Assembly: GCF_988243305.1 (NCBI RefSeq)
Contig: NZ_OZ547136.1
Length of the DNA: 64,000 bases
Reading direction: 5' to 3' (one strand)
In this document: positions 1 to 64,000 of the stretch, one piece after another
Numbering within the stretch: the first letter of the stretch is position 1
How the letters are laid out: each line of letters begins with the position of its first letter
Notes under the pieces: generated by a model
Databases searched by the model: none
What the model was told of the DNA's origin: nothing
What the model saw: only the letters and a program-made list of their open reading frames with translations
Made by a program: the position numbers and the translations under genes

Positions 1-293
1 ATGATCTGCACAGCATTCAGCTTCCAGAATCCGTACACTTTTCCACTCACACAGCTTTCTCAAAATACAGCCTATTGCTCTACGCTTCTCTCTGTAGAAC
101 ACCTGTCTTCGGTATTTTGGCGCAAATACTATGTGATATTTACAGTTCCATCGGGTGTGCGCTAAGCTCTTTTCGTTCCCCATTGGGACCCCCTTTTGAT
201 TTCTTGTTTGACACTTGCAGTTGCCAGACCGCAAGGTGTTTTAACAAATCAAAAGGGGTTTTAATAACTGGCTCAAAGCTGAAAGCTTTCCGG

Positions 294-320
294 AACCCCC
301 AGCCTAGCTGGGGGTTTTCT
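294..320 (+). terminator. Intrinsic terminator-like hairpin (cccccagc / gctggggg) followed by TTTTCT; would end a plus-strand transcript coming from upstream of the window
   Basis: 8-bp GC-rich inverted repeat with 3-nt loop followed by T-run, read directly. Confidence 0.5.
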
Positions 321-325
321 GTGCA

Positions 326-360
326 CAATAAAAAACGGCAGGGGTATCTCTCCTGCCGTT
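326..360 (-). terminator. Intrinsic terminator of gltX
   Basis: Inverted repeat acggcagg / cctgccgt (335-342 / 352-359) followed on the minus strand by a T-run, immediately downstream of the gltX stop. Confidence 0.6.
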
Positions 361-377
361 TATCTTTTATGCGCTAA

Positions 378-1793
378 TTACTGCTGATTTTCGCGTTCAG
401 CAATAAAAGCCAGCGCTTTGTTGATACGCTCGATACTGCGGGTCTTACCGATTGCGTGAACGGTAACATCCAGCGCCGGAGACTGCCCCGCACCGGTTAC
501 GGCGACACGCAGCGGCATACCAACTTTACCCATCCCCACTTCCAGCTCATCCGCCGTCGCCTGAATAGCGTGATGAACGTTTTCAGCGGTCCAGTCAGTA
601 ATCGCGGCCAGTTTGTCACGAACCACTTCCAGCGGCTGACGCGCTACCGGACGCAGATGTTTTTTCGCGGCGTCGGCATCGAACTCAGCAAAATCTTCGT
701 AGAAATAGCGGCAGCTCTGTGCCATCTCTTTCAGCGTCTTGCAGCGTTCACCCAGTAGTTTCACCAGATCAGCCAGCTGCGGGCCGTTACGGGTATCGAT
801 ATTTTCCTGCTCAATGTGCCACTGTAAGTGAGTAGCAACATACTCCGGCGGCAGCGCGTTAATGTAGTGATGGTTCAGCCACAGCAGCTTGTCGGTGTTG
901 AACGCACTGGCAGATTTGCTGACGGCATTCAGAGTGAAGTATTTGATCATCTCTTCACGAGTGAAGATTTCCTGATCGCCGTGGGACCAGCCCAGACGCA
1001 CCAGATAGTTCAGCAGTGCTTCTGGCAAATAACCGTCATCACGATACTGCATTACGCTGACCGCCCCGTGACGTTTGGACAGTTTTTTGCCGTCATCGCC
1101 GTTGATCATAGAAACGTGCGCGTAAACCGGTACCGGCGCTTTCAGTGCTTTAAGAATGTTGATCTGGCGTGGCGTGTTGTTGATATGGTCTTCGCCACGG
1201 ATAACGTGGGTGATTTCCATATCCCAGTCGTCAACCACCACACAGAAGTTATAGGTTGGAGAACCATCGGTACGACGGATAATCAGATCATCCAGCTCCT
1301 GGTTGCTGAATTCGATCGGACCACGGATCTGATCGTCAAAAACAACAGAACCTTCCTGCGGGTTAGCAAAACGTACAACACACGGTTCATCATCAGCATG
1401 ATGCTCATGGCTGTGGCGGCAGCGACCGTCATAACGCGGCTTCTCACCTTTCGCCATTTGCTCTTCGCGCAGCGCTTCCAGGCGCTCTTTAGAGCAATAG
1501 CATTTATAAGCAGTGCCCTCTTCCAGCATCTGATCGATCACCGCGTTGTAGCGATCAAAACGTTTGGTCTGGTAGTACGGACCTTCATCCCACTCCAGGC
1601 TCAGCCAGTTCATGCCATCCATAATGGCTTCGATAGCTTCCGGCGTGGAACGCTCAAGATCGGTGTCTTCAATACGCAGCACGAACTCACCGCCGTGGTT
1701 ACGTGCAAAAAGCCAGGAGTAAAGAGCAGTACGCGCGCCGCCAACGTGCAGATAGCCTGTTGGGCTTGGCGCGAAGCGAGTTTTGATTTTCAT
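378..1793 (-). CDS. gltX: Glutamate--tRNA ligase
   Basis: 471-aa ORF; N-terminus [19 protein letters not shown] carries the class I HIGH-type motif (HVGG), KLSKR matches the KMSKS-type motif; recognised as E. coli GltX. Confidence 0.97.
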
Positions 1794-2006
1794 GAAATGG
1801 CCTTACGTTTAGAAAGATGCCGACAACCGGCAAATCCTGGAAAAATTGAGTGGGCGATATTCTATCACTCCCGCCTGATTCCTCAATGTAGTTCGGGTTG
1901 CAACCTTACGCATTATTGTTTTCGTTGACAAATTGCGCAACACGGTCTGTTTTGCGATCATCTTGCTTAAATTTACGACGAACGAACAATTTCTTTAGAA
2001 AATGCG

Positions 2007-2034
2007 TTGACTCATTTTGAACTCTCCCTATAAT
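2007..2034 (+). promoter_or_regulatory. Sigma70-type promoter of the valU tRNA operon (-35 TTGACT, 16-bp spacer, -10 TATAAT, GC-rich discriminator)
   Basis: Near-consensus hexamers at 2007-2012 and 2029-2034, about 18 bp upstream of the first tRNA. Confidence 0.7.
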
Positions 2035-2051
2035 GCGACTCCACACAGCGG

Positions 2052-2127
2052 GGGTGATTAGCTCAGCTGGGAGAGCACCTCCCTTACAAGGAGGGGGTCG
2101 GCGGTTCGATCCCGTCATCACCCACCA
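2052..2127 (+). tRNA. valU: tRNA-Val (anticodon UAC)
   Basis: 76 nt, GGGTGATTAGCTCAGCTGGGAGAGC...CACCCACCA with encoded CCA; anticodon loop cccTTACAagg; first of three identical copies. Confidence 0.97.
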
Positions 2128-2171
2128 ACTACTTTATGTAGTCTCCGCCGTGTAGCAAGAAATTGAGAAGT

Positions 2172-2247
2172 GGGTGATTAGCTCAGCTGGGAGAGCACCT
2201 CCCTTACAAGGAGGGGGTCGGCGGTTCGATCCCGTCATCACCCACCA
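2172..2247 (+). tRNA. valX: tRNA-Val (anticodon UAC)
   Basis: Identical to the copy at 2052-2127. Confidence 0.97.
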
Positions 2248-2293
2248 CTTTCTCGCCAGCTAAATTTCTTGTAAAAATGTGAAGTACCGAAGT

Positions 2294-2369
2294 GGGTGAT
2301 TAGCTCAGCTGGGAGAGCACCTCCCTTACAAGGAGGGGGTCGGCGGTTCGATCCCGTCATCACCCACCA
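2294..2369 (+). tRNA. valY: tRNA-Val (anticodon UAC)
   Basis: Identical to the copy at 2052-2127. Confidence 0.97.
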
Positions 2370-2373
2370 CTTC

Positions 2374-2449
2374 GGGTCGTTAGCTCAGTTGGTAGAGCAG
2401 TTGACTTTTAATCAATTGGTCGCAGGTTCGAATCCTGCACGACCCACCA
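2374..2449 (+). tRNA. lysV: tRNA-Lys (anticodon UUU)
   Basis: 76 nt, GGGTCGTTAGCTCAGTTGGTAGAGC...anticodon loop gacTTTTAatc...CGACCCACCA; 4 bp after valY. Confidence 0.97.
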
Positions 2450-2453
2450 ATGT

Positions 2454-2481
2454 AAAAAAGCGCCCTAAAGGCGCTTTTTTG
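2454..2481 (+). terminator. Intrinsic terminator of the val-lys tRNA operon
   Basis: Hairpin agcgcc-ctaaa-ggcgct followed by TTTTTT. Confidence 0.8.
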
Positions 2482-2589
2482 CTATCTGCGATACTCAAAG
2501 ATTCGAACCTGCAGCAGGTTCGAGTTGAGCGCAGCGAAACAACGGAGCCGCTCGCGGCGACGGCCCGAAGGGCGAGCGAAGCGAGTCAT

Positions 2590-2648
2590 CCTGCACGACC
2601 CACCAATGCAAAAAAGCGCCCTAAAGGCGCTTTTTTGCTATCTGCAAT
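2590..2648 (+). repeat. Second copy of a 59-bp direct repeat (tRNA-Lys 3' end + terminator); first copy at 2434-2492
   Basis: cctgcacgacccaccaatg[t/c]aaaaaagcgccctaaaggcgcttttttgctatctgc[g/a]at occurs twice, 156 bp apart, 2 mismatches. Confidence 0.85.
2610..2637 (+). terminator. Duplicate intrinsic terminator hairpin
   Basis: Same hairpin and T-run as 2454-2481. Confidence 0.7.
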
Positions 2649-2658
2649 TTGCGAAATT

Positions 2659-2685
2659 GCCTGATGCGCTTCGCTTATCAGACCA
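2659..2685. repeat. REP-like palindromic unit
   Basis: tgcctgatgcgcttcgcttatcagacc resembles the REP consensus (gcctgatgcg...cttatcaggcc) and the copy at 19768-19805. Confidence 0.5.
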
Positions 2686-2715
2686 ACTATGTCCGGCAGT
2701 TCCCGTGCCTCTCAT

Positions 2716-3600
2716 CTACTGCGCCAACGCCGCCAGCAGTTTAACCATCGCGGGCGTCACCTGCTGTGTTTCATAAACAATATATAAATCTGCAGGGATG
2801 CGCTGTTTGAGCGGACGGAAAATGACACCTGGCCAGTTCATTTGTGCGTAGCTGTCCGCTATCAATGTGATACCAATGCCCATACTGACCATAGCGAGTA
2901 CCGTTTGCGGTTCATTAACTTCGCGAATAACAACCGGTGAAAATCCCACCTGCTGGCAAACTCGCTGCAAAAAATCCCAGTCAGTGTAAACGGGCGGCAT
3001 TGTAACGAAATACTCGTCACCTAGCGCTTCCAGCGGGACGGTGGAAAATGATGAGAGATGATGCTCTTCAGGCATCGCCACCAGAAACGCCGATTCATGC
3101 AACCGTAAGCTGGTAAAACCTGCCGGTGGTTCTGTCGCCATTCTCCAGATTCCGGCATCGAGTTCACGTCGTTCCAGCAGGGCCATTTGCATCGCGGGCA
3201 TCTTTTCGCGAAAAAGAACGTCAACGTTAGGATTTTCCCTGAGGAATCGCCGCATAACCGGGCGCATCCGTCCCCACATTGCCGTTCCCACAACCCCGAG
3301 TTCAATCCGCCCTGCTTCTCCCCGACCTATTTGTTCAACCCGAGCCAATACATTATTTGCATTCACCAGCAATCGACGCGATTCTTCCATCAAGATTTTG
3401 CCCGCATGTGTCAGTACGACGCTGCGCGAATGGCGAATAAAAAGCTGCGTGCCGAGTTGATTTTCCAGCTCTTTAATATGAATACTGAGCGGAGGCTGAG
3501 ACATATTTAAACGCGCTGCTGCGCGACCAAAATGCAACTCTTCCGCTACGGCAAGAAAATAACGGAGCAACTTAAGATCTGTTCTATATACGCGTTCCAT
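2716..3600 (-). CDS. xapR: LysR-type transcriptional activator of xanthosine utilisation
   Basis: ORF with N-terminal HTH (LLRYFLAVAEELHFGRAAARLNMSQPPLS); start placed at MERVYRT (294 aa); the six-frame ORF extends 5 codons further upstream to 3615. Confidence 0.92.
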   Translation of the reverse strand: MERVYRTDLKLLRYFLAVAEELHFGRAAARLNMSQPPLSIHIKELENQLGTQLFIRHSRSVVLTHAGKILMEESRRLLVNANNVLARVEQIGRGEAGRIELGVVGTAMWGRMRPVMRRFLRENPNVDVLFREKMPAMQMALLERRELDAGIWRMATEPPAGFTSLRLHESAFLVAMPEEHHLSSFSTVPLEALGDEYFVTMPPVYTDWDFLQRVCQQVGFSPVVIREVNEPQTVLAMVSMGIGITLIADSYAQMNWPGVIFRPLKQRIPADLYIVYETQQVTPAMVKLLAALAQ

Positions 3601-3640
3601 AATTAAGTGCTCCATATAATAAATACATCGTATTAAATTA

Positions 3641-3799
3641 TCATGGCATAAAGTATTTCACCACCAGATATCCGACATACATAAACACGATGGATAATAT
3701 ACCCGGCAATACATTTGGAACAGGAATAGGTAATCGCACGATTGTAAACAAAGCACCAATGCCAAAACCAACGCCAGAAGAAAATAAAATATCTTTCAC
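3641..3799 (-). CDS. Candidate small hydrophobic protein (52 aa), unrecognised
   Basis: GTG-initiated ORF MKDILFSSGVGFGIGALFTIVRLPIPVPNVLPGILSIVFMYVGYLVVKYFMP, AAAGG 7 nt upstream of GTG, two hydrophobic segments with a GxGxG stretch; too short for the ORF track; could be chance in AT-rich DNA. Confidence 0.3.
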   Translation of the reverse strand: MKDILFSSGVGFGIGALFTIVRLPIPVPNVLPGILSIVFMYVGYLVVKYFMP

Positions 3800-3851
3800 T
3801 AATTAACCTTTATCATAAAAGCAGCCCCAAGGAACAGAGCTGCGAATCCTT

Positions 3852-5108
3852 TTAATGTGTAACTGAACGATGCGTTATCTTTTCAGGGTCATGGTTATAT
3901 TTAAACCCAAAGAAAAATATCACTGCGAGGAAAAGAGCATACCCTGCAAACATCAGCCAAATGGTATGCCAGTCTTTTACGCCATCCACCGAAAAGTAAT
4001 CTACTGCCATGCCACTCAGAATCGAGCCAACCCATGCGCCGACACCATTTACCATGGTCATAAAGAGCCCCTGCGCGCTGGCACGAATGCTGGAATCAAC
4101 TTCCTGTTCGACAAATACCGAACCAGAAATATTGAAGAAATCGAATGCACAGCCATAAACAATCATCGACAGCAGCAGCAAAATAAATCCGGTTGTTGAC
4201 GGATCGCCATAGGCGAAGAAGCCAAAGCGCAGCGTCCACGCCACCATACTCATCAGCATGACGGTTTTAATACCGAAACGCTTCAAAAAGAACGGTATCG
4301 TCAGAATGAAACCGACTTCAGCCATCTGTGAAACTGACAGTAAAATGGACGGGTATTTCACCACGAAGCTATCAGCAAACTCAGGATTACGGGCGAAATC
4401 ATGCAGGAACGGGTTGCCAAAAACGTTGGTAATTTGCAGCACCGCGCCCAGCATCATGGCGAAGAGGAAAAAGATAGCCATGCGTGGATTTTTAAACAGC
4501 ACGAAGGCATCCAGACCCAGCTTGCTGGCAAGCGATGTAGTCGCTTTTTTCTCCGCAACCGGAATCTTCGGCAAAGTCAGCGCATAAGCCGACAGCAGCA
4601 ATGACGCACCGGACGCGATATACAGCTGCAGACTACTCAATTCCAGATGCAGCAGGCTTACTGCCCACATGGCGACAATGAACCCCACCGTACCAAAAAC
4701 GCGAATGGGCGGGAAAGCGGTCACCGGGTCAAGCCCTGCCTGGGCAAGACAGGAATAAGAGACGCTGTTCGATAACGCAATAGTCGGCATAAACGCCATC
4801 GCATTGACTAACATCACCCAAAACATCATATCCGGATCAGTTACGGATGCCGCATAAAAAAGTACGCCTGCACACACCAGGTGACACAGCATGTATGCAC
4901 GTTCTGCACGCAGCCATTTGTCTGCGATGATCCCCATTATACCAGGCATAATAATCGCGGCGATCCCTTTGGAACTGTAAACCATGCCAACATTAGCGCC
5001 GGTGAAATGAAGGGTATTAATCATGTAAGAACCGAGGGTAACCAGCCAGCTCCCCCAGATAAAATATTGCAAAAAGGACATTACCTTTAAGCGCAAAGCG
5101 ATGCTCAT
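3852..5108 (-). CDS. xapB: Xanthosine permease (MFS nucleoside:H+ symporter family)
   Basis: 418-aa polytopic membrane ORF upstream of xapR and downstream of xapA; recognised as XapB. Confidence 0.95.
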   Translation of the reverse strand: MSIALRLKVMSFLQYFIWGSWLVTLGSYMINTLHFTGANVGMVYSSKGIAAIIMPGIMGIIADKWLRAERAYMLCHLVCAGVLFYAASVTDPDMMFWVMLVNAMAFMPTIALSNSVSYSCLAQAGLDPVTAFPPIRVFGTVGFIVAMWAVSLLHLELSSLQLYIASGASLLLSAYALTLPKIPVAEKKATTSLASKLGLDAFVLFKNPRMAIFFLFAMMLGAVLQITNVFGNPFLHDFARNPEFADSFVVKYPSILLSVSQMAEVGFILTIPFFLKRFGIKTVMLMSMVAWTLRFGFFAYGDPSTTGFILLLLSMIVYGCAFDFFNISGSVFVEQEVDSSIRASAQGLFMTMVNGVGAWVGSILSGMAVDYFSVDGVKDWHTIWLMFAGYALFLAVIFFFGFKYNHDPEKITHRSVTH

Positions 5109-5167
5109 AATCGTTTCCTTGTCGCATCATTTGGCCTCACCCGCGAGGCCGTTTCTTATTGTTTTTC

Positions 5168-6001
5168 TCAGGCAATTTTGCGCAGAAAGCCACAAATAAG
5201 GTTGATGAAGTTCTGCTTAGAGAGCTCCGCAGCCGCCAGCGTTTGCGCATGTGACAATTTCACATCGCTTAAACCTTCCGCCATGTTGGTAATCGCAGAG
5301 ACCGCAACGACTTTAAGTTCGCAATGGCGAGCAGAAATAACCTCAGGCACCACAGACATACCAACAACATCCCCACCAATAATTTGCATCATGCGAATTT
5401 CCGCCGCAGTCTCGAAATTCGGACCCGGATACGAGACGAACACGCCCTCCGTCAGAGGGAACCCCTCTTCTTTCGCCACTTTTTGTAACAGTGCGCGGTA
5501 TTCCGCATCGTAGGCATTCGCCAGCGAGAAGAAGCGCTCACCAAAACGTTCATCATTAAGACCCACCATCGGCGTTCCCGGCATGGTGTTGATGTGATCT
5601 TTCAATGCGACCAGACTGCCGGCCCCCACTTCAGGACGCAGTGAGCCAGCCGCATTGGTGCAGAACAGCAACTCGCAGCCCAGCAACTTAAAGGTACGGA
5701 TTGCATCCATCATGATGGTCATCCCACGACCTTCGTAGAAATGTCCGCGACCTTTCATGCACGCCACTGGCACCCCCTGAAGATAACCCAGCACCAGCTC
5801 ACCCGCATGACCGTGTACGGTACTTACCGGGAACCCAGGCAGCTTTTCGTAGGAAATTGCGACCGCGTTCTCAATCTGATCGGCCAGCGCGCCCAGCCCG
5901 GAACCTAAAATAAAGGCCACTCGTGGCGTGAAATCAGGTTTATAAGTCTTGATAATATCTACGCAATACAGTGGGTTATGAGAAAACTGAGCCTGATACA
6001 T
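5168..6001 (-). CDS. xapA: Purine nucleoside phosphorylase II (xanthosine phosphorylase)
   Basis: 277-aa ORF of the PNP/MTAP phosphorylase family; first gene of xapAB. Confidence 0.95.
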   Translation of the reverse strand: MYQAQFSHNPLYCVDIIKTYKPDFTPRVAFILGSGLGALADQIENAVAISYEKLPGFPVSTVHGHAGELVLGYLQGVPVACMKGRGHFYEGRGMTIMMDAIRTFKLLGCELLFCTNAAGSLRPEVGAGSLVALKDHINTMPGTPMVGLNDERFGERFFSLANAYDAEYRALLQKVAKEEGFPLTEGVFVSYPGPNFETAAEIRMMQIIGGDVVGMSVVPEVISARHCELKVVAVSAITNMAEGLSDVKLSHAQTLAAAELSKQNFINLICGFLRKIA

Positions 6002-6249
6002 ATATATCCTTTTTTTGTAGGGTGGAATCTAACGCCTTTTTATAACGAGATTGCCCTAACTCATACCAATACACTTTTTTCATGTATCCGATAGTTATTC
6101 GATATCGATATATTTATATTTTTTCACTATTAATAGGCGGAAAAAACTGTATTGGTACTCTCCTTTCCATTGCATTAACAATATGCCGCTTTTAATCAAC
6201 CTTTTTATTAAGCAATCAACTAATAACGATCGGCATAGGGAATTATGCT

Positions 6250-7014
6250 ATGAAAAAACATCTTTTTACTCTGACACTCTCTTCTGTATTGGCAATACCA
6301 GCAGTATCCCATGCAGAATTTAAAGGCGGTTTTGCTGATATAGGTATTCATTATCTTGACTGGACTAGCAGAACCACTGAGAAATCGTCGACCAAATCAC
6401 ACAAAGATGATTTTGGATATCTGGAACTGGAAGGTGGCGCTAACTTTAGTTGGGGAGAAATGTACGGGTTCTTCGACTGGGAAAACTTTTATAATGATCG
6501 TCATGATAAACCGGGTAGCGAGCAGCGTTATACATTTAAAAATACCAACCGTATTTACCTGGGTGACACCGGATTTAATCTTTACCTGCACACGTATGGT
6601 ACCTACGGGTCTGCGAATCGTGTGAATTTCCACGACGATATGTTCCTGTACGGTGTCGGCTACAATTTCACCGGCAGCGGTTGGTGGTTCAAACCGTTCT
6701 TTGCAAAACGCTATACAGACCAAACCTATTATACCGGCGATAACGGTTATGTCGCCGGTTGGGTTGCAGGTTACAGCTTTATGCTGGGCAGTGAGAAATT
6801 CACCCTCACCAACTGGAACGAGTACGAGTTTGATCGTGATGCCACCTACGCGGCAGGTAATGGCGGCAAAGAAGGTCTGAACGGTGCCGTCGCACTTTGG
6901 TGGAATGCAACTTCACACATCACCACAGGGATTCAGTATCGTTATGCGGATGACAAACTGGGCGAAGATTTTTACCAGGATGCAATAATCTACTCCATCA
7001 AATTTAATTTCTGA
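6250..7014 (+). CDS. yfeN: Predicted outer-membrane beta-barrel protein
   Basis: 254 aa; signal peptide MKKHLFTLTLSSVLAIPAVSHA; aromatic-rich with C-terminal ...IKFNF typical of OM barrels. Confidence 0.88.
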   Translation: MKKHLFTLTLSSVLAIPAVSHAEFKGGFADIGIHYLDWTSRTTEKSSTKSHKDDFGYLELEGGANFSWGEMYGFFDWENFYNDRHDKPGSEQRYTFKNTNRIYLGDTGFNLYLHTYGTYGSANRVNFHDDMFLYGVGYNFTGSGWWFKPFFAKRYTDQTYYTGDNGYVAGWVAGYSFMLGSEKFTLTNWNEYEFDRDATYAAGNGGKEGLNGAVALWWNATSHITTGIQYRYADDKLGEDFYQDAIIYSIKFNF

Positions 7015-7017
7015 TTG

Positions 7018-7040
7018 ATTACTGCCGGGGCTCCCGGCAG
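7018..7040. terminator. Hairpin between convergent yfeN and yfeR (possible bidirectional terminator)
   Basis: ctgccggg-gct-cccggcag inverted repeat; flanking T-runs are weak. Confidence 0.4.
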
Positions 7041-7051
7041 TATGAATAGCT

Positions 7052-7978
7052 CTATATCTGATACAACGGATCCCCTTCCCGCCCAGCCATTAGCGCACGG
7101 CCCTGGCCTCGTACCACGTCCCATAACGCTTGTGCGGCGGTGGAAAGTGAACGGTTCTTCCTGCGCACCAGCATCAACTGGCGTTCCACCACCGGCGTAA
7201 TGCGCTTTACCACCAGCGGGCTACCTTCAGGTAACGGCAGCGCCAGTGCGGGAAGAATACTAATGCCGATGCCTGCGGCTACCATCGGGAACAGCGTCGC
7301 CGGATGACCAATCTCCTGCACAATATTCGCCTGAATACCGTTGCGCGCCAGCGCTGCGTCAATCAGCGGTCGGCTGCCTGACGCGTAATCCTGCAACACC
7401 AATTTCGCTCCCTGTAATGCCTGCCAGGGTACATAATCTTCCGCGGCCAAAGCGCTATCGCGATGGCAAAGCAAGAAGAAAGGCTCGGAAAGAATCGCTT
7501 CACATTGCAGATCGCCCACTGGGCCTGGATCGATGACGATGCCAAAATCGACATCTCCCTGGCGAATACTTTCCATCACCCACTGCTGCGGACGATCGTG
7601 CAGGATAAACTGAATATCTGGATAGCGGCGATGGCTTTCAGCAATGCATTGCGGAATAAGATGCGCGGAAATGGTCTGGCTGGCAGCGACCCGAACTTTT
7701 CCGCTCAGTTGTTGCCCCATACGCCCGGTATCGCGCAACGTGCTGTTAAGTTCATCCAGCAGTCGCTCAAGACGCAAAGCCAACTGCTGCCCTGCATCTG
7801 TAAGCACCACTTCACGCGTGGTTCTGTCCAGCAGGCGAACACCAGTATGATTTTCCAGCTCCTTCACACTGTGACTCACTGCCGACTGGCTCAGGCCGAT
7901 ACGCTCTCCTGCACGACTAAAACTTTTCTCCTGCGCTACTGTGACGAAAACCTTTAATTGTTTTAAAGAATAATTCAT
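7052..7978 (-). CDS. yfeR: LysR-family transcriptional regulator
   Basis: 308 aa; N-terminal HTH ([38 protein letters not shown]). Confidence 0.9.
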
Positions 7979-8067
7979 CTGTTTTCTTTATGAATGGATG
8001 CAATAAATCAATTTTATTTCTCAAACTGGAAGAAGCACAATAGAACCATCGATCATCTGGAGTCTTT

Positions 8068-9066
8068 ATGAAACTTTTTCGTATCCTCGATCCTTTCACC
8101 TTAACCCTGATCACGGTGGTGTTGCTGGCCTCTTTCTTTCCGGCCAGAGGCGATTTCGTCCCCTTCTTTGAAAATCTGACCACCGCAGCGATTGCCCTGC
8201 TGTTTTTTATGCACGGCGCGAAGTTGTCGCGTGAGGCGATTATTGCTGGCGGTGGGCACTGGCGACTGCATTTGTGGGTAATGTGCAGCACCTTCGTGCT
8301 GTTTCCTATTCTGGGCGTGCTGTTTGCCTGGTGGAAACCGATAAATGTCGACCCGATGCTCTACTCCGGTTTTCTCTACTTGTGCATTCTCCCCGCTACC
8401 GTGCAGTCTGCAATCGCCTTCACGTCAATGGCGGGCGGTAACGTTGCGGCGGCGGTTTGTTCTGCGTCAGCATCCAGCCTGCTGGGTATTTTCCTTTCAC
8501 CATTGCTGGTTGGCCTGGTGATGAATGTTCACGGTGCAGGGGGCAGCCTTGAGCAGGTCGGTAAAATTATGCTGCAACTGCTGCTGCCGTTTGTGTTGGG
8601 GCATCTTTCCCGGCCGTGGATTGGTGACTGGGTGTCGCGCAATAAAAAATGGATTGCGAAAACTGACCAGACGTCCATTCTGTTGGTGGTTTATACAGCG
8701 TTCAGTGAAGCCGTCGTTAATGGTATCTGGCATAAAGTTGGCTGGGGATCATTGCTGTTTATCGTGGTGGTCAGCTGCGTTCTTCTGGCTATCGTGATTG
8801 TAGTTAACGTCTTTATGGCACGCCGACTGGGCTTCAATAAAGCAGATGAAATTACTATCGTCTTTTGTGGTTCGAAAAAGAGTCTGGCAAATGGCATCCC
8901 GATGGCAAACATTCTTTTCCCCACAGCGGTGATCGGTATGATGGTGCTGCCTCTGATGATTTTCCATCAGATCCAATTGATGGTCTGTGCGGTGCTGGCG
9001 CGTCGATACAAACACCAAACCGAACAGTTACAGGCGCAGCAGGAAAGCCGCGCCAATAAAGCTTAA
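8068..9066 (+). CDS. yfeH: Putative solute:sodium symporter (bile acid:Na+ symporter-like membrane protein)
   Basis: 332-aa polytopic membrane ORF divergent from yfeR. Confidence 0.88.
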   Translation: MKLFRILDPFTLTLITVVLLASFFPARGDFVPFFENLTTAAIALLFFMHGAKLSREAIIAGGGHWRLHLWVMCSTFVLFPILGVLFAWWKPINVDPMLYSGFLYLCILPATVQSAIAFTSMAGGNVAAAVCSASASSLLGIFLSPLLVGLVMNVHGAGGSLEQVGKIMLQLLLPFVLGHLSRPWIGDWVSRNKKWIAKTDQTSILLVVYTAFSEAVVNGIWHKVGWGSLLFIVVVSCVLLAIVIVVNVFMARRLGFNKADEITIVFCGSKKSLANGIPMANILFPTAVIGMMVLPLMIFHQIQLMVCAVLARRYKHQTEQLQAQQESRANKA

Positions 9067-9281
9067 AGAGGACGCTTCAGGGGCTGGACCAGTTGCGTCA
9101 GCCCCTCAGTTTTAATCAGCAGCGTGATTTGCATTAGCTCACCGAGCTTCCCTGCCGGGAACTCATCTTTGCGGGCAAACCACAGAAGATACTCCTCCGG
9201 CAGGTCGATTAAGCGACGCCCTTTGTATTTGCCAAACGGCATTATCGTATTGGCTATTTCAATCAGCTGCTCTTTTTCCAT
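9063..9281 (-). CDS. ypeB: Small DUF-family protein immediately downstream of ligA
   Basis: 72-aa ORF MEKEQLIEIANTIMPFGKYKGRRLIDLPEEYLLWFARKDEF...; ATG 1 nt after the ligA stop; the ORF track extends it to 103 aa. Confidence 0.8.
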   Translation of the reverse strand: MEKEQLIEIANTIMPFGKYKGRRLIDLPEEYLLWFARKDEFPAGKLGELMQITLLIKTEGLTQLVQPLKRPL

Positions 9282-9282
9282 C

Positions 9283-11307
<2,025 letters not shown>

Positions 11308-11324
11308 TCAATGCTAAAAACCCC

Positions 11325-11348
11325 CGACAAGCGGGGGTTCGAAGAGGA
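11325..11348 (-). terminator. Intrinsic terminator downstream of zipA
   Basis: Hairpin cccccg-acaag-cggggg followed on the minus strand by TTTTT. Confidence 0.6.
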
Positions 11349-11368
11349 GTTAATTTGCCTTAAGTGTA

Positions 11369-12355
11369 TCAGGCGTTGGCGTCTTTGACTTCGCGGATGA
11401 TGTCCTGGTACTCGCGCAATTTCTGCGGAGTCATCATACGGCGCTGATCGTCAAGCACTACACCGCCCACTTCATCGGCAATATGCTGCGCAGATTGCAG
11501 CATCAGCTTGAAGTTCTGCAGCTCGTCACCGTAAGACGGTACCTGCATAAAGATAGTGACACCCGGAGTAGTGAAATCCTTCATTTCAGGATCAAAGGTT
11601 CCCGGTTTCACCATATTCGCCAGGCTGAATAACGCCGGGCCGCTGCCATCCGGGCTAAGATGACGATGGTAAATATTCATATCGCCAAAAATGAAGCCCG
11701 CTTGTTGAATGCTGTTAAGAAGCAGTTCACCGTTTAGCTCGCTACCGTGATGCGCCGCGACGTTCATGATAATCACCGCTTCTTTGCGCTTCGGTTTATC
11801 CATAACTGGAGCCGGTTCCGCTACAGGCTCAGGCTGTGGTGCCGCTACGGGTTCTGCAGGCTGGAAAGCCTGTTGTGCCGGTTGCGGTGCTGAATGCACT
11901 GGCTGCGGCGCTGACGCGACTTGTGGCGAAACTGGCTGCTGCAACGGCTGTTCAGGCTGCGGCTGATAGGCAGGCTGCTGCACCGGCTGCGCTGGACGCG
12001 GAGCATGTTGCGGCGGTACCTGCGCTTCAGGCGGCTGCTGGACCGGTTGACGCGGCTGCGCAGACGCATAAGGCGGTTGGTACTGGTGTTGCGGCGACGG
12101 ACGAGCAGCCTCATGCTCCTGGGCGTTAGCCGGGGCATGATTCACGCGGTGAACACGAACCTCACCAACGCCCTCATCATCTTCGACATCCTCGTCATAA
12201 GAATCGTCGTCACGTTTTGACTTCATTCGTTTTAATGGCCGATCGCGGAACATAGAAGATCGTTCTTTACGGCTGGTCCAGAAACCATGTACCAGTAAAG
12301 CGATTATGGCGATCGCGCCAACAATGATTAATATCAGACGCAAATCCTGCATCAT
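11369..12355 (-). CDS. zipA: Cell division protein ZipA (FtsZ membrane tether)
   Basis: 328 aa from [18 protein letters not shown] (N-terminal TM anchor), long P/Q-rich linker, C-terminal FtsZ-binding domain; ORF track starts 17 codons upstream. Confidence 0.93.
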
Positions 12356-12584
12356 TATATTCTCTGTTGTTCTAACACCTTGCCACCACGGCAAACATTT
12401 ACTCACTAAGAGTATTTGCCGATTACCTCAAGTGCAAGTGCACTATTAACTTTCACAGCACAAAGATAGATGAAATCGTGCTTTTTGCTGTTTTTTCGAA
12501 CATATCCTAACTGTCCATTGCGCAATTACCCGGTAAAATACGCAGAATTTTCCTGGGATTGGTCAAAAGGAGCTCATCCTGATT

Positions 12585-13346
12585 ATGGTTTCATCATTCA
12601 CATCTGCCCCACGCAGCGGTTTTTACTATTTTGCGCAAGGCTGGAAGCTCGTCTCGCAACCTGGGATTCGGCGTTTCGTTATTTTACCGCTGCTGGTCAA
12701 TATTTTGTTGATGGGGGGCGCATTCTGGTGGCTCTTTACGCAACTCGATGTCTGGATCCCGACTCTCATGAGTTATGTTCCGGACTGGTTACAATGGCTG
12801 AGCTATCTGTTGTGGCCTCTGGCTGTCATCTCTGTGCTGTTAGTGTTTGGCTATTTCTTCTCAACGATTGCTAACTGGATTGCCGCTCCGTTCAATGGTT
12901 TATTGGCTGAACAACTGGAAGCACGATTGACTGGCGCTACACCGCCAGATACCGGGATTTTCGGTATCATGAAAGATGTGCCGCGAATCATGAAACGCGA
13001 ATGGCAAAAATTTGCCTGGTATCTGCCGCGCGCAATTGTATTGCTAATTCTTTACTTCATCCCTGGTATTGGGCAAACCGTCGCGCCGGTACTGTGGTTC
13101 CTGTTTAGCGCCTGGATGTTAGCCATCCAGTATTGCGATTACCCCTTCGATAACCACAAAGTGCCGTTTAAAGAGATGCGCACCGCCCTGCGCACACGCA
13201 AAATCACCAATATGCAGTTTGGTGCTTTAACCAGCCTGTTTACGATGATCCCTCTGCTTAATCTGTTCATCATGCCCGTTGCCGTTTGTGGTGCGACGGC
13301 GATGTGGGTCGATTGCTATCGCGATAAACACGCGATGTGGCGGTAA
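12585..13346 (+). CDS. cysZ: Sulfate transporter CysZ
   Basis: 253-aa membrane [23 protein letters not shown]..., upstream of cysK. Confidence 0.95.
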
Positions 13347-13530
13347 CAATCTACCGGTTATTTTGTAAACCGTTTGTGTGAAACAGGGGTGGCTTATGCC
13401 GCCCCTTATTCCATCTTGCATGTCATTATTTCCCTTCTGCATATAGATATGCTAAATCCTTACTTCCGCATATTCTCTGAGCGGGTATGCTACCTGTTGT
13501 ATCCCAATTTCATACAGTTAAGGACAGGCC

Positions 13531-14502
13531 ATGAGTAAGATTTTTGAAGATAACTCGCTGACTATCGGTCACACGCCGCTGGTTCGCCTGAATCGCATCG
13601 GTAACGGACGCATTCTGGCGAAGGTGGAATCTCGTAACCCCAGCTTCAGCGTTAAGTGCCGTATCGGTGCTAACATGATTTGGGATGCCGAAAAGCGCGG
13701 CGTGCTGAAACCAGGCGTTGAACTGGTTGAACCAACCAGCGGTAATACCGGGATTGCACTGGCCTATGTCGCTGCCGCTCGCGGTTACAAACTTACCCTG
13801 ACCATGCCAGAAACCATGAGTATTGAACGCCGCAAGCTGCTGAAAGCGTTAGGTGCAAACCTGGTGCTGACCGAAGGTGCTAAAGGCATGAAAGGCGCAA
13901 TCCAAAAAGCAGAAGAAATTGTCGCCAGCAATCCAGAGAAATACCTGCTGCTGCAACAATTCAGCAATCCGGCAAACCCTGAAATTCACGAAAAAACCAC
14001 CGGTCCGGAGATCTGGGAAGATACCGACGGTCAGGTTGATGTATTTATTGCTGGCGTTGGGACTGGCGGTACGCTGACTGGCGTCAGCCGCTACATTAAA
14101 GGCACCAAAGGCAAGACCGATCTTATCTCTGTCGCCGTTGAGCCAACCGATTCTCCAGTTATCGCCCAGGCGCTGGCAGGTGAAGAGATTAAACCTGGCC
14201 CGCATAAAATTCAGGGTATTGGCGCTGGTTTTATCCCGGCTAACCTCGATCTCAAGCTGGTCGATAAAGTCATTGGCATTACCAATGAAGAAGCCATTTC
14301 TACCGCCCGTCGTCTGATGGAAGAAGAAGGTATTCTTGCAGGTATCTCTTCTGGAGCAGCTGTTGCCGCGGCGTTGAAACTACAAGAAGATGAAAGCTTT
14401 ACCAACAAGAATATTGTGGTTATTCTACCGTCATCGGGTGAGCGTTATTTAAGCACCGCATTGTTTGCCGATCTCTTCACTGAGAAAGAATTGCAACAGT
14501 AA
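13531..14502 (+). CDS. cysK: Cysteine synthase A (O-acetylserine sulfhydrylase A)
   Basis: 323 aa; PLP lysine motif SVKCR; Gly-rich loop GTGGT. Confidence 0.97.
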
Positions 14503-14524
14503 TGCCAGCTTGTTAAAAATGCGT

Positions 14525-14553
14525 AAAAAAGCACCTTTTCAGGTGCTTTTTTG
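14525..14553 (+). terminator. Intrinsic terminator of cysK
   Basis: aaaagcacct-tttc-aggtgctttt hairpin with TTTTTT. Confidence 0.8.
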
Positions 14554-14885
14554 TGGCCTGCTTCAAACTTTCGCCCCTCCTGGCATTGATTCAGCCTGTC
14601 GGAACTGGTATTTAACCAGACTAATTATTTTGATGCGCGAAATTAATCGTTACAGGAAAAGCCAAAGCTGAATCGATTTTATGATTTGGTTCAATTCTTC
14701 CTTTAGCGGCATAATGTTTAATGACGTACGAAACGTCAGCGGTCAACACCCGCCAGCAATGGACTGTATTGCGCTCTTCGTGCGTCGCGTCTGTTAAAAA
14801 CTGGCGCTAACAATACAGGCTAAAGTCGAACCGCCAGGCTAGACTTTAGTTCCACAACACTAAACCTATAAGTTGGGGAAATACA

Positions 14886-15143
14886 ATGTTCCAGCAAGAA
14901 GTTACCATTACCGCTCCGAACGGTCTGCACACCCGCCCTGCTGCCCAGTTTGTAAAAGAAGCTAAGGGCTTCACTTCTGAAATTACTGTGACTTCCAACG
15001 GCAAAAGCGCCAGCGCGAAAAGCCTGTTTAAACTGCAGACTCTGGGCCTGACTCAAGGTACCGTTGTGACTATCTCCGCAGAAGGCGAAGACGAGCAGAA
15101 AGCGGTTGAACATCTGGTTAAACTGATGGCGGAACTCGAGTAA
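14886..15143 (+). CDS. ptsH: PTS phosphocarrier protein HPr
   Basis: 85 aa [23 protein letters not shown] with the active-site His region. Confidence 0.98.
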
Positions 15144-15187
15144 TTTCCCGGGTTCTTTTAAAAATCAGTCACAAGTAAGGTAGGGTT

Positions 15188-16915
15188 ATGATTTCAGGCA
15201 TTTTAGCATCCCCGGGTATCGCTTTCGGTAAAGCTCTGCTTCTGAAAGAAGACGAAATTGTCATTGACCGGAAAAAAATTTCTGCCGACCAGGTTGATCA
15301 GGAAGTTGAACGTTTTCTGAGCGGTCGTGCCAAGGCATCAGCCCAGCTGGAAACGATCAAAACGAAAGCTGGTGAAACGTTCGGTGAAGAAAAAGAAGCC
15401 ATCTTTGAAGGGCATATTATGCTGCTCGAAGATGAGGAGCTGGAGCAGGAAATCATAGCCCTGATTAAAGATAAGCACATGACAGCGGACGCAGCTGCTC
15501 ATGAAGTTATCGAAGGTCAGGCTTCTGCCCTGGAAGAGCTGGATGATGAATACCTGAAAGAACGTGCGGCTGACGTACGTGATATCGGTAAGCGCCTGCT
15601 GCGCAACATCCTGGGCCTGAAGATTATCGACCTGAGCGCCATTCAGGATGAAGTCATTCTGGTTGCCGCTGACCTGACGCCGTCCGAAACTGCACAGCTG
15701 AACCTGAAGAAGGTGCTGGGTTTCATCACCGACGCGGGTGGCCGTACTTCCCACACCTCTATCATGGCGCGTTCTCTGGAACTGCCTGCTATCGTGGGTA
15801 CCGGTAGCGTCACCTCTCAGGTGAAAAATGACGACTATCTGATTCTGGATGCCGTAAATAATCAGGTTTACGTCAATCCAACCAACGAAGTTATTGATAA
15901 GATGCGCGCTGTTCAGGAGCAAGTGGCTTCTGAAAAAGCAGAGCTTGCTAAACTGAAAGATCTGCCAGCTATTACGCTGGACGGTCACCAGGTAGAAGTG
16001 TGCGCTAACATTGGTACGGTTCGTGACGTTGAAGGTGCAGAGCGTAACGGCGCTGAAGGCGTTGGTCTGTATCGTACTGAGTTTCTGTTCATGGACCGCG
16101 ACGCGCTGCCCACTGAAGAAGAACAGTTTGCTGCTTACAAAGCAGTGGCTGAAGCGTGTGGCTCGCAGGCGGTTATCGTTCGTACCATGGACATCGGCGG
16201 CGACAAAGAGCTGCCATACATGAACTTCCCGAAAGAAGAGAACCCGTTCCTCGGCTGGCGCGCTATCCGTATCGCGATGGATCGTAAAGAGATCCTGCGC
16301 GATCAGCTCCGCGCTATCCTGCGTGCCTCGGCTTTCGGTAAATTGCGCATTATGTTCCCGATGATCATCTCTGTTGAAGAAGTACGTGCACTGCGCAAAG
16401 AGATCGAAATCTACAAACAGGAACTGCGCGACGAAGGTAAAGCGTTTGACGAGTCTATTGAAATCGGCGTAATGGTGGAAACACCGGCTGCCGCAACAAT
16501 TGCACGTCATTTAGCCAAAGAAGTTGATTTCTTTAGTATCGGCACCAATGATTTAACGCAGTACACTCTGGCAGTTGACCGTGGTAATGATATGATTTCA
16601 CACCTTTACCAGCCAATGTCACCGTCCGTGCTGAACTTGATCAAGCAAGTTATTGATGCTTCTCATGCTGAAGGCAAATGGACTGGCATGTGTGGTGAGC
16701 TTGCAGGCGACGAACGTGCTACACTTCTGTTGCTGGGGATGGGTCTGGACGAATTCTCTATGAGCGCCATTTCTATCCCGCGCATTAAGAAGATTATCCG
16801 TAACACGAACTTCGAAGATGCGAAGGTGTTAGCAGAGCAGGCTCTTGCTCAACCGACAACGGACGAGTTAATGACGCTGGTTAACAAGTTCATTGAAGAA
16901 AAAACAATCTGCTAA
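15188..16915 (+). CDS. ptsI: PTS enzyme I
   Basis: 575 aa; phosphohistidine motif [12 protein letters not shown]; PEP-utilising C-terminal domain. Confidence 0.98.
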
Positions 16916-16955
16916 TCCACGAGATGCGGCCCAATTTACTGCTTAGGAGAAGATC

Positions 16956-17465
16956 ATGGGTTTGTTCGATAAACTGAAATCTCTGGTTTCCGACGACAAG
17001 AAGGATACCGGAACTATTGAGATCATTGCTCCGCTCTCTGGCGAGATCGTCAATATCGAAGACGTGCCGGATGTCGTTTTTGCGGAAAAAATCGTTGGTG
17101 ATGGCATTGCTATCAAACCAACTGGAAACAAAATGGTCGCGCCTGTAGACGGCACCATTGGTAAAATCTTTGAAACCAACCACGCGTTCTCTATCGAATC
17201 TGATAGCGGCGTTGAACTGTTCGTCCACTTCGGTATCGACACCGTTGAACTGAAAGGCGAAGGCTTCAAGCGTATTGCTGAAGAAGGTCAGCGCGTGAAA
17301 GTTGGCGATACTGTCATTGAATTTGATCTGCCGCTGCTGGAAGAGAAAGCCAAGTCTACCCTGACTCCGGTTGTTATCTCCAACATGGACGAAATCAAAG
17401 AACTGATCAAACTGTCCGGTAGCGTAACCGTGGGTGAAACCCCGGTTATCCGCATCAAGAAGTAA
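16956..17465 (+). CDS. crr: PTS glucose-specific EIIA component
   Basis: 169 aa [39 protein letters not shown]... Confidence 0.98.
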
Positions 17466-17480
17466 TTCTTGCCGCAGTGA

Positions 17481-17506
17481 AAAATGGCGCCCATCGGCGC
17501 CATTTT
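17481..17506. terminator. Bidirectional terminator between crr and pdxK
   Basis: aatggcgcc-catc-ggcgccatt hairpin flanked by A-run and T-run; overlaps the pdxK stop. Confidence 0.75.
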
Positions 17507-18358
17507 TTATGCTTCCGCCAGCGGCGGCAAAATCAATTCATCGCTCTCATGCTGCTGGGTGTAGCGCATCACTTCCAGTACGCGTAATCCCGCGCTATGT
17601 ACCGCGTCAGTTAATTCCTTACCTTTCAACAAGCCACTGATAAGCTGAGCACAAAACAGGTCGCCAGTCCCTTTCAGGTCAGTTTTAACCCGTGAATGGG
17701 AAATGACATTCACGCTGTCGGCACTGACCACCACCACCTGCATCTCCTGATTTTCTTCATTACCGGAGGCGCTGGTAATCACCACCCATTTTAATGTGTC
17801 TGAAAGCAGACTTTTTGCGGCAGCAATGGCACTGTCGAGATCGCGGCAATTTTTACCGGTCAGGATTTCCAGCTCAAAGATATTGGGGGTAATTCCCTGC
17901 GCTAGCGGCAGTAAATATTGTCGATACGCCTCGGGAAGGTCAGGTTTGACATAAATTCCGCTATCAATATCGCCAATCACCGGATCGACCATGATCAATA
18001 GGTCAGGATGGTCTTTGCGTAGTGCAGTCAGCCACTCGGCAAGGATTTTGATTTGCGATGCCGTTCCCATATAGCCCGTGGTTACAGCTCGAAGTTGGCG
18101 CAGCGCATCACGCTCCTGAAGCGCACGCAAATAGCCGCTAAACCATTCGTCCGGAATCGCACCACCGTAGAAAGTGTCATAATGCGGTGTATTGCTCAGC
18201 AATACCGTCGGCACGGCAAAGACATTCAGGCCGTTCTGTTTGATAGCAGGCACGGCAATGCTGTTGCCTACGCTGCCGTACACTACCTGCGACTGCACGG
18301 CGACGATATCCGCCTGCAATGCCCTGCTCTTATCGTTAAACAACAACAAACTACTCAT
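17507..18358 (-). CDS. pdxK: Pyridoxal/pyridoxine/pyridoxamine kinase
   Basis: 283-aa ribokinase-superfamily ORF; recognised as PdxK. Confidence 0.93.
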
Positions 18359-18399
18359 TTAATTTTTTCTCCTTGCCGATGATCCTCATCGTATTCCAG

Positions 18400-18831
<432 letters not shown>

Positions 18832-18833
18832 TC

Positions 18834-19745
18834 TTAAATCCCCGCCCCCTGGCTAAAGTGTTCTTCCCCAAACACGCCGGTGGAGAGGTAGCGATCGCCG
18901 CGATCGCAGATGATCGCCACAACCACCGCGCCGGGGTTAGCTTTTGCCACGCGCAGTGCTCCGGCAACCGCGCCGCCGGAGCTAACGCCACAGAATATTC
19001 CTTCCCGCACCGCCAGTTCACGCATGGTGTTTTCCGCATCGCTCTGATGAATATCCAGCACCTCATCCACCAGCGAAGCGTTGAAAATCCCCGGCAGATA
19101 TTCCGCAGGCCAGCGGCGAATGCCGGGAATGCTACTGCCCTCTTCCGGCTGCAGGCCAACAATGGTCACCGGTTTGGATTGTTCGCGCATAAAGCGTGAA
19201 ACGCCGGTGATAGTGCCGGTTGTTCCCATGCTGGAGACAAAATGGGTAATGCGCCCGCCGGTTTGCTGCCAGATTTCCGGCCCGGTGGTGGTGTAATGGG
19301 CGTAAGGGTTATCAGGATTATTGAACTGATCGAGCAGCTTTCCTTCGCCACGATTCGCCATCTCCAGCGCCAGATCGCGCGCACCTTCCATGCCCTGCTC
19401 TTTGGTGACAAGAATCAGTTCCGCACCATAAGCACGCATCGCCGCACGGCGTTCCTGGCTCATGTTGTCGGGCATCAGCAATTTCATGCGATAGCCTTTA
19501 AGCGCGGCAATCATTGCCAGCGCAATGCCGGTGTTACCACTGGTGGCTTCGATCAGCACGTCACCCGGTTTAATTTCCCCGCGCTTTTCCGCCTCGACGA
19601 TCATCGAAAGCGCCGCACGATCTTTCACCGAACCTGCCGGGTTATTGCCTTCCAGTTTTAACCACACTTCACTGCCGTTATCCGGCCCCATTCGCTGCAA
19701 CTTCACCAGAGGCGTATTGCCAATTGTTTGTTCTAATGTACTCAC
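18834..19745 (-). CDS. cysM: Cysteine synthase B (O-acetylserine sulfhydrylase B)
   Basis: 303 aa from GTG (VSTLEQTIGNTPLVKLQRM); PLP lysine motif GSVKDR; last gene of cysPUWAM. Confidence 0.95.
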   Translation of the reverse strand: MSTLEQTIGNTPLVKLQRMGPDNGSEVWLKLEGNNPAGSVKDRAALSMIVEAEKRGEIKPGDVLIEATSGNTGIALAMIAALKGYRMKLLMPDNMSQERRAAMRAYGAELILVTKEQGMEGARDLALEMANRGEGKLLDQFNNPDNPYAHYTTTGPEIWQQTGGRITHFVSSMGTTGTITGVSRFMREQSKPVTIVGLQPEEGSSIPGIRRWPAEYLPGIFNASLVDEVLDIHQSDAENTMRELAVREGIFCGVSSGGAVAGALRVAKANPGAVVVAIICDRGDRYLSTGVFGEEHFSQGAGI

Positions 19746-19767
19746 GATCTCTATCCATACGTGGTGT

Positions 19768-19805
19768 TGCCTGATGCGACGCTTGCGCGTCTTATCAGGC
19801 CTACA
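19768..19805. repeat. REP (palindromic unit) in the cysA-cysM spacer
   Basis: gcctgatgcgacgcttgcgcgtcttatcaggcctaca, classical REP-type palindrome; a second hairpin gcccgga...tccgggc follows at about 19829-19858. Confidence 0.7.
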
Positions 19806-19878
19806 GGTTACAAACCTTGCCATTAAAAAGCCCGGATCGCGGGAAGCGCCTCCGGGCGTTTAACATTCACTCAACCTA

Positions 19879-20976
19879 TCAGGCGCTTTGTGCGAGAGCA
19901 AGTTCCTCATCGCGGGTTTCAATACGCTCGTCGCCGTTATACAGCCGCGCATGTTGCAGACCAACGAATAAACGCTCGCCACGTTGCGGGGCGTCGTCGC
20001 CGTGCATCACGACCGTCAGCGCTTCGTTGTACCACCCCAGCGGCTGCACGACTAATTGGGTGTAGTGGCCTTTCGGGCTGGCTTCCAGTACCTGTACCGG
20101 CAGCGGCGAATCGAGGCTGGTACGGCGGCTGATATCCACTTCCCACGGGCGCAGGAAGAGATCCACCGGCCCCTGATACGCAGGTGTATAGCCCAGCGGC
20201 CAGCGATGTGCGCCAACATGGAACTGCCCGCCGCGAATGGTTCCCTGCAGGCGGTTCACTTCGCCCATAAATTCGAGCACAAAGCGGGTCGCTGGTTCGC
20301 GCCATACCTGATCCGGCGCATCAGCCTGCTCGATATTGCCCTGGCTCATCACCACTACACGATCGGCTACTTCGGTCGCTTCTTCCTGGTCATGGGTCAC
20401 GAATACGCTGGTAAATTTCAGTTCTTCATGCAGTTGACGCAACCAGCGACGCAGCTCTTTACGCACCTGCGCATCCAGCGCGCCAAACGGTTCATCAAGC
20501 AGCAGAATTTGCGGTTCTACAGCAAGCGCACGCGCCAGCGCCACACGCTGTTTCTGCCCGCCGGAAAGCTGCGCCGGATAACGATCCGCCAGATGGGCAA
20601 GCTGGACCATCTCGAGCAATTTTGTCACTTTCGCTTTGATAGCTGCGGCATTCGGGCGCTCGCGACGCGGCAGCACCGTCAGGCCAAAAGCGATATTGTC
20701 GAACACCGTCATATGGCGGAACAGCGCGTAATGCTGAAACACGAAACCGACTTTACGATCGCGCGCATGCAGGCGGCTGACGTCGGTGCCGTGGAAGCGA
20801 ATATGCCCGCTGGTTTGATGCTCAAGCCCGGCGATAATCCGCAGCAGCGTGGTTTTCCCGGAACCAGACGGCCCCAGCAATGCGACCATCTGACCAGAAG
20901 GAATATCCAGTGAGATATCGTTCAGCACCTGGGTGCGACCAAACGACTTCTTAATATTGGCAATCTCAATGCTCAT
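19879..20976 (-). CDS. cysA: Sulfate/thiosulfate ABC transporter ATPase
   Basis: 365 aa; Walker [13 protein letters not shown] signature [15 protein letters not shown]. Confidence 0.97.
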
Positions 20977-21841
20977 GATGTTCCTCCTGCTGCGCGCGTT
21001 TTTCCTGATTCTCCAGACGCCACTGCAACATACTCTTTAAAAACAGGGTGATAATCGCCATCAGCGTCAACAACGCGGCAGCGGTAAAGGAGCCGACGGT
21101 GTTGTAGTCTTGCTCCAGCAATTCAATCTGTAGCGGCAGCGAAAGTGTTTCGCCGCGAATCGAGCCGGAAACCACCGACACCGCACCAAACTCGCCAATC
21201 GCGCGGGCGTTGGTCAGCACCACGCCATAAAGCAGCGCCCAGCGGATGTTCGGCAGCGTGACGCGGCGAAACATCTGCCAGCCAGACGCGCCAAGCAAAA
21301 TCGCCGCTTCGTCTTCCTGGCTGCCCTGGCTTAACATCACCGGCACCAGCTCACGCACCACAAACGGACACGTCACGAAGATGGTGACCAGCACCATTCC
21401 CGGCCAGGAGAACATAATTTGCAGATTATGTTCATCCAGCCAGCCACCGAGCGGGCCGTTAGAGCCGTAAAACAGCAGATACACCAGACCGGCAACCACC
21501 GGCGACACGGCAAACGGAATGTCCAGCAGCGTCAGCAGCAACTGGCGTCCGGGGAAGTTAAAGCGCGTCACCAGCCAGGCCAGCAGAATGCCGAACACCA
21601 GGTTCACCGGCACGGCAATCAGCGCAATCATCACCGTCAGCCAGATGGCGTGCAGCATGTCCGGATCGGCCAGATTCTGTAAAACTGGCATCAGCCCTTT
21701 GCTGAATGCCTGCACGAAGATGTAAATCATCGGCACCAGCAGGATGAACGCCGAAACCAGCATCCCGATGCCAATCAGAAACCATTTGCCCCAGTTAATC
21801 GGGCGCGCGTCATAACGCTTCAATTGGGTAACTTCCGCCAT
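20966..21841 (-). CDS. cysW: Sulfate/thiosulfate ABC transporter permease
   Basis: 291-aa membrane ORF overlapping cysA by 11 nt. Confidence 0.95.
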
Positions 21842-22674
21842 TAATGACCTACCACACGCCGACCAAAGCGACTTTGCAGAGTGTTAATTGAGAACAGCAG
21901 CAGCAGGGATGCCGCGAGGATCACCGAAGCAATCGCGCTCGCCGCCGGGTAATCAAACTCCTGCAAGCGCACAAAAATCATCAGCGACGTCACTTCCGTC
22001 TTCCAGGCAATGTTCCCGGCGATAAAAATTACCGCGCCAAACTCACCGAGGCTGCGGGTAAACGACAGCGCCACGCCCGCCACCAGCGCCGGAGAAAGCT
22101 CCGGCAGCACCACTTTGCAGAAACTCTGCCAGCGCGTTGCGCCGAGCGTTTCCGCCGCTTCTTCATATTCCGGGCCTAACTCTTCCAGCACCGGCTGCAC
22201 GGTACGCACCACAAACGGAATACTGGTAAAAGCCATCGCCACCGCAATCCCCAGCCAGGTATAGGTAACTTTGATATCAAACTTCGCCAGCCATTCACCG
22301 TAAAAACCGTTCACGGAAAAGAGCGAGGCCAGCGTCAAACCGGCGACTGCCGTTGGCAGCGCAAAGGGTAAATCCATCAGCGCATCAAGCAGCGTGCGGC
22401 CCGGAAAGCGATAACGGGTTAAGATCCACGCCATCAGCAGGCCGAAAACGCCGTTAAAAATTGATGCCACAAACGCCGACAGCAGCGTCACTTTGTAGGC
22501 CGCGACCACTTGTGGGTTGGTGATCACCTCCCAGTACTGCGCCCAGCTCATCTGAGCCAGCTGCATCACCAGCGCGGAGAGCGGCAGCAGCAAAATAAGG
22601 CACACAAACAGCAGACTGGTGCCGAGGCTTAAGGTAAAGCCCGGCAGCACGCGTCTTGATGAAACTGCAAACAT
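21841..22674 (-). CDS. cysU: Sulfate/thiosulfate ABC transporter permease
   Basis: 277-aa membrane ORF; TAATG stop/start overlap with both neighbours. Confidence 0.95.
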   Translation of the reverse strand: MFAVSSRRVLPGFTLSLGTSLLFVCLILLLPLSALVMQLAQMSWAQYWEVITNPQVVAAYKVTLLSAFVASIFNGVFGLLMAWILTRYRFPGRTLLDALMDLPFALPTAVAGLTLASLFSVNGFYGEWLAKFDIKVTYTWLGIAVAMAFTSIPFVVRTVQPVLEELGPEYEEAAETLGATRWQSFCKVVLPELSPALVAGVALSFTRSLGEFGAVIFIAGNIAWKTEVTSLMIFVRLQEFDYPAASAIASVILAASLLLLFSINTLQSRFGRRVVGH

Positions 22675-23690
22675 TAATTACGCCCCGCCGCTAACAGCTT
22701 GTCTAACTCGCCGCCGCTGGTGAAGTGGGTTTTCATCACTTCCGGCCAGGAGCCAAATTTGTCTTCCACGCGGAACAGTTCGGTCTGCGGGAATTTGTCT
22801 TTCAGTTTGTCCATGACTTCCGGGTTATTTACGCGGTAGTAATAGTCGGTGATGATGGTTTGCGCCTGCGGGCTGTAGAGCCAGTTCAGGTAAGCTTTTG
22901 CTGTTTTTTCCGTACCGTTGGCCTGCACGTTTTTATCGACCCACGCCACCGGGAATTCCGCCAGAATATTGGTTTTCGGAATCACCACTTCAAAGCCTTG
23001 CGCTTCATACTGTTTGCGAATGTTGTTCACTTCCGATTCAAAGCTAATCAGTACATCGCCCAGCCCGCGCTCGGCAAAAGTGGTGGTCGCGCCACGACCG
23101 CCGGTATCGAACACTTCAACGTTTTTCAGGAACTGGGTCATAAACTGTTCGGTTTTGGCTTTGTCGCCACCGTCAGCTTTATCCGCTGCGCCCCATGCCG
23201 CCAGATAGGTATAACGCGCGTTACCCGACGTTTTCGGATTCGGGAAAATCAGCTTCACGTCGGAGCGCACGAGGTCGTTCCAGTCGTGAATATTCTTCGG
23301 GTTGCCCTTACGCACCAGGAAGCCCATGGTGGAGTAGAACGGCGAGCTATTATTCGGCAGGCGCGACTGCCAGTCGGCCGGGATCAGCTTGCCTTTATCG
23401 TGCAGGATTTGTACGTCGGTCACCTGGTTATAAGTGACAACGTCGGCTTTTAAGCCCTGTAAAATCGCCAGCGCCTGTTTTGATGACCCGGCATGTGATT
23501 GTTTTATCGTCAGTTTGTCGCCGCCGTTATCTTTTGCCCATTGTTGCTCAAACGGCGGATTCAGGGCGGCAAACAGCTCGCGGGAGACGTCATAAGAACT
23601 GTTCAGCAGTTCCGTTGCCTGTACATGGCCCGCCAGCAGCAGAGAAGCGACCAGCGCGAGTGAGTTCTTTTTCAGTAAGTTAACGGCCAT
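22674..23690 (-). CDS. cysP: Thiosulfate/sulfate periplasmic binding protein
   Basis: 338 aa with signal peptide [25 protein letters not shown]. Confidence 0.95.
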
Positions 23691-23860
23691 TGCGCACCCT
23701 TATAAATTTAATGACTTTCTAATAGCCATCATATTTATAACGGACGTGAAAGGAGTAACGGTTTTATATACCGTTTGGTGATTTGGAAGTTGAAAAGGGA
23801 ATAAGAACCGGGTTCAAGACGAAATCCTCCCCACAAATGCAGGGAGGAAACAGAGGTGAA

Positions 23861-24652
23861 TCAGATGCCGACGCTAACCGTCTCCGGCAGTGTGCTGCCG
23901 CCATCAATCACATTCTGTGTACCGGTTAAATAACTTGATTCATCCGATGCGAGGAAGGCTGCCAGTTCGCCGACTTCCAGCGGATCGGCGAGGCGACGCA
24001 TCGGGATTGCTTTTGCCATTTCAGTCAGCACCGATTCTGGATCTTCCGGGTTCGACTGGCGGGCAATGCTTTCCGCCATTGGCGTGCGAACGTATCCCGG
24101 GCAGATGGCGTTAACGCGAATACCAGACTGCGCGTACTCCACCGCCAGCGATTTAGTCAGGCCAACAATCGCCGCTTTCGTTAAGGCATACGCCGTTTCA
24201 CCCGGATCGGCCACCATATCGCCAGTGACTGAAGACATCATCACAATGCGACCATCTTTGCGGGCAATCATCTCCGGCAGCACCGCCTTCGTGACGTTCC
24301 ATACGCCTTTAATATTGATATCAATATGGAAATCGCGATCTTCATCGCTCATATCGAGGAAACTGCCCAGACGACAAACGCCTGCGTTATTCACCAGAAT
24401 ATCAATGCGCCCTTCTTTTTCCTTCGCGCGCTTAATAGCTGCGGCTACCGACGCCGGGTCACGCACATCGGCGACAACCGCCGTACAGCGATGACCACGA
24501 CCACACAGTTCGTCCGCCAGCTTTTCGATCTCAGGGGAGATATCCAGCAAGATTAGGTTTGCGCCATGACGCGCAAAAGTTCTGGCAATTCCTTCGCCAA
24601 TTCCCTGCAATGCGCCCGTAATCAGTGCTGTCTTGCCCGTGAGTTTACCCAT
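23861..24652 (-). CDS. ucpA: Short-chain dehydrogenase/reductase
   Basis: 263 aa from MGKLTGKTALITGALQGIG (Rossmann TGxxxGxG); catalytic YxxxK (YALTK); ORF track extends 22 codons upstream. Confidence 0.9.
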   Translation of the reverse strand: MGKLTGKTALITGALQGIGEGIARTFARHGANLILLDISPEIEKLADELCGRGHRCTAVVADVRDPASVAAAIKRAKEKEGRIDILVNNAGVCRLGSFLDMSDEDRDFHIDINIKGVWNVTKAVLPEMIARKDGRIVMMSSVTGDMVADPGETAYALTKAAIVGLTKSLAVEYAQSGIRVNAICPGYVRTPMAESIARQSNPEDPESVLTEMAKAIPMRRLADPLEVGELAAFLASDESSYLTGTQNVIDGGSTLPETVSVGI

Positions 24653-24780
24653 TTTAATGCTCTCCTTGTTAATACAGAGCGTTACACTCCATTCCCTCTG
24701 AAAATACAGGATAAACAAAATATTGCTGCGGATCAGCTCACTAATTCAGGAAAATCTCAATCCAGTCGCTGCTTTATGCA

Positions 24781-25638
24781 TCATTTCAGGCGTTGCGTTA
24801 GCTCACTGCTGCGCTCAATCATTTTCAATGACTCCACATCATTGAGTTGCACAAGGCCAACAAACAGTAAATCGGTAACAGAATTTTGCGCCGTGCGGGT
24901 GGACATCGACGAGCTGCGCCATTCGGTTTCGCCAGAAACGGTATCGAGAGTGTAATGCGCCAGCCGCCGCAGCGGGGAATCGGTTAATGAGGTAATGGCA
25001 ATCACCGTTGCCCCCTGCTTTCGCGCTGCCTCGGCGCACAAGACAATCTCTTTTTTACTGCCGCTGTAAGAGATAGCGATTTGTACATCGCCTTTTTTCA
25101 GCGCCTGGGAAACGGTGGCTTGTACATGCGTGTCAGCTTCACAGGCCACACGATAACCAATTTTCATCAGTTTGAATGAAAGATCGCGCCCCACCAGCGC
25201 CGACCCGCCCAGGCCCGTTATCTGGATAAATGGCGCTTTACTGATGACCTCAATGATTTTTTGCAGCCGCGCGTAGTCGAACAACGCGCAGGTTTGCTCC
25301 AGCGCCAGCTCTTTTTCGCGATTCAGTTTGCGGGCAATCACTTCCAGCGAATCATCACTGGTAATCGAACTGTGCAGGTGCAGCGCCGTGGCATTCGTTT
25401 TCTCCCGGCTGGCACTGTATTCGCCAATTAACGCCATACGCAATTCAGTAAATCCTTGCGCGCCGAGCTTCTGGGCAAATTTCACAATGCTCGACTGACT
25501 GATGCCGAGCTGTTTCGCCATCTTGCGCGAAGAGACGGATTTCAGCTCACTCACGTTGGCCCGCAGAAAGTCAGCAATTTTTTGCTCGTTCTCGGTAAAT
25601 TCACTTTCCGCATTGCGTATTTTCGTCAGGTACAACAT
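24781..25638 (-). CDS. murR: RpiR/MurR-family transcriptional regulator (HTH + SIS domain)
   Basis: 285 aa from [14 protein letters not shown]...; divergent from murQ; the 370-aa track ORF is an upstream in-frame extension. Confidence 0.9.
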
Positions 25639-25801
25639 CTTCCACTCTCCTGGGCTGGCAGCAAAAATTCCGCTTAAGTTCTTATGACGCTCTTCACACT
25701 CTGCGAGTGTAGACTCAATGATTCCTTTAAGTCTGTCAATTCGGGATATATGATTCCATACATCTGCAATTATTTGATCGTAAATAGTAAGGTCACCACC
25801 G

Positions 25802-26698
25802 ATGCAACTTGAAAAGATGATTACCGAAGGCTCGAACGCCGCCTCGGCTGAAATTGACCGCGTATCAACGTTGGAAATGTGCCGGATTATCAACGATGAA
25901 GATAAAACCGTACCGCTTGCCGTTGAGCGCGTACTGCCGGATATCGCCGCGGCGATCGATGTTATCCACGCCCAGGTAAGCGGCGGCGGTCGACTGATTT
26001 ATCTCGGTGCGGGAACATCCGGTCGTCTGGGGATTCTGGATGCCAGCGAATGTCCGCCCACCTACGGCGTGAAACCGGGTTTGGTGGTTGGATTAATTGC
26101 TGGCGGCGAATATGCCATTCAGCACGCGGTGGAAGGCGCTGAAGATAGCCGGGAAGGTGGTGTTAATGATTTGAAAAACATCGGCTTAACCGCGCAGGAT
26201 GTGGTGGTTGGCATTGCGGCCAGTGGTCGCACGCCGTATGTAATTGCCGGACTGGAATACGCACGCCAGCTCGGCTGCCGCACAGTGGGAATTTCCTGTA
26301 ATCCCGGGAGCGCCGTTTCAACCACCGCTGAGTTTGCCATTACGCCAGTTGTTGGGGCCGAAGTGGTCACGGGTTCTTCGCGAATGAAAGCTGGCACGGC
26401 GCAGAAACTGGTGCTCAATATGCTCTCCACCGGGCTGATGATTAAATCCGGCAAAGTGTTCGGCAACCTGATGGTCGATGTGGTCGCCACCAACGAAAAA
26501 CTGCATGTGCGCCAGGTCAATATCGTCAAAAACGCCACCGGATGTAGCGCTGAGCAAGCGGAAGCGGCATTGGTTGCCTGCGACCGCAACTGTAAAACGG
26601 CCATTGTGATGGTGCTGAAAAATCTCGATGCCGCAGAAGCTAAAAAACGCCTGGATCAACACGGCGGCTTTATTCGTCAGGTTTTAGACAAGGAATAA
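25802..26698 (+). CDS. murQ: N-acetylmuramic acid 6-phosphate etherase
   Basis: 298-aa SIS-domain [29 protein letters not shown]... Confidence 0.95.
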
Positions 26699-26701
26699 CC
26701 C

Positions 26702-28126
<1,425 letters not shown>

Positions 28127-28130
28127 TAAT

Positions 28131-29432
28131 ATGAAACGGACAATGCTCTATCTTTCTCTGCTGGCTGTCAGCTGTAGCGTCAGCGCCGCAAAATACCCTG
28201 TTCTGACAGAAAGTTCGCCAGAGAAAGCAAGGTTCAACGTCGAACGGCTTAACCAGATGGATCGCTGGATTAGCCAGCAAGTGGACGCCGGTTATCCCGG
28301 CGTAAACCTGCTGATTATAAAAGATAATCAGATTGTGTATCGCAAAGCCTGGGGAGCGGCGAAAAAGTACGATGGCAGCGTATTGATGGAACAGCCTGTC
28401 AAAGCCACCACCGGGACGCTGTATGACCTGGCTTCCAATACCAAGATGTACGCCACTAACTTTGCTCTGCAAAAGCTAATGAGCGAAGGCAAGCTGCATC
28501 CTGACGATCGGATTGCGAAATATATTCCGGGATTTGCCGATAGTCCAAATGACACCATCAAAGGCAAAAACACGCTGCGGATTTCTGACCTGCTGCATCA
28601 CAGCGGCGGTTTCCCGGCAGATCCGCAATACCCGAATAAAGCGGTCGCGGGCGCGTTATATTCCCAGGATAAAGGCCAGACGCTGGAGATGATCAAGCGC
28701 ACGCCGCTGGAGTATCAGCCCGGCAGCAAGCATATCTACAGCGATGTCGATTATATGCTGCTTGGATTTATCGTCGAGTCGGTTACCGGTCAGCCACTTG
28801 ACCGCTATGTTGAAGAGTCGATTTATCGCCCGCTCGGCCTGACGCATACGGTGTTTAATCCGCTACTGAAAGGCTTTAAACCGCAACAAATTGCCGCCAC
28901 GGAACTCAACGGCAATACCCGCGATGGCGTGATCCATTTCCCGAATATCCGCACCTCCACTCTCTGGGGTCAGGTGCACGATGAAAAAGCCTTTTATTCG
29001 ATGGGCGGCGTTTCCGGGCACGCAGGTTTGTTTTCCAATACCGGCGATATTGCGGTGTTAATGCAAACGATGCTGAACGGCGGCGGCTATGGCGATGTGC
29101 AGCTGTTCAGTGCGGAAACGGTGAAGATGTTCACCACCAGCTCTAAGGAAGATGCCACTTTTGGCCTCGGCTGGCGCGTGAATGGTAATGCCACTATGAC
29201 GCCGACGTTTGGCACGCTGGCAAGCCCGCAAACCTACGGTCACACTGGCTGGACCGGGACGGTGACCGTTATCGATCCGGTGAATCATATGGCGATTGTG
29301 ATGTTAAGCAATAAGCCGCATTCGCCAGTAGCCGATCCGCAAAAGAATCCCAATATGTTCGAAAGCGGTCAGTTGCCGATTGCAACTTATGGTTGGGTGG
29401 TTGATCAGGTGTATGCGGCGTTAAAGCAGTAA
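28131..29432 (+). CDS. yfeW: Penicillin-binding protein 4B / class C beta-lactamase-like protein
   Basis: 433 aa from MKRTMLYLSLLAVSCSVSA (signal peptide); exact start uncertain. Confidence 0.88.
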   Translation: MKRTMLYLSLLAVSCSVSAAKYPVLTESSPEKARFNVERLNQMDRWISQQVDAGYPGVNLLIIKDNQIVYRKAWGAAKKYDGSVLMEQPVKATTGTLYDLASNTKMYATNFALQKLMSEGKLHPDDRIAKYIPGFADSPNDTIKGKNTLRISDLLHHSGGFPADPQYPNKAVAGALYSQDKGQTLEMIKRTPLEYQPGSKHIYSDVDYMLLGFIVESVTGQPLDRYVEESIYRPLGLTHTVFNPLLKGFKPQQIAATELNGNTRDGVIHFPNIRTSTLWGQVHDEKAFYSMGGVSGHAGLFSNTGDIAVLMQTMLNGGGYGDVQLFSAETVKMFTTSSKEDATFGLGWRVNGNATMTPTFGTLASPQTYGHTGWTGTVTVIDPVNHMAIVMLSNKPHSPVADPQKNPNMFESGQLPIATYGWVVDQVYAALKQ

Positions 29433-29489
29433 TAAAAAGGCCAGTCAGTTGTGATACTGGCTGGACTTTAATCATCGAATCAGAAACGA

Positions 29490-30473
<984 letters not shown>

Positions 30474-30484
30474 TCAGACGCAAA

Positions 30485-31060
30485 TTAACGCCGCCAGATA
30501 ATTTTACTGACTTTCCAGTTTTTCAGGGTATCGTCCGAAGGCATTAACCCTTCAGGACCACTCCATTCCCCGCTGAACTGGTAGCTAATATGTTGACTGC
30601 CTTCGGCTTTACATTCGACGGCACGATTATCATCACCATCAGCTTTTTGGCAATTGCCAAATGCTTTGCTGTAAAGGTCGCTAAACGGTGTACCGATTTT
30701 AACACCGGTGTCAGCAGGAATATCGCTATCCAGCACATCAATGCGGCTGATCGTACCCTGATCGCCGTTAATCACCATCGCCACGTTGTCGCCTTTCATC
30801 ACTTCAAAAAAGCGCACCACGTTGCCGTTCGCGGTTTTCATTCCGCTGCGCAGGCGATAATCGCCATCAAGCGCATCGGCAATGGCTTGTTCTTGCAGTG
30901 GTGTGGACGCCGTTAATTCACCAACGCCCTGCTCGCTCACTTTGGTGGACGACCCAAACCAGTTCCACGGGTTAGCGGCAGACCAGTTAACTGACGACAT
31001 CGTGGAACAGCCGGTCAGCATCAACGGCATAGCGCATAACATTAAACGCAGCGATTTCAT
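30485..31060 (-). CDS. yfeY: Lipoprotein of unknown function
   Basis: 191 aa with lipobox (MLTGCS). Confidence 0.85.
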   Translation of the reverse strand: MKSLRLMLCAMPLMLTGCSTMSSVNWSAANPWNWFGSSTKVSEQGVGELTASTPLQEQAIADALDGDYRLRSGMKTANGNVVRFFEVMKGDNVAMVINGDQGTISRIDVLDSDIPADTGVKIGTPFSDLYSKAFGNCQKADGDDNRAVECKAEGSQHISYQFSGEWSGPEGLMPSDDTLKNWKVSKIIWRR

Positions 31061-31120
31061 GTCACTTCCTTTGGTTATTCAATAACGTTGCTTGGAGTGC
31101 AAATTCACCAAAAAGTGCCG

Positions 31121-31570
31121 TTATTCTTTTTCTTCATTAAAACAAGCGCGTAAACGTCGATTGGTCAGCAGCCAGATTAACGCCACAATATCCGCCACTA
31201 CCAGCGCCAGCCCGATACCGCTAACGGATTCACCGTTCAGCCACAGCCACGGTTGCCAGCAAAGTAAAACCACCTGCGCCAACAGCAACAGAAAATAGAG
31301 CACATGCCAGATACGGGGAAATGAAGCCCGCCGACCACTCAGCAAAAACGCCAGCACCGCCGGAATGCCGGGAATCAACCCCAGCCAGAAATTATCGTGA
31401 TCGGGATAAAACAGATTTAGCAGCGCAGTACCCTGCTCGCGCGACGCACCAGCAATGACAAACAGCACCCAGGTTCGCGCCTGAAGCAATAGCACAAGCC
31501 AGAAGAGCAAGGGTAAACGCAGGCGACCGTGCGCATCATAATGGACAGGATGAAACTCAGTACTCTTCAT
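31121..31570 (-). CDS. yfeZ: Inner membrane protein
   Basis: Hydrophobic ORF of about 149 aa ([17 protein letters not shown]...). Confidence 0.85.
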
Positions 31571-31982
31571 CTTCAATCAAACGCTTACCCAGACTCAGCA
31601 CGTCGGCGTGTTCATATCCCAGGCGTTCATACATTCCGAGCACCATGTCGTTATCTTCCGGCACGTTGATCTGAATTTTCGGGCAGCCGCGAGCAATCAG
31701 CTTTTTCTCCAACCGATTAAGCAACGCATTAGCAATCCCACGCCCACGAAACTCTGGATGCACGCCAAGATAATAAGCAGACCCGCGATGACCATCATAA
31801 CCGCCCATCACCGTTCCGACCACTTCACCGTTTACCTCAGCGACCAGAAACAAACTGACGTCATGGTTCATCTTACGCTCGATGTCCATTTCCGGATCGT
31901 TCCACGGACGCAGCAAGTCGCAACGCTCCCAAAGGGTGATGACCTCTTCGAAATCTTCCTGGCGAAATACGCGTATCTCCAT
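31557..31982 (-). CDS. ypeA: GNAT-family N-acetyltransferase
   Basis: 141 aa from [24 protein letters not shown]...; GNAT-type Gly-rich motif [10 protein letters not shown]. Confidence 0.85.
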
Positions 31983-32195
31983 GGTATTCGTTACCTTTTT
32001 GCGGGTTAAAAGGCTGATTATGGCGTGAAAGGTCGAATTAGCCAATATCTGACGAAAATCGGTTGAAAAAGTGGCATAATGGGGAGTTGTCAACTATTGA
32101 AATGAAAAGTAAAACAATTCTCATCAGCAAACGGTCGTAACGGATTACGCGATACGATATAACATCTGGAACTTTATTATTACAACTCAGGCCGT

Positions 32196-33065
32196 ATGAG
32201 CACTTTTAAACCACTAAAAACACTCACTTCGCGCCGCCAGGTGCTGAAAGCCGGTTTGGCTGCCCTGACGTTGTCAGGAATGTCGCAAGCCATCGCCAAA
32301 GACGAACCTTTAAAAACCAGCAACGGACACAGCAAGCCGAAAGCCAAAAAATCTGGCGGCAAACGTGTCGTTGTTCTCGATCCAGGCCACGGTGGGATCG
32401 ATACCGGAGCGATCGGACGCAACGGTTCGAAAGAAAAACATGTGGTGCTGGCGATTGCTAAAAACGTCCGTTCCATTTTGCGTAATCATGGGATTGATGC
32501 GCGTTTAACGCGTTCTGGCGATACGTTTATCCCACTTTACGATCGCGTTGAAATCGCCCATAAACATGGCGCAGATCTGTTTATGTCAATTCATGCCGAT
32601 GGCTTTACCAACCCGAAAGCTGCCGGTGCTTCGGTATTTGCCCTCTCTAACCGTGGGGCAAGTAGCGCAATGGCGAAATACCTGTCTGAACGCGAAAACC
32701 GCGCCGATGAAGTTGCCGGTAAAAAGGCGACTGACAAGGATCACCTATTGCAGCAAGTGCTGTTTGATCTGGTGCAAACCGATACTATTAAAAACAGCCT
32801 GACGCTCGGCTCGCATATTCTGAAAAAGATTAAGCCGGTGCATAAACTGCACAGCCGCAACACCGAACAAGCCGCGTTTGTGGTGTTGAAATCGCCGTCG
32901 GTTCCTTCGGTGCTGGTGGAAACCTCGTTTATCACCAATCCGGAAGAAGAGCGGCTGTTAGGCACGGCGGCATTTCGCCAGAAAATCGCCACAGCGATTG
33001 CCGAAGGCGTGATCAGTTATTTTCACTGGTTTGACAACCAGAAAGCACACTCGAGAAAGCGGTAA
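32196..33065 (+). CDS. amiA: N-acetylmuramoyl-L-alanine amidase
   Basis: 289 aa with Tat-type signal (RRQVLKAGLAAL). Confidence 0.95.
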   Translation: MSTFKPLKTLTSRRQVLKAGLAALTLSGMSQAIAKDEPLKTSNGHSKPKAKKSGGKRVVVLDPGHGGIDTGAIGRNGSKEKHVVLAIAKNVRSILRNHGIDARLTRSGDTFIPLYDRVEIAHKHGADLFMSIHADGFTNPKAAGASVFALSNRGASSAMAKYLSERENRADEVAGKKATDKDHLLQQVLFDLVQTDTIKNSLTLGSHILKKIKPVHKLHSRNTEQAAFVVLKSPSVPSVLVETSFITNPEEERLLGTAAFRQKIATAIAEGVISYFHWFDNQKAHSRKR

Positions 33066-33968
<903 letters not shown>

Positions 33969-33973
33969 CTCCC

Positions 33974-35026
33974 TCACCCCCATTCCCGCATCCGCTGATG
34001 CAGCGTCAGTGACGGCTTCTCGGCAAACAGTTGCTGATAATCCGTGGCGAATTGCCCCAGATGCCAGAATCCCCACTGCATGGCGGCGTCTTTTACCGTT
34101 GTGCTTTGCGACCAAGGGCTTATCAGTTCGCGGCGTACGGCGTTCAGGCGAATGCGTTTCAGCCACGCATTTGGGCCAATGCCTAAAATAGCGTGAAACG
34201 CGTTTTGTAGCGTGCGGCGGCTGACATGCAGTTGATTACACAAGTCCAGCACCGTCACCGGCTCAGACATATTTTCCAGCACATATTCACGGGCGCGGGA
34301 AAGTAATCTACGGTAACTCTGATGACTGATGCTTTCCGCCGTCACCATTGGTTGCGCTTCTTCCAGCATCGCCCCCATCGCCATGAGCAAATTATCCCCC
34401 AGCACTTTTCGCACTGCAGGCTGATGAAGATTTTCCGGGTTCTCGCAAAATGTCGCCAGCGCCTGTTGGACAAAGCCCCACAGCGCGGCTTTATGCTGCT
34501 CTTTCACTTCCAACGCCGACTGGCTACGCAGCATATGTAATACCCGATCCGGATTATGCAAAAAGTTAGCCTGACGGGTGATGACATCTTCAGAAAGCAC
34601 TACGCCCAGGATCGTGTAATCGTCCGGCGTACTTAATTCAAACTCGGTTCCACCAGGGCGCGTCGCTATTTCTGCGCTTCCCAGACATTGCGAACCGATA
34701 AATCCCTGCTCACCGCGCGTCGCCGGAATGCCAAACCAGAACGAATTCGGCCAGACCAGGCACGACTGACGCAGCGCCAGACCAGTGTATTCACGAAAAA
34801 CCTGAATATCATCGAGTAGAATTTCCGTAAATTCACCATGAAACTTGCCCGGATGCAGCTGATCGTAAATCTGCTGCCAGGCGGTAATCGTCAAAGCATG
34901 TTCATAGACATCCGTTGTCTGTCGTTGATGAACATTATCCACTTCGACCTTCGGCGTGAGCTTCAGGTTTTCGGGTAAGGGTTCATGATAAAGATGGTGC
35001 AAATTGGCTGTACGGGTCTTTTTCAT
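33974..35026 (-). CDS. eutR: AraC-family activator of the eut operon
   Basis: 350 aa; C-terminal AraC-type HTH. Confidence 0.93.
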
Positions 35027-35071
35027 GATGTTAATGCCGGGTGTTGTAGGACACCCGGCACCTCCGACAGG

Positions 35072-35572
35072 TTAATGGGGCTTGAGACGATAACGACTAC
35101 TGCGTTTACGTAACGTCCCGGCAGAAAAGAGCTGTTCGAGCGCATTTCTGGCTTTTTCGAGCGGCCAGCCAAAGTGGGCTGCCACTTCTCCTGCCGTCAT
35201 TCCCTGACGTACTGATGTTAACAGCGCCAACAACTCGTCAGCAGATTCCGCGACGATAACTGGCGCGTCGGGTTCCTTTACGGGTTGCTTCGGCTGGCGG
35301 TTAAAGCCAGTAACCAGCCACTGGGTGTCATCGTCTGGCCGACCGATCTCCTTACGGCTGATGACACGCCCGGTACGCATCGCGGCAGCACAACCTGCGT
35401 CCAGCGCCGCACGACACGCCGCCAGATCGCCTTCCACCACCAGCGTTAGGCGACCAGGGTCAAGCACTTCGTGACTGAGCAGACGAACGTTAGCTGCTTT
35501 GAGCATGGCATCAGCTGCATCTATCGCGGCGACCATGCCGTCCACTTCCAGCAATCCCAGTGCATTGATCAT
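35072..35572 (-). CDS. eutK: Microcompartment shell protein EutK (BMC domain + C-terminal helix-turn-helix)
   Basis: 166 aa MINALGLLEVDGMVAAIDAADAMLKAANV..., BMC fold signature. Confidence 0.9.
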   Translation of the reverse strand: MINALGLLEVDGMVAAIDAADAMLKAANVRLLSHEVLDPGRLTLVVEGDLAACRAALDAGCAAAMRTGRVISRKEIGRPDDDTQWLVTGFNRQPKQPVKEPDAPVIVAESADELLALLTSVRQGMTAGEVAAHFGWPLEKARNALEQLFSAGTLRKRSSRYRLKPH

Positions 35573-35584
35573 CGGCAACCTCCG

Positions 35585-36244
35585 TTACGCACGCTGGATA
35601 GGATTACGCGCGATTTCCAGCACTGCATCGGTAAAGGCGTTACAGGCTGCTTTACACGCGGCCTGGCTACCGGTTAAAAATGCTGCCGAGTAGTTGGTTT
35701 CAGACGGCGGCGGGACATAGGTCACCAGCTGCACGTCGGCAGATTTCAACGCTGCATCAATGCCATAGGTCGCTTCCAGCGGCGGTGCCACCAGATACGC
35801 CATCGGATCGCCAAGCGTGATCCCGGCGGTTGATGAGAGATAAGAACCGGTACGCGAAACTACATGTGCCAGGAAGGCTGTATTTTCTGCGTCATTAGCC
35901 CACTGGAAAGCCGCGCCATTTTCAATATGCGCAACCATCGCATCCAGACCAGCACGCACTTCCGCCGGGTTTGGCCCACCGAGCATAATCAGCACTTCAC
36001 CGGCAGTCGGTGACGGTCCGTGTGCAGCTCCCGCATACAGCGAGCGGCCATACACCACTTCGACCATCGCCTGCTTGGTCGCTTCGTCAGCCGCAATGTA
36101 GGTGACGTCATCGGAATCAGCAGAAATCAGCCCGAGGCTACGAATATGCGGCGGCAATTTCAGTTCACGCGCAAATTCGGCGTTAACGGAGGCAATCACC
36201 CGCATGGCGGTGACCGACGGTCGAATCAAATCTAAAGCTGGCAT
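35585..36244 (-). CDS. eutL: Microcompartment shell protein EutL (tandem BMC)
   Basis: 219 aa, position in eut operon. Confidence 0.93.
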
Positions 36245-36253
36245 GATGCCTCC

Positions 36254-37141
36254 TTATCGGGTCATGTTGATGCCGGATGCTTTCTGCTCCAGCATACGTT
36301 TCGCCAAATCCACAATGACGGCTGCGGCTTCAACCGGCGGCGTGCCGCCCTGGTGAATGTTAGAGATACAGGTACGGTCGGCCTCAACGGTGGTTGCCAT
36401 ACGCGGCGAGTAAACGGCGTAGCAGGAGAGGCTTTCTGACTGCCCTAATCCCGGGCGTTCCCCCACCAGTAGGATCACTACTTTCGCGCCGAGGATCTCA
36501 CCGATCTGATCTTCAATCTTCACGCGACCATAACGAACAAAGAATGGTGTACCGACTTTCAGCCCGGCCTGTTTCAGGCCCGCCATCAGCGGTGGCAGGA
36601 TCTCTTCGTAGTTCACGGTGATCGCATCAGTTGACAGCCCATCAGAAATAACGACCTGCACGTCCGGATTGGCAACACACTGCGCTTTCAGCGCTTCAAC
36701 AGCTTCTGCACACAGGCGGCGGCCCATATCCGGACGAGTCAGGTAGAGATTTTTGTCGCTAATTTCAGAGCGGACTTCCAGCAAGCCCTGCGCTTTCACC
36801 CACTCTTCCGGCACTTCTTTCAGTACGGTATCTTTCGAACGAGAGTGATCGGCCAGGAAACGCAGCAACGCCTGGGTACGCGGACGCGGACCGGCACGAC
36901 CGGTACAAACGCGGGCCACGGTGCTGCGACGCAGTTCTGTTAATACGTCTGCGCGATGCGGGTTTTCAACACCAATCCACGCTTTTGCTTCCGCAGAGCC
37001 TAAGTCCAGCGCGCAGCTTTCCGAGGTCACCGGTGCCGCACAGGTGGTGGTGGCGCACTTTGCTTCTGACGGCGCGGGGGCCGCTTGTCCCATTGACGCC
37101 ATCACGCTGCGTACAATTTCTTCAATCTGTTTTTGATCCAT
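36254..37141 (-). CDS. eutC: Ethanolamine ammonia-lyase small subunit
   Basis: 295 aa following eutB. Confidence 0.95.
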
Positions 37142-37161
37142 GATGTGTTATCTCCGCGTCA

Positions 37162-38523
37162 TCAGAAGAACAGTGACGGATCGCCCGCCCGTTTGGTCAG
37201 GCGACCGTTTGCCATAATGCCCATGCTTTCCAGCCAGCGTTCAAACTCCGGTGACGGGCGCAGGTTGAGTAACTGACGCACAGTGGCAGTGTCGTGGAAT
37301 GCGGTGGTCTGATAGTTGAGCATGATGTCATCGCCCAGCGGCATCCCCATGATGTAGTTGCAGCCTGCGGTGGCGAGCAGGATCATGAGGTTTTCGTTGA
37401 GGTTCTGGTCAGCGTCAGCGTGGTTGGTGTAGCAGCAGTCACAGCCCATAGAGATGCCGCTCAGCTTACCCATAAAGTGATCTTCTAAGCCCGCACGGAT
37501 AATCTGGCGGTCGTTGTAGAGATACTCCGGCCCAATAAAGCCGACCACGGTGTTGACGATAAACGGATCGTAATGACGCGCCAGCCCGTAGTTACGCGCT
37601 TCCATCGTCACCTGGTCTGCGCCGAAGTTAGCGCCAGCAGACAGCGCCGAACCTTGTCCGGTTTCGAAGTAGAGGCAGTTTTCCCCGGCGATACGGTTGA
37701 ACTCCGCGCCCACTGCGCGCGCTTCGTCGAGCATCGCCAGTTCCACGCCAAACTCTTTCAGCCCTTTTTCGCTGCCGCAGATACTCTGGAAAATCAGTCC
37801 GCCAGGCGCGCCGCGACGAATTGCTTCAATCTGGGTGGTGACGTGCGCCAGCACGCAGCCCTGGGTCGGAATGTTGTATTTGTCGATCACGCCATAGATG
37901 GTGTCCAACACGCGGCTTAAGTTTTCCACGTCGTCAGTCACCGGGTTAACGCCGATCACCGCATCGCCCACCCCGAAAGAAAGCCCTTCGTAGATTTGCG
38001 CGGCGATACTTTGCACGTCGTCACGGGTGTCGTTTGGCTGCAAGCGGGCGCTGAAGGTGCCCGGAATACCGATGGTGGTATTGGCCTTTTTGATCACCGG
38101 CATTTTCTTCGCGCCGTAGATCAGGTCCGCGTTGGAGCAAATCTTCGCTACCGCCGCGACCACTTCCGAGGTCAACCCTTTGCGGGTAAAGGCAATGTCG
38201 TCAACGCTGGTTTCGTCGCTCAGGACGTATTCACGCAGTTCGCTGATGCTCCAGTTTTTAATCTGGTTGTAGGCCGTTTCGTTAACGTCGTCCTGAATCA
38301 GCCGCGTCACGCAGTCATCTTCATAAGCAATCACCGGATTATTGCGGATGTCCGCTACGGTCATTTCCGACAACACCTGCTTTGCCGCCACGCGCTCCTG
38401 TGAGCTTGCCGCTGCGACGCCCGCCAGCACATCCCCCGAACGCAGTTCGTTGGCTTTAGCCAGCACCTCTTTTACATCCTTAAACTGATATACATTGCCG
38501 AACAATGTGGTCTTTAGTTTCAT
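37162..38523 (-). CDS. eutB: Ethanolamine ammonia-lyase large subunit
   Basis: 453 aa MKLKTTLFGNVYQFKDVKEVLAKANELRSGD... Confidence 0.96.
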   Translation of the reverse strand: MKLKTTLFGNVYQFKDVKEVLAKANELRSGDVLAGVAAASSQERVAAKQVLSEMTVADIRNNPVIAYEDDCVTRLIQDDVNETAYNQIKNWSISELREYVLSDETSVDDIAFTRKGLTSEVVAAVAKICSNADLIYGAKKMPVIKKANTTIGIPGTFSARLQPNDTRDDVQSIAAQIYEGLSFGVGDAVIGVNPVTDDVENLSRVLDTIYGVIDKYNIPTQGCVLAHVTTQIEAIRRGAPGGLIFQSICGSEKGLKEFGVELAMLDEARAVGAEFNRIAGENCLYFETGQGSALSAGANFGADQVTMEARNYGLARHYDPFIVNTVVGFIGPEYLYNDRQIIRAGLEDHFMGKLSGISMGCDCCYTNHADADQNLNENLMILLATAGCNYIMGMPLGDDIMLNYQTTAFHDTATVRQLLNLRPSPEFERWLESMGIMANGRLTKRAGDPSLFF

Positions 38524-38534
38524 AAGTCGTTCCC

Positions 38535-39938
38535 TCAGGAAGGAAATGCGAGTGATTTCACCGTCACCGGCACAACCGATCCGCCAAAAAGAGGCGTACC
38601 AATGTCGATATAGTCCCCCGCGCGGACAATCACTTCGTCAATGACTGCCAACGGGAGTTGTTGTAGCTGTGGGCGCAACAACATGCCCAGAGCTTTACCA
38701 AAGTCCTGCCCGGCCACCACCAGCAGGGGATGCGGATTCGGAAAACGCGCGACGAAATCGACCAGCGCGTTGATGACCGTCAGTACCGCGGCGTAACGCA
38801 CAGGCAGCGAGGCGGGAAGCGCCAGCACGTACGCGTCAGAATTGGGATCAAGATCCAGCTGAATCAGCGCCTGTTGCCAGGCACTCACCAGATCCGTTTC
38901 ATCAATTGGGATCGCCACCGGCAAATTGCGCAGCGGCAGTTGTACGCCCTCCAGCCAGATTGTGCTGCCAGAGAGCGAAAGGGTATGTGCACCCGCGCCA
39001 ATCACCGTGGCGCGTACGGTTTGCGCCGGAAACTGCACGTTCATCTCACGCAGGCGCGGATGGTCATGCAGCGCCGTTGCCAGAAGCGGGCCAATATCGG
39101 CAAAACAGAACGGGTCGGCGGGCTGGTGGCGATAACATTCGCCCACGCCGCCAGAAAGCGTAATGATTTCGGGCGTAACACCTGCGGGCAGCAAACCGGT
39201 TTGCATCAATGCCTGCGCGAGCGGCGAGAGCGTTCCGTCAATCACTTCGACAATCAGCTCTGCCATCCGCCGGGTAACCTGCACCAGCTGCGCGCCGGTC
39301 AGCGAACGGGCGTCGGTGCCTGCGCCGAAGCACTCATCCACAATCATCTGCCCCGGTTTATGAGCGTAAACCACGCGCCCCTGGCTGTCGGTTTCCAGCA
39401 GGCGACCACCGACGTTGAGGCAGGCAGTGCCGCTGATTTTTCCGGCATCGAACAGGGCGTAGTTCGCGGTGCCACCGCCGATGTCGATATTCAGTACCCG
39501 ACACAGCCGTTGTTCAGAAAGGGTTTGCGCCCCGGCACCGTGACCGGCGATCACGGATTCGAGATGCGGCCCGGCGCTGGCGACGACAAAATCGCCCAGC
39601 GACTGGGAGAGCGTCATCACCGCCGGGCGAGCGTTGCGGGTTTTCGCGCTTTCACCGGTGATGATGATGGCACCAGAATCAACGCTTTCCGGCGCAATGC
39701 CCGCAGCCTGATATTGCTCGAGGATTAAGGTTTTCAGTTCCGCTTCTTTTAAACCACCCTGTTTATCGACAGGGGTAAAGAACACCGGGCTTTGCCAGCT
39801 AATTTCGCGTTTGATGAATTCGTAGCGCGGCACCTGCGACACCGCCGCACGGTTAACCAGCTCCAGGTGGGAGAAGATCACTTGGGTGGTGGTGGTGCCG
39901 ATATCGATACCGACGCTCAGTAGCTGGCGAGTGTTCAC
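38535..39938 (-). CDS. eutA: Ethanolamine ammonia-lyase reactivase
   Basis: 467 aa; 11-bp spacer to eutB. Confidence 0.95.
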   Translation of the reverse strand: MNTRQLLSVGIDIGTTTTQVIFSHLELVNRAAVSQVPRYEFIKREISWQSPVFFTPVDKQGGLKEAELKTLILEQYQAAGIAPESVDSGAIIITGESAKTRNARPAVMTLSQSLGDFVVASAGPHLESVIAGHGAGAQTLSEQRLCRVLNIDIGGGTANYALFDAGKISGTACLNVGGRLLETDSQGRVVYAHKPGQMIVDECFGAGTDARSLTGAQLVQVTRRMAELIVEVIDGTLSPLAQALMQTGLLPAGVTPEIITLSGGVGECYRHQPADPFCFADIGPLLATALHDHPRLREMNVQFPAQTVRATVIGAGAHTLSLSGSTIWLEGVQLPLRNLPVAIPIDETDLVSAWQQALIQLDLDPNSDAYVLALPASLPVRYAAVLTVINALVDFVARFPNPHPLLVVAGQDFGKALGMLLRPQLQQLPLAVIDEVIVRAGDYIDIGTPLFGGSVVPVTVKSLAFPS

Positions 39939-41161
39939 GATTGTGCCTCCGCTTCGGTTTTGGCCGCGGTCGCGTCTTCTTTTGGCACCAGCATCATCGC
40001 CACGCCAATCGCCGTTACGCCGCCGATCAACTTGCCGACAATCATCGGGAAAATCATGGCGTTCATGTTGGCAGCGGCGAAGCCTAAGTGGTCACCCAGG
40101 GCGAAAGCAGCGGAAACGGCGAAGGCGCAGTTGATGACTTTGCCGCGGGTATCCATCTGCTTCATCATGCCAAACATTGGGATGTTGTTGGCAAGCGTTG
40201 CCACCATGCCAGCTGCCGCGATATTGTTCATATTCAGCACTTTACCGACGCTCATCAGCGGTTTTTCAAACCAGCGGGTCAGCAGCAATACCATCGGGTA
40301 CGCCCCTAACAGAACACAGGAGATAGAACCGATAACTTCAATGGCGCGCATCACTTCACCGGGTTTATCGCCAGGGGCCATAAAGATAGGATCCAGACCG
40401 GGGATCAGTTCCCAGCCAAGGAGGAATTTCACTACCGCGGCAGCAAGACCGAGGGTGATCAATGCAACGAGGAATTTGGCGAAGATCTGGAAGCCGTTGA
40501 TCATTTTTTCCGGGATGAATTTCAGCCCCAGCGCCACCAGCACCGCAACGATAAGTACCGGGATCATGTTCATCAGGATCAGCGCAAAGGTGAATTCCAC
40601 CGGCTGACCGTTGATCTGCACACCGGAGTACATAGCAACCAGACCACCAGCAATACAGCCAATCGGAATGGTCACAATGCCCGCCAGCACGCCGAGCGCC
40701 AGATAACGACGGTCAGAAGGTTCGATAATGCCGAGCGCCACCGGAATGGAAAACACAATCGTTGGCCCCATCATCGACCCGAGAATTAACCCAGAGTATA
40801 GCCACGCTGCTACGTCGCCGCCCGCCAGCTCTTTGGCGAGGAAGAAGCCGCCCATATCGCACGCCAGCAGTGTTCCGGCGAACATCGATGGGTTAGCGCC
40901 GAGCATTTCGTAAACCGGGATAATCACCGGTCCGAGTACGTGGGCCAGAACAGGTGCCAGCGCGGTCATACCAACCATCGCCAGGCCCAGTGCGCCCATT
41001 GCCATAAAGCCTTCTTCGAACTGCCCGCCGGATCCTTCGATACTTTTACCGAACTTACCGAGGAAACGAGCAGAACCGCCGAACTGCGACAGGATCCTGT
41101 CTACGGCAGCTATCAGCATAAAGAACATCATGATGTACATGATGATTTCGTTAATTCCCAT
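39935..41161 (-). CDS. eutH: Ethanolamine permease
   Basis: 408-aa polytopic membrane ORF. Confidence 0.95.
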   Translation of the reverse strand: MGINEIIMYIMMFFMLIAAVDRILSQFGGSARFLGKFGKSIEGSGGQFEEGFMAMGALGLAMVGMTALAPVLAHVLGPVIIPVYEMLGANPSMFAGTLLACDMGGFFLAKELAGGDVAAWLYSGLILGSMMGPTIVFSIPVALGIIEPSDRRYLALGVLAGIVTIPIGCIAGGLVAMYSGVQINGQPVEFTFALILMNMIPVLIVAVLVALGLKFIPEKMINGFQIFAKFLVALITLGLAAAVVKFLLGWELIPGLDPIFMAPGDKPGEVMRAIEVIGSISCVLLGAYPMVLLLTRWFEKPLMSVGKVLNMNNIAAAGMVATLANNIPMFGMMKQMDTRGKVINCAFAVSAAFALGDHLGFAAANMNAMIFPMIVGKLIGGVTAIGVAMMLVPKEDATAAKTEAEAQS

Positions 41162-41277
41162 CGCCTTTACTCCCTGTTAGTTGTTATTTATTGCCAATGC
41201 TGAAAGTGGGTTTTTCCCTCACTCTGGAAGCCGAGGGGCCGGGGTGAGGGTAATTGTTTGCACCGGCGCGACTCTGT

Positions 41278-41328
41278 TCCCCTCACCCTAACCCTCTCCC
41301 CAAAGGGGCGAGGGGACTGTCCGTACAC
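41278..41328. repeat. GC-rich dispersed intergenic repeat, copy 1 (between eutG and eutH)
   Basis: tcccctcaccctaaccctctccccaaaggggcgaggggactgtccgtac; near-identical copy at 54671-54720; partial inverted copies (gggtgaggg / ccctcactc) at about 41215-41255. Confidence 0.8.
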
Positions 41329-41330
41329 TT

Positions 41331-42518
41331 TTATTGCGCCGCTGCGTACAGGCCGACAATCTGCTCCAGGCTGGCGGTACGCGGGTTGCTGCGCAGACAA
41401 ATATCTTCCAGCGCGGCCTGCGCCCATGCACCGTAATGCGCAGATGTCGCACCAATATCGCCCAGTCGTTTACCAATCCCGACTTCCGCAATCAGCTCAC
41501 TTACCGCGTTAATAGCGTCACGATCGTCGGATTTTTTAGTTCGCAGCGCCCGACCAATCTGACTAAAGCGTTCACGACAAACCATCCGGTTAAATTCCAT
41601 CACCGTTGGCAGCAACATGGCGTTCGCCAGACCGTGCGGAATATGCAGCGCCGCCCCTGGCTGATGCGCCATCGCGTGGCACAACCCAAGCCCCGCACTG
41701 GAAAACGCCATTCCCGCCATACATGAAGCCAGCAACATGCTCTCGCGGGCGGCAAGGTCGTGACCGTAGCCCACCGCTTTCGGCAGTGATTTACCAATCA
41801 TCGCGATTGCGCCAATCGCCAGGCTGTCGGTAAACGGTGTAGCGTTCAGCGCGCTGTACGCTTCAATAGCATGGGTTAACGCATCAATGCCGGTCATCGC
41901 CGTGACATGCGACGGCACGCCTTCGGTCAGCGCAGCGTCGAGAATCGCCACATCCGGCATCAGCGAGGCGTGGGCTAACACCTGCTTGCGCCCGCTCACA
42001 GCGTCGATAATCACCGTTACGTTGGTGGTTTCAGAGCCGGTTCCGGCGGTCGTTGGAATGGCAACCAACGGCAGGCGCGGTTGCAGAATGCTGGTTTCTG
42101 ACATTTCTGCCAGCGTGCTATCGGGATTCGTCACCAGCAACGCCACGGCTTTTGCTGCATCCAGCACCGAGCCGCCGCCAAACGCAATCACCCCGTCACA
42201 GCCTGATTCACGCAACTGCGCCACGGCTGCACACACGTCGGTGATGCACGGTTCGCCCACCGGACATGGCCAGAGCGTCATGGCGATACCTTTAACGGCC
42301 AGGCTACGCGTCAGCCCGGCGGTCATCCCCGCCTGATGCAAAAAGCTGTCTGCCATCACGAACAGATGTTTCAGCCCACGCGTTTGCGCTTGCTGCCCGC
42401 AACTGCTCACCGCGCCCGGACCGCAAAGCGTCACCGGTGGAACGCTAAATGTTTTTACCCGTTGCAGATTCAGGGTATCGAACGCCTGAAAGAGCGCGGC
42501 CTGCAATTCATTTTGCAT
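41331..42518 (-). CDS. eutG: Iron-containing alcohol dehydrogenase
   Basis: 395 aa, Fe-ADH family. Confidence 0.95.
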   Translation of the reverse strand: MQNELQAALFQAFDTLNLQRVKTFSVPPVTLCGPGAVSSCGQQAQTRGLKHLFVMADSFLHQAGMTAGLTRSLAVKGIAMTLWPCPVGEPCITDVCAAVAQLRESGCDGVIAFGGGSVLDAAKAVALLVTNPDSTLAEMSETSILQPRLPLVAIPTTAGTGSETTNVTVIIDAVSGRKQVLAHASLMPDVAILDAALTEGVPSHVTAMTGIDALTHAIEAYSALNATPFTDSLAIGAIAMIGKSLPKAVGYGHDLAARESMLLASCMAGMAFSSAGLGLCHAMAHQPGAALHIPHGLANAMLLPTVMEFNRMVCRERFSQIGRALRTKKSDDRDAINAVSELIAEVGIGKRLGDIGATSAHYGAWAQAALEDICLRSNPRTASLEQIVGLYAAAQ

Positions 42519-43344
42519 AGATCCCCTCCGCTTTCTCTCGCCCGCTACTGGCGATCGCCAGCGGGGTCATAAACAAACTGTGTTGCGGTAGATGCACCTG
42601 TAACGCCGGGAATTGTTTGCAAAACAGTTCCGCCACGCCCGGTTGCATACAGGAGCCGCCCGCCAGCCATAAATCAGTAATGCCCTGCCCTTCAATATGC
42701 CGGGCGACAATGTCCGCCATTTTTTCGTACACCGGTTTCACCGCAGGCCAAATCTCGTCACCGTGACCGCGTTTGTACTGCTCTGCCTCTTCCAGCGAAA
42801 TACGGCGATTTCCGGCGAGAGTCAGAGAGATGTGATGTCCGCCGGTGGCTTCATCCGCCGAGTACGTCACTTTGCCCTTTTTCACGATGGCAATGCCGGT
42901 AGTGCCGCCGCCGATATCCACTACACCGGCGTTGTCCAGTTGCAGCAGATCCGCAACTGCGGTTGGCTCATCCAGCACATGGCTCACTTCCAGTCCGGCA
43001 GACTCCAGCACGTTGATGGAAATACGCGGGTCCGTACCAGGAGGAAATGAGGTCGCCGCATGGCTAAAACGGCGACCGAATTGCTGCTCAAGAGTGTCGA
43101 GATGGCGACGAACAATGGTGACCGCACCGAAGAAATCCCAGACGATGCCGTCGCGGACCACATCAGCCCAGTCGAGGCATACCGCCACCGGCTGACCGTC
43201 GCGGTCGACAACCATCGACACCACATCGCAGGTGCCCAGATCCACCCCCAGCCACAGCGGAGATTCCGTCGCGGCAGGCGTCTGGTTACACAGCGTTGCT
43301 GCTATGTGCAGACGTGGGGTGAGCCATTGTTCGTCGTGCGCCAT
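42508..43344 (-). CDS. eutJ: Hsp70/actin-fold chaperone-like protein EutJ
   Basis: 278 aa with DLGTCD / DIGGGTTG ATPase motifs. Confidence 0.95.
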   Translation of the reverse strand: MAHDEQWLTPRLHIAATLCNQTPAATESPLWLGVDLGTCDVVSMVVDRDGQPVAVCLDWADVVRDGIVWDFFGAVTIVRRHLDTLEQQFGRRFSHAATSFPPGTDPRISINVLESAGLEVSHVLDEPTAVADLLQLDNAGVVDIGGGTTGIAIVKKGKVTYSADEATGGHHISLTLAGNRRISLEEAEQYKRGHGDEIWPAVKPVYEKMADIVARHIEGQGITDLWLAGGSCMQPGVAELFCKQFPALQVHLPQHSLFMTPLAIASSGREKAEGIYAK

Positions 43345-43354
43345 CTGTTACTCC

Positions 43355-44758
43355 TTAAACAATGCGAAACGCATCGACTAATACACAGCGACGCAGACGG
43401 ACAAACGTCCGCGCGCTGGTTACCCCTTCACCGGTTGGCGTGGTGATGGTCATGGTGGTCCAGCCTTCCCCGCCCAGCCCCAGCCCGGCAATGCACGGTC
43501 CGTTCTTAACGAAAATGCTGGTATCAATGGCATTCGCCATCTGGTTCATGTTCTCGATATTGCGCGAGTGCATTGCCGCCGTGTGGTGGCAACCGCCTTC
43601 CAGTTTCACCGCCAGCGCAATGGCATCCGCCACGTTGGCAACGCGCACGACGGGCAGCACCGGCATCATCAGTTCAGTCACAGCAAACGGATGTTCTGCG
43701 GTGGTTTCTACAAACAGCAGTCGCGTTTGTTCCGGAACTTTAAGGCCGATTGCCGCCGCGATTTTCGCCGCATCACGACCAACCCAGTCACGGCTGACGG
43801 TGCCTTTTCCGCGCTCGTCGATATTTTTCAGCAACACCGGTTGCAGCTGCTGCGCCTGCTCTGCGGTCAGTTTCACCGCGTGCTGGCCTTCCATCAGACG
43901 CATCAGTTCATCGGCTACGCTATCCACAACAATCAGTACCTTTTCGTCGGCACAAATGATGTTGTTATCGAAAGACGCGCCTTTGACGATGGACTGAGCA
44001 GCACGGGCGAGGTCAGCGGTTTCATCCACCACTACCGGCGGGTTGCCAGCGCCTGCGGCAATCAGACGTTTATTGGTGTGTTTACGCGCCGCTTCTACTA
44101 CCGCTTCGCCGCCGGTCACCACCAGCAGGCCGATGCCCGGAAACTTGAACAAACGTTGTGCGGTTTCGATATCCGGATTGGCCACAGTAACCAGTAAGTT
44201 TTCCGGCCCGCCTGCGGCAACAATCGCCTGGTTGAGCAGCGTGATCGCCCGCTGGGAGACTTTTTTCGCCGCCGGATGCGGGGCAAAAATGACGCTGTTG
44301 CCCGCGGCAATCAGGCTGATGGCGTTGTTAATTACGGTTGCCGCCGGGTTGGTGGACGGAGTTACCGAAGCCACCACGCCCCAGGGCGCGTTTTCAATTA
44401 AAGTCAGGCCGTTGTCGCCCGTCAGCACTTGCGGAGAGAGACACTCAACGCCTGGCGTGCCGCGTGCCTGAGCGACGTTTTTGGCAAATTTATCTTCGAC
44501 GCGCCCCATGCCGGTTTCACTGACGGCAAGTTCCGCTAAATCTCTGGCGTGTTTTTCGCCTGCTTCACGAATGGCAGCAATGGCTAACTGGCGCATTGCC
44601 ACGCTCTTTAACCCTTGCTGGGCAATTTTGGCTGCCGCAACGGCGTCATCCAGGGACGCGAAAACGCCCATCTCATGAACGGCGGCGGGCGGCGTATCAC
44701 TGCTTTGCATTTTCAGCAGTACCGCTTTCACCACCTGTTCAATATCCTGTTGATTCAT
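43355..44758 (-). CDS. eutE: CoA-acylating acetaldehyde dehydrogenase
   Basis: 467 aa aldehyde dehydrogenase family. Confidence 0.95.
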   Translation of the reverse strand: MNQQDIEQVVKAVLLKMQSSDTPPAAVHEMGVFASLDDAVAAAKIAQQGLKSVAMRQLAIAAIREAGEKHARDLAELAVSETGMGRVEDKFAKNVAQARGTPGVECLSPQVLTGDNGLTLIENAPWGVVASVTPSTNPAATVINNAISLIAAGNSVIFAPHPAAKKVSQRAITLLNQAIVAAGGPENLLVTVANPDIETAQRLFKFPGIGLLVVTGGEAVVEAARKHTNKRLIAAGAGNPPVVVDETADLARAAQSIVKGASFDNNIICADEKVLIVVDSVADELMRLMEGQHAVKLTAEQAQQLQPVLLKNIDERGKGTVSRDWVGRDAAKIAAAIGLKVPEQTRLLFVETTAEHPFAVTELMMPVLPVVRVANVADAIALAVKLEGGCHHTAAMHSRNIENMNQMANAIDTSIFVKNGPCIAGLGLGGEGWTTMTITTPTGEGVTSARTFVRLRRCVLVDAFRIV

Positions 44759-44769
44759 GATGTTCTGCC

Positions 44770-45057
44770 TTATTTGTGGAAAATTACCTGACCGCCAGAC
44801 ACCACCTCATCGACGATGCCAATCACGCACAGATCGACCGGTGACGTTTCGCTTTTATGCGCCTGTCGGGCGGAACTGCCACTCACCAGCAACACCCACT
44901 CCCCGGTTCCCGCGCCAATATTGTCGATGGCGACGGCGCATTGCCCGTCAGGATTACCTTGTGGATCAATCATTTCCACCATCAGCAATTTGTCATGCGC
45001 CAGTCCGTGATGGCGTACGGTACAAACAATTTGTCCAGTGACGACTGCCAGTTTCAT
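44770..45057 (-). CDS. eutN: Microcompartment vertex protein (BMC-P)
   Basis: 95 aa MKLAVVTGQIVCTVRHHGLAHDKLLMVEM... Confidence 0.95.
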   Translation of the reverse strand: MKLAVVTGQIVCTVRHHGLAHDKLLMVEMIDPQGNPDGQCAVAIDNIGAGTGEWVLLVSGSSARQAHKSETSPVDLCVIGIVDEVVSGGQVIFHK

Positions 45058-45110
45058 ACCCGCCTCCGTGGCGTATTTCAGGTAAAAGCTCCCCCTACCC
45101 TCCGCGGAAG

Positions 45111-45156
45111 GAAAACTGAAAAAGGAGAGAGCGTGACGCCCGAATCGACGTCACAC
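45111..45156 (-). promoter_or_regulatory. Hairpin plus U-rich tract just after eutM (candidate partial terminator or mRNA-stabilising structure)
   Basis: On the minus-strand mRNA: GUGUGACG-ucgauucggg-CGUCACGC followed by UCUCUCCUUUUUCAGUUUUCC, starting 7 nt after the eutM stop. Confidence 0.3.
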
Positions 45157-45163
45157 AGGGTGA

Positions 45164-45457
45164 TTACAGGTTGCTGCTATCGCCTTTCAGGCCGATCGGG
45201 AAGACTTCTTCCAGGTCGCCGTGCGGACGCGGGATAACGTGAACAGATACCAGCTCGCCGATACGCTGTGCCGCTGCGGCACCGGCATCGGTCGCGGCTT
45301 TACAGGCTGCAACATCACCACGAACCATGGCAGTACACAGGCCGCCGCCAATCTGCTTAACACCAACCAGCTTGACGCGCGCAGCTTTCACCATCGCGTC
45401 AGAAGCCTCAATCAGTGCAACCAGGCCCCGGGTTTCGATCATTCCTAATGCTTCCAT
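45164..45457 (-). CDS. eutM: Major microcompartment shell protein (BMC-H)
   Basis: 97 aa [40 protein letters not shown]... Confidence 0.96.
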
Positions 45458-45495
45458 TGTGCTTTCCTCTTTATCAGGGTCCAGAACGGGACCGT

Positions 45496-46512
45496 TCATT
45501 CAACCAGTGTTTGTAAACTGCTTTCGCGGTTCACTTCTGTCTGACGCGGCACAGCTGCCACCAGCGCCAGCTCGATAATTTCCTGCACGCTACAACCACG
45601 AGAGAGATCGTGCATCGGCGCGGCAAGTCCTTGTATCAATGGCCCGACGGCACGATATCCGCCGAGTCGTTGTGCGATTTTGTAGCCAATATTTCCGGCT
45701 TCCAGCGACGGAAAAACCATCACATTGGCCTTGCCTTGTAGCGGGCTGGCAGGCGCTTTTTGCGCCGCCACTTCCGGCACGAAGGCGGCGTCAAACTGCA
45801 ACTCGCCATCGACTACCAACTGCGGCGCGCGCTCACGGACGATTTCTGTCGCCTGCTGGACGTTGGCAACGCAGGGGTGACGGGCGCTGCCGTTACTGGA
45901 AAACGACAACATCGCCACGCGCGGTTCTTCTCCGGTGATGGCCTGCCAGGTTTCGGCGCTGGCAAGCGCGATATCCGCCAACTGCGCCGCCGTCGGCTGT
46001 GGCACCACGCTGCAATCGGCAAAACCCAACGCCGGACCGCTGTACTGTGGCAGCATCAGGAAAATGGATGAGAGCGTTTTACAGCCTGGCTGCAAGCCGA
46101 TAATGCGTAATCCGGCACGCAGCACATTCGCCGTGGAAGAGAGGTTGCCCGCGATACAGACATCCGCTTTACCGGCGCTGACCATTGCTGCGGCGAACAT
46201 CAGCGGGTCGGTAAGTTTTTCCTGCGCATCCGGCGGCGTTTTTTCGCCCGCGCGGGCCAGCCAGCGATGAGCAAATTCTTCCCGCATTGCGAGGTTGCCA
46301 TGCGGATCAATCACCTGTAGCCCGTCCATCGCTACGCCATGACTGAGCGCAAACTGACGAAGTTCAAACGGATTAGCGACCAGAATGGGCGTTGCCAGAC
46401 CTTGTTGATGTAAATATTGCGCCGCTTTCAGCACACGCTGATCTAACGCATCCGGAAAAACCACTCTGGCGGGCGCTCGCAACGCCAGTTCACGACAACG
46501 TTCAATAATCAT
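45496..46512 (-). CDS. eutD: Phosphotransacetylase
   Basis: 338 aa PTA family. Confidence 0.95.
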
Positions 46513-47312
46513 TGCGTTTCCCCCAGTCGTTGTTGGATCTGCTTCACCGTTAGCGGCGGCTTCGTTACGCTCAGGATCATCATCACGTAGACCGTGCTGG
46601 AAAGGCGGTTCAGCGCCTGCAAGATGTCCGGGCGTAATACTTCAAAGCTGCGGGTGATAAAGACCTGCGCCGCTACGGTTTCGGTTTCCCGCACTTTGGT
46701 GCGTAGCAGATTGAGCAACGCCGCATCGCGCCCGTGGCTGGCTTCCGGCACCAGATGATCGTGGTCGAGATAGCGCAGCGGCTGATGAGAAAGCCGATGC
46801 AGATCTTCGTCAGAAAGCCCGACAATCGCTTGATCGCCCAGCGGTTCCCCCAGCGCATCGGCACGCATAATGTTGCCAAGACGCGAACGGATATCCGCCA
46901 GCCACGGCTGCCACGGTTCCGCCAGTTCAATTTGCAGCCACACTGCCAGCGCAATGGTGCTGTCGAGAACCGCGCGAAAACCCAGACGCGGATCGCTTTT
47001 GGCGACCATTTTTTCAGCCGACAGATGAGTCAGCGTGTCCGGCTTTTTTGCCACCGGCTGGCGGCACAGTTCGCAGCACGCCTGCGGATGTTCATCGCTA
47101 CTGGTCAGCCCGTGAACGGGCTGTGGCTGCTGCTGCTCATCGTCAACAAACAGGCGGCCCTGCTCGTCAATAAACTTGATGCGCAGATGGCGGCTTTCCA
47201 GTAACTCCCGGGCAGAGGGCGTCAGGCGACTGTCCGCAGGGAGATGGATCTCTGCGCCTTCGCTGAGCGTATGGTTCGCTCTTAGCCATGCTTCGGTGAT
47301 GAAATCGTTCAT
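46509..47312 (-). CDS. eutT: Ethanolamine-utilisation cobalamin adenosyltransferase
   Basis: 267 aa, 4-nt overlap with eutD and eutQ. Confidence 0.93.
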
Positions 47313-48010
47313 AGGGATTGCCAGTTAGCCGGCCAGGCGACATACAGGAATTTCACGCTGGATGTCGTACCAAATTCGATGCTGGAGCCTTTCGGGATAA
47401 ACATCACGTCACCCGCTTTGGCGATCATGGTTTCGCCTTCGTGGCGAACATGCAGCTCCCCTTCCAGCACCATGTCGATTTCGTCGTAGTTCAGGGTCCA
47501 CGGGAAGAAGGCGTTGTCCCACTGCATAAAACCGGCGGCCATGCTGCTGCCGTCGTCTCCGGTCACAAGATCAGTCAAGCCCACGCAATGCGGCTCTGCG
47601 CCGTCGAAACGACCAAACTTGACGCTGCTGCCATCAATCACTTTGATGCCGCCTTTGCCGGTCACCGATTTGAAGCTCGGCTGCATTGCGCCCTGCTCCA
47701 GCGACTGTTTTTCCTTCATCACTTTTTCCATCAGCTGCGCGACCAGGCTTTCGGTAAACTGGCCTTCCGGTAGCTGGGCGATGATGGTTTCGCGGATGCG
47801 CTGGCTTTCGGTTTTATCGGCTGGCACGCTGGCGGGAACGGACGCCGTTACCGGGGTCGATTCATCACATTCGGTGATGGTAAAACCCAGTAGATCCGCC
47901 ACTTCACGGGCTTCCGGGGTAATAATGCTGGCGCGCAGAACCACGGACATTGCCTGTTCGCCGCGCGCGTGTGCTTCACGAATATCATTCGCTGTGATGA
48001 GTTTTTTCAC
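47309..48010 (-). CDS. eutQ: Cupin-fold EutQ protein
   Basis: 233 aa, operon position. Confidence 0.93.
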   Translation of the reverse strand: MKKLITANDIREAHARGEQAMSVVLRASIITPEAREVADLLGFTITECDESTPVTASVPASVPADKTESQRIRETIIAQLPEGQFTESLVAQLMEKVMKEKQSLEQGAMQPSFKSVTGKGGIKVIDGSSVKFGRFDGAEPHCVGLTDLVTGDDGSSMAAGFMQWDNAFFPWTLNYDEIDMVLEGELHVRHEGETMIAKAGDVMFIPKGSSIEFGTTSSVKFLYVAWPANWQSL

Positions 48011-48464
48011 CTGCTTCCTCCTGTTTGGTGAGAGATGCCAGATAATCCACCAGTTGCTGCACGCTTTGCGGGTCGTGGCTGTTTAGCTCGAAAATCGGCT
48101 CTTCGAAGCCCGTCTCAAGCAATAACTTTCGCGTTGCGGCGACGTCAGCATCTGGCATGTCCGTTTTACTGATGACGGCGATTTGCCGTTTGCTGACGCC
48201 AATATCCAGCAACCCGGCAGGCAACCGACTTTCCGGGTCATTCGCGCCGTGGACATAGATCAGCATGTCCACATCCTGTAGAGTGGTAATTAAGGCGTGA
48301 TACCAGCGGGGATGGCTAAAATATTCACCCGGCGTATCAATATCACCCTTATCATTAAATTCTACGGCCTGCGTTTTTCTGGCGAGGGTATAATTCCCCT
48401 GCAACGCATTAAATAACGTTGTTTTTCCTGCCCCGACGGTACCCACAAACGCAATTCGTTTCAT
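47985..48464 (-). CDS. eutP: P-loop NTPase EutP
   Basis: 159 aa with Walker A GTVGAGKTT. Confidence 0.93.
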   Translation of the reverse strand: MKRIAFVGTVGAGKTTLFNALQGNYTLARKTQAVEFNDKGDIDTPGEYFSHPRWYHALITTLQDVDMLIYVHGANDPESRLPAGLLDIGVSKRQIAVISKTDMPDADVAATRKLLLETGFEEPIFELNSHDPQSVQQLVDYLASLTKQEEAGEKTHHSE

Positions 48465-48476
48465 GAATGCCTCGTA

Positions 48477-48812
48477 TTAACTTTTGGTCATTTCACAAAG
48501 CGTATAATTTAATAAGCGACCTAAACCGCTGACGGTTTGTGATAATGCTTCTTCTACTGCGCCTACCGAGCCATAAATCACCAATGCACCGCTGAAGCGG
48601 TCGAGAAAACCGATATGCACATCAGCGGCTTTCAGCGCTAAATCACCGGCGATCATCGCCGTTTCGCCAGGAGTTAGCGTCATAATGCCGATTGCGCCCG
48701 CATCCGGAACGCCGATTTTCTTCGCCAGTTCCTCGCCGGGATGCGCGATGAGATGCGCCAGCGTGACCTGTTTGCCGGGCACAAATTCCTGAATGATGCG
48801 TTCTTTATCCAT
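48477..48812 (-). CDS. eutS: Microcompartment shell protein EutS (permuted BMC)
   Basis: 111 aa from [23 protein letters not shown]...; first gene of the operon. Confidence 0.93.
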
Positions 48813-49054
48813 GAGTCGCCGCCTGTGAAAAACTTTCGTGTATCGTGACAATTTTTCGTCAGAGTAAATAACAAAATTCGGCAAGCGCGTTTAAAAGGTG
48901 AGGTAGATCACTAAGAATGGAGAGATATTTACTGTTATGAATAAACTTTCATATGCGACGCATGAATATAAATAAAATAATATCGAGATATTTCATATAC
49001 TGCTTTTTTTATTATTCGTAAACTCAGTAATAAGCTTTACTAATATATTTCAGG

Positions 49055-49087
49055 AAAACCGCTTACCCTGAATATTCAGGGTAAGCG
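49055..49087 (-). terminator. Intrinsic terminator of maeB
   Basis: Perfect 14-bp palindrome cgcttaccctgaat / attcagggtaagcg followed on the minus strand by a T-run, 18 nt after the maeB stop. Confidence 0.75.
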
Positions 49088-49104
49088 TGAGAGTTAAGAA
49101 TGAA

Positions 49105-51384
49105 TTACAGCGGTTGGGTTTGCGCTTCAACCACAGCCAGCGCCACCATGTTGACGATACGACGTACCGATGCGATCGGCGTTAACACGTGAACCGGTTT
49201 CGCCACGCCCATCAGCACCGGGCCGACAGTCACACCTTCCGAGCTGGAAACGCGCAATAAGTTGTAACTAATGCGGGCAGCTTCCATGTTCGGCATCACC
49301 AGGATATTAGCGGAACCTTTCAAAGGGCTGTCCGGCATACGGTCGCTGCGAATCGCTTCCACCAGCGCTGCATCGCCGTGCATTTCACCATCAATCATCA
49401 GTTCTGGTGCACGTTCCCTGACCAGTTCCAGCGCCTGACGCATTTTGCTCGACGACGGGCAGTCAGAAGAACCAAAGTTGGAGTGCGACAACAGAGCCAC
49501 GCGCGGTTCAATACCAAAACGACGAACAGTTTCTGCCGCCATCAAAGTGATCTCCGCCAGCTCTTCTGCGTCTGGTTCGTCATTGACGTATGTATCGGCA
49601 ATAAAGGTGTTACCACTCGGCAGCAGCAGCGCGTTCATGGCACCTGCGGTGTGAACGCCATCGCGATAACCAAAGACATTTTTCACCACGCTAAAATGTT
49701 CATGATAATCGCCCACCGTACCGCAGATCATTGCATCGGCTTCGCCACGCTGAACCATGATTGCGCCGATCACTGTCGGGTTACTGATCAATGCACGCTG
49801 CGCCTGTTCCTGAGTGACACCGCGACGCTTCATGATCTGGAAGTATTCAGTCCAGTACTCTTTAAAGCGCGGATCGGATTCGTTATTGACGATCTCAAAA
49901 TCAACACCCGCTTTGATCTGCAAGCCCAGTTTCTGAATGCGCATTTCGATCACGTTCGGACGACCGATAAGGATCGGTTTCGCCAGCCCCAGCGTTACCA
50001 GTTCCTGAGTGGCATGCAGAACGCGCGCCTCTTCCCCTTCCGGCAGAACGACGCGCTTCGGCGCTTTGCGAGCCTGGGAGAAAATCGGCTTCATAAACAG
50101 GTTGGTTTTGTAAACGAACTCCGTCAGCTTGTCGATGTAGACGTCGAAATCAGCAATCGGACGCGTCGCCACGCCCGACTCCATCGCCGCTTTCGCCACC
50201 GCAGGAGCGATCTTGACGATCAAGCGCGGATCAAACGGTTTTGGAATGATGTATTCCGGACCAAAGCTCAGATCCTGATCGCCATACGCTGAAGCCACCA
50301 CTTCACTCTGTTCCGCATGGGCCAGTTCTGCAATCGCGCGTACCGCCGCCAGTTTCATCTCTTCGTTGATGGCGGTTGCGCCAACGTCCAGCGCGCCACG
50401 GAAGATGAACGGGAAGCAAAGAACGTTGTTCACCTGGTTCGGGTAGTCGGAACGGCCGGTACAGATGATGGCATCCGGACGCACTTCTTTCGCCAGCGGC
50501 GGCAGAATTTCCGGTTCCGGGTTCGCCAGCGCCAGGATCATTGGCGCACGGGCCATTTTCTTCACCATTTCCTGGGTCAGCACTTTCGGGCCGGAACATC
50601 CCAGGAAAATATCCGCGCCTTCAATCACATCATCGAGGGTACGTTTGCCGTCATCCACCACCGCATATGCGGCTTTGGTTTCCGCCATGTTTGGCTCACG
50701 GCCCTGATAGATAACGCCTTTTGAATCGCAAACCACGATGTTATGTTTTTGCAGACCCAGCGCTACCAGCAGGTTCATACAGGCGATTGCTGCGGCACCC
50801 GCGCCGGAAACCACCATTCGCACGTCAGAGATGTTTTTCTCCACCACGCGCAAACCGTTGAGGATGGCGGCAGTGCTGATGATTGCCGTGCCGTGCTGAT
50901 CGTCGTGGAATACCGGAATATTCATCCGCTCGCGCAGTTTCTGTTCAATATAGAAACATTCTGGCGCTTTAATGTCTTCGAGGTTGATGCCGCCGAAGGT
51001 CGGTTCAAGCGCGGCGACGACTTCAATAAATTTGTCCGGGTCGAGTTCATCAACTTCAATGTCAAATACATCAATCCCGGCGAATTTCTTAAACAGAACG
51101 CCCTTGCCTTCCATCACCGGTTTGCCCGCCAGCGCGCCAATGTTGCCTAACCCCAGCACCGCCGTACCGTTAGAGATCACCGCCACCAGGTTACCGCGCG
51201 CGGTATATTTGTAGGCTTTTAACGGGTCTTTTTCGATTTCAAGACAAGGTGCGGCAACGCCTGGTGAGTAGGCCAGCGCCAGATCGCGCTGCGTTGCCAG
51301 AGGCTTGGTTGGAGAAACCTGGATTTTCCCTGGAACTGGAAATTCATGGAAATCAAGTGCACTTTGTTTTAACTGGTCATCCAT
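49105..51384 (-). CDS. maeB: NADP-dependent malic enzyme (malic enzyme + PTA-like C-terminal domain)
   Basis: 759 aa [47 protein letters not shown]... Confidence 0.97.
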
Positions 51385-51672
51385 TTGGTTGTTCCTTTCA
51401 CGTAACGTTCACAAATAAAGTGTGTGGGCAACAGCCCCTGCCCACAACGTGGCGCACATTATTACCTTGCCGGAGTCTACAGACTTTGAGCAAGTCCAAA
51501 CTCTCACCATTAATATAATGTTTTGGTAATAATCCTATAACACTGATGTTACCTGCTTAATCCAGCAATACCATGCCTGTCTGCTATGCTTTTTTGATGC
51601 GTTTAGCGAAATTTCTCAGAAGTGTGAATTAACGCACTCATCTAACACTTTACTTTTCAAGGAGTATTTCCT

Positions 51673-52623
51673 ATGAACGAGTTAGACGGCATCAAACAGT
51701 TCACCACTGTCGTGGCAGACAGCGGCGATATTGAGTCCATTCGCCATTATCATCCCCAGGATGCCACCACCAATCCTTCGCTGTTACTCAAGGCTGCCGG
51801 ATTATCACAATATGAGCATTTAATAGACGATGCTATCGCCTGGGGTAAAAAAAATGGCAAGACCCAGGAACAACAGGTGGTCGCAGCGTGTGACAAACTG
51901 GCGGTCAATTTCGGTGCTGAAATTCTCAAAATCGTACCCGGTCGCGTGTCAACAGAAGTTGATGCACGCCTCTCTTTTGATAAAGAAAAGAGTATTGAGA
52001 AGGCGCGCCATCTGGTGGACTTGTATCAGCAACAAGGCGTTGAGAAATCACGCATTCTGATCAAACTGGCTTCGACCTGGGAAGGAATTCGCGCGGCAGA
52101 AGAGCTGGAAAAAGAAGGTATTAACTGCAACCTGACGCTGCTGTTTTCTTTTGCCCAGGCGCGGGCCTGTGCAGAAGCAGGCGTATTTCTGATTTCGCCG
52201 TTTGTCGGGCGTATTTATGACTGGTATCAGGCACGCAAGCCGATGGACCCGTATGTGGTTGAAGAAGATCCGGGCGTTAAATCGGTGCGCAATATCTACG
52301 ACTACTATAAGCAACACCACTATGAAACCATTGTGATGGGCGCGAGCTTCCGTCGCACCGAACAAATCCTTGCCTTAACCGGCTGCGATCGACTGACTAT
52401 CGCACCGAATTTGCTGAAGGAGCTGCAGGAAAAAGTTTCGCCAGTGGTACGTAAATTAATCCCACCTTCTCAGACGTTCCCACGCCCAGCTCCCATGAGC
52501 GAAGCGGAGTTCCGTTGGGAGCACAATCAGGATGCGATGGCGGTAGAAAAACTGTCTGAAGGCATTCGTCTGTTCGCCGTTGATCAACGCAAACTGGAAG
52601 ATCTTCTTGCCGCCAAACTATAA
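51673..52623 (+). CDS. talA: Transaldolase A
   Basis: 316 aa transaldolase. Confidence 0.96.
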
Positions 52624-52642
52624 ACCAGCCACGGAGTGTTAT

Positions 52643-54646
52643 ATGTCCCGAAAAGACCTTGCCAATGCGATTCGCGCACTCAGTATGGATGCGGTACAAA
52701 AAGCCAATTCTGGTCATCCCGGCGCGCCGATGGGCATGGCTGATATTGCCGAAGTGCTGTGGAACGATTTTCTTAAACATAACCCCACCGACCCAACCTG
52801 GTATGATCGCGACCGCTTTATTCTTTCCAACGGCCACGCGTCGATGCTGCTCTACAGTTTGCTACATCTGACCGGTTACGACCTGCCGCTGGAAGAACTG
52901 AAGAACTTCCGTCAGTTGCATTCAAAAACCCCAGGTCACCCGGAGATTGGCTATACGCCAGGTGTTGAAACCACCACCGGTCCACTTGGACAAGGTTTGG
53001 CGAACGCCGTCGGACTGGCGATAGCAGAGCGTACACTGGCGGCGCAGTTTAACCAGCCGGATCATGAAATTGTCGATCACTTCACCTATGTGTTTATGGG
53101 CGACGGTTGCCTGATGGAAGGTATTTCCCACGAAGTCTGTTCGCTGGCGGGCACGCTGGGACTGGGCAAGCTGATTGGTTTTTACGATCACAACGGTATT
53201 TCCATCGACGGTGAAACCGAAGGCTGGTTTACCGACGATACAGCAAAACGTTTTGAAGCCTATCACTGGCATGTGATCCATGAAATCGACGGTCACGATC
53301 CGCAGGCGGTGAAGAAAGCGATCCTTGAAGCGCAAAGCGTGAAAGATAAGCCGTCGCTGATTATCTGCCGCACAGTAATTGGCTTTGGTTCGCCGAATAA
53401 AGCAGGTAAGGAAGAGGCGCACGGCGCACCGCTGGGGGAAGAAGAAGTGGCGCTGGCACGGCAAAAACTGGGCTGGCACCATCCGCCATTTGAGATCCCT
53501 AAAGAGATTTATCACGCCTGGGATGCCCGCGAAAAAGGCGAAAAAGCGCAGCAGAGCTGGAATGAGAAGTTTGCCGCCTATAAAAAGGCCCATCCGCAAC
53601 TGGCAGAAGAGTTTACCCGTCGGATGAGCGGCGGTTTGCCGAAGGACTGGGAGAAAACGACTCAGAAATATATCAATGAATTACAGGCAAATCCGGCGAA
53701 AATCGCTACCCGTAAGGCTTCGCAAAATACGCTTAACGCTTACGGGCCGATGCTGCCTGAGTTGCTCGGCGGTTCGGCGGATCTGGCTCCCAGCAACCTG
53801 ACCATCTGGAAAGGTTCTGTTTCGCTGAAGGAAGATCCGGCGGGCAACTACATTCACTACGGGGTGCGTGAATTTGGCATGACCGCTATCGCCAACGGCA
53901 TCGCGCACCACGGCGGCTTTGTGCCGTATACCGCGACGTTCCTGATGTTTGTTGAATACGCCCGTAACGCCGCGCGGATGGCGGCACTGATGAAAGCGCG
54001 GCAGATTATGGTTTATACCCACGACTCAATTGGCCTGGGCGAAGATGGTCCTACGCACCAGGCTGTTGAGCAACTGGCCAGTCTGCGCTTAACGCCAAAT
54101 TTCAGCACCTGGCGACCGTGCGATCAGGTGGAAGCAGCGGTGGGCTGGAAGCTGGCCGTTGAGCGCCACAACGGACCGACGGCACTGATCCTCTCCAGGC
54201 AGAATCTGGCCCAGGTGGAACGTACGCCGGATCAGGTTAAAGAGATTGCTCGTGGCGGTTATGTACTGAAAGACAGCGGCGGTAAGCCAGATATTATTTT
54301 GATTGCCACCGGTTCAGAGATGGAAATCACCCTGCAAGCGGCAGAGAAATTAGCGGGAGAAGGTCGCAATGTACGCGTAGTTTCCCTGCCCTCGACCGAT
54401 ATTTTCGACGCCCAGGATGAGGAATATCGCGAGTCGGTGTTGCCTTCTAACGTTGCGGCTCGCGTGGCGGTGGAAGCAGGCATCGCCGATTACTGGTACA
54501 AATATGTTGGTCTGAAAGGGGCAATTGTCGGGATGACCGGCTATGGGGAATCTGCTCCGGCAGATAAGCTGTTCCCGTTCTTTGGCTTTACCGCCGAGAA
54601 TATTGTGGCAAAAGCGCATAAGGTGCTGGGAGTGAAAGGTGCCTGA
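52643..54646 (+). CDS. tktB: Transketolase 2
   Basis: 667 aa from [40 protein letters not shown]; TPP motif GDGCLMEG. Confidence 0.97.
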
Positions 54647-54670
54647 TGGTGATCGCCGGATGCTGTATGT

Positions 54671-54720
54671 TCCCCTCACCCTAACCCTCTCCCCAGAGGG
54701 GCGAGGGGACGGTCCGTGCG
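54671..54720. repeat. GC-rich dispersed intergenic repeat, copy 2 (between convergent tktB and ypfG)
   Basis: tcccctcaccctaaccctctccccagaggggcgaggggacggtccgtgc, about 94 percent identical to 41278-41328. Confidence 0.8.
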
Positions 54721-54748
54721 CTTTTTAGGGGCGCATCTGGGATTTTGT

Positions 54749-55792
54749 TTAACGGGTGATCCACAACGTGGGCCAGGCGTCTGGCCCATGCCAGTTATCA
54801 CAGGTGGGTTCTGCGGCGTAACGCACCAGGCGAAAACGCTGACCGTCAAAGCGCCAGCGCGCCTGAATGCCACAATCGCTTAATCCGCGCCCTTTTGCTA
54901 AGGTCACCAGTTCACGCGATTTTTCATCGAATGTTGCGTTCATCAGTTCCAGTTCATTCGTCTCCTGACCGCTGTTGAACGGCAAACGTAACCGAACCGG
55001 GCGCGAGGCCAGTGGCTTTTTACGCGACACAATCCAGGCCAAATCAATGGTGTTATAGGCCCCTGCCTCACAGCTAATCATCATCAGCGCTTTATCATCG
55101 GTCAGCGCAGTGACATTTACCTCTCGACGCAATGGATCAAGCGAGCAGCGCAGACCATTCATCCGCCAGTTTCCATAATCCAGCAAATCGTTGCGTTCTT
55201 CGAGTGAGAGTGGCGTCGGCGTTGGGTTAACCACCGCGACCTCTTTCAGCGCAGGCGCGGGCGGTACGCTGAGCGGCGGTTCGTCCCCTTTCTTGATCCA
55301 CGCGGTTTCACTGCCAACGCGCTTTTGCTGAGCATCAATAAACAACAACGCCGCTTTTAAGCCACTCAGAGAAATGGTCTGATTGCCGTCGCGTAAGGTG
55401 ATCGCCTTCCCTTCCTGAATCATCTGCAAAAACGCGGTGATGGTTGCCGTATCATCGGTTACTAATAACCATGGTGAAATCCGCCACTTGTCACCACTTA
55501 ACGCCAACGGCTCGCCATCTAACAGCAGCCGTGGCGCTATCTCCCCTTCAGACGCATCCGGCGACTTCAACCCGCCGCGCTCAATACGTAAAACGGCATC
55601 CGTATGCGCCCCGGCGCTGCGGCTCAGGGTCATCACCAGTCCGTTATGATCGCCCGTATTACGCGCCACGCAGAAGTTTTGGTTATTACAGGTGACCTGC
55701 CAGTCGGAAAACGCCCGTTGCGCTGGTGCCGCCCACACCAAAGACGTCGGCAACAAAGCGAAAAAAAAGAGAAGGAAAATGCGATAGCGCAT
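54749..55792 (-). CDS. ypfG: Secreted protein of unknown function
   Basis: 347 aa with signal peptide MRYRIFLLFFFALLPTSLVWA. Confidence 0.88.
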   Translation of the reverse strand: MRYRIFLLFFFALLPTSLVWAAPAQRAFSDWQVTCNNQNFCVARNTGDHNGLVMTLSRSAGAHTDAVLRIERGGLKSPDASEGEIAPRLLLDGEPLALSGDKWRISPWLLVTDDTATITAFLQMIQEGKAITLRDGNQTISLSGLKAALLFIDAQQKRVGSETAWIKKGDEPPLSVPPAPALKEVAVVNPTPTPLSLEERNDLLDYGNWRMNGLRCSLDPLRREVNVTALTDDKALMMISCEAGAYNTIDLAWIVSRKKPLASRPVRLRLPFNSGQETNELELMNATFDEKSRELVTLAKGRGLSDCGIQARWRFDGQRFRLVRYAAEPTCDNWHGPDAWPTLWITR

Positions 55793-55917
55793 GGACGGTA
55801 CGACCCCAGAAGTTCAAACAAACAGCACAAGTCGTATCTTCGTTGCGCAGGTAGCGCGGCTCAATCGGATTTATCGGATTGAGCCAATAATAAACAACGA
55901 AATATTATTGTTATTTT

Positions 55918-56493
55918 TCAGTCCATTAAATGTGACATTTGCAAATAGTTAAGCAATAACACCGTCTTACCGTCACGTATCTCGCCAGTTTTGATCATCT
56001 CCAGCGCCTTGTTGAACGGCAGCTCGAGCACTTCAATATCTTCATCTTCGACACCGCCACCGGCGTTAGCGCGCTGATTGTCACTGTATTCGGCGATAAA
56101 AAAGTGGATTAGCTCAGTCACACCGCCTGGCGACATATACAGTTCAAATAATTTGCGCACTTCGCCCACTTCATAGCCCGTCTCTTCAATCGCTTCTTTG
56201 CGAATGCACACTTCCGGTTCGTCGTTATCCAGCAGCCCGGCGCAGGTTTCAATCAGCTGCCCGCTTTCATTGCCATTAACCCAGGTAGCGACACGGAACT
56301 GACGAATCAGAACCACAGTCTTTTTCTTCGCGTTGTACAGGAGGATCGTCGCACCATTACCGCGATCGTAAACTTCACGTTTATGGCGGATAACTTCGCC
56401 ATCTTTGCGCGTGAGATCGTAAGTAATGTTGTGCAGGGTGAAATAGTTATCGGAGAGAATTTTGTCTTTAATGAGGGTGATTTGTTGCGTCAT
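55918..56493 (-). CDS. nudK: GDP-mannose pyrophosphatase (Nudix hydrolase)
   Basis: 191 aa from [13 protein letters not shown]...; Nudix box [22 protein letters not shown]. Confidence 0.92.
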
Positions 56494-56560
56494 ACCGACT
56501 CCACAGCGCGAAATGAACAATTATCTTACGCTGTGAAGTCGGGTTTGTCTGCGCAGGCTA

Positions 56561-58540
56561 TCAGTGAGATTTGACTGATTTTACCCCCAGCCAGTCAATA
56601 ATCCCCTGTGCCGCATGACGTCCTTCTGCCATTGCGGTAACCACCAGATCCGCACCACGCACGGCGTCACCACCGGCGAAGATTTTCGGATTCGTGGTCT
56701 GATAACGGTACTGGCTTTCCACATCCGCGATGATGCGGCCCCATTTGTCTACCGTTACACCGTGCGACTCCAGCCACGGCATCCCGTGTGGATTGAAGCC
56801 AAACGCCATAATCACCGCGTCGGCTGGCATGACAAATTCACTGCCTTCCACCGGCACTGGACGCCGACGCCCCTGGGCATCCGGCTCGCCAAGACGCGTG
56901 CGCAGGAAACGAATTCCGCAAACGTGACCTTGCTCATTCAGCTCAAGCGCCACCGGCTGGACGTTAAATTCAAAGTTGGCCCCCTCTTCGCGGGCGTTCT
57001 TCACCTCTTTCTTCGAGCCTGGCATGTTAGCTTCATCACGACGATAAGCGCAGGTGACGTTACTCGCGCCGTGGCGCAGCGCGGTACGCACACAGTCCAT
57101 CGCGGTGTCGCCGCCGCCCAGTACCACGACGTTGAGTCCGGCGGTATTGATAAACGGCTCTTCCGGTAGCTCTTCGAGTCCCATCACCTGTTTAGTGTTG
57201 GCGATGAGGAACGGCAGGGCGTCATAAACGCCCGGCGCATCTTCATTGGGTAAACCCGCTTTCATGGAACGGTAAGTGCCTACGCCAACGAAGACCGCGT
57301 CGTATTGTTCCAAAAGCGAATCCAAAGAGACATCTTTACCCACTTCACAATTGAGTTCGAAGTGAATCCCCATCGCGCTGAAGATTTCCCGACGGCGTGC
57401 CAGCAGGGATTTATCCAGTTTGAAAGAAGGAATGCCGAAAGTGAGCAAGCCACCGATTTCTGGATGGCGATCGTACACCGTCACCGCCACGCCATTGCGG
57501 GTCAGAACATCCGCACAGGCCAGCCCCGCCGGACCTGCACCGATAATCGCCACCCGCTTGTCCACTTTGGTGACATGGCTTAAGTCAGGACGCCAACCTT
57601 TCGCCAACGCCTGATCTGAAATGTAGCGTTCAATGTTGCCGATAGTTACCGCACCGTGCTCATCGCGAATAGTACAGGCACCTTCACACAAACGGTCTTG
57701 CGGACAAACACGTCCGGTAATTTCCGGCAGGGTGTTGGTCTGGTGAGAAAGCTCGACGGCGGCGTCGATGTTTCCGGCTTTCACCAGTTCAATCCACTGC
57801 GGAATATGGTTATGCAGCGGGCAGGTCCATTCACAAACGCTGTGCTCGCCGCATTTAAGGCAGCGCGAGGCTTCCCGTTGTGCCTGATCGGCACGGAATG
57901 GCAGATAAATTTCATCAAAACCGGTTTTGCGCGCTTCAATCGCCAGTTTGTCCGGCTCGCCACGCGCGGGCGTTGCCTGCATTTGCTCGACTTTACTCAT
58001 TACCGGCATTTCTTGTGCCGCGGTACTGGCATGCCACGGTTGATGTTCCTGACGTGCGGTGCGCAGGCGGCGGGATTTCGCCATGCCGGAGAGTGCGGCA
58101 TCAGTGACCAGTTGCAGCGCGTCCGCCGGGCAATTCTCGACACAGGCAGGACCGTTTTCGCGCCCTGCACAAAGGTCGCATTTATGCGCCGTGGCTTTTA
58201 CTTTGCCCGCCGCGACGGGTGTCAGGACGATTTGCATCGTACCAAATGGACAGGCCACCACGCAGGATTTACAGCCAATACACTTTTGCTGATTGACCTG
58301 AATGCTGTCATCAACGTGGCTGATTGCGCCATTAGGGCAACTACGGGCGCAGGGCGCATCTTCGCAATGGTGACAGGTCACTGCACTACGTTGCTGCTGA
58401 TGTTTGATAACCGTAATTCGGGGATGAAAATGGTGTTGGCTCAGGACATGTTGCTCATCATTGTGAGCCATGACACAGGCGATTTCACAAGCATGACAAC
58501 CCAGACATTGCTGACTGTTGGCCATAATAAAACGATTCAT
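56561..58540 (-). CDS. aegA: Putative Fe-S oxidoreductase (GltD-like with 4Fe-4S ferredoxin domain)
   Basis: 659 aa; Cys clusters CIGCKSCVVACPFG; dinucleotide-binding GAGPAG. Confidence 0.93.
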   Translation of the reverse strand: MNRFIMANSQQCLGCHACEIACVMAHNDEQHVLSQHHFHPRITVIKHQQQRSAVTCHHCEDAPCARSCPNGAISHVDDSIQVNQQKCIGCKSCVVACPFGTMQIVLTPVAAGKVKATAHKCDLCAGRENGPACVENCPADALQLVTDAALSGMAKSRRLRTARQEHQPWHASTAAQEMPVMSKVEQMQATPARGEPDKLAIEARKTGFDEIYLPFRADQAQREASRCLKCGEHSVCEWTCPLHNHIPQWIELVKAGNIDAAVELSHQTNTLPEITGRVCPQDRLCEGACTIRDEHGAVTIGNIERYISDQALAKGWRPDLSHVTKVDKRVAIIGAGPAGLACADVLTRNGVAVTVYDRHPEIGGLLTFGIPSFKLDKSLLARRREIFSAMGIHFELNCEVGKDVSLDSLLEQYDAVFVGVGTYRSMKAGLPNEDAPGVYDALPFLIANTKQVMGLEELPEEPFINTAGLNVVVLGGGDTAMDCVRTALRHGASNVTCAYRRDEANMPGSKKEVKNAREEGANFEFNVQPVALELNEQGHVCGIRFLRTRLGEPDAQGRRRPVPVEGSEFVMPADAVIMAFGFNPHGMPWLESHGVTVDKWGRIIADVESQYRYQTTNPKIFAGGDAVRGADLVVTAMAEGRHAAQGIIDWLGVKSVKSH

Positions 58541-58745
58541 AACGACCTTCTTTTTTGGTTGTAAAAACCTTATTCTTTATATGAGTGTTGTTATTACCCG
58601 ACTTACAGGGGAATCGGCAATGTTCATGTGCCCAGAATAAGTAACTATTTCGCTATAAACTGTGGCAGATCAAATAATCCCATCACTGACTAAATTGCGT
58701 TTCAGCGAACTGGAACATTAATGATTTTTTGTGGAGAAGACGCGT

Positions 58746-60446
58746 GTGATTGTTAAACGACCCGTCTCGGCCAGTCTGGCCCGGGCCTTTTTTTACATTG
58801 TGCTGCTGTCGATTCTTTCCACGGGTATCGCTCTGCTAACGCTGGCGAGCAGTTTACGCGACGCTGAGGCTATCAATATTGCCGGATCGCTGCGTATGCA
58901 GAGTTACCGCCTGGGCTACGACTTGCAAAGTGGCAGTCCACAACTCAATGCACATCGCCAGTTGTTTCAGCAGGCACTGCATTCACCGGTATTAACCAAT
59001 CTCAACGTCTGGTATGTGCCAGAGGCAGTAAAAACCCGCTATGCGCATCTGAATGCCAACTGGCTGGAGATGAATAATCGGCTCAGCAAGGGTGATTTGC
59101 CGTGGTATCAGGCCAATATTAATAATTATGTTAATCAGATAGACCTGTTCGTACTGGCTTTACAGCACTACGCTGAACGCAAAATGCTGCTGGTGGTGGC
59201 GATTTCCCTGGCTGGCGGCATCGGTATTTTCACGCTGGTCTTTTTTACTTTGCGCCGCATACGCCATCAGGTGGTTGCCCCGCTGAATCAGCTGGTTACC
59301 GCCAGTCAGCGTATTGAACACGGACAGTTCGACTCGCCACCGCTGGATACCAGCCTGCCGAATGAGCTTGGCCTGCTTGCAAAAACCTTTAACCAGATGT
59401 CGAGCGAGCTACATAAATTGTACCGTTCGCTGGAGGCGTCAGTAGAAGAAAAGACCCGCGATCTCCACGAGGCCAAGCGTCGTCTGGAGGTGTTGTATCA
59501 GTGTTCGCAGGCGCTGAACACCAGCCAGATTGATGTGCATTGTTTCCGCCATATTTTGCAGATTGTTCGCGACAATGAAGCGGCTGAATATCTGGAGTTA
59601 AATGTCGGTGACAACTGGCGGATTAGCGAAGGGCAGCCAAACCCGGAATTGCCGATGCAGATTTTACCGGTGACAATGCAAGAGACGGTTTACGGCGAAC
59701 TGCACTGGCAAAATAGTCACGTTTCATCATCAGAACCGCTGCTTAACAGTGTTTCGTCGATGCTGGGACGCGGTTTGTACTTTAATCAGGCGCAGAAGCA
59801 TTTTCAGCAGTTATTGTTGATGGAAGAACGTGCGACCATCGCCCGCGAATTGCACGACTCGCTGGCTCAGGTACTTTCTTACTTACGTATCCAGTTGACG
59901 TTACTGAAGCGTTCGATACCGGAAGATAACGCCACCGCACAAAGTATCATGGCCGATTTCTCCCAGGCGCTGAATGATGCTTATCGGCAGTTACGCGAGC
60001 TGTTAACTACTTTCCGCCTGACGCTACAGCAGGCGGATCTCCCCTCTGCGCTACGTGAAATGCTGGATACGTTACAAAATCAAACCAGCGCCAAACTGAC
60101 CCTCGACTGCCGTCTGCCAACCCTGGCGCTGGATGCGCAAATGCAGGTGCATTTGTTGCAAATTATTCGCGAAGCGGTGCTGAATGCGATGAAGCACGCC
60201 AACGCCAGCGAAATCGCCGTTAGCTGCGTCACTGCGCCGGACGGCAATCACACGGTTTATATCCGTGATAACGGGATTGGCATCGGTGAACCGAAAGAAC
60301 CCGAAGGTCATTATGGTCTGAATATCATGCGCGAGCGCGCGGAACGGCTGGGTGGGACGCTGACTTTTTCACAACCTTCCGGCGGCGGCACGTTAGTGAG
60401 TATTAGCTTTCGCTCCGCGGAGGGTGAGGAAAGTCAGCTGATGTAA
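58746..60446 (+). CDS. narQ: Nitrate/nitrite sensor histidine kinase
   Basis: 566 aa from GTG (MIVKRPVSASLARAFFYIV...); H-box ELHDSLAQ; ORF track starts 5 codons upstream. Confidence 0.95.
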   Translation: MIVKRPVSASLARAFFYIVLLSILSTGIALLTLASSLRDAEAINIAGSLRMQSYRLGYDLQSGSPQLNAHRQLFQQALHSPVLTNLNVWYVPEAVKTRYAHLNANWLEMNNRLSKGDLPWYQANINNYVNQIDLFVLALQHYAERKMLLVVAISLAGGIGIFTLVFFTLRRIRHQVVAPLNQLVTASQRIEHGQFDSPPLDTSLPNELGLLAKTFNQMSSELHKLYRSLEASVEEKTRDLHEAKRRLEVLYQCSQALNTSQIDVHCFRHILQIVRDNEAAEYLELNVGDNWRISEGQPNPELPMQILPVTMQETVYGELHWQNSHVSSSEPLLNSVSSMLGRGLYFNQAQKHFQQLLLMEERATIARELHDSLAQVLSYLRIQLTLLKRSIPEDNATAQSIMADFSQALNDAYRQLRELLTTFRLTLQQADLPSALREMLDTLQNQTSAKLTLDCRLPTLALDAQMQVHLLQIIREAVLNAMKHANASEIAVSCVTAPDGNHTVYIRDNGIGIGEPKEPEGHYGLNIMRERAERLGGTLTFSQPSGGGTLVSISFRSAEGEESQLM

Positions 60447-60521
60447 TGCCTCCGACTGACCAAAGAATACTGGCCCTTAAAGTTCAGTATAAAAGGGCAT
60501 GATAATTTACATTAACTCCTT

Positions 60522-60539
60522 TTTTTCTCCACGATTGGC
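60522..60539 (+). promoter_or_regulatory. BaeR-box-like site in the acrD promoter region
   Basis: TTTTTCTCCACGATTGGC about 70 bp upstream of the acrD start; matches the BaeR consensus TTTTTCTCCATDATTGGC as I recall it, with one mismatch. Confidence 0.6.
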
Positions 60540-60609
60540 TCGTACCTTGCCGCTACAGTGAAGCAAGTCAAGCCTACAACGATACGCAGAAACACGAGGT
60601 CCTCTTTTA

Positions 60610-63600
60610 ATGGCGAATTTCTTTATTGATCGCCCCATTTTTGCCTGGGTGCTGGCAATCCTGTTGTGTCTGACAGGTACCCTGGCGATTTTTTCATTGC
60701 CCGTTGAACAATACCCCGATCTCGCGCCACCGAATGTGCGAGTGACCGCTAACTATCCCGGCGCATCGGCCCAGACGCTGGAAAACACCGTGACCCAGGT
60801 TATCGAGCAAAATATGACCGGCCTCGATAATCTGATGTATATGTCGTCTCAGAGCAGTGGCACCGGCCAGGCATCTGTCACTTTAAGTTTTAAAGCAGGC
60901 ACCGATCCGGACGAAGCCGTGCAGCAAGTACAAAACCAGCTGCAATCAGCCATGCGAAAGTTACCGCAGGCGGTGCAAAATCAGGGCGTGACGGTGCGTA
61001 AAACCGGCGATACCAACATTCTGACCATTGCCTTCGTCTCTACCGATGGTTCGATGGATAAACAGGATATTGCCGATTACGTTGCCAGTAATATTCAGGA
61101 TCCGTTAAGCCGCGTGAATGGCGTCGGGGATATCGATGCCTATGGTTCGCAATATTCCATGCGTATCTGGCTGGACCCGGCGAAACTCAACAGTTTCCAG
61201 ATGACGGCTAAAGATGTCACTGATGCCATTGAGTCACAGAACGCGCAGATTGCGGTTGGGCAACTTGGTGGTACACCTTCCGTCGATAAGCAGGCGCTCA
61301 ACGCCACCATTAACGCCCAGTCACTGCTGCAAACACCAGAACAGTTCCGCGATATCACCTTGCGGGTGAATCAGGACGGTTCAGAGGTAAGGCTGGGCGA
61401 TGTCGCCACCGTCGAAATGGGGGCGGAGAAATACGATTATCTTAGCCGCTTCAATGGTAAGCCAGCCTCCGGGCTGGGGGTAAAACTGGCCTCCGGCGCG
61501 AACGAAATGGCGACAGCGGAGCTGGTGCTCAATCGTCTCGACGAGCTGGCGCAGTATTTTCCACACGGACTGGAATACAAGGTGGCGTATGAAACCACCT
61601 CGTTTGTTAAAGCCTCCATTGAAGACGTGGTGAAAACGCTGCTGGAAGCTATCGCTCTGGTTTTCCTCGTTATGTATCTGTTCCTGCATAACTTCCGCGC
61701 CACGCTGATACCCACTATCGCCGTGCCGGTGGTGTTGATGGGAACCTTCTCCGTACTTTACGCCTTCGGTTACAGCGTCAACACCTTAACCATGTTCGCG
61801 ATGGTGCTGGCGATTGGTCTGCTGGTGGATGACGCCATCGTGGTGGTGGAAAACGTCGAACGTATTATGAGTGAGGAAGGACTCACTCCTCGCGAAGCCA
61901 CACGTAAATCGATGGGGCAGATCCAGGGGGCACTGGTCGGGATTGCGATGGTGCTTTCGGCGGTATTTGTACCAATGGCCTTCTTCGGCGGCACCACCGG
62001 TGCCATCTATCGCCAGTTCTCTATTACCATTGTTGCGGCGATGGTGCTGTCAGTACTGGTAGCGATGATCCTCACTCCGGCTCTGTGTGCCACGCTACTT
62101 AAGCCACTGAAAAAGGGTGAGCATCACGGGCAAAAAGGCTTTTTTGCCTGGTTTAACCAGATGTTTAACCGCAACGCCGAACGCTACGAAAAAGGGGTGG
62201 CGAAAATTCTCCACCGTAGCCTGCGCTGGATTGTGATTTATGTCCTGCTGCTTGGCGGCATGGTGTTCCTGTTCCTGCGTTTGCCGACGTCGTTCTTGCC
62301 ACTGGAAGACCGGGGCATGTTTACTACCTCGGTACAGTTGCCCAGCGGTTCAACCCAACAACAGACCCTGAAAGTCGTTGAGCAAATCGAGAAATACTAC
62401 TTCACCCATGAAAAAGACAACATCATGTCGGTGTTTGCCACTGTTGGTTCTGGCCCTGGGGGTAACGGGCAAAACGTGGCGAGAATGTTTATCCGCCTGA
62501 AAGACTGGAGCGAACGCGACAGTAAGACCGGCACCTCGTTTGCCATTATCGAGCGTGCAACGAAGGCGTTTAACAAGATTAAAGAAGCTCGTGTTATCGC
62601 CAGCAGCCCGCCAGCAATTAGCGGTCTTGGTAGTTCTGCAGGTTTTGATATGGAGTTGCAGGACCACGCTGGAGCGGGTCACGATGCGCTGATGGCAGCA
62701 CGTAACCAGTTGCTGGCGCTGGCGGCGGAAAACCCGGAGCTAACCCGTGTGCGCCATAACGGCCTCGACGACAGTCCGCAGTTGCAGATTGATATCGACC
62801 AGCGTAAAGCTCAGGCGCTGGGCGTTGCTATCGACGATATTAACGACACACTGCAAACCGCCTGGGGTTCGAGCTATGTGAATGACTTTATGGATCGCGG
62901 TCGCGTGAAGAAAGTCTATGTGCAGGCAGCTGCGCCATATCGCATGCTGCCAGATGACATCAATCTCTGGTATGTCCGAAATAAAGATGGCGGCATGGTG
63001 CCCTTCTCTGCTTTCGCGACCTCACGCTGGGAGACAGGCTCGCCGCGTCTGGAACGCTATAACGGTTATTCTGCGGTTGAGATTGTTGGGGAAGCCGCAC
63101 CGGGGGTCAGTACCGGTACGGCGATGGATATTATGGAATCGTTAGTGAAGCAGTTGCCAAACGGCTTTGGTCTGGAGTGGACGGCGATGTCGTATCAGGA
63201 GCGGCTTTCCGGCGCGCAGGCTCCGGCGCTGTACGCTATTTCCTTGCTGGTGGTATTCCTGTGTCTGGCGGCGCTGTATGAAAGCTGGTCGGTGCCGTTC
63301 TCGGTAATGCTGGTCGTGCCGCTGGGGGTTATCGGCGCGCTGCTGGCAACCTGGATGCGCGGGCTGGAAAACGACGTTTACTTCCAGGTGGGCCTGTTAA
63401 CGGTCATTGGTTTATCGGCGAAAAACGCCATCCTGATCGTCGAGTTTGCTAACGAGATGAACCAAAAAGGCCACGACCTGTTTGAAGCGACGCTCCACGC
63501 CTGCCGTCAGCGTTTACGCCCGATTCTGATGACCTCGCTGGCATTTATCTTCGGCGTATTGCCAATGGCAACCAGCACGGGTGCCGGTTCCGGTGGTCAG

Positions 63601-63723
63601 CATGCGGTGGGTACTGGCGTAATGGGCGGGATGATTTCGGCCACTATTCTGGCTATTTACTTCGTGCCGCTGTTCTTTGTGCTGGTGCGCCGCCGCTTCC
63701 CGCTAAAGCCGCGCCCGGAATAA
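60610..63723 (+). CDS. acrD: RND-family aminoglycoside/multidrug efflux pump
   Basis: 1037 aa [41 protein letters not shown]..., AcrB/AcrD architecture. Confidence 0.97.
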
Positions 63724-63730
63724 GCAATAA

Positions 63731-63762
63731 AAAAGGCGACATGCCAATGTGTCGCCTTTTTC
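63731..63762 (+). terminator. Intrinsic terminator of acrD
   Basis: ggcgac-atgccaatgt-gtcgcc hairpin followed by TTTTT. Confidence 0.75.
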
Positions 63763-63821
63763 AACTTTCCGATTAAGAACCTGCTCAGCAGGTTCTTGCT
63801 GTTTGTACTTTGTCTCAGGAA

Positions 63822-63881
63822 TTACTTACGAAGCATAACTTCGATAAAGTCTTTCCAGTTCCCCAGTTCACGTTCAATCAT
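63822..63881 (-). CDS. ypfM: 19-aa small protein
   Basis: Minus-strand ORF MIERELGNWKDFIEVMLRK*, recognised as YpfM next to acrD; below the ORF-track length cutoff. Confidence 0.8.
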   Translation of the reverse strand: MIERELGNWKDFIEVMLRK

Positions 63882-64000
63882 AACAACCTCTCTTATAATT
63901 ATGGGTATTCTACGGAAACAATATACCGTGGTGAAGCTAATTTACTCGATTGCTGCGATGACTACCTCCGGGGGACAAACCTTATGTAAATACTATGGTC

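Follow-up and report, generated by a model that had tools for sequence, protein, structure and literature searches.

A conserved RNA module in the eutM-eutN spacer as a candidate site of 3′-end formation or protection within the Escherichia coli ethanolamine utilisation operon

Leaky internal terminators set the ratios of gene products within operons, as in rplL-rpoB and at T1 of rpsU-dnaG-rpoD. In fimbrial operons (pap, fim, fan) the major pilin gene is followed by a stem-loop, through which its mRNA comes to exceed that of the minor subunits. Protective inter-gene 3′ structures shape E. coli operons, examples being malE-malF, puf and papBA (Dar and Sorek 2018, PMC5927463). The eut loci of Firmicutes contain terminators controlled by the ANTAR protein EutV; two hexaloop hairpins are involved, the second of which overlaps the terminator (Kaval and Garsin 2018, PMC5821096). 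The same review describes no internal terminator for the enterobacterial operon (PMC5821096), and in the literature we found nothing on a terminator, hairpin or REP at the eutM-eutN junction. Ethanolamine microcompartments, which engineers are now adapting as nanoreactors, are important in the colonisation of the gut. How their 17-gene message gives rise to shell and enzyme proteins about 100-fold apart in abundance is a question on which a conserved RNA module after the main shell gene provides a concrete, mutable handle.

The window analysed here is a stretch of 64,000 nucleotides (contig NZ_OZ547136.1, assembly GCF_988243305.1), which matches E. coli at 100% (NZ_CP148331). The operon, with all features described below, lies on the minus strand; its gene order, taken from the RefSeq annotation of the identical genome, is eutS-P-Q-T-pta(eutD)-M-N-E-J-G-H-A-B-C-L-K-R. 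According to the ORF list, the translation and RefSeq, eutM (45164..45457, stop codon UAA at 45166-45164) encodes the major hexameric shell protein of 97 aa; eutN (44770..45057, AUG at 45057-45055; ORF list and RefSeq) encodes the pentameric vertex protein of 95 aa. An earlier note, made from the window sequence, had placed the two genes 106 nt apart, and RefSeq as well as the ORF coordinates confirm this spacer (45058..45163), which is single-copy in the genome. The same note had described most eut junctions as tight. The remaining junctions are indeed at most 12 nt long or overlapping (eutE begins 11 nt past eutN), but four more exceed 15 nt: eutG-eutH (169 nt), eutK-eutR (45 nt), eutD-eutM (38 nt) and eutB-eutC (20 nt). 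The eutM-eutN gap is not the largest of the operon, eutG-eutH being larger. The GGAGG proposed as the ribosome site of eutN was also borne out, at a distance of 5 nt ahead of the AUG.

In the E. coli genomes of RefSeq nothing is annotated within the spacer. The spacer was found in 5407 of 5426 complete E. coli genomes, with at least 95% identity in all except 12, and the median genome has it in one place. A sigma-70 scan of both strands detected no promoter in the spacer, the sole nearby match being inside eutN. A small ORF, an upstream ORF or stop codon read-through was considered and rejected: E. coli has a 22-codon in-frame extension, but the loop indels found elsewhere are not multiples of three. 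The upstream AUG of the Citrobacter spacer is ACG in E. coli.

Refolding of the spacer RNA revealed a hairpin, H1 (45131..45156; -16.2 kcal/mol), which begins 7 nt past the UAA of eutM, as the earlier note had it, with a stem of 10 bp rather than 8 (GUGUGACGUC and GGCGUCACGC enclosing the 6-nt loop GAUUCG). The tract UCUCUCCUUUUUCAGUUUUCC described after H1 is present. The RNAalifold consensus and the pair counts assign most of the pyrimidine- and U-rich stretch UCUCUCCUUUUUCAGUU (45114..45130), which had been read as a U-tract, to the 5′ arm of the outer stem and to most of the U-rich internal loop of a second hairpin, H2 (45088..45132), supported also by lineage comparison. H2 is made of an outer stem, GCUCUCUC/GGGGGAGC, with the U-rich internal loop on its 5′ side, and an inner stem, (U)ACCUUC/GAGGGU(A), with a CGCG apical loop. 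The 14-15 bp of H2 are interrupted by an internal loop of 11-12 nt, and 2 nt are shared with the base of H1. Its free energy is -14.8 kcal/mol in the window allele vs -17.9 kcal/mol in the common E. coli allele; an A to U change in the window allele creates a U-U mismatch that weakens the inner stem. The consensus contains a third hairpin, H3 (45061..45073; CGCC/GGCG, loop ACGGA), which has 4 bp, overlaps the eutN Shine-Dalgarno sequence GGAGG (45063-45067) and shows a single U-G/C-G exchange only.

Directly after H2 lies the tail UUUUACCUGAAAU (45075..45087), a U-run followed by ACC, which is a candidate site of leaky termination or of RNase E cleavage. The hairpins are G+C-rich stem-loops of the size seen in Rho-independent terminators (stem of about 5-14 bp, loop of 3-8 nt). 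The sequence following H1, UCUCUCCU, has 4 U among its first eight nucleotides, interrupted by C as the earlier note had stated, and a tail score of 3.15; that following H2, UUUUACCU, has 5 U of 8 and a score of 4.19, with an uninterrupted run of only 4 U. The reference terminator tail score is 5.4. Judged by these features, H2 with UUUU appears to be a better terminator candidate than H1 with its tract, and because H2 and UUUU would form the better terminator-like unit, 3′ ends are expected near 45087-45080 and not at 45110-45130, where the earlier note had looked for them. Any termination must be weak, since the U-runs are short. As a putative terminator the spacer resembles the leaky internal terminators in having a hairpin and a U-run between high-copy and lower-copy genes of one transcription unit; it differs from them in its short U-runs (4 U) and in its two tandem hairpins, the first overlapping the second. 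In the terminator-like hairpins, two in a row, between ethanolamine utilisation genes it is also similar to the EutV/ANTAR systems, but its loops vary (H1 4-21 nt, H2 4-6 nt). An ANTAR target was rejected: there are no conserved hexaloops and no ANTAR regulator in the locus, whose regulator is EutR, an HTH-type protein.

The case that the window sequence alone makes for more than chance is weak. The whole-spacer fold of the window allele has a z-score of -1.46, with 16 of 200 shuffles folding equally well, and a scan of 14 kb for terminator-like sites yielded 21, compared to 15.7 +/- 4.1 expected. Significance comes from the cross-genome comparison, through conserved position, covariation and sense-strand-specific G-U pairs. 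When 19 spacers from Escherichia, Citrobacter and Klebsiella spallanzanii were used as RNAalifold input, the consensus consisted of H1, H2 and H3. In this alignment 98.7% of the paired cells can pair, vs 50-67% if the partners are slid. Compensatory changes occur at three pairs, and the covariation score of 0.133 (0.095 in shuffles) was matched by none of 500 shuffles. The compensatory pairs of H2 are C-G/G-C at the base and A-U/G-C and C-G/U-A in the inner stem. H1 has the core GUGRCGYC/GRCGYCAC, with A-U/G-C, C-G/U-A and U-G/C-G/U-A exchanges and loops of 4-21 nt; its stem has no polymorphism among 14 Escherichia alleles. Within E. coli, 9 of 28 unpaired sites vary, vs 5 of 48 paired sites (Fisher p = 0.03). 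The conserved G-U pairs indicate the mRNA strand, on which the folds are more stable than the antisense folds by 2.5-12 kcal/mol. These comparisons support the view that selection maintains a stable hairpin directly behind eutM.

A covariance model built from a close group of spacers matched Phytobacter (E 7e-21), Buttiauxella (2e-6 to 4e-4), Silvimonas (0.04), Entomohabitans and a Pluralibacter-like contig, L054 (0.002), and found one site only in the 64-kb window. Rfam 15 contained no covariance model matching at E <= 10 across positions 44000-46500 of the window, and none matching at E <= 1 in spacers from seven other lineages.

Altogether 54 eutM-eutN junctions from gamma- and beta-proteobacteria were examined. 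The spacer measures 50-252 nt in all 54, within an otherwise compact operon, and every junction that was folded has a stable hairpin beginning 2-10 nt past the eutM stop. By spacer type 52 junctions were classified: 29 belong to the H1/H2 family, 16 contain REP/BIME elements and seven have other hairpins. The H1 core is kept in Escherichia, Citrobacter, Phytobacter, K. spallanzanii, Buttiauxella, Entomohabitans, Yokenella, a Pluralibacter-like contig and two further contigs, and H1 begins 4-9 nt past the stop in every lineage that has it. The inner stem of H2 is wholly different in L054 (GCCGCC/GGCGGC), in contigs L055 and L056 and in Silvimonas (L058); these four retain the succession of H1, U-rich stretch, H2 and tail despite unrelated stem sequences. 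The apical loop of H2 has 4-6 nt across lineages, and the GC content of the eut region ranges from 45% to 65% in the genomes compared. The tail UUUUACCUGAAAU does not vary among Escherichia, Citrobacter, Phytobacter and L054, and can still be recognised in Buttiauxella, Entomohabitans, L056, Silvimonas and contigs L140 and L141. Where the spacer is of the hairpin type, a short U-run regularly follows the last hairpin. A terminator or barrier model accounts neither for the conserved ACCUGAAAU past the U-run nor for the outer stem CUCCC/GGGAG, which is conserved as well.

In Salmonella, most Klebsiella, C. koseri, C. amalonaticus, C. sedlakii and Pseudocitrobacter the same slot is occupied by REP/BIME elements, as in malE-malF; those of Salmonella and Klebsiella begin within about 7 nt of the stop. 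REP/BIME hairpins are the classic stabilisers of mRNA between genes. The Escherichia spacer itself is not a REP/BIME: it has no REP half-sites (GCCGGATG.../...CTTATCCGGCCTAC type), vs 2-4 in REP-type spacers, and in E. coli it occurs once per genome. REP-type spacers have no U-run, so if both spacer types share a function, it would be protection rather than termination. Since Salmonella and Klebsiella have made the swap to REP elements naturally, they lend themselves to testing whether the two kinds of spacer are functionally equivalent.

On balance, the spacer probably acts as a sense-strand RNA module, comprising H1, H2, the U-run with ACC and the ribosome site of eutN, which forms or protects 3′ ends inside the operon. 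This reading builds on what has been established, namely the anatomy of the spacer, stems that are conserved and covary, specificity for one strand and the presence of REP/BIME elements in the same slot of other genera; from these we infer termination, cleavage, protection and any effect on protein ratios, most likely by a leaky terminator combined with a 3′-exonuclease barrier. A fraction of the polymerases would halt at H2-UUUU, a leaky terminator of the Rho-independent kind; the single-stranded U/A-rich tail may, instead or as well, be cleaved by RNase E, and H1 and H2 would then bar 3′-to-5′ exonucleases. The eutS-to-eutM message would outlast and outnumber the eutN part, the genes behind eutN being less affected. 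Read-through would be needed, since genes essential to the pathway lie downstream of the spacer, as does eutR, which encodes the activator. Such a mechanism would be a further example of a familiar operon-tuning principle, not a new one. As a putative barrier the module is like the protective stem-loops of malE-malF (a REP), Rhodobacter pufBALMX and papBA in that a conserved hairpin stands just past the most-needed gene and the upstream segment outnumbers the next gene in RNA-seq. The E. coli eut hairpins differ from these in being single-copy and not REPs; moreover, the structures of Dar and Sorek are mostly inside the downstream coding region (PMC5927463), whereas the eut module has a dedicated spacer. 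As in the fimbrial operons, a hairpin separates the gene for a bulk structural protein from the genes for minor parts behind it, here the vertex protein EutN; in contrast to them, eutM is sixth and not first in its operon, and the upstream eut enzyme genes would be co-stabilised though their proteins are not abundant. For engineering, moving eutM or the whole operon without the spacer could alter shell-to-cargo ratios.

The comparison of read depth across the junction, which the earlier note had suggested, can be made with published RNA-seq of E. coli LF82. The RPKM values of eutD, eutM, eutN and eutE are 108, 55, 5 and 14 without induction, and 357, 177, 62 and 149 with bile salts (PMC6379400). 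In both conditions eutN has the lowest RPKM of the operon; with induction eutJ and eutG reach 147 and 168, and eutH through eutC exceed the 177 of eutM (PMC6379400). The drop from eutM to eutN is present, and a stable structure conserved with covariation stands at this boundary between a more and a less abundant segment. With induction, however, eutE (149) is near eutM (177), and since the RNA of eutE, eutJ and eutG is nearly equal to that of eutM, polarity across the junction is small. The basal RNA of uninduced LF82 forms an island over eutD-eutM, which stops at the spacer. Term-seq of uninduced K-12 (Adams 2021) has no sense-strand 3′ end in the spacer and an antisense 3′ end inside eutM. 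In proteomics EutM and EutN stand at 96 and 1, a ratio of about 100:1, and EutM is among the two most abundant Eut proteins (PMC11334477). Encoded upstream of the junction are EutS (11), EutP (7) and EutD (10), and downstream EutE (27), EutB (37) and EutL (39) (PMC11334477). The earlier idea that the hairpin sets the stoichiometry has to be revised: one mRNA step cannot do so, because EutS, EutP and EutD are rarer than EutE, EutB and EutL.

EutN at 1 while EutE is at 27 does imply a gene-specific effect on eutN, and this effect could instead be translational: the spacer would uncouple eutN from the heavily translated eutM and hold the vertex protein at ~1% of EutM, the RNA level being minor. 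This is the only junction at which a gene for a very high-copy protein precedes one for a very low-copy protein, and the overlap of H3 with the Shine-Dalgarno sequence points in the same direction. We regard such insulation as unlikely. The GGAGG of eutN is strong and ideally spaced, H3 is short, and the predicted accessibility of the eutN start (0.40; Shine-Dalgarno 0.53) is within the range of the other eut genes, which led us to reject occlusion of the eutN ribosome site as well. Long-range pairing between the post-stop region and the Shine-Dalgarno sequence appears in single-sequence folds, but Escherichia and the C. freundii group do not share the pairing partners, and it was also rejected. 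The RNA of eutN is itself the lowest in the operon, hence the RNA level does contribute; and as a spacer alone would uncouple the genes, insulation leaves two conserved hairpins and a U-run unexplained. It is still harder to credit, to the point of being highly improbable, that the hairpin lowers eutM expression. Structures within 15 nt of a stop codon would stall the terminating ribosome and cause trans-translation and mRNA cleavage, effects that Liang and Deutscher reportedly described in 2015 for REP sequences. H1 at 4-9 nt and the REPs within about 7 nt of the stop are inside the reported distance, but the abundance of EutM is the opposite of the expected effect.

Could the spacer be a tolerated gap without function, gathering hairpins and REP insertions, with conservation reflecting shared ancestry only? 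REP elements enter many intergenic regions, the window allele has its stem-weakening mismatch and a modest fold z-score, and with induction RNA barely falls from eutM to eutE. We nevertheless consider this quite improbable: in an otherwise compact operon the spacer was lost in none of 54 lineages, stems covary while loops and linkers change in length and sequence across 45% to 65% GC, and polymorphisms avoid the stems. In the opposite direction, conservation beyond the needs of a passive hairpin might mean that a protein, Hfq or a small RNA binds to H1, H2 and the tail, or that these are set free as a small RNA of the eutM 3′ end; read-through into eutN-to-eutR would then be modulated and not fixed. 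Lineages with completely different inner stems have kept the tail UUUUACCUGAAAU and the outer stem CUCCC/GGGAG, Hfq-binding RNAs are likewise built of a hairpin and a U-run, the activator gene eutR is downstream, and the basal RNA island of uninduced LF82 stops at the spacer. An element regulated in this way is nonetheless very unlikely, as it has no Rfam family, no complementary target of its tail in the eut mRNA and no conserved loop lengths, and as Salmonella and Klebsiella manage without it. A more specific version, which we hold to be rather doubtful, takes the spacer as an undescribed regulatory RNA of the long proteobacterial eut operons, defined by H1, H2 with CUCCC/GGGAG and the UUUUACCUGAAAU tail. 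Such an RNA could work as an attenuator or processing site under the control of a factor, or give rise to a small RNA from the eutM 3′ end, and would gate the expression of eutN-to-eutR and with it the EutR feedback. If this were true, the model organism of eut genetics, Salmonella, would have lost the element and acquired REPs in its place, and this would account for the element having escaped notice.

Complementary stretches of 4-6 bp, U-rich against A-rich, exist between the internal loop of H2 and the tail in most lineages; the loop-tail pseudoknot that they could form is low-complexity U/A pairing, indistinguishable from chance. A search of the plasmid collection added no further lineage, and a metagenome scan with an EutN alignment returned almost only E. 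coli and Citrobacter copies, useful for allele counts. The Term-seq supplement has no maeB or eutS entry for calibrating the tail. The tail resembles the sequence after the maeB terminator, with 11 of 13 nucleotides identical, such matches occurring in near chance number.

The window proved to be from Escherichia coli (801 nt were 100% identical to NZ_CP148331), and its minus strand carries the eut genes, arranged as eutS-P-Q-T-pta(eutD)-M-N-E-J-G-H-A-B-C-L-K-R. Between eutM (45164-45457, minus strand, 97 aa) and eutN (44770-45057, minus strand) lies a spacer of 106 nt (45058-45163, minus strand), as stated in an earlier note on this DNA. The other eut genes are largely as tightly packed as that note claimed, except that the eutG-eutH gap, 169 nt, exceeds the eutM-eutN gap; further gaps in the RefSeq annotation are eutK-eutR (45 nt), eutD-eutM (38 nt) and eutB-eutC (20 nt). 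The spacer, which is single-copy and without annotation, is present in all but 19 of the 5426 complete E. coli genomes (5407). RefSeq starts the 97-aa EutM at 45457, a start codon with an AGAGGA site of its own. Further upstream and in frame, the ATG at 45499, which overlaps the eutD stop codon (ATGA), would give a 111-aa EutM if used (45458-45499, minus strand).

Hairpin H1 (45156..45131, minus strand) begins 7 nt past the UAA stop codon of eutM, at the position previously noted; its stem comprises 10 bp, not 8 (GUGUGACGUC[GAUUCG]GGCGUCACGC, free energy -16.2 kcal/mol). The sequence UCUCUCCUUUUUCAGUUUUCC after H1 and the GGAGG site of eutN, 5 nt before the AUG, are both present. Folded as a single sequence, the spacer was not statistically striking (z = -1.46), and a scan of terminator-like sites gave 21 against 15.7 +/- 4.1 expected. 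The consensus fold of 19 aligned spacers from Escherichia, Citrobacter and Klebsiella spallanzanii revealed three helices. H2 (45132..45088, minus strand) adjoins H1, sharing 2 nt with its base, and consists of an outer stem (GCUCUCUC/GGGGGAGC) and an inner stem, (U)ACCUUC[CGCG]GAGGGU(A), with an internal loop rich in U on the 5′ side. H3, CGCC[ACGGA]GGCG, is a small hairpin overlapping the Shine-Dalgarno site. Because the 19-spacer fold places H2 there, what had been described as a U-tract broken by C residues belongs mostly to H2, as its 5′ arm and internal loop.

Directly 3′ of H2 follows a tail, UUUUACCUGAAAU (45087..45075, minus strand). Its terminator-tail score (4.19) exceeds that of the H1 tail (3.15); a reference terminator scored 5.4. 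The spacer hairpins have stems of the intrinsic-terminator type. H1 is so near the stop codon that a terminating ribosome, judging from its footprint size, would cover the first bases, a further reason to consider H2, which begins ~31 nt past the stop, the terminator candidate. The window carries a minority allele of H2: there is a G in the internal loop, and the inner stem is weakened by an A-to-U change (-14.8 vs -17.9 kcal/mol).

The common allele of E. coli has UUUUACCU twice, inside H2 and as the tail. The spacer of Buttiauxella sp. A111 has a UUUUACCUGA-like motif after H1 (CUUCUUUUACCUGAUU) and again after a second structure (CUUUAUCUGAAUU), as if hairpin and tail had been duplicated together. 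Downstream of maeB, a short way before the eut promoter region, the terminator hairpin of maeB (12 bp; 49047-49087, minus strand) is followed by GUUUUCCUGAAAU, identical to the H2 tail at 11 of 13 positions; this likeness may be coincidence, since the window has about as many near-matches as chance would give.

Conservation was assessed with eutN loci from one genome per species and with further contigs whose EutN proteins are more distant. In 54 loci eutM and eutN are neighbours; all of these have a spacer of 50-252 nt, and none has a short junction. The 52 classified spacers comprise the H1 family (29), REP/BIME-type palindromes (16) and other G+C-rich hairpins (7). A stable hairpin begins 2-10 nt past the eutM stop in every spacer folded, and the U-run after the last hairpin is conserved in hairpin-type spacers.

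In the close group 98.7% of the cells are paired, compared with 50-67% when the 3′ partners were slid by 1-3 columns. Compensatory double changes occur at three pairs, C-G/G-C at the H2 base and A-U/G-C and C-G/U-A in the inner stem. The covariation score, which reflects few independent events in about three lineages, was 0.133 vs 0.095 +/- 0.007 in shuffles, and 0 of 500 shuffles reached 0.133. Among 14 Escherichia alleles and the window the H1 stem is invariant, and 9 of 28 unpaired vs 5 of 48 paired positions vary (p = 0.03). Sense folds are 2.5-12 kcal/mol more stable than antisense folds and G-U pairs are conserved, which places the structure on the mRNA strand.

Distant lineages add weight to the comparison. 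H1, the U-rich stretch, H2 and the tail are all kept in a Pluralibacter gergoviae-like contig (L054, assigned by the cluster to which its EutE belongs), in contigs L055 and L056 (eut-region GC 45% and 59%) and in the betaproteobacterium Silvimonas. Compensatory changes distinguish their H1 arms (GCGUGGCG/CGCCACGC and GCGUGGUG/UACCACGC vs GUGUGACG/CGUCACGC), and their H2 inner stems have unrelated sequences (GCCGCC/GGCGGC, GCUGCC/GGCGGU, GCCGUC/GAUGGC, GCCGC/GCGGC). A covariance model built solely from close-group spacers matched Phytobacter (E 7e-21), Buttiauxella (2e-6 to 4e-4), Entomohabitans and L054 (0.002), Silvimonas (0.04) and L055 (0.12). It matched one site only in the 64-kb window, and none of the REP-type loci.

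REP/BIME spacers are found in Salmonella, K. pneumoniae, K. oxytoca, K. michiganensis, K. grimontii, C. koseri, C. amalonaticus, C. sedlakii and Pseudocitrobacter; Salmonella and Klebsiella present a natural replacement of the hairpins by REP. The E. coli spacer was ruled out as a REP element, as it lacks the REP consensus and is single-copy. Unlike these other Klebsiella species, K. spallanzanii has an H1-H2 spacer of the Escherichia/Citrobacter type and an EutM with 98% identity to the E. coli protein, which suggests either that REP elements invaded after the split or that the eutM region was exchanged. Three contigs of 269-466 bp (L018, L032 and L043, from assemblies labelled Gemelliphila, Prolixibacteraceae and Caballeronia) and a protein labelled Bifidobacterium dentium (P0001) have EutN 87-100% identical to E. 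coli EutN, probably through enterobacterial contamination.

The spacer is a conserved, unannotated RNA module inside a well-studied operon. It matched no Rfam family in any lineage searched, and the literature search found no earlier description. The main review of eut regulation gives internal terminators for Firmicutes alone, under EutV (ANTAR) control, and none for Enterobacteriaceae (PMC5821096). The spacer was ruled out as an ANTAR target.

All spacer types share at least one stable hairpin just 3′ of eutM, and REP elements are textbook inter-gene stabilisers, as in malE-malF. The conserved U-run after the last hairpin fits, by its sequence, a weak Rho-independent terminator, and would also be compatible with an RNase E site at the hairpin foot. 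Protective 3′ structures shaping differential decay are widespread in E. coli operons (PMC5927463). On these grounds we somewhat favour a composite module in which 3′ ends are both formed and protected: transcription would terminate leakily at H2-UUUU and/or the tail would be cleaved, and H1 and H2 would block 3′ exonucleases. What the analysis shows is the anatomy and its conservation; the steps of termination, cleavage and protection, and any influence on protein ratios, are inferred. The element might then act like the stabilisers of malE-malF, puf and pap, and like internal attenuators such as rplL-rpoB.

For E. coli K-12 W3110 growing on ethanolamine + B12, quantitative proteomics gave relative abundances of EutQ 100, EutM 96, EutL 39, EutB 37, EutE 27, EutC 24, EutS 11, EutD 10, EutK 8, EutG 7, EutP 7 and EutN 1 (PMC11334477), making eutM-eutN, at ~100-fold, the steepest step between neighbours. 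RNA-seq RPKM values in E. coli LF82 (minimal medium/bile salts), listed along the operon, were eutS 20/76, eutP 39/166, eutQ 24/192, eutT 13/83, eutD 108/357, eutM 55/177, eutN 5/62, eutE 14/149, eutJ 13/147, eutG 35/168 and eutH 106/514 (PMC6379400). The eutM value rests on the long form, as the gene is given as 335 bp. eutN has the lowest value under either condition; compared with eutM it is down 11-fold without induction and 2.9-fold with bile salts, where eutE is back at 84% of eutM. A pure terminator predicts equal eutN and eutE, a barrier with a cut further downstream that eutN is most depleted. The table fits the latter, gene-level RPKM of a 288-nt gene being coarse. The proposal that stoichiometry is set at this junction agrees with the RNA drop, but not with the upstream EutS, EutP and EutD being rarer than the downstream EutE, EutB, EutC and EutL (PMC11334477). 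Judged from the proteomics and the induced RNA-seq, any polarity must be modest, with gene-specific translation doing most of the stoichiometric work.

The 100:1 EutM:EutN ratio makes a translational insulator for eutN plausible, but predicted accessibility gives it no support and we consider it unlikely. That the stop-proximal hairpin lowers EutM runs contrary to the abundance of this protein, and is very improbable. A regulated or factor-bound RNA would account for features superfluous in a passive hairpin, namely ACCUGAAAU, which is conserved past the U-run, and the outer stem CUCCC/GGGAG, which looks like an anti-Shine-Dalgarno sequence paired with a Shine-Dalgarno sequence; we give this reading a small chance, and no larger one to a spacer without function, which is hard to square with universal spacer retention and covariation.

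In uninduced K-12, Term-seq mapped no 3′ end to the sense strand of the spacer (Adams et al. 2021, supplement). The sole entry in this region is a 3′ end antisense to eutM at 45234 on the plus strand (sequence 45174-45234), ~70 nt into eutM from the stop, so this transcript must cross the spacer. Across eutT-eutD-eutM (~45164-47312) in uninduced LF82 the RPKM rises from 13 (eutT) to 108 (eutD) and 55 (eutM), and then falls to 5 (eutN) (PMC6379400). This is a basal eutD-eutM RNA island ending at the spacer, and it hints that transcription also starts inside eutT or eutD, or that the hairpins cap a decay product and keep it stable.

The eutG-eutH spacer (41162-41330, minus strand), the largest gap of the operon, is dense in G-run/C-run inverted repeats (CCCCUCGCCCCUUUGGGGAGAGGG; AGGGUGAGGGG...CCCUCACCCC). 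As eutH RPKM is ~3x that of eutG in both LF82 conditions (PMC6379400), this spacer may contain an internal promoter or a second stabiliser.

Follow-up and report, generated by a model that had tools for sequence, protein, structure and literature searches.

Ethanolamine use confers a growth advantage on gut Escherichia coli and Salmonella, and EutR, which activates the promoter upstream of eutS, also controls virulence genes (ler P2 and ssrB are other reported targets), which makes it worthwhile to chart the eut promoter precisely. The closest described relative of the locus considered here is eut P1 of Salmonella enterica and EHEC, a promoter dependent on EutR, ethanolamine and AdoCbl, with the same operon, gene order and position upstream of eutS. 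Reports on these organisms state that EutR binds the promoter immediately upstream of eutS, with binding to the P1 region described in both Salmonella and EHEC (PMC8565329, PMC4643982), and that EutR activates this promoter with ethanolamine and AdoCbl (PMC4643982, PMC8565329, PMC5821096); the main text of a Klebsiella pneumoniae paper mentions a putative EutR site and gives no sequence for it. The literature citing the primary EutR work yielded neither a base-level EutR site nor an EutR footprint for the eut promoter, and a literature search for the eutS transcription start gave no site-specific result. Over a 75-bp core, consisting of a CRP site, a conserved box, a -10 element and the start of the leader, E. 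coli and Salmonella are nearly identical. Upstream of this core, E. coli has maeB, a terminator of its own and a 130-bp AT-rich tract, whereas in S. enterica subsp. arizonae and diarizonae this position is taken by another gene, in divergent orientation, and by unrelated spacer sequence.

The architecture that we propose for eut resembles araBAD, rhaBAD and melAB in its poor -35 element, in an activator site that overlaps or abuts the -35 region (a box at -49 to -34), and in a CRP site located farther upstream at fixed helical spacing. Unlike those promoters, eut displays one conserved 16-bp box, a candidate EutR site only, rather than two direct-repeat half-sites, and its CRP site, at about -69.5 from the predicted start, is closer than those of ara and rha (-92 to -93). 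As a short, strongly AT-rich, lineage-specific segment adjoining a promoter, the upstream DNA also recalls H-NS-bound AT-rich promoter islands, for example those of horizontally acquired genes, but the eut tract spans only ~130 bp, is flanked by core genes of 53% GC, and matches the H-NS nucleation motif only weakly.

A first-pass annotation of the 64-kb stretch of DNA analysed here (hereafter the window) flagged 48885-49054, upstream of eutS, as AT-rich DNA containing an imperfect palindrome, and proposed it as a typical H-NS target and the expected location of the EutR-dependent promoter. The flagged interval belongs to the already-known eut control region, and the accepted picture of eut regulation is unchanged by our results. 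We find it probable that the region has two parts, namely a conserved module of CRP site, box and -10 element, and an Escherichia-specific, near-neutrally evolving AT-rich spacer in which a palindrome has arisen by chance. The eye-catching AT-rich tract and palindrome are distinct from the conserved control elements, and the 75-bp core (CRP site, box and -10) is the appropriate target for experiments. Useful outcomes of the analysis are the delimitation of this 75-bp module, a candidate EutR operator, and the recognition of the AT-rich DNA as a lineage-specific spacer carrying a Nac ChIP peak.

Genomic context of the eutS upstream region

The window derives from an E. coli chromosome; a 351-bp segment (48780-49130) is 100% identical to strain 7/2 and, used as a query, was matched in 5409 of 5426 complete E. 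coli genomes. According to the annotation of strain 7/2, the eut operon (33974-48812) is intact, with 17 genes in the order eutSPQTDMNEJGHABCLKR, all on the minus strand, of which eutS is the first and eutR (33974-35026, minus strand) the last. The upstream neighbour of eutS is maeB, also on the minus strand, with its stop at 49105. The maeB-eutS spacer therefore comprises 48813-49104 (292 bp), and 48885-49054 forms its central and upstream part. The placement of the flagged interval upstream of eutS is accordingly sound, since it lies within a spacer flanked by minus-strand eutS and maeB. The features bounding this spacer are as follows.

48477-48812, minus strand: eutS coding sequence, ATG at 48812 (open reading frame list, and RefSeq annotation of the 100%-identical strain 7/2)
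49060-49087, minus strand: maeB intrinsic terminator, a perfect 14+14 inverted repeat followed by GTTTTCC

The terminator consists of a GC-rich hairpin with 12 counted pairs (7 of them G-C) and a T-run, 3' of the maeB stop codon. In our alignment this hairpin is kept throughout Escherichia, and a different GC-rich hairpin occupies the position in other genera.

Relative to K-12, four-fold sites of the window differ by 10-13% in maeB, eutS and eutP, and by ~5% in eutQ (window 47309-51384). Two E. coli strains usually differ by less than 10-13% at such sites, and the excess might be explained by an old separation of phylogroups or by local recombination. The operon here is devoid of the CPZ-55 prophage that K-12 MG1655 carries between eutA and eutB. 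Elsewhere in the window, a gene for an IS200C-family transposase lies between pbp4B and yfeX (28832-29290), and a cluster of three tRNA-Val genes and tRNA-Lys, followed by an annotated RtT sRNA, is found downstream of gltX (1328-1881).

A promoter module shared across genera

Upstream regions were compared among 63 eutS loci, obtained by an EutS scan with one genome per species. Where maeB lies upstream, the spacer measures 153-160 bp in most Citrobacter, K. oxytoca-group Klebsiella, Pseudocitrobacter and Yokenella, against 284-292 bp in most members of Escherichia; in L006, a divergent lineage of that genus, it is 236 bp. The block common to these genera adjoins eutS (~48835-48925); homology to other genera stops at ~48925-48932, and from there to the maeB stop codon the aligned sequence is unrelated from genus to genus. 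The Escherichia-specific upstream part consists of that genus's own terminator hairpin (49060-49087) and the AT-rich tract.

Within the common block, the conserved promoter core extends over ~48835-48914. The core (117 bp compared) shows 0/117 differences from K-12, while four-fold sites differ by the 10-13% given above, and 5223 of 5398 E. coli records match it at 99% identity or more. Anchoring the upstream regions on TTGCCGA, followed by a formal alignment of 18 taxa, resolved two elements within it.

48869-48884, minus strand: conserved 16-bp box TTGCCGAATTTTGTTA (consensus TTGCCGAwwTTTGwTA), candidate EutR operator, from the 18-taxon alignment
48842-48850, minus strand: candidate extended -10 element TGtCACGAT (hexamer 48842-48847), proposed from conservation and its fixed offset from the box

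Twelve columns of the box (TTGCCGA..TT.G.TA) are invariant across the 18 taxa, which span three proteobacterial classes and include Escherichia, Morganella, Pseudomonas nicosulfuronedens, the beta-proteobacterium Iodobacter and the alpha-proteobacterium Telmatospirillum. The 64-kb window holds a single match to the consensus, without mismatch, at 48869-48884, and this remains the sole match when two mismatches are allowed. In all of these taxa 37-38 nt separate the start of the box from that of the downstream hexamer, which takes the forms CACGAT, CAGCAT, TAGCAT, TAGGAT, TAGTAT and TAAGAT. Its positions 2, 5 and 6 (A..AT), those that matter most in sigma-70 -10 elements, are conserved in at least 90% of the 18 taxa, and in Enterobacteriaceae a TG one base ahead of the hexamer completes an extended -10. 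No good -35 hexamer was seen in the core promoter, and a consensus promoter scan returned no sigma-70-like site at the stringency of the tool.

Placing the hexamer at -12 to -7 predicts an EutR-dependent start at ~48835, with the box at -49 to -34 and its centre at ~-41.5, which is where class II activators of the AraC/XylS type sit, overlapping the -35 region. From this geometry and conservation we infer that the box is the EutR site, which -10 element serves it and where transcription starts; the box is thus a candidate operator of AraC/XylS type. The mechanism that we propose is that EutR, with ethanolamine and AdoCbl, would occupy the box overlapping the -35 region and recruit RNA polymerase from about -41.5, while CRP, at about -70, would add catabolite control. 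The promoter-proximal ~30 bp of the flagged interval (48885-48915) would belong to this compact cross-genus module of CRP site, box and extended -10, and the remaining ~130 bp (48926-49054), which separate this module from the maeB terminator, form an AT-rich spacer peculiar to Escherichia and dispensable in other enterobacteria. The first-pass proposal of an EutR-dependent promoter in 48885-49054 is therefore only partly borne out: the control region of the eut operon does lie upstream of eutS, but most of the conserved core falls outside that interval, as do the box, both candidate -10 hexamers (48842-48847 and 48865-48870) and both candidate starts, all of them below 48885, leaving the CRP site (48894-48914) as the one core element inside.

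The CRP site and the position of the transcription start

The element of the core with direct binding data is the CRP site, together with which we list an alternative promoter and the leader that either start would produce.

48894-48914, minus strand: CRP-cAMP site ttAGTGAtctaccTCACCttt, core 48898-48911, centre 48904/5, identical to a K-12 Footprint-seq 21-mer
48859-48873, minus strand: alternative promoter with extended -10 TGtTATTTA (48865-48873) and start A48859, suggested by the -47 end of a Salmonella transcript design
48813-48858, minus strand: eutS 5' leader, 47 nt with a start at 48859 or ~23 nt with one at ~48835, both starts being predicted

A 2026 Footprint-seq preprint reports binding of CRP to ttAGTGAtctaccTCACCttt upstream of eutS in K-12 DNA in vitro, with a Kd of ~9 nM (~9.0 nM), and terms the site, centred at NC_000913.3 2575900, high-affinity and previously undescribed (PMC12871828, Table 1). 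The 21-mer in that catalogue is identical here, with no sequence difference (PMC12871828). We checked the published coordinates. Compared with the 22-bp consensus TGTGA-N6-TCACA, the site reads AGTGA-tctacc-TCACC, with four of five positions matching in each half-site and A/T-rich flanks. Across Enterobacterales, the start of GTGA-N6-TCAC precedes that of the box by 27 nt in almost all genomes sampled, with a weaker second half-site (TCAA or TCTC) in a few; it is absent from all three non-enteric genomes compared. The centre of the site falls at -69.5 relative to the predicted start at 48835 and at -45.5 relative to the candidate start at 48859. Canonical activating positions for CRP are -41.5, -61.5, -71.5 and so on, and the class of activation (I or II) depends on the position of the start.

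A start at 48859 (-47) as the main EutR-dependent promoter, served by the -10 element TGtTATTTA, would call for revision of the box and -10 model, with the box overlapping the spacer and -10 and CRP centred at -45.5. The suggestion comes from Salmonella, in which CsrA binds eutS RNA spanning -47 to +48 in EMSA (PMC10433801). In our alignment the 5' end of that RNA corresponds to A48859 of the window, and the design of an in vitro RNA from this homologous A suggests a known start, although the report does not call -47 a mapped start (PMC10433801). Conservation bears on the question in both directions. TGTTATTTAC does not vary among Escherichia, Salmonella, Citrobacter and K. oxytoca-group species, but the alternative -10 is kept only in Escherichia, Salmonella, Citrobacter and Klebsiella, with TATTTA decaying to TATCCC, TATTCC or GATAGG in Morganella, Buttiauxella, Pseudomonas and others, where the box and the downstream hexamer are fixed. 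Moreover, an AraC-type site at -26 to -11 and CRP at -45.5 would be atypical positions by general knowledge of class I and class II promoters. Because of this unusual geometry, and because TATTTA decays where box and hexamer persist, we favour a start near 48835 for the induced promoter, and consider 48859 to be a serious but distinctly less probable candidate.

The minus strand of the eutS leader also carries a direct repeat, ACGAAAGTTTTTCAC and ACGAAAAATTGTCAC (48825-48839 and 48845-48859), whose copies are 80% identical at 20-bp spacing; Salmonella and Citrobacter do not preserve the copy farther from the promoter.

An AT-rich spacer specific to Escherichia

The AT-richness of the flagged interval is real and extreme, with a GC content of 0.282 for 48885-49054 compared with 0.531 for the whole window; just 0.08% of all 170-bp windows are as GC-poor, which places it in the lowest 0.1%. 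This composition, falling to 0.233 in the sub-segment 48926-49054, agrees with the marked AT-richness of H-NS targets (GC 0.23-0.28 against 0.53). The upstream part is described as follows.

~48926-49054, no strand: Escherichia-specific AT-rich spacer, GC 23%, single-copy, evolving near-neutrally and containing the palindrome

Apart from this interval, the window has just two strongly AT-rich troughs, 5952-6285, in the 3' part of yfeN (OmpK family) beside the yfeN-yfeR spacer, and 7910-8113, inside yfeH (GC 0.28 and 0.31 per 170 bp, respectively).

In the alignment of maeB-eutS spacers, Citrobacter, Klebsiella, Pseudocitrobacter and Yokenella have no counterpart of the tract. E. coli genomes carry it as a single copy (median of one place per genome, at most two), and an origin as a repeat or mobile element was rejected on this ground. 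The tract is ~9% diverged from K-12, compared with 10-13% at the four-fold sites of maeB, eutS and eutP, and appears from this comparison to evolve at roughly the neutral rate within E. coli. Of 5313 E. coli records, only 345 match the tract at 99% identity or more, and 4105 do so at 90-95%. In the wider genus Escherichia, divergence of the distal half (48976-49054) from the two lineages L003 and L004 reaches ~40%, and L006 is without ~55 bp of the tract, including the palindrome block. The block 48944-48975 is somewhat better kept (4/32, 4/32 and 1/32 differences, against 19-31% at four-fold sites among Escherichia species), and may be under weak constraint. L006 is labelled E. coli SCPM-O-B-8794, and its ~30% four-fold divergence from the window in maeB and eutS equals that of named non-coli Escherichia; given this match, it probably falls outside E. 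coli sensu stricto.

As the AT-rich bulk (~48926-49054) and the palindrome are missing from the EutR-regulated eut promoters of other enterobacterial genera, and diverge near-neutrally, they cannot be the EutR-dependent promoter, and that part of the first-pass reading falls.

Proteins reported on the spacer

The tract might nevertheless act as an upstream platform, on which AT-preferring proteins (Nac, and possibly H-NS or StpA) add lineage-specific nitrogen or silencing control. The evidence includes a Nac ChIP-seq peak of K-12 at 2573898-2574145 (U00096.2), with its summit at 2574048 and an enrichment of 9.5, accompanied by a rise in eutS RPKM from 20 to 78 (3.8-fold) on induction of Nac, the factor being overexpressed (PMC5217608 and its supplement). 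In K-12 the summit lies at -221 from the eutS ATG, equivalent to ~49033 in the window, inside the AT-rich tract, which by this measure is not inert in vivo.

49030-49044, no strand: sequence under the Nac summit, ATAagctttactAAT, one mismatch from ATA-N9-TAT

Beyond this one-mismatch match, an exact ATA-N9-TAT, which we take to be the Nac consensus, occurs at 48977-48991, within DNA that is itself AT-rich; the scan as a whole is at chance level, with 8 matches in the window against 6.1 expected. Further points in favour of a platform are that ethanolamine is a nitrogen source, that GC content falls to 23%, that the block 48944-48975 has changed slightly less than four-fold sites among Escherichia species, and that an RpoS-holoenzyme SELEX peak is listed in the maeB-eutS spacer, near the Nac summit (PMC5493296). 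Against them stand the nature of the Nac data, which come from an induced, overexpressed factor with hundreds of peaks, many of them intragenic, and the chance-level motif matches. The tract is, besides, near-neutral within E. coli, has lost ~55 bp in L006, and is absent from other genera that regulate eut normally.

For H-NS, the searchable literature held nothing relevant on occupancy of the eutS upstream region or on its derepression in an hns mutant. The best match to TCGATAAATT, which we assume to be the H-NS nucleation motif, scores 8/10 at 48983-48992, as do 76 other sites in the window, and is uninformative. We also noted TATGAAAGTTTATTCATA, presumably ARG-box-like, which stands without a partner box.

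A regulatory role for the tract is possible, yet is not required by anything that we computed, and we rate the platform as a serious but distinctly less probable alternative. Were it borne out, the Nac peak could link eut to nitrogen status. With similar reserve we entertain a broader scenario, in which the tract would be an Escherichia-only addition, a landing pad for Nac and perhaps H-NS, to an ancient CRP/EutR promoter, conferring a response of eut to nitrogen limitation only in that genus; separately, TTGCCGAwwTTTGwTA would be the EutR operator common to alpha-, beta- and gamma-proteobacteria.

The inverted repeat and short open reading frames

The imperfect palindrome noted in the first-pass annotation is present.

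48948-48966, no strand: imperfect palindrome ttcatatgcg/acgcatgaa, of chance-level symmetry, with a polymorphic centre

Its core is perfect (ATGCG-a-CGCAT, 48953-48963), and three further pairs require a 2-nt bulge (5+3 = 8 bp). It is not among the repeats reported by a repeat search of the region, and an inverted repeat at least as good turns up in 57% of 1000 shuffles of these 170 bp that preserve dinucleotide content. At the centre, G48957 is replaced by A in K-12, in an O145 strain, in a soil isolate and in a genome of a cryptic clade, and the block is wholly deleted in Escherichia lineage L006. The significance attached to the palindrome has thus dissolved, though its existence has not, and it is a chance feature of AT-rich DNA. 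That it might be the operator of a dimeric transcription factor, EutR or another, is very improbable in our estimation: the surrounding ATTCATGCGyyGCATATGAAAGTTTAT is the best-conserved part of the Escherichia-specific tract, but there is no dyad symmetry beyond chance, K-12 and most of the strains compared lack the central base pair, and the block is missing in other EutR-regulated genera as well as in L006. AraC-family proteins, furthermore, typically use asymmetric or direct-repeat sites.

Least credible of all is that the tract encodes a tiny protein or small RNA, for although a plus-strand frame (48938-48976, MNKLSYATHEYK) remains uninterrupted in four Escherichia lineages, beginning with ATG or GTG, and is preceded by GGAGAG, this Shine-Dalgarno-like sequence lies 11 nt from the ATG, the start codon of the minus-strand frame MKYLDIILFIFMRRI is missing in L003, the RefSeq records annotate no feature, there is neither an Rfam match nor excess structure, and the frames are rejected as coding on a substitution pattern that is not protein-like, being mostly non-synonymous or nonsense (N/H/Y, T/A, an early stop) against one synonymous change. 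As to structured RNA in the tract, an Rfam scan of 48300-49600 gave only a sub-threshold match to Listeria rli38 (26 bits, gathering score 49, E 0.45), and folding of 48916-49058 on both strands showed no excess energy (z-scores -0.14 and +0.06); these two results exclude it.

Insertions and deletions at the maeB-eutS junction

Several genomes in the comparative set carry additional DNA in this spacer. Three loci (L016, L026 and L029, upstream of eutS at locus positions ~2130-2400), those of C. amalonaticus S646 (370 bp), of Citrobacter MGH106 (284 bp) and of K. pneumoniae (218 bp), have different, independent and mutually unrelated insertions at one and the same place, between the maeB terminator and the eut core promoter. 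To judge from these alignments, this junction seems to have received insertions repeatedly. In E. coli GDSC2239PM (L066, locus 516-2571), an IS1A follows immediately after the maeB terminator and abuts an eutE that has lost its N-terminus, the eut promoter and eutS through eutN being deleted. The insert of C. amalonaticus S646 contains GC-rich inverted repeats and is reminiscent of a small repetitive element.

Follow-up and report, generated by a model that had tools for sequence, protein, structure and literature searches.

BoxC is a family of short, GC-rich repeats that has been known in Escherichia coli since 1992, when it was first described upstream of fabI (Bergler 1992; Bachellier). The same element has been studied under the names PIT (Hoyne and Maher 2000, 2002), TMECO (Holder 2015, PMC4666352) and HPG1/HPG2 (Kaplan 2016, PMC5100583); a stem-loop census lists it as BoxC, and in Enterobacter sp. 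638 it is the 100-copy palindrome. In published in vitro work, the G-rich strand was found to fold as an intrastrand triplex or as a G-quadruplex. The rule by which an A and a B copy are paired in inverted orientation and the wide conservation of the blocks were both remarked by Holder (PMC4666352) and Kaplan (PMC5100583), and TMECO loci were found to be more variable between strains than control spacers (Holder 2015, PMC4666352).

REP/BIME sequences resemble BoxC in several respects: both occupy the same type of slot (3′ UTRs, between convergent genes or within operons), contain a GC-rich hairpin, vary among strains, are transcribed and are able to mark RNA 3′ ends. In contrast, REP is a single imperfect palindrome, whereas BoxC consists of three blocks, and the sequences are unrelated. 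A further likeness is the tie to a dedicated nuclease-type gene, the RAYT/TnpA-REP Y1 transposase for REP and, as it now appears, DUF559 for BoxC; the folds of the two enzymes differ (HUH Y1 for REP, PD-(D/E)XK for BoxC). Miniature elements such as MITEs and Rickettsia palindromic elements (RPE) are likewise short, structured, non-coding and multi-copy, and far outnumber the coding element. Paired BoxC copies resemble the two ends of a MITE without its middle, and in Gracilibacteria the BoxC block lies in frame in conserved proteins, as RPE do. Unlike for these elements, no target-site duplication was seen for the BoxC described here, its solo form corresponds to a single end, and no classical transposase is associated with it.

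The window, that is, the whole stretch of 64,000 nucleotides analysed here, is E. coli DNA and is 100% identical to strain MEW across 1.4 kb. As the first-pass annotation had stated, tktB (transketolase 2; plus strand, 52643–54646, stop codon 54644–54646) and ypfG (DUF1176 protein; minus strand, 54749–55792) converge. The spacer between them is 102 nt. A repeat search of the window revealed that 54668–54725 in this spacer and 41275–41332 form a 58-nt direct repeat with 93% identity (54/58) and no gaps; a MAFFT alignment placed the two copies in the identical register. For the 22-mer core CCCTCACCCTAACCCTCTCCCC, the window contains exactly two sites (41280 and 54673), as against a chance expectation of 0.00 in 100 dinucleotide-preserving shuffles. 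The repeat that the first-pass annotation reported is thus real, but its figure of about 47 of 50 matching positions in 54671–54720 should read 46, with mismatches at 54696, 54711, 54718 and 54720, and its partner range ends at 41327 (41278–41327), not at 41328. Elsewhere in the window, 193–316 (minus strand) matches the sRNA STnc490 with 146 bits, and 2047–2650 (plus strand) holds a cluster of four tRNA genes among which lie an RtT repeat and duplicated terminator hairpins; both are ordinary known features.

Judged by its sequence, the 54 kb repeat is a solo BoxC (PIT, TMECO type A-mm, HPG1). The minus strand of 54672–54707 reads CCCTCGCCCCTCTGGGGAGAGGGTTAGGGTGAGGGG, which is letter for letter that of TMECO “type A mm” nos. 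9, 16, 19 and 22, the four K-12 entries of this 36-nt type in Table 1 of Holder 2015 (PMC4666352). One of these identical entries is the copy upstream of fabI, the founding BoxC site. We assigned BoxC membership by the presence of three blocks of about 9–11 nt with loops of 3–5 nt, a total length of 34–37 nt and a match to the E. coli consensus. The 36-nt core has one C-rich and two G-rich blocks, arranged on the minus strand as CCCTCGCCCC-TCT-GGGGAGAGGG-TTA-GGGTGAGGGG and on the plus strand as CCCCTCACCC (54672–54681), CCCTCTCCCC (54685–54694) and GGGGCGAGGGG (54698–54708), and it includes the HPG1 sequence GGGAGAGGGTTAGGGTGAGGG. The blocks are in register with six K-12 copies, and the C block is able to pair with either G block, so that the G-rich strand can also fold as a hairpin. 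The part that is invariant across the alignment with the six K-12 copies is about 41 nt (TTCCCCTCACCCTAACCCTCTCCCCnnAGGGGCGAGGGGACnG). The full shared stretch of 54668–54725 comprises TGTT, the core and the tail ACGGTCCGTGCGCTTTT; the two copies in the window match over a greater length because they have a subfamily tail in common, which is also present in the adk-hemH copy. The similarity is therefore no artefact of low-complexity C/G runs, the reservation attached to it at first, since the 36-mer equals published K-12 elements and aligns in register with the six copies.

As an element, the 54 kb copy does not differ from BoxC/PIT/TMECO/HPG1: the 36-nt A-mm core is identical, and like the family it is intergenic, lies at gene 3′ ends, has about 16–30 copies and is polymorphic among strains. 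The difference concerns the locus, where K-12 has no BoxC. The copy at tktB-ypfG thus belongs to an already known family, is in a typical position and represents ordinary biology. It begins 26 nt after the tktB stop codon in the C-rich RNA orientation, and about 38 nt past the ypfG stop codon in the G-rich RNA orientation. For the core of the G-rich strand, the folding energy was −26.2 kcal/mol (z −2.5) for RNA and −12.4 (z −2.6) for DNA. Core RNA folds, with only Watson-Crick pairing considered, reached −21 to −26 kcal/mol with z down to −2.5; RNA folds of the whole spacer were no better than shuffles (z −0.96 and −1.19). Under a rule of four runs of at least three G with loops of 1–7 nt, the minus strand contains a G-quadruplex motif, GGGG-AGA-GGG-TTA-GGG-TGA-GGGG, the same as that of HPG1. 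The REP consensus palindrome GCCGGATG...CATCCGGC is absent from BoxC, and just an 11-nt REP half-site adjoins it at 54655–54665. Rfam searches, permissive on the spacer and at the gathering threshold on the whole window, gave no family for BoxC and only sub-threshold chance matches.

The sister copy (41275–41332; type A, core 41279–41314), identical to three other K-12 TMECO entries, is located in the eutH-eutG spacer (41161–41345) inside the eut operon, where its tail runs into the eutG stop codon. Together with a degenerate type-B-like block set, CCCTCACTCTGGAAGCCGAGGGGCCGGGGTGAGGG (41217–41250, plus strand), it makes up an inverted A+B pair of the kind usual in this family. Of the terminal repeats and border duplications that mark MITEs, the 54 kb copy, being solo, lacks the first, and no duplication was seen at its borders; the 41 kb copy has an inverted partner. 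The inverted BoxC pair occupies the eutH-eutG spacer in 305 of 5426 genomes; other strains have BIME arrays of 1–5 units of 100 bp (1, 2 or 5 units were seen), with spacers of 99–516 nt. Going by its length, the window presumably fits the K-12 map only without CPZ-55 in the eut region (about 34–49 kb); in K-12, this 6.8-kb prophage splits eutA and eutB.

These are the two copies of BoxC in the window, both within intergenic spacers. The first-pass annotation called the element dispersed, and the family bears this out: blastn with the 76-nt element found it in 5423 of 5426 complete E. coli genomes, with a median of 16 places per genome and a maximum of 29. At tktB-ypfG itself, the BoxC allele was present in 832 of the 5426 genomes, counted by at least 80% cover of a 211-nt query (54590–54800) whose middle third is the element, while the others, 85%, have REP instead and match the query as two flanking pieces only. 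The K-12 spacer contains one REP and a half. An alignment of six alleles (one BoxC form, several REP forms) showed that all share the REP half-site GCCGGATGCTG (54655–54665, plus strand; also in the K-12 sequence) at the left and ATTTTGTTTAAC at the right, whereas the segment at 54666–54742 is allele-specific, with BoxC here and REP of 47–66 nt in K-12 and most strains. The half-site shared by the BoxC and REP alleles shows that it is a REP remnant older than the split between them. REP or REP fragments also directly adjoin BoxC at pstA-pstB and frlR-yhfS. Because REP sequence directly abuts several BoxC copies, our results suggest that the two families use the same insertion sites or compete for them.

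In relatives, which we located by way of their YpfG homologues, this position looks different. In Citrobacter freundii, the tktB and ypfG frames overlap by 11 nt (L141, 2534–2544), their stop codons share bases (TTAA) and no spacer is present. Another enterobacterial contig has an 18-nt spacer free of repeats, a third relative has REP at the ypfG stop, and Salmonella enterica has an unrelated 422-nt spacer (L139, 2545–2966) in which a 76-aa ORF was called that belongs to no known family. Since REP is found in 85% of the E. coli genomes and the slot is empty in relatives, the BoxC at tktB-ypfG is an insertion-type allele and no required part of tktB or ypfG. Because of the allelism of REP and BoxC and the differing or empty spacers in relatives, the E. 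coli spacer is essentially inserted repeat and the slot a recurrent landing pad. Reconstruction from the outgroups gave no order for the arrival of REP and BoxC in E. coli. The comparison of alleles revealed neither a clean empty site nor a target duplication at tktB-ypfG or zntA-tusA. The change at tktB-ypfG is a replacement, and an exchange by recombination between divergent alleles would account for it just as well.

We consider it probable, on the whole, that the 54 kb repeat is a solo BoxC present as an insertion-type allele, that it is the orphan end of a DUF559 element, and that it acts locally as a stop for exonucleases. The link to DUF559 starts from the founding E. coli BoxC upstream of fabI, which adjoins ycjD, a DUF559 gene. 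The ycjD product ends ...SPSP*, encoded by CCCTCTCCC-TGAAA-GAGCGAGGGGG and a BoxC-type tail, which together form a two-block BoxC-like sequence, and a full BoxC follows. We compared the ycjD 3′ end in L143 (K-12 1350900–1352400) with L171 and L172. In K-12 it carries an insertion of about 105 nt with the two-block BoxC-like hairpin, bounded by a 21-nt direct duplication, GAGACGGTGCTGGAGAATATT, and in the L172 allele the ORF runs straight into a full BoxC and ends ...GPLAPLGRGLG. The gene was found in 3378 of the 5426 E. coli genomes and is absent from 38%, which still carry BoxC.

A scan of species-representative genomes with the block GGGAGAGGGNNNGGGTGAGGG yielded at least 120 loci. Among the matches listed were Contendobacter, Afipia, Hyphomicrobiales, Deltaproteobacteria, Gammaproteobacteria and Candidatus Gracilibacteria, and no Enterobacteria; nearly all of those listed have a complementary C block 3–6 nt upstream, and their flanks are lineage-specific. 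tblastn of YcjD against the fetched block-motif loci found only two further DUF559 genes among the matches listed (L043 and L093), each with inverted three-block sets immediately at its borders. The DUF559 genes within inverted repeats form units of about 450–500 bp (L093, 7110–7558; L043, 3155–3612; in L144–L166, about 1340–1930). DUF559 genes thus bounded by inverted three-block sets provide the coding partner with shared ends that is expected of a MITE-like family.

An independent sample of DUF559 genes, collected by protein similarity in viral contigs, comprised 27 loci; with L043 and L093 from the block-motif scan added, 24 loci were analysed. Inverted repeats of 24–134 nt hug the ORF in 21 of these 24 loci, with scores of 43–133 against at most 31 in shuffles; the viral-contig sample is redundant and reduces to some seven independent groups, and counting Afipia, Gracilibacteria and E. 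coli as well gives about ten lineages. The ends share an architecture of a hairpin, a small spacer hairpin and a third block. The block sequence varies with the protein clade (CCCTCTCCC/GGGAGAGGG/GGGTGAGGG, CCGCCCCC/GGGGGCGG/GGTGGGGGC and TCCCCCTCC/GGGGGAGGA/GGAGGGGGC), and the clade nearest to YcjD uses the BoxC blocks themselves. We also surveyed protein tails in the 150 best of 42,025 representative DUF559 clusters. In this set, 58 of 103 tailed proteins have a block-encoded peptide within 50 residues after the domain, and 29 of 74 have one before it; in the controls, the rate was 0.5% for shuffled tails, and no such peptide occurred in 723 control windows or in 150 domain interiors. DUF559 genes are statistically associated with inverted three-block ends.

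All three DUF559 query proteins score as PF04480, and the nearest solved structure is a Neisseria endonuclease-like protein. A survey of PD-(D/E)XK proteins groups DUF559 with Vsr and with a Vsr-like homing endonuclease. DUF559 shares this Vsr-like PD-(D/E)XK fold with the Vsr repair nuclease and with I-Bth0305I, and the fold includes proven selfish homing enzymes. Known Vsr-like homing enzymes reside in introns or inteins, whereas the DUF559 genes of this study stand on their own between long, structured inverted repeats. Our literature search, which covered few subscription journals, found no work linking DUF559, YcjD or COG2852 to BoxC-type repeats.

The Candidatus Gracilibacteria metagenome-assembled genome JALNXF01 (24–32% GC, code 25) provides a further view of the blocks. 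Long ORFs of this genome contain the 33-nt block, in more than one frame and in both orientations (L081–L097; for example L092:2577, L094:2638 and L093:1631). The genes with an in-frame block encode IleRS, LepA, a MiaB-like enzyme and an RlmD-like methyltransferase, and the block-encoded peptides include PHPNPLPEGEGE and LTPTLSQRERE. In LepA, the insertion amounts to about 40 aa between domains I and II, as confirmed against the solved structure 2ywe. One ORF also has an in-frame DUF559 segment bracketed by block-encoded peptides. By analogy with Rickettsia palindromic elements, such in-frame insertion is how mobile DNA behaves.

Taken in this direction, BoxC would be the orphan terminal repeat of a compact selfish element encoding a DUF559 (Vsr-like PD-(D/E)XK) nuclease. 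ycjD would represent the single, decayed E. coli copy of this element, solo and paired BoxC its non-autonomous remnants or target sites, and the nuclease would act on BoxC. tblastn with YcjD and with the L093 segment found no match in the window; the 54 kb copy is an orphan, and ycjD lies elsewhere in E. coli. A broader form of this proposal, to which we give an even chance, is that a very large, unrecognised class of compact selfish elements of about 450–500 bp has the BoxC/PIT/TMECO sequences as its terminal inverted repeats or as its dedicated target sites, with DUF559 as the sole gene and ycjD as a decayed member; the tktB-ypfG copy would then be an orphan end that displaced REP. Alternatively, DUF559 genes could home into pre-existing BoxC pairs, rather than BoxC deriving from them. 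Against an origin of BoxC from DUF559 elements, ycjD is single-copy and decayed, lacks the left-hand blocks and is missing from 38% of E. coli genomes, and no target duplication was seen at tktB-ypfG; in metagenome-assembled genomes, the genes flanked by block pairs are ordinary ones and do not encode nucleases. We also considered an IS200/IS605-like transposase between block pairs of the same orientation in metagenome-assembled genomes as a candidate enzyme; the genes there encode NarK-type transporters, a NUDIX hydrolase and RmuC, and the candidate was rejected.

A different explanation places the cause in the DNA itself: the G-rich (minus) single strand would fold as an intrastrand triplex or G-quadruplex and stall replication or provoke recombination, so that the spacer becomes a rearrangement hot spot (Holder 2015), which we think unlikely. 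Oligonucleotides of type A-mm do form a triplex in vitro with a Tm of 74 °C, and the four G tracts with 3-nt loops obey the G-quadruplex rule. The greater strain variability of TMECO loci relative to control spacers and the high polymorphism of both BoxC slots in the window point in the same direction; however, any mobile insertion would be equally variable, the alternative REP/BIME alleles are variable too, and the zntA-tusA copy is stable, being present in 84% of E. coli genomes. At tktB-ypfG, the G-rich strand would be the lagging-strand template, as we assume from the K-12 map position. In vivo DMS footprinting showed no sign of a triplex, and DNA polymerase was blocked only in vitro, without an effect in vivo.

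The proposal that the GC-rich hairpin, triplex or G-quadruplex halts RNA polymerase arriving from tktB and ypfG, and so insulates the convergent genes, fares worse, and we regard it as improbable. The first-pass annotation had suggested such a bidirectional transcription barrier, and the idea was also floated by Kaplan 2016 (PMC5100583) and in the Enterobacter sp. 638 genome paper. BoxC shares with intrinsic terminators a stable GC-rich hairpin 3′ of a stop codon, and 7 of 23 K-12 copies lie between convergent pairs as against 1–2 between divergent pairs. In contrast to intrinsic terminators, it has no U tract: the hairpin leads into GACGGUCCG (plus strand) or UUAGGGUGAGGGG (minus strand), with GACGGTCCG (plus) and TTAGGGTGAGG (minus) as the post-stem sequences. 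A scan of 54300–55100 on both strands found no intrinsic-terminator-like and no promoter-like site. In the reporter assays of Hoyne and Maher's functional study, in the form in which Holder 2015 (PMC4666352) reports it, the elements likewise acted neither as promoters nor as terminators and left RNA polymerase unaffected. The presence of REP in place of BoxC in most E. coli genomes and the lack of a spacer in Citrobacter also argue against a barrier at this site.

The K-12 Term-seq data in the supplements of Adams et al. 2021 (PMC7815308) bear on both this proposal and our own. Only four K-12 BoxC copies showed RNA 3′ ends, all 3–11 nt past the hairpin: lldD (3781065, plus strand; called primary; 3–4 nt), cstA (632098, plus strand; +10 nt), the fepB leader (624567, minus strand; +11 nt) and ppiC (3959467, minus strand; +4 nt, G-rich orientation). 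Such ends just past the hairpin would be expected of a barrier, and REPs in the same type of slot are now argued in a 2026 preprint to act by partial termination and as decay blocks. However, the K-12 data showed no 3′ end of ilvC at its BoxC; this transcript continues past BoxC as far as the following hairpin terminator (3959531, plus strand). Moreover, at five of the six convergent loci examined (frlR/yhfS, hemB/tauD, tldD/aaeR, ppiC/ilvC and tusA/zntA), Rho-dependent termination regions lie 80–730 nt past BoxC, in the opposing gene. Since the ilvC end and the Rho-dependent ends lie beyond BoxC, RNA polymerase reads through the element in both orientations, and the claim of a bidirectional barrier is not supported. 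As a separate observation, strong Term-seq 3′ ends lie at the BoxC pair of the divergent fepB-entC region (624567 and 624680, both minus strand), and BoxC in the fepB leader could serve as a premature-end or attenuator-like site for this iron-regulated gene.

Stalled exonucleases are the best explanation for the RNA ends at the BoxC hairpin; RNase II and PNPase come to a halt some 6–12 nt 3′ of a stable stem. BoxC can thereby define or protect transcript ends in both orientations. K-12, the strain of the Term-seq data, holds REP and not BoxC at tktB-ypfG, and by analogy with the K-12 copies the BoxC here would be transcribed into the 3′ UTRs of both genes, with RNA polymerase reading through. 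The GC-rich hairpin would then stop 3′-to-5′ exonucleases in both 3′ UTRs, and stable ends are predicted near 54711–54719 for tktB and near 54681 for ypfG. The local effect of BoxC would thus be the passive role usually given to the REP that it replaced.

It is very improbable, in our judgement, that BoxC is bound by a host protein and owes its persistence to selection for a role in regulating the chromosome or genes, and not to selfish spread. In this view BoxC would work like REP, for which binding of gyrase, IHF or Pol I is reported. The extreme conservation of the blocks across phyla would fit such a site, as would the uncompensated hairpin mismatch of the dominant subtype, which implies that something besides pairing is preserved. 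However, the copies share no class of flanking gene and no fixed distance to ORFs, the element is present or absent among strains, and the site is empty in relatives. In-frame insertions in housekeeping genes make no sense for a regulatory site, and the conserved partner found is a nuclease gene, not a host factor. Finally, a chance likeness of two low-complexity C/G-rich stretches, which base composition alone would suggest, is dismissed by the 54/58 ungapped match, the zero chance expectation and the identity with published family members.

The copy at tktB-ypfG is in itself minor, as it adds one more strain-variable BoxC to about 60 catalogued loci. The family as a whole is of wider interest. 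BoxC has been without an explanation for more than 30 years despite the biophysics of its triplex and quadruplex, and DUF559 offers a concrete candidate enzyme. If the link to DUF559 is true, it explains the occurrence of an identical 33–36-nt GC-rich sequence from Enterobacteria to Gracilibacteria, the inverted pairs and the unstable loci, and it would give a role to a very large family of domains of unknown function.

Our study also provides insights into the 3′ UTRs of E. coli. BoxC and REP/BIME are alternative occupants of the same 3′-UTR position at two slots 13 kb apart, a swap that is not described in the literature we examined. This alternative occupancy, together with the lack of a spacer in relatives, indicates that these positions behave as landing pads for selfish repeats and not as designed terminators. 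Strain differences in the 3′ UTRs of core metabolic genes may therefore reflect which repeat landed.

Follow-up and report, generated by a model that had tools for sequence, protein, structure and literature searches.

The pho box consists of two direct repeats, each 7 bp long, and an A/T-rich spacer of 4 bp, which gives an 11-bp period, and represents the operator layout of the OmpR/PhoB family of regulators. BaeR is a winged-helix member of this family, its structure matches being PDB 4B09 (BaeR itself), MtrA, RegX3, PhoP, KdpE, PhoB, BasR and CpxR; no structure of a BaeR-DNA complex was found. AcrD, whose gene is under BaeR control, exports aminoglycosides and anionic beta-lactams. The acrD gene is induced through BaeSR by indole, Cu, Zn and tungstate, and this induction belongs to the envelope-stress route that leads to adaptive tolerance of drugs and metals. 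It is described as belonging to the core BaeR regulon and is among the four BaeR sites reported in the literature.

The published BaeR consensus, TTTTTCTCCATDATTGGC, is attributed to Nishino 2005 where it is quoted in PMC3915751 and PMC3799227, and a 9-mer core, TCTNCANAA, is given as that of Yamamoto 2008 where it is quoted in PMC3799227. 'Direct regulation' of acrD by phosphorylated BaeR is cited in a passage of PMC10052836, and the support for direct BaeR binding at E. coli acrD comes from such secondary citations. Outside E. coli, the acrD upstream fragment of Erwinia amylovora was shifted by BaeR in EMSA (Pletzer and Weingart 2014, PMC3915751). A similar tandem was described for the regulator DzrR of Dickeya oryzae, whose DNase I footprint upstream of desAB, an RND pump operon, reads TCTCCAT-CATA-TCTCCAT-ATT (PMC10052836).

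In this study we followed up a sequence-only reading of a 64-kb stretch of DNA, referred to as the window, in which a BaeR-box-like 18-mer had been noticed upstream of acrD. The outer coordinates given there coincide exactly with the narQ-acrD intergenic region. The upstream neighbour narQ has the same orientation as acrD and its stop codon ends at position 60446. The features of the region, including those deduced below, are as follows.

58746-60446, + strand: narQ (open reading frame and RefSeq annotation in matching E. coli genomes; start placed from the 1701-nt length)
60447-60609, 163 bp: narQ-acrD intergenic region
60487-60501, + strand: literature-listed CpxR site of acrD, GTATAAAAGGGCATG (exact match to the entry in PMC9600279 Table S1)
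60506-60511, + strand: TTTACA upstream element, near-invariant across species
60515-60525, + strand: distal 11-bp unit, ACTCCTT plus TTTT, a putative distal BaeR half-site (direct repeat of the proximal unit)
60522-60539, + strand: 18-mer TTTTTCTCCACGATTGGC in the published BaeR-box register (17/18 to the published consensus)
60526-60536, + strand: proximal 11-bp unit, TCTCCAC plus GATT, the BaeR-box core (at least 95% conserved in 10/11 columns)
60554-60559, + strand: TACAGT, predicted -10 hexamer (fixed spacing and conservation)
60596-60600, + strand: GAGGT, ribosome-binding site of acrD, 9 nt before the ATG and near-invariant in the alignment
60610-63723, + strand: acrD, RND efflux permease of 1037 aa (open reading frame and RefSeq annotation in matching genomes)

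Near the window end, a 59-aa open reading frame with a TTG start (63810-63989) begins 87 nt past the acrD stop codon.

The 18-mer had been taken to match the BaeR recognition sequence with one mismatch. Comparison with the published consensus confirmed this: 17 of 18 positions agree, the sole difference being C for T at position 11. When the whole window was searched with the consensus and as many as 3 mismatches were allowed, the acrD box was the only match. None of 100 dinucleotide-preserving shuffles gave a match with at most 1 mismatch; by calculation, 2.2e-4 such matches are expected per window (both strands) and 5e-7 in the + strand of the intergenic region. The 9-mer core is represented at acrD by TCTCCACGA, which shares 6 of the 7 specified bases and carries G for A at position 8. 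The box is co-oriented with acrD and ends 70 nt before its ATG, a distance that had been judged plausible from the sequence, and the orientation is the same as that of the BaeR boxes of mdtA and spy. The motif is the already-published BaeR site of acrD, a correct but known observation; as textbook knowledge, finding of the site itself adds nothing new.

The suggested BaeSR control of acrD is likewise supported, both by the documented induction by indole, Cu and Zn through this system and by published RNA-seq of a baeR knockout. In LB with 5% ethanol the knockout had about 7.5-fold less acrD transcript (log2FC -2.91, p 2e-39), which speaks against a lack of BaeR dependence, named beforehand as a ground for rejecting the site. 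In the unstimulated baeR knockout the change was not significant (log2FC -0.20; RNA-seq of the ChIP-exo study discussed below).

For the cross-species comparison, acrD with 1.2 kb of upstream DNA was collected from 80 Enterobacterales species, with 72 unique sequences used for column counts, and 55 sequences were aligned with MAFFT, conservation being given as the mean majority frequency. In nearly all 80 species the best BaeR-box match is located upstream of acrD on the coding strand; its distance to the ATG is 67-74 nt in most Enterobacteriaceae and 92-286 nt in Yersinia, Serratia, Erwinia and Pantoea. A relaxed core pattern was present upstream of acrD in 70 of the 80 species versus 0.135 expected from shuffles, and with looser anchoring the proximal unit was found in 79/80. 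Anchoring of all loci on the proximal unit revealed a module of the form TTTACA-yTw-[TCTCCTy wwTT]-[TCTCCAC GwTT]-17 nt-TAnA[G/T]T. The spacer between the proximal unit and TAnA[G/T]T is exactly 17 nt in all 79 anchored species, while the ATG lies anywhere from 81 to 300 nt away; since the spacing is exact despite this variation, the elements behave as one promoter unit.

Within the module the mean majority frequency was 0.98 for TTTACA, 0.97 for the proximal unit, 0.93 for the GCTAnAGTG block (60552-60560) and 0.87 for the distal unit, in which conservation reaches 95% or more in 7 of 11 columns. TTACA (60507-60511) is invariant in 72/72 sequences and the first T (60506) occurs in 68/72. For the composite 60506-60536 as a whole the mean conservation was 0.92, versus 0.39 for the narQ-proximal intergenic DNA (55 species). 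The conserved unit is larger than the 18-mer. The 3' GGC of the latter (60537-60539) is poorly conserved among acrD orthologues (0.64) and is common to the three E. coli sites, acrD, mdtA and spy; the published consensus may specify too much at its 3' end and too little on the 5' side. The CG at 18-mer positions 11-12, including the supposed mismatch, is conserved in 71/72 and 69/72 sequences, and G at core position 8 is kept in 69/72. With its degenerate D, the consensus resembles a majority rule drawn from acrD, mdtA and spy, from which it would follow that the 'mismatch' is simply acrD's own version. The acrD box is then presumably one of the few sites behind the consensus and not a look-alike. 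The new element of this work is the footprint itself, which, across the 80 Enterobacterales species, refines the definition of the operator and brings to light an invariant TTTACA and a T-to-A change at 60515 that is specific to E. coli. Its value is modest: it shows which bases of the 18-mer are under selection, adds a second half-site and a fixed distance to the -10, and yields a testable idea why one in vivo binding study missed acrD in K-12.

In the K. pneumoniae orthologue table (PMC3415461) aegA (b2468) is directly followed by acrD (b2470), and a narQ orthologue does not appear between the two. The promoter module of acrD is intact in Klebsiella species all the same, and is therefore independent of the upstream neighbour.

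The distal ACTCCTT (TCTCCTy elsewhere) and the proximal TCTCCAC are arranged in direct orientation, 11 bp apart, and each is followed by 4 A/T-rich bases. No sigma-70 consensus promoter was detected in a scan of 60300-60800, as expected for an activator-dependent promoter. TACAGT at 60554-60559 is the predicted -10 hexamer, from which transcription would start near 60566; with this assignment the BaeR units span about -51 to -30 and TTTACA about -60 to -55. Placement of the tandem units where the -35 element is absent, at a fixed 17 nt from the hexamer, suggests PhoB-like activation from the -35 region. A mapped acrD start within the intergenic region was found neither in the literature search nor in the published start maps (E. 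coli, Klebsiella), for which reason both the -10 assignment and the class-II geometry are what we infer from spacing and conservation. The published E. coli map, obtained under non-inducing conditions, assigns acrD a weak start of 3 reads inside narQ, 624 nt ahead of the ATG (about 59986). Given this start and the lack of a narQ terminator, acrD may receive some transcription by read-through or from within narQ.

Very probably the acrD promoter has a BaeR operator of which the 18-mer forms the promoter-proximal part, acting in the following way. Phosphorylated BaeR would bind as a head-to-tail dimer to 60515-60525 and 60526-60536, each unit presumably comprising a 7-bp TCTCCwy repeat and a 4-bp A/T-rich spacer. 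Such a dimer would have its centre some 40 bp before the predicted start near 60566, taking the place of the missing -35 element, and would bring RNA polymerase to the TACAGT hexamer in the manner of PhoB at pho boxes. CpxR, with its reported site at 60487-60501 just upstream, would only enhance the BaeR-dependent activation. This last step is in line with the reported rise of acrD expression by CpxR only when BaeR is present. The CpxR-listed GTATAAAAGGGCATG agrees weakly with GTAAA-N5-GTAAA, in 6 of 10 specified bases, and has a mean majority frequency of 0.66 across species.

The experimental record also contains results pointing to indirect action. In ChIP-exo performed with MG1655 in 5% ethanol BaeR peaks were obtained at spy and mdtA, whereas none was present at acrD, which the authors class as indirectly regulated. 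RNA-seq of the same study shows a decrease of acrD in the cpxR knockout too (log2FC -1.88), and the nearly identical TCTCCAT tandem footprinted by DzrR indicates that the motif is not unique to BaeR. The box could thus be bound by another OmpR-family regulator of similar specificity or by CpxR, dependent on BaeR in its level or activity. However, the acrD box is essentially identical to the ChIP-positive boxes of spy and mdtA, the Erwinia acrD fragment was shifted by BaeR, reviews and primary citations describe direct regulation with a strictly BaeR-dependent action of CpxR, and a weak or transient site can drop below the ChIP-exo threshold; we therefore regard a purely indirect role of BaeR as unlikely.

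It is very unlikely, in our opinion, that the block is a mere core-promoter feature for RNA polymerase, UP-like or -35-like, with an incidental resemblance to the BaeR box. Its T/A-richness, its overlap with the predicted -35 and UP region and the fixed 17 nt to the -10-like hexamer would suit such a feature, but no -35 consensus is present, acrD is silent without stress and BaeR-dependent under stress, and the 18-mer recurs at two other BaeR-controlled promoters at other distances from the start codon. That the motif is a pyrimidine-rich string arisen by chance, or the T-run that would end a narQ terminator, is rejected on conservation and statistics. The motif does include seven consecutive T, preceded by DNA in which a weak stem can be drawn, yet only about 2e-4 such matches are expected per window and the block is conserved in Klebsiella, with no narQ in the K. 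pneumoniae table. Neither a G+C-rich hairpin with a T-run, the mark of an intrinsic terminator, was found in 60300-60800, nor a fold better than that of shuffles (z-score -0.64), nor an Rfam match, at E up to 1, indicative of structured RNA in the intergenic region or leader.

Several other assignments of elements in this region were considered and rejected. A MarA/SoxS/Rob marbox reading of GCATGATAATTTACA was discarded, as AYNGCACNNWNNRYYAAAY had no match with up to 3 mismatches in 60447-60609; its window-wide count, 118 versus 128 expected, is at the chance level. The 18-mer does not contain GTAAA, and TTTACA supplies only one GTAAA, on the minus strand, with no partner, so neither of them forms a CpxR tandem; the pattern GTAAA-N5-GTAAA at 3 mismatches is too common to inform. 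Inspected by eye, TTTACA as a -35 hexamer had no suitable partner element at 16-18 bp, and the same applies to TGaTAATTT as an extended -10, the TG of which is not conserved outside Enterobacteriaceae. TTTACA fits no BaeR unit, CpxR tandem, marbox or usable -35 hexamer.

Variation of the site within E. coli was followed in complete genomes, of which 5424 of 5426 were matched by a query of 501 nt surrounding it. Among the 5386 genomes with a match to the 62-nt block 60499-60560, 5335 (99%) agree with it in every base; the adjacent leader is identical in 4301 of 5425 (79%), and the 62 nt upstream, 60437-60498, in only 346 (about 6%). Only 406 genomes were matched by megablast at all over 60437-60498. 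The narQ-proximal intergenic DNA (60447-60498) is unusually polymorphic in E. coli, and a cluster of SNPs separates the window from K-12 there.

At 60515, where the distal unit begins, the window and K-12 both have A, as do at least 5335 of 5386 complete E. coli genomes; in 72/72 unique sequences of other species, E. albertii included, the equivalent base is T. Judging from this distribution, T-to-A at 60515 appears to have become fixed on the branch of E. coli sensu stricto, at a position that is invariant elsewhere. The record NZ_JAATUR010000003.1, labelled E. coli SCPM-O-B-8794, carries T at the equivalent base. Its identity to the window is only 92% over acrD DNA and 94% over narQ, and it therefore probably belongs to a cryptic Escherichia lineage and not to E. 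coli proper. A weakening of BaeR binding by the change at 60515 is speculative, because mdtA tolerates C at the equivalent position.

We put forward, tentatively and as a rather doubtful proposal when taken in all its parts, that the acrD operator is a composite of at least 31 bp (TTTACA and two phased BaeR units, locked 17 nt from the -10) of which the 18-mer is only the proximal part, that the fixed A60515 could have weakened BaeR occupancy in E. coli, and that TTTACA may bind a further partner. If true, weaker occupancy at acrD would explain the absence of a ChIP-exo peak despite the BaeR-dependent expression.

Among the described BaeR sites, the upstream region of K-12 acrD has an 18-mer identical to TTTTTCTCCACGATTGGC of the window. 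The K-12 boxes of mdtA, TTTTTCTCCCTTATTGGC, and spy, TTTTTCTCCATAATTGGC, show 0-1 mismatches to the 18-mer consensus, lie in the same orientation to the gene and belong to the same regulator as that of acrD; CG at 18-mer positions 11-12 is an acrD feature, unlike the mdtA and spy boxes. At all three loci a second CTCC repeat is located one or two helical turns upstream, with a repeat spacing of 11 bp at acrD, 10 bp at mdtA and 22 bp at spy. The distances from the box end to the ATG are 70, 53 and 138 nt, respectively. At mdtA the 17-nt spacing is absent, TAnnnT being found at 7, 12 or 15 nt, and TTTCAT occupies the place equivalent to TTTACA of acrD. At spy, both the CpxR site and a sigma-70-like promoter, the latter identified by eye, are found far downstream of the box. 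With mdtA and spy differing in this way from acrD, BaeR uses no single fixed geometry.

The K-12 spy region contains four 11-bp phased units, TCTCTCA-TCAC, TCTCCAT-CAAA, TTTTCTT-TTTT and TCTCCAT-AATT, and a TACACT hexamer exactly 17 nt past the last one, the same spacing as at acrD. This arrangement hints at a separate BaeR-driven spy start upstream of the CpxR site and the sigma-70-like promoter.

PhoB promoters resemble acrD in their repeats with an 11-bp period, in the lack of a -35 consensus and in the activator family. The pho box differs in the repeat sequence and lies closer to the -10, compared with 17 nt at acrD, where the -10 is predicted. In the DzrR operator, which precedes an RND pump operon, TCTCCAT repeats recur with the 11-bp period seen at acrD; DzrR is a different regulator, reported to be independent of BaeR and of phosphorylation (PMC10052836).

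The acrD gene of Erwinia amylovora is an orthologue, for which both the EMSA with BaeR and induction by BaeR overexpression were reported (PMC3915751). The motif published there, TTCTTCACGATTACTGGC, appears to be about 3 nt off in register with respect to the orthologous alignment, in which the proximal unit of the Erwinia group is TCT(C/T)CACGATT. In Erwiniaceae, unlike in E. coli, the module is situated 124-300 nt from the ATG; the loci of the Erwinia group nevertheless carry TTTACA, the tandem units and TAnAGT in the same arrangement as E. coli acrD.

Follow-up and report, generated by a model that had tools for sequence, protein, structure and literature searches.

The locus considered here raises two questions: whether a reading frame of only 19 codons, on the minus strand just beyond the 3' end of acrD, is a gene; and, if it is, what a peptide of this size would do. 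The window is the whole stretch of DNA that was analysed, 64,000 nucleotides of contig NZ_OZ547136.1 (assembly GCF_988243305.1). The frame is very probably a genuine gene, transcribed on its own and encoding a protein of 19 residues. It is not a new gene: it is the already known, annotated and mass-spectrometry-confirmed ypfM, and the biological question that it leaves is the role of a conserved, soluble peptide of 19 residues.

Identity of the reading frame

Translation of the minus strand of the window from 63881 to 63822 gives exactly MIERELGNWKDFIEVMLRK and then a stop, the same peptide that an earlier note on this DNA had read from the interval. In the raw sequence, the ATG occupies 63881..63879 and the TAA 63824..63822. 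The frame converges with acrD, and 98 nt separate the two stop codons, which bears out the earlier placement about 100 bp downstream of acrD. The two genes are as follows.

60610..63723, plus strand: acrD, RND efflux permease, the convergent neighbour, given for context (1037-aa ORF; annotated on identical DNA)
63822..63881, minus strand: ypfM coding sequence, 19 codons plus TAA, product MIERELGNWKDFIEVMLRK (translation, RefSeq, NCBIfam and pN/pS)

The frame was also said to escape a length-thresholded ORF track, and it does: there is no upstream in-frame start to lengthen it, and nothing is reported for it in an ORF listing with a 20-aa minimum. The bare ORF is no better than chance. The window holds 381 ATG-to-stop ORFs of 15-30 codons, so the existence of this one proves nothing and the case needs other evidence. 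A motif resembling a Shine-Dalgarno (SD) sequence (GGAG, GAGG or AGGA, 5-14 nt upstream) precedes 10 of the 381. The signal above chance comes from cross-species conservation, from annotation and from protein evidence.

The name YpfM, which the earlier note gave, agrees with the RefSeq annotation, with the protein family and with published top-down mass spectrometry. RefSeq places 'ypfM: protein YpfM' (WP_001386977.1) between acrD and yffB on DNA 100% identical to the window, so the annotated small protein that the note proposed to look for in reference genomes is present. Gene order in the identical record is acrD (plus), ypfM (minus), yffB (plus), dapE, ypfN and ypfH. A 351-nt stretch round the ORF occurs in 5424 of 5426 complete E. 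coli genomes, and all sampled records annotate ypfM; for the ORF plus its leader, identity is at least 99% in 4784 records and 95-99% in 641. Profile searches used a 22-residue translation, comprising YpfM and the three codons upstream. With this query, the NCBIfam equivalog NF033843 'small_YpfM' scores 58.8 bits (cut-off 33; E = 3.1e-16), and its profile positions 1-19 of 19 line up exactly with all 19 YpfM residues. Searches of Pfam, PADLOC and PDB sequences with the same query gave zero matches. Compared with YpfM of E. coli K-12 (NF033843; WP_001386977.1), the 19 residues, the position between acrD and yffB, the orientation and the promoter hexamers are the same, and no difference was found.

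At the protein level, YpfM (19 aa) has been observed intact by top-down mass spectrometry, with 100% sequence coverage and in a formyl-Met form (PMC12529367). The same study detected it by DIA and PRM, and an earlier detection is that of Schmidt et al. (PMC12529367). On PRM quantitation, low-Mn2+ minimal medium was the only condition that gave YpfM in every replicate (PMC12529367).

Conservation of the coding frame

The conservation scan was anchored on the neighbour YffB and was blind to ypfM, taking one genome per species and 1.5 kb on each side, for a total of 80 loci. Searching by YffB instead of by the peptide avoids circularity. In a best-window scan of all six frames, a YpfM-like 19-mer was found in 72 of the 80 loci, always upstream of yffB and on the opposite strand to it, with scores of 73-100 as against a second best of at most 30. 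The frame is exactly 19 codons long in 71 of these 72. Single genomes of Dickeya and '[Erwinia] mediterraneensis' also carry ypfM.

The alignment comprises 73 loci, that is, the 72 species loci and the E. coli reference (L001), in 55 distinct nucleotide versions. Across the 55, entropy per column averages 0.18, 0.18 and 0.63 at the first, second and third codon positions, and the three stop codons interchange (TAA 35, TGA 16, TAG 3). Amino-acid variation is concentrated at residue 4 (R/H/T/V) and residue 15 (V/G/D/A/Q/L/N). In the ypfM frame, the pooled pN/pS (Nei-Gojobori) comes to 0.134, versus 1.75 and 1.66 in the other sense frames, each of which carries stops in 54-55 of the 55 sequences. 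By these measures, the signature expected of a protein-coding sequence appears in the ypfM frame only, and purifying selection on YpfM as a protein across the Enterobacteriaceae is well supported.

Two long frames on the opposite strand were considered as coding candidates and rejected. The plus-strand ORF at 63810..63989 (59 aa, antisense frame 0) is interrupted by stops in 16 of the 55 sequences and has a pN/pS of 1.96. A second plus-strand frame (antisense frame 1) starts near 63796 and runs off the window end. Its pN/pS of 0.29 is lowish because its wobble positions are common to ypfM. Neither its start nor its end is conserved: measured from the first start codon, it is anywhere between 0 and 108 codons long. 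Both of these frames, antisense to ypfM and its promoter, look like shadow ORFs.

Two individual sequences depart from the general pattern. In Lelliottia nimipressuralis (L032, 1052-1111), the exception to the fixed length, the final codon has lost 1 nt (AAA to AA-) and with it the frame has lost its stop. The frame is thereby extended to 30 residues (MIERELGNWKDFIEDMLRNDLQEELQEHLI), which may be a genuine lengthening of the C-terminus or may reflect an error of sequencing. In an E. coli strain from pig faeces (L082, NZ_CP062815.1, 2547-3355), an IS1A element lies inside ypfM after about codon 9 and separates the 3' half of the gene from its promoter. This locus is still annotated with a 19-codon 'protein YpfM' (WP_195686594.1), which overlaps the 3' end of the IS1 transposase coding sequence and the end of the element; the annotation is probably a chimera. 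The insertion indicates that ypfM is dispensable in at least one natural isolate.

Promoter, transcript and terminator

The signals for transcription, translation and termination recognised at the locus are listed here.

63907..63935, minus strand: sigma-70-type promoter, -35 TTCACC at 63935..63930, 17-nt spacer, -10 TAGAAT at 63912..63907 (consensus scan)
63887..63894, minus strand: Shine-Dalgarno region AAGAGAGG; its core, GAGG (63890..63887), stands 5 nt ahead of the ATG
63775..63797, no strand assigned: perfect 10-bp inverted repeat AAGAACCTGC-TCA-GCAGGTTCTT, in the ypfM 3' UTR between the stop and the terminator, folding as a hairpin in the predicted mRNA
63722..63763, no strand assigned: bidirectional intrinsic terminator, GGCGAC..GTCGCC stem set between an A-run and a T-run

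Upstream of the coding sequence, the minus strand reads TAGAAT-ACCCATAATTATAAGAGAGGTTGTT-ATG. Both promoter hexamers are conserved in the cross-species alignment, and conservation of the GAGG columns over the 73 loci is 95% or higher. The hexamers TTCACC-17-TAGAAT are also those given for ypfM in a genomic-SELEX table for the RpoD holoenzyme (PMC3946193). From the position of the -10 hexamer, transcription is predicted to start near 63900-63902, leaving a 5' leader of about 19-21 nt. In a scan of 63600-64000, the ypfM promoter on the minus strand was the single match and no promoter-like site was found on the plus strand.

Downstream, the terminator scan gives a minus-strand hairpin of 14 pairs at 63763..63728, with TTTTTTA behind it. 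Seen from the plus strand, the hairpin lies 5 nt past the acrD stop and is preceded by an A-run. As the same hairpin ends ypfM on one strand and adjoins the acrD stop on the other, it is read as a shared bidirectional terminator. Its stem and T-run are conserved across genera, and the hairpin matches the terminator stem of the Rfam STnc250 family. The spacer from the ypfM stop to the terminator aligns poorly across genera; it contains the inverted repeat at 63775..63797, which is unique in the window and which the plus-strand scan flags as a weak second terminator after acrD.

It is well supported that expression of ypfM involves: transcription of a monocistronic mRNA, about 177 nt in predicted length, from the sigma-70 promoter TTCACC-17-TAGAAT; translation of a 60-nt ORF behind a leader of roughly 20 nt, with a strong GAGG SD sequence 5 nt from the ATG; and, after a variable 3' UTR, termination at a strong intrinsic terminator that also ends convergent acrD. 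The predicted transcript runs from a start near 63900 to a U-tail near 63724, and its predicted fold, with two hairpins at the 3' end, is more stable than those of shuffled sequences (z = -4.2). On Northern blots, the Salmonella orthologue is a stable short mRNA of about 220 nt whose level depends on growth phase (Sittka et al., PMC2515195). This is longer than the length predicted from the E. coli promoter, and the predicted start site is accordingly provisional, with a second promoter as a possibility.

Coding and non-coding readings of the locus

The locus made its first appearance, under the name STnc250, in a catalogue of small RNA candidates, and an SD motif falls in front of 10 window ORFs of 15-30 codons by chance. 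Both facts could favour a reading in which the transcript is a purely non-coding small RNA (sRNA) and the ORF annotation spurious, or in which the ORF is a cis-acting leader peptide. The detection of the intact peptide by mass spectrometry (PMC12529367) argues against these readings, as do the low in-frame pN/pS, the fixed length and the interchanging stop codons. The alternative frames fare badly in the same alignment, the other sense frames being stopped in nearly every sequence, antisense frame 0 being both interrupted and high in pN/pS, and antisense frame 1 lacking a conserved start or end. For a leader peptide, a regulated gene should follow on the same strand, but no minus-strand gene lies downstream: a strong terminator stands about 60 nt past the stop, and the next gene, acrD, is convergent. 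A leader-peptide or attenuator ORF was rejected as a candidate on the same arrangement. This whole group of readings is refuted as far as sequence data allow, and its probability is negligible.

The small toxin of a type I toxin-antitoxin pair, which would be a hydrophobic membrane peptide paired with a cognate antisense RNA, was also considered and set aside: the peptide is hydrophilic, the scan of 63600-64000 gave no promoter-like site on the plus strand, and the antisense frames are not conserved as ORFs.

With the coding reading of ypfM retained, the locus serves as a clean positive control for the escape of real genes from length-thresholded ORF tracks. It also illustrates how a comparison that is anchored on synteny and blind to the ORF can validate so small a frame with nothing but sequence data. 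The features that validate it are: fixed length; interchanging stops; variation at third positions; and a conserved SD sequence, promoter and terminator.

Relation to STnc250 and constraint on the RNA

The Rfam family RF01409 (STnc250) matches the last codons of E. coli ypfM, the 3' UTR and the terminator over model positions 1-94 (E = 1.4e-5). The score of 37.4 bits lies below the gathering score of 42 because the spacer measures 37 nt in E. coli as compared with 13 nt in the model. STnc250 of Salmonella is the orthologous transcript, from which that of E. coli differs in its longer spacer with the extra perfect hairpin at 63775..63797. Despite the Rfam score, synteny and the shared ORF make the orthology clear. 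According to those who first described it, STnc250 includes the ypfM ORF (Sittka et al., PMC2515195), and the Rfam label 'sRNA' for STnc250 describes an mRNA fragment. When Hfq was co-immunoprecipitated from Salmonella, STnc250 cDNA reads were enriched 4-fold (24 versus 6), true sRNAs in the same table were enriched about 20-27-fold, and the authors treated the STnc250 transcript as an mRNA (PMC2515195).

Synonymous change in ypfM was compared with that in yffB by Fitch parsimony over loci L002-L081; the neighbour-joining tree used was derived from yffB together with a portion of dapE. Synonymous sites underwent a mean of 6.4 parsimony changes per site in ypfM versus 15.4 in yffB (Mann-Whitney p = 6e-5), so that synonymous change is about 2.4 times less frequent in ypfM. 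The slowest region is codons 5-10, GAA CTG GGG AAC TGG AAA (window 63851-63869), within which codons 5, 8 and 10 are almost frozen: GAA5 shows 0 changes, AAA10 shows 1 change, and AAT never occurs at N8. G7 is encoded by GGG in 50 of the 55 distinct sequences; GGG is a rare glycine codon in E. coli. The slowness of these sites relative to yffB points to some constraint on the RNA itself, besides that on the peptide. The constraint could stem from the initiation region, from codon bias or from a function at the RNA level.

As to the last of these, if the slow codons 5-10 marked a site conserved for pairing or for Hfq binding, ypfM would have gone unrecognised as a dual-function RNA, encoding a peptide and also acting as an Hfq-associated base-pairing regulator, or as a sponge or target of sRNAs, in the manner of SgrS/SgrT and AzuCR. 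Like SgrS/SgrT and AzuCR/AzuC, the ypfM transcript is short, encodes a small protein, shows some association with Hfq and has a Rho-independent terminator; it differs from them in having no reported base-pairing target and no conserved non-coding seed, and in its weak Hfq enrichment. The filing of the Salmonella orthologue in Rfam as 'STnc250 Hfq binding RNA', which the E. coli 3' part matches at full length, agrees with such a role, and so does the end of the transcript, a strong hairpin and U-tail typical of an Hfq-binding module; the E. coli match, however, falls short of the gathering score. The Hfq enrichment in Salmonella can likewise be cited in favour, but it is small beside that of true sRNAs in the same experiment (PMC2515195). 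The low synonymous change relative to yffB, strongest in codons 5-10, could equally reflect translation-initiation constraint, as all 19 codons are near the start codon. When 69 distinct sequences were folded with RNAalifold, 0 conserved pairs were found in the 5' UTR, the ORF and a 25-nt flank. The 3' UTR between the ypfM stop and the terminator is unconserved, and the literature that mentions ypfM reports no target. On balance, a second function of the transcript as a riboregulator appears unlikely.

Properties of the peptide and a possible mode of action

In the literature, ypfM is called 'of unknown function' (PMC12093975), and no function and no target are assigned to it in the literature that mentions it. 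The peptide contains 4 acidic and 4 basic residues, so that 8 of 19 are charged and the net charge is 0. Its longest uncharged run is 4 residues (LGNW). The mean Eisenberg hydrophobicity of -0.12 indicates that it is not a membrane helix. Treated as a helix, YpfM has a hydrophobic moment of 0.55, peaking at 100 degrees per residue, with I2, L6, W9, I13 and M16 spaced i+3/i+4 to form a hydrophobic face. When the E. coli sequence is shuffled, 2.7% of the shuffles reach this moment; for the cross-species consensus the figure is 1.4%. Amphipathicity is weaker in the Dickeya and [Erwinia] mediterraneensis variants, for which 5-7% of shuffles reach the moment, and the statistic for YpfM is a modest one. 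The G7-N8-W9-K10 core is invariant and positions 4 and 15 vary freely, a distribution that would be compatible with one conserved interaction face but is a fit and no proof of it.

Bacterial small proteins whose action has been characterised bind to a larger protein, as in AcrZ-AcrB and MgtS-MgtA. A chain of 19 residues is too short for a fold or catalysis of its own, which makes docking onto a larger protein the most likely way for YpfM to act. The resulting proposal, offered tentatively and as one possibility, is that YpfM would form a single amphipathic alpha-helix, soluble and with no net charge; that the hydrophobic face of this helix would dock onto a larger protein; and that docking would modulate that partner. 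YpfM resembles AcrZ-AcrB and MgtS-MgtA in that its gene is very short, stands alone and has a promoter and a terminator of its own, and in having a single predicted helix. The resemblance stops at the character of the helix: examples of the AcrZ and MgtS type are mostly transmembrane, whereas YpfM is hydrophilic and amphipathic and carries no net charge.

The neighbouring gene suggests one partner in particular. By analogy with AcrZ and AcrB, YpfM might be a dedicated accessory or modulator of the AcrD efflux pump. The AcrD C-terminus lies downstream of ypfM in 70 of the 72 ypfM-bearing species loci, and, upstream of yffB, 70 loci have both genes and 8 have neither; the two genes also have the bidirectional terminator in common. 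Adjacent genes can, however, be gained and lost together without any functional link, and the convergent arrangement of ypfM and acrD precludes co-transcription. In Dickeya undicola (L081), moreover, ypfM stands beside yffB, but a cold-shock-protein gene (cspE-like) and crcB, not acrD, are downstream. Nor does the peptide have the build of AcrZ: with so many charged residues and its low mean hydrophobicity, it can form no transmembrane helix of that kind, and an AcrZ-like transmembrane accessory peptide, for which a hydrophobic transmembrane helix would be diagnostic, was rejected as a candidate class. A dedicated role at AcrD is very unlikely. In gene order, acrD and ypfM mostly act as a single block, but the link between ypfM and yffB is the more constant of the two.

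The loci that have neither gene within 1.5 kb upstream of yffB are L060, L062, L068 and L072-L076. They belong to three Enterobacteriaceae, Yersinia nurmii, two Erwinia and two Lonsdalea.

The ypfM-yffB intergenic region

The window covers only the smaller part of the region between ypfM and yffB. At its edge, a minus-strand block at about 63981-63999, CCATAGTATTTACA, is at least 80% conserved across genera. Within this intergenic region, the block stands some 100-118 nt ahead of the ypfM start codon, and it could be a site for a regulator or part of the divergent yffB promoter. In Salmonella, a MarA ChIP peak has been reported in the ypfM/yffB intergenic region (PMC10268841).
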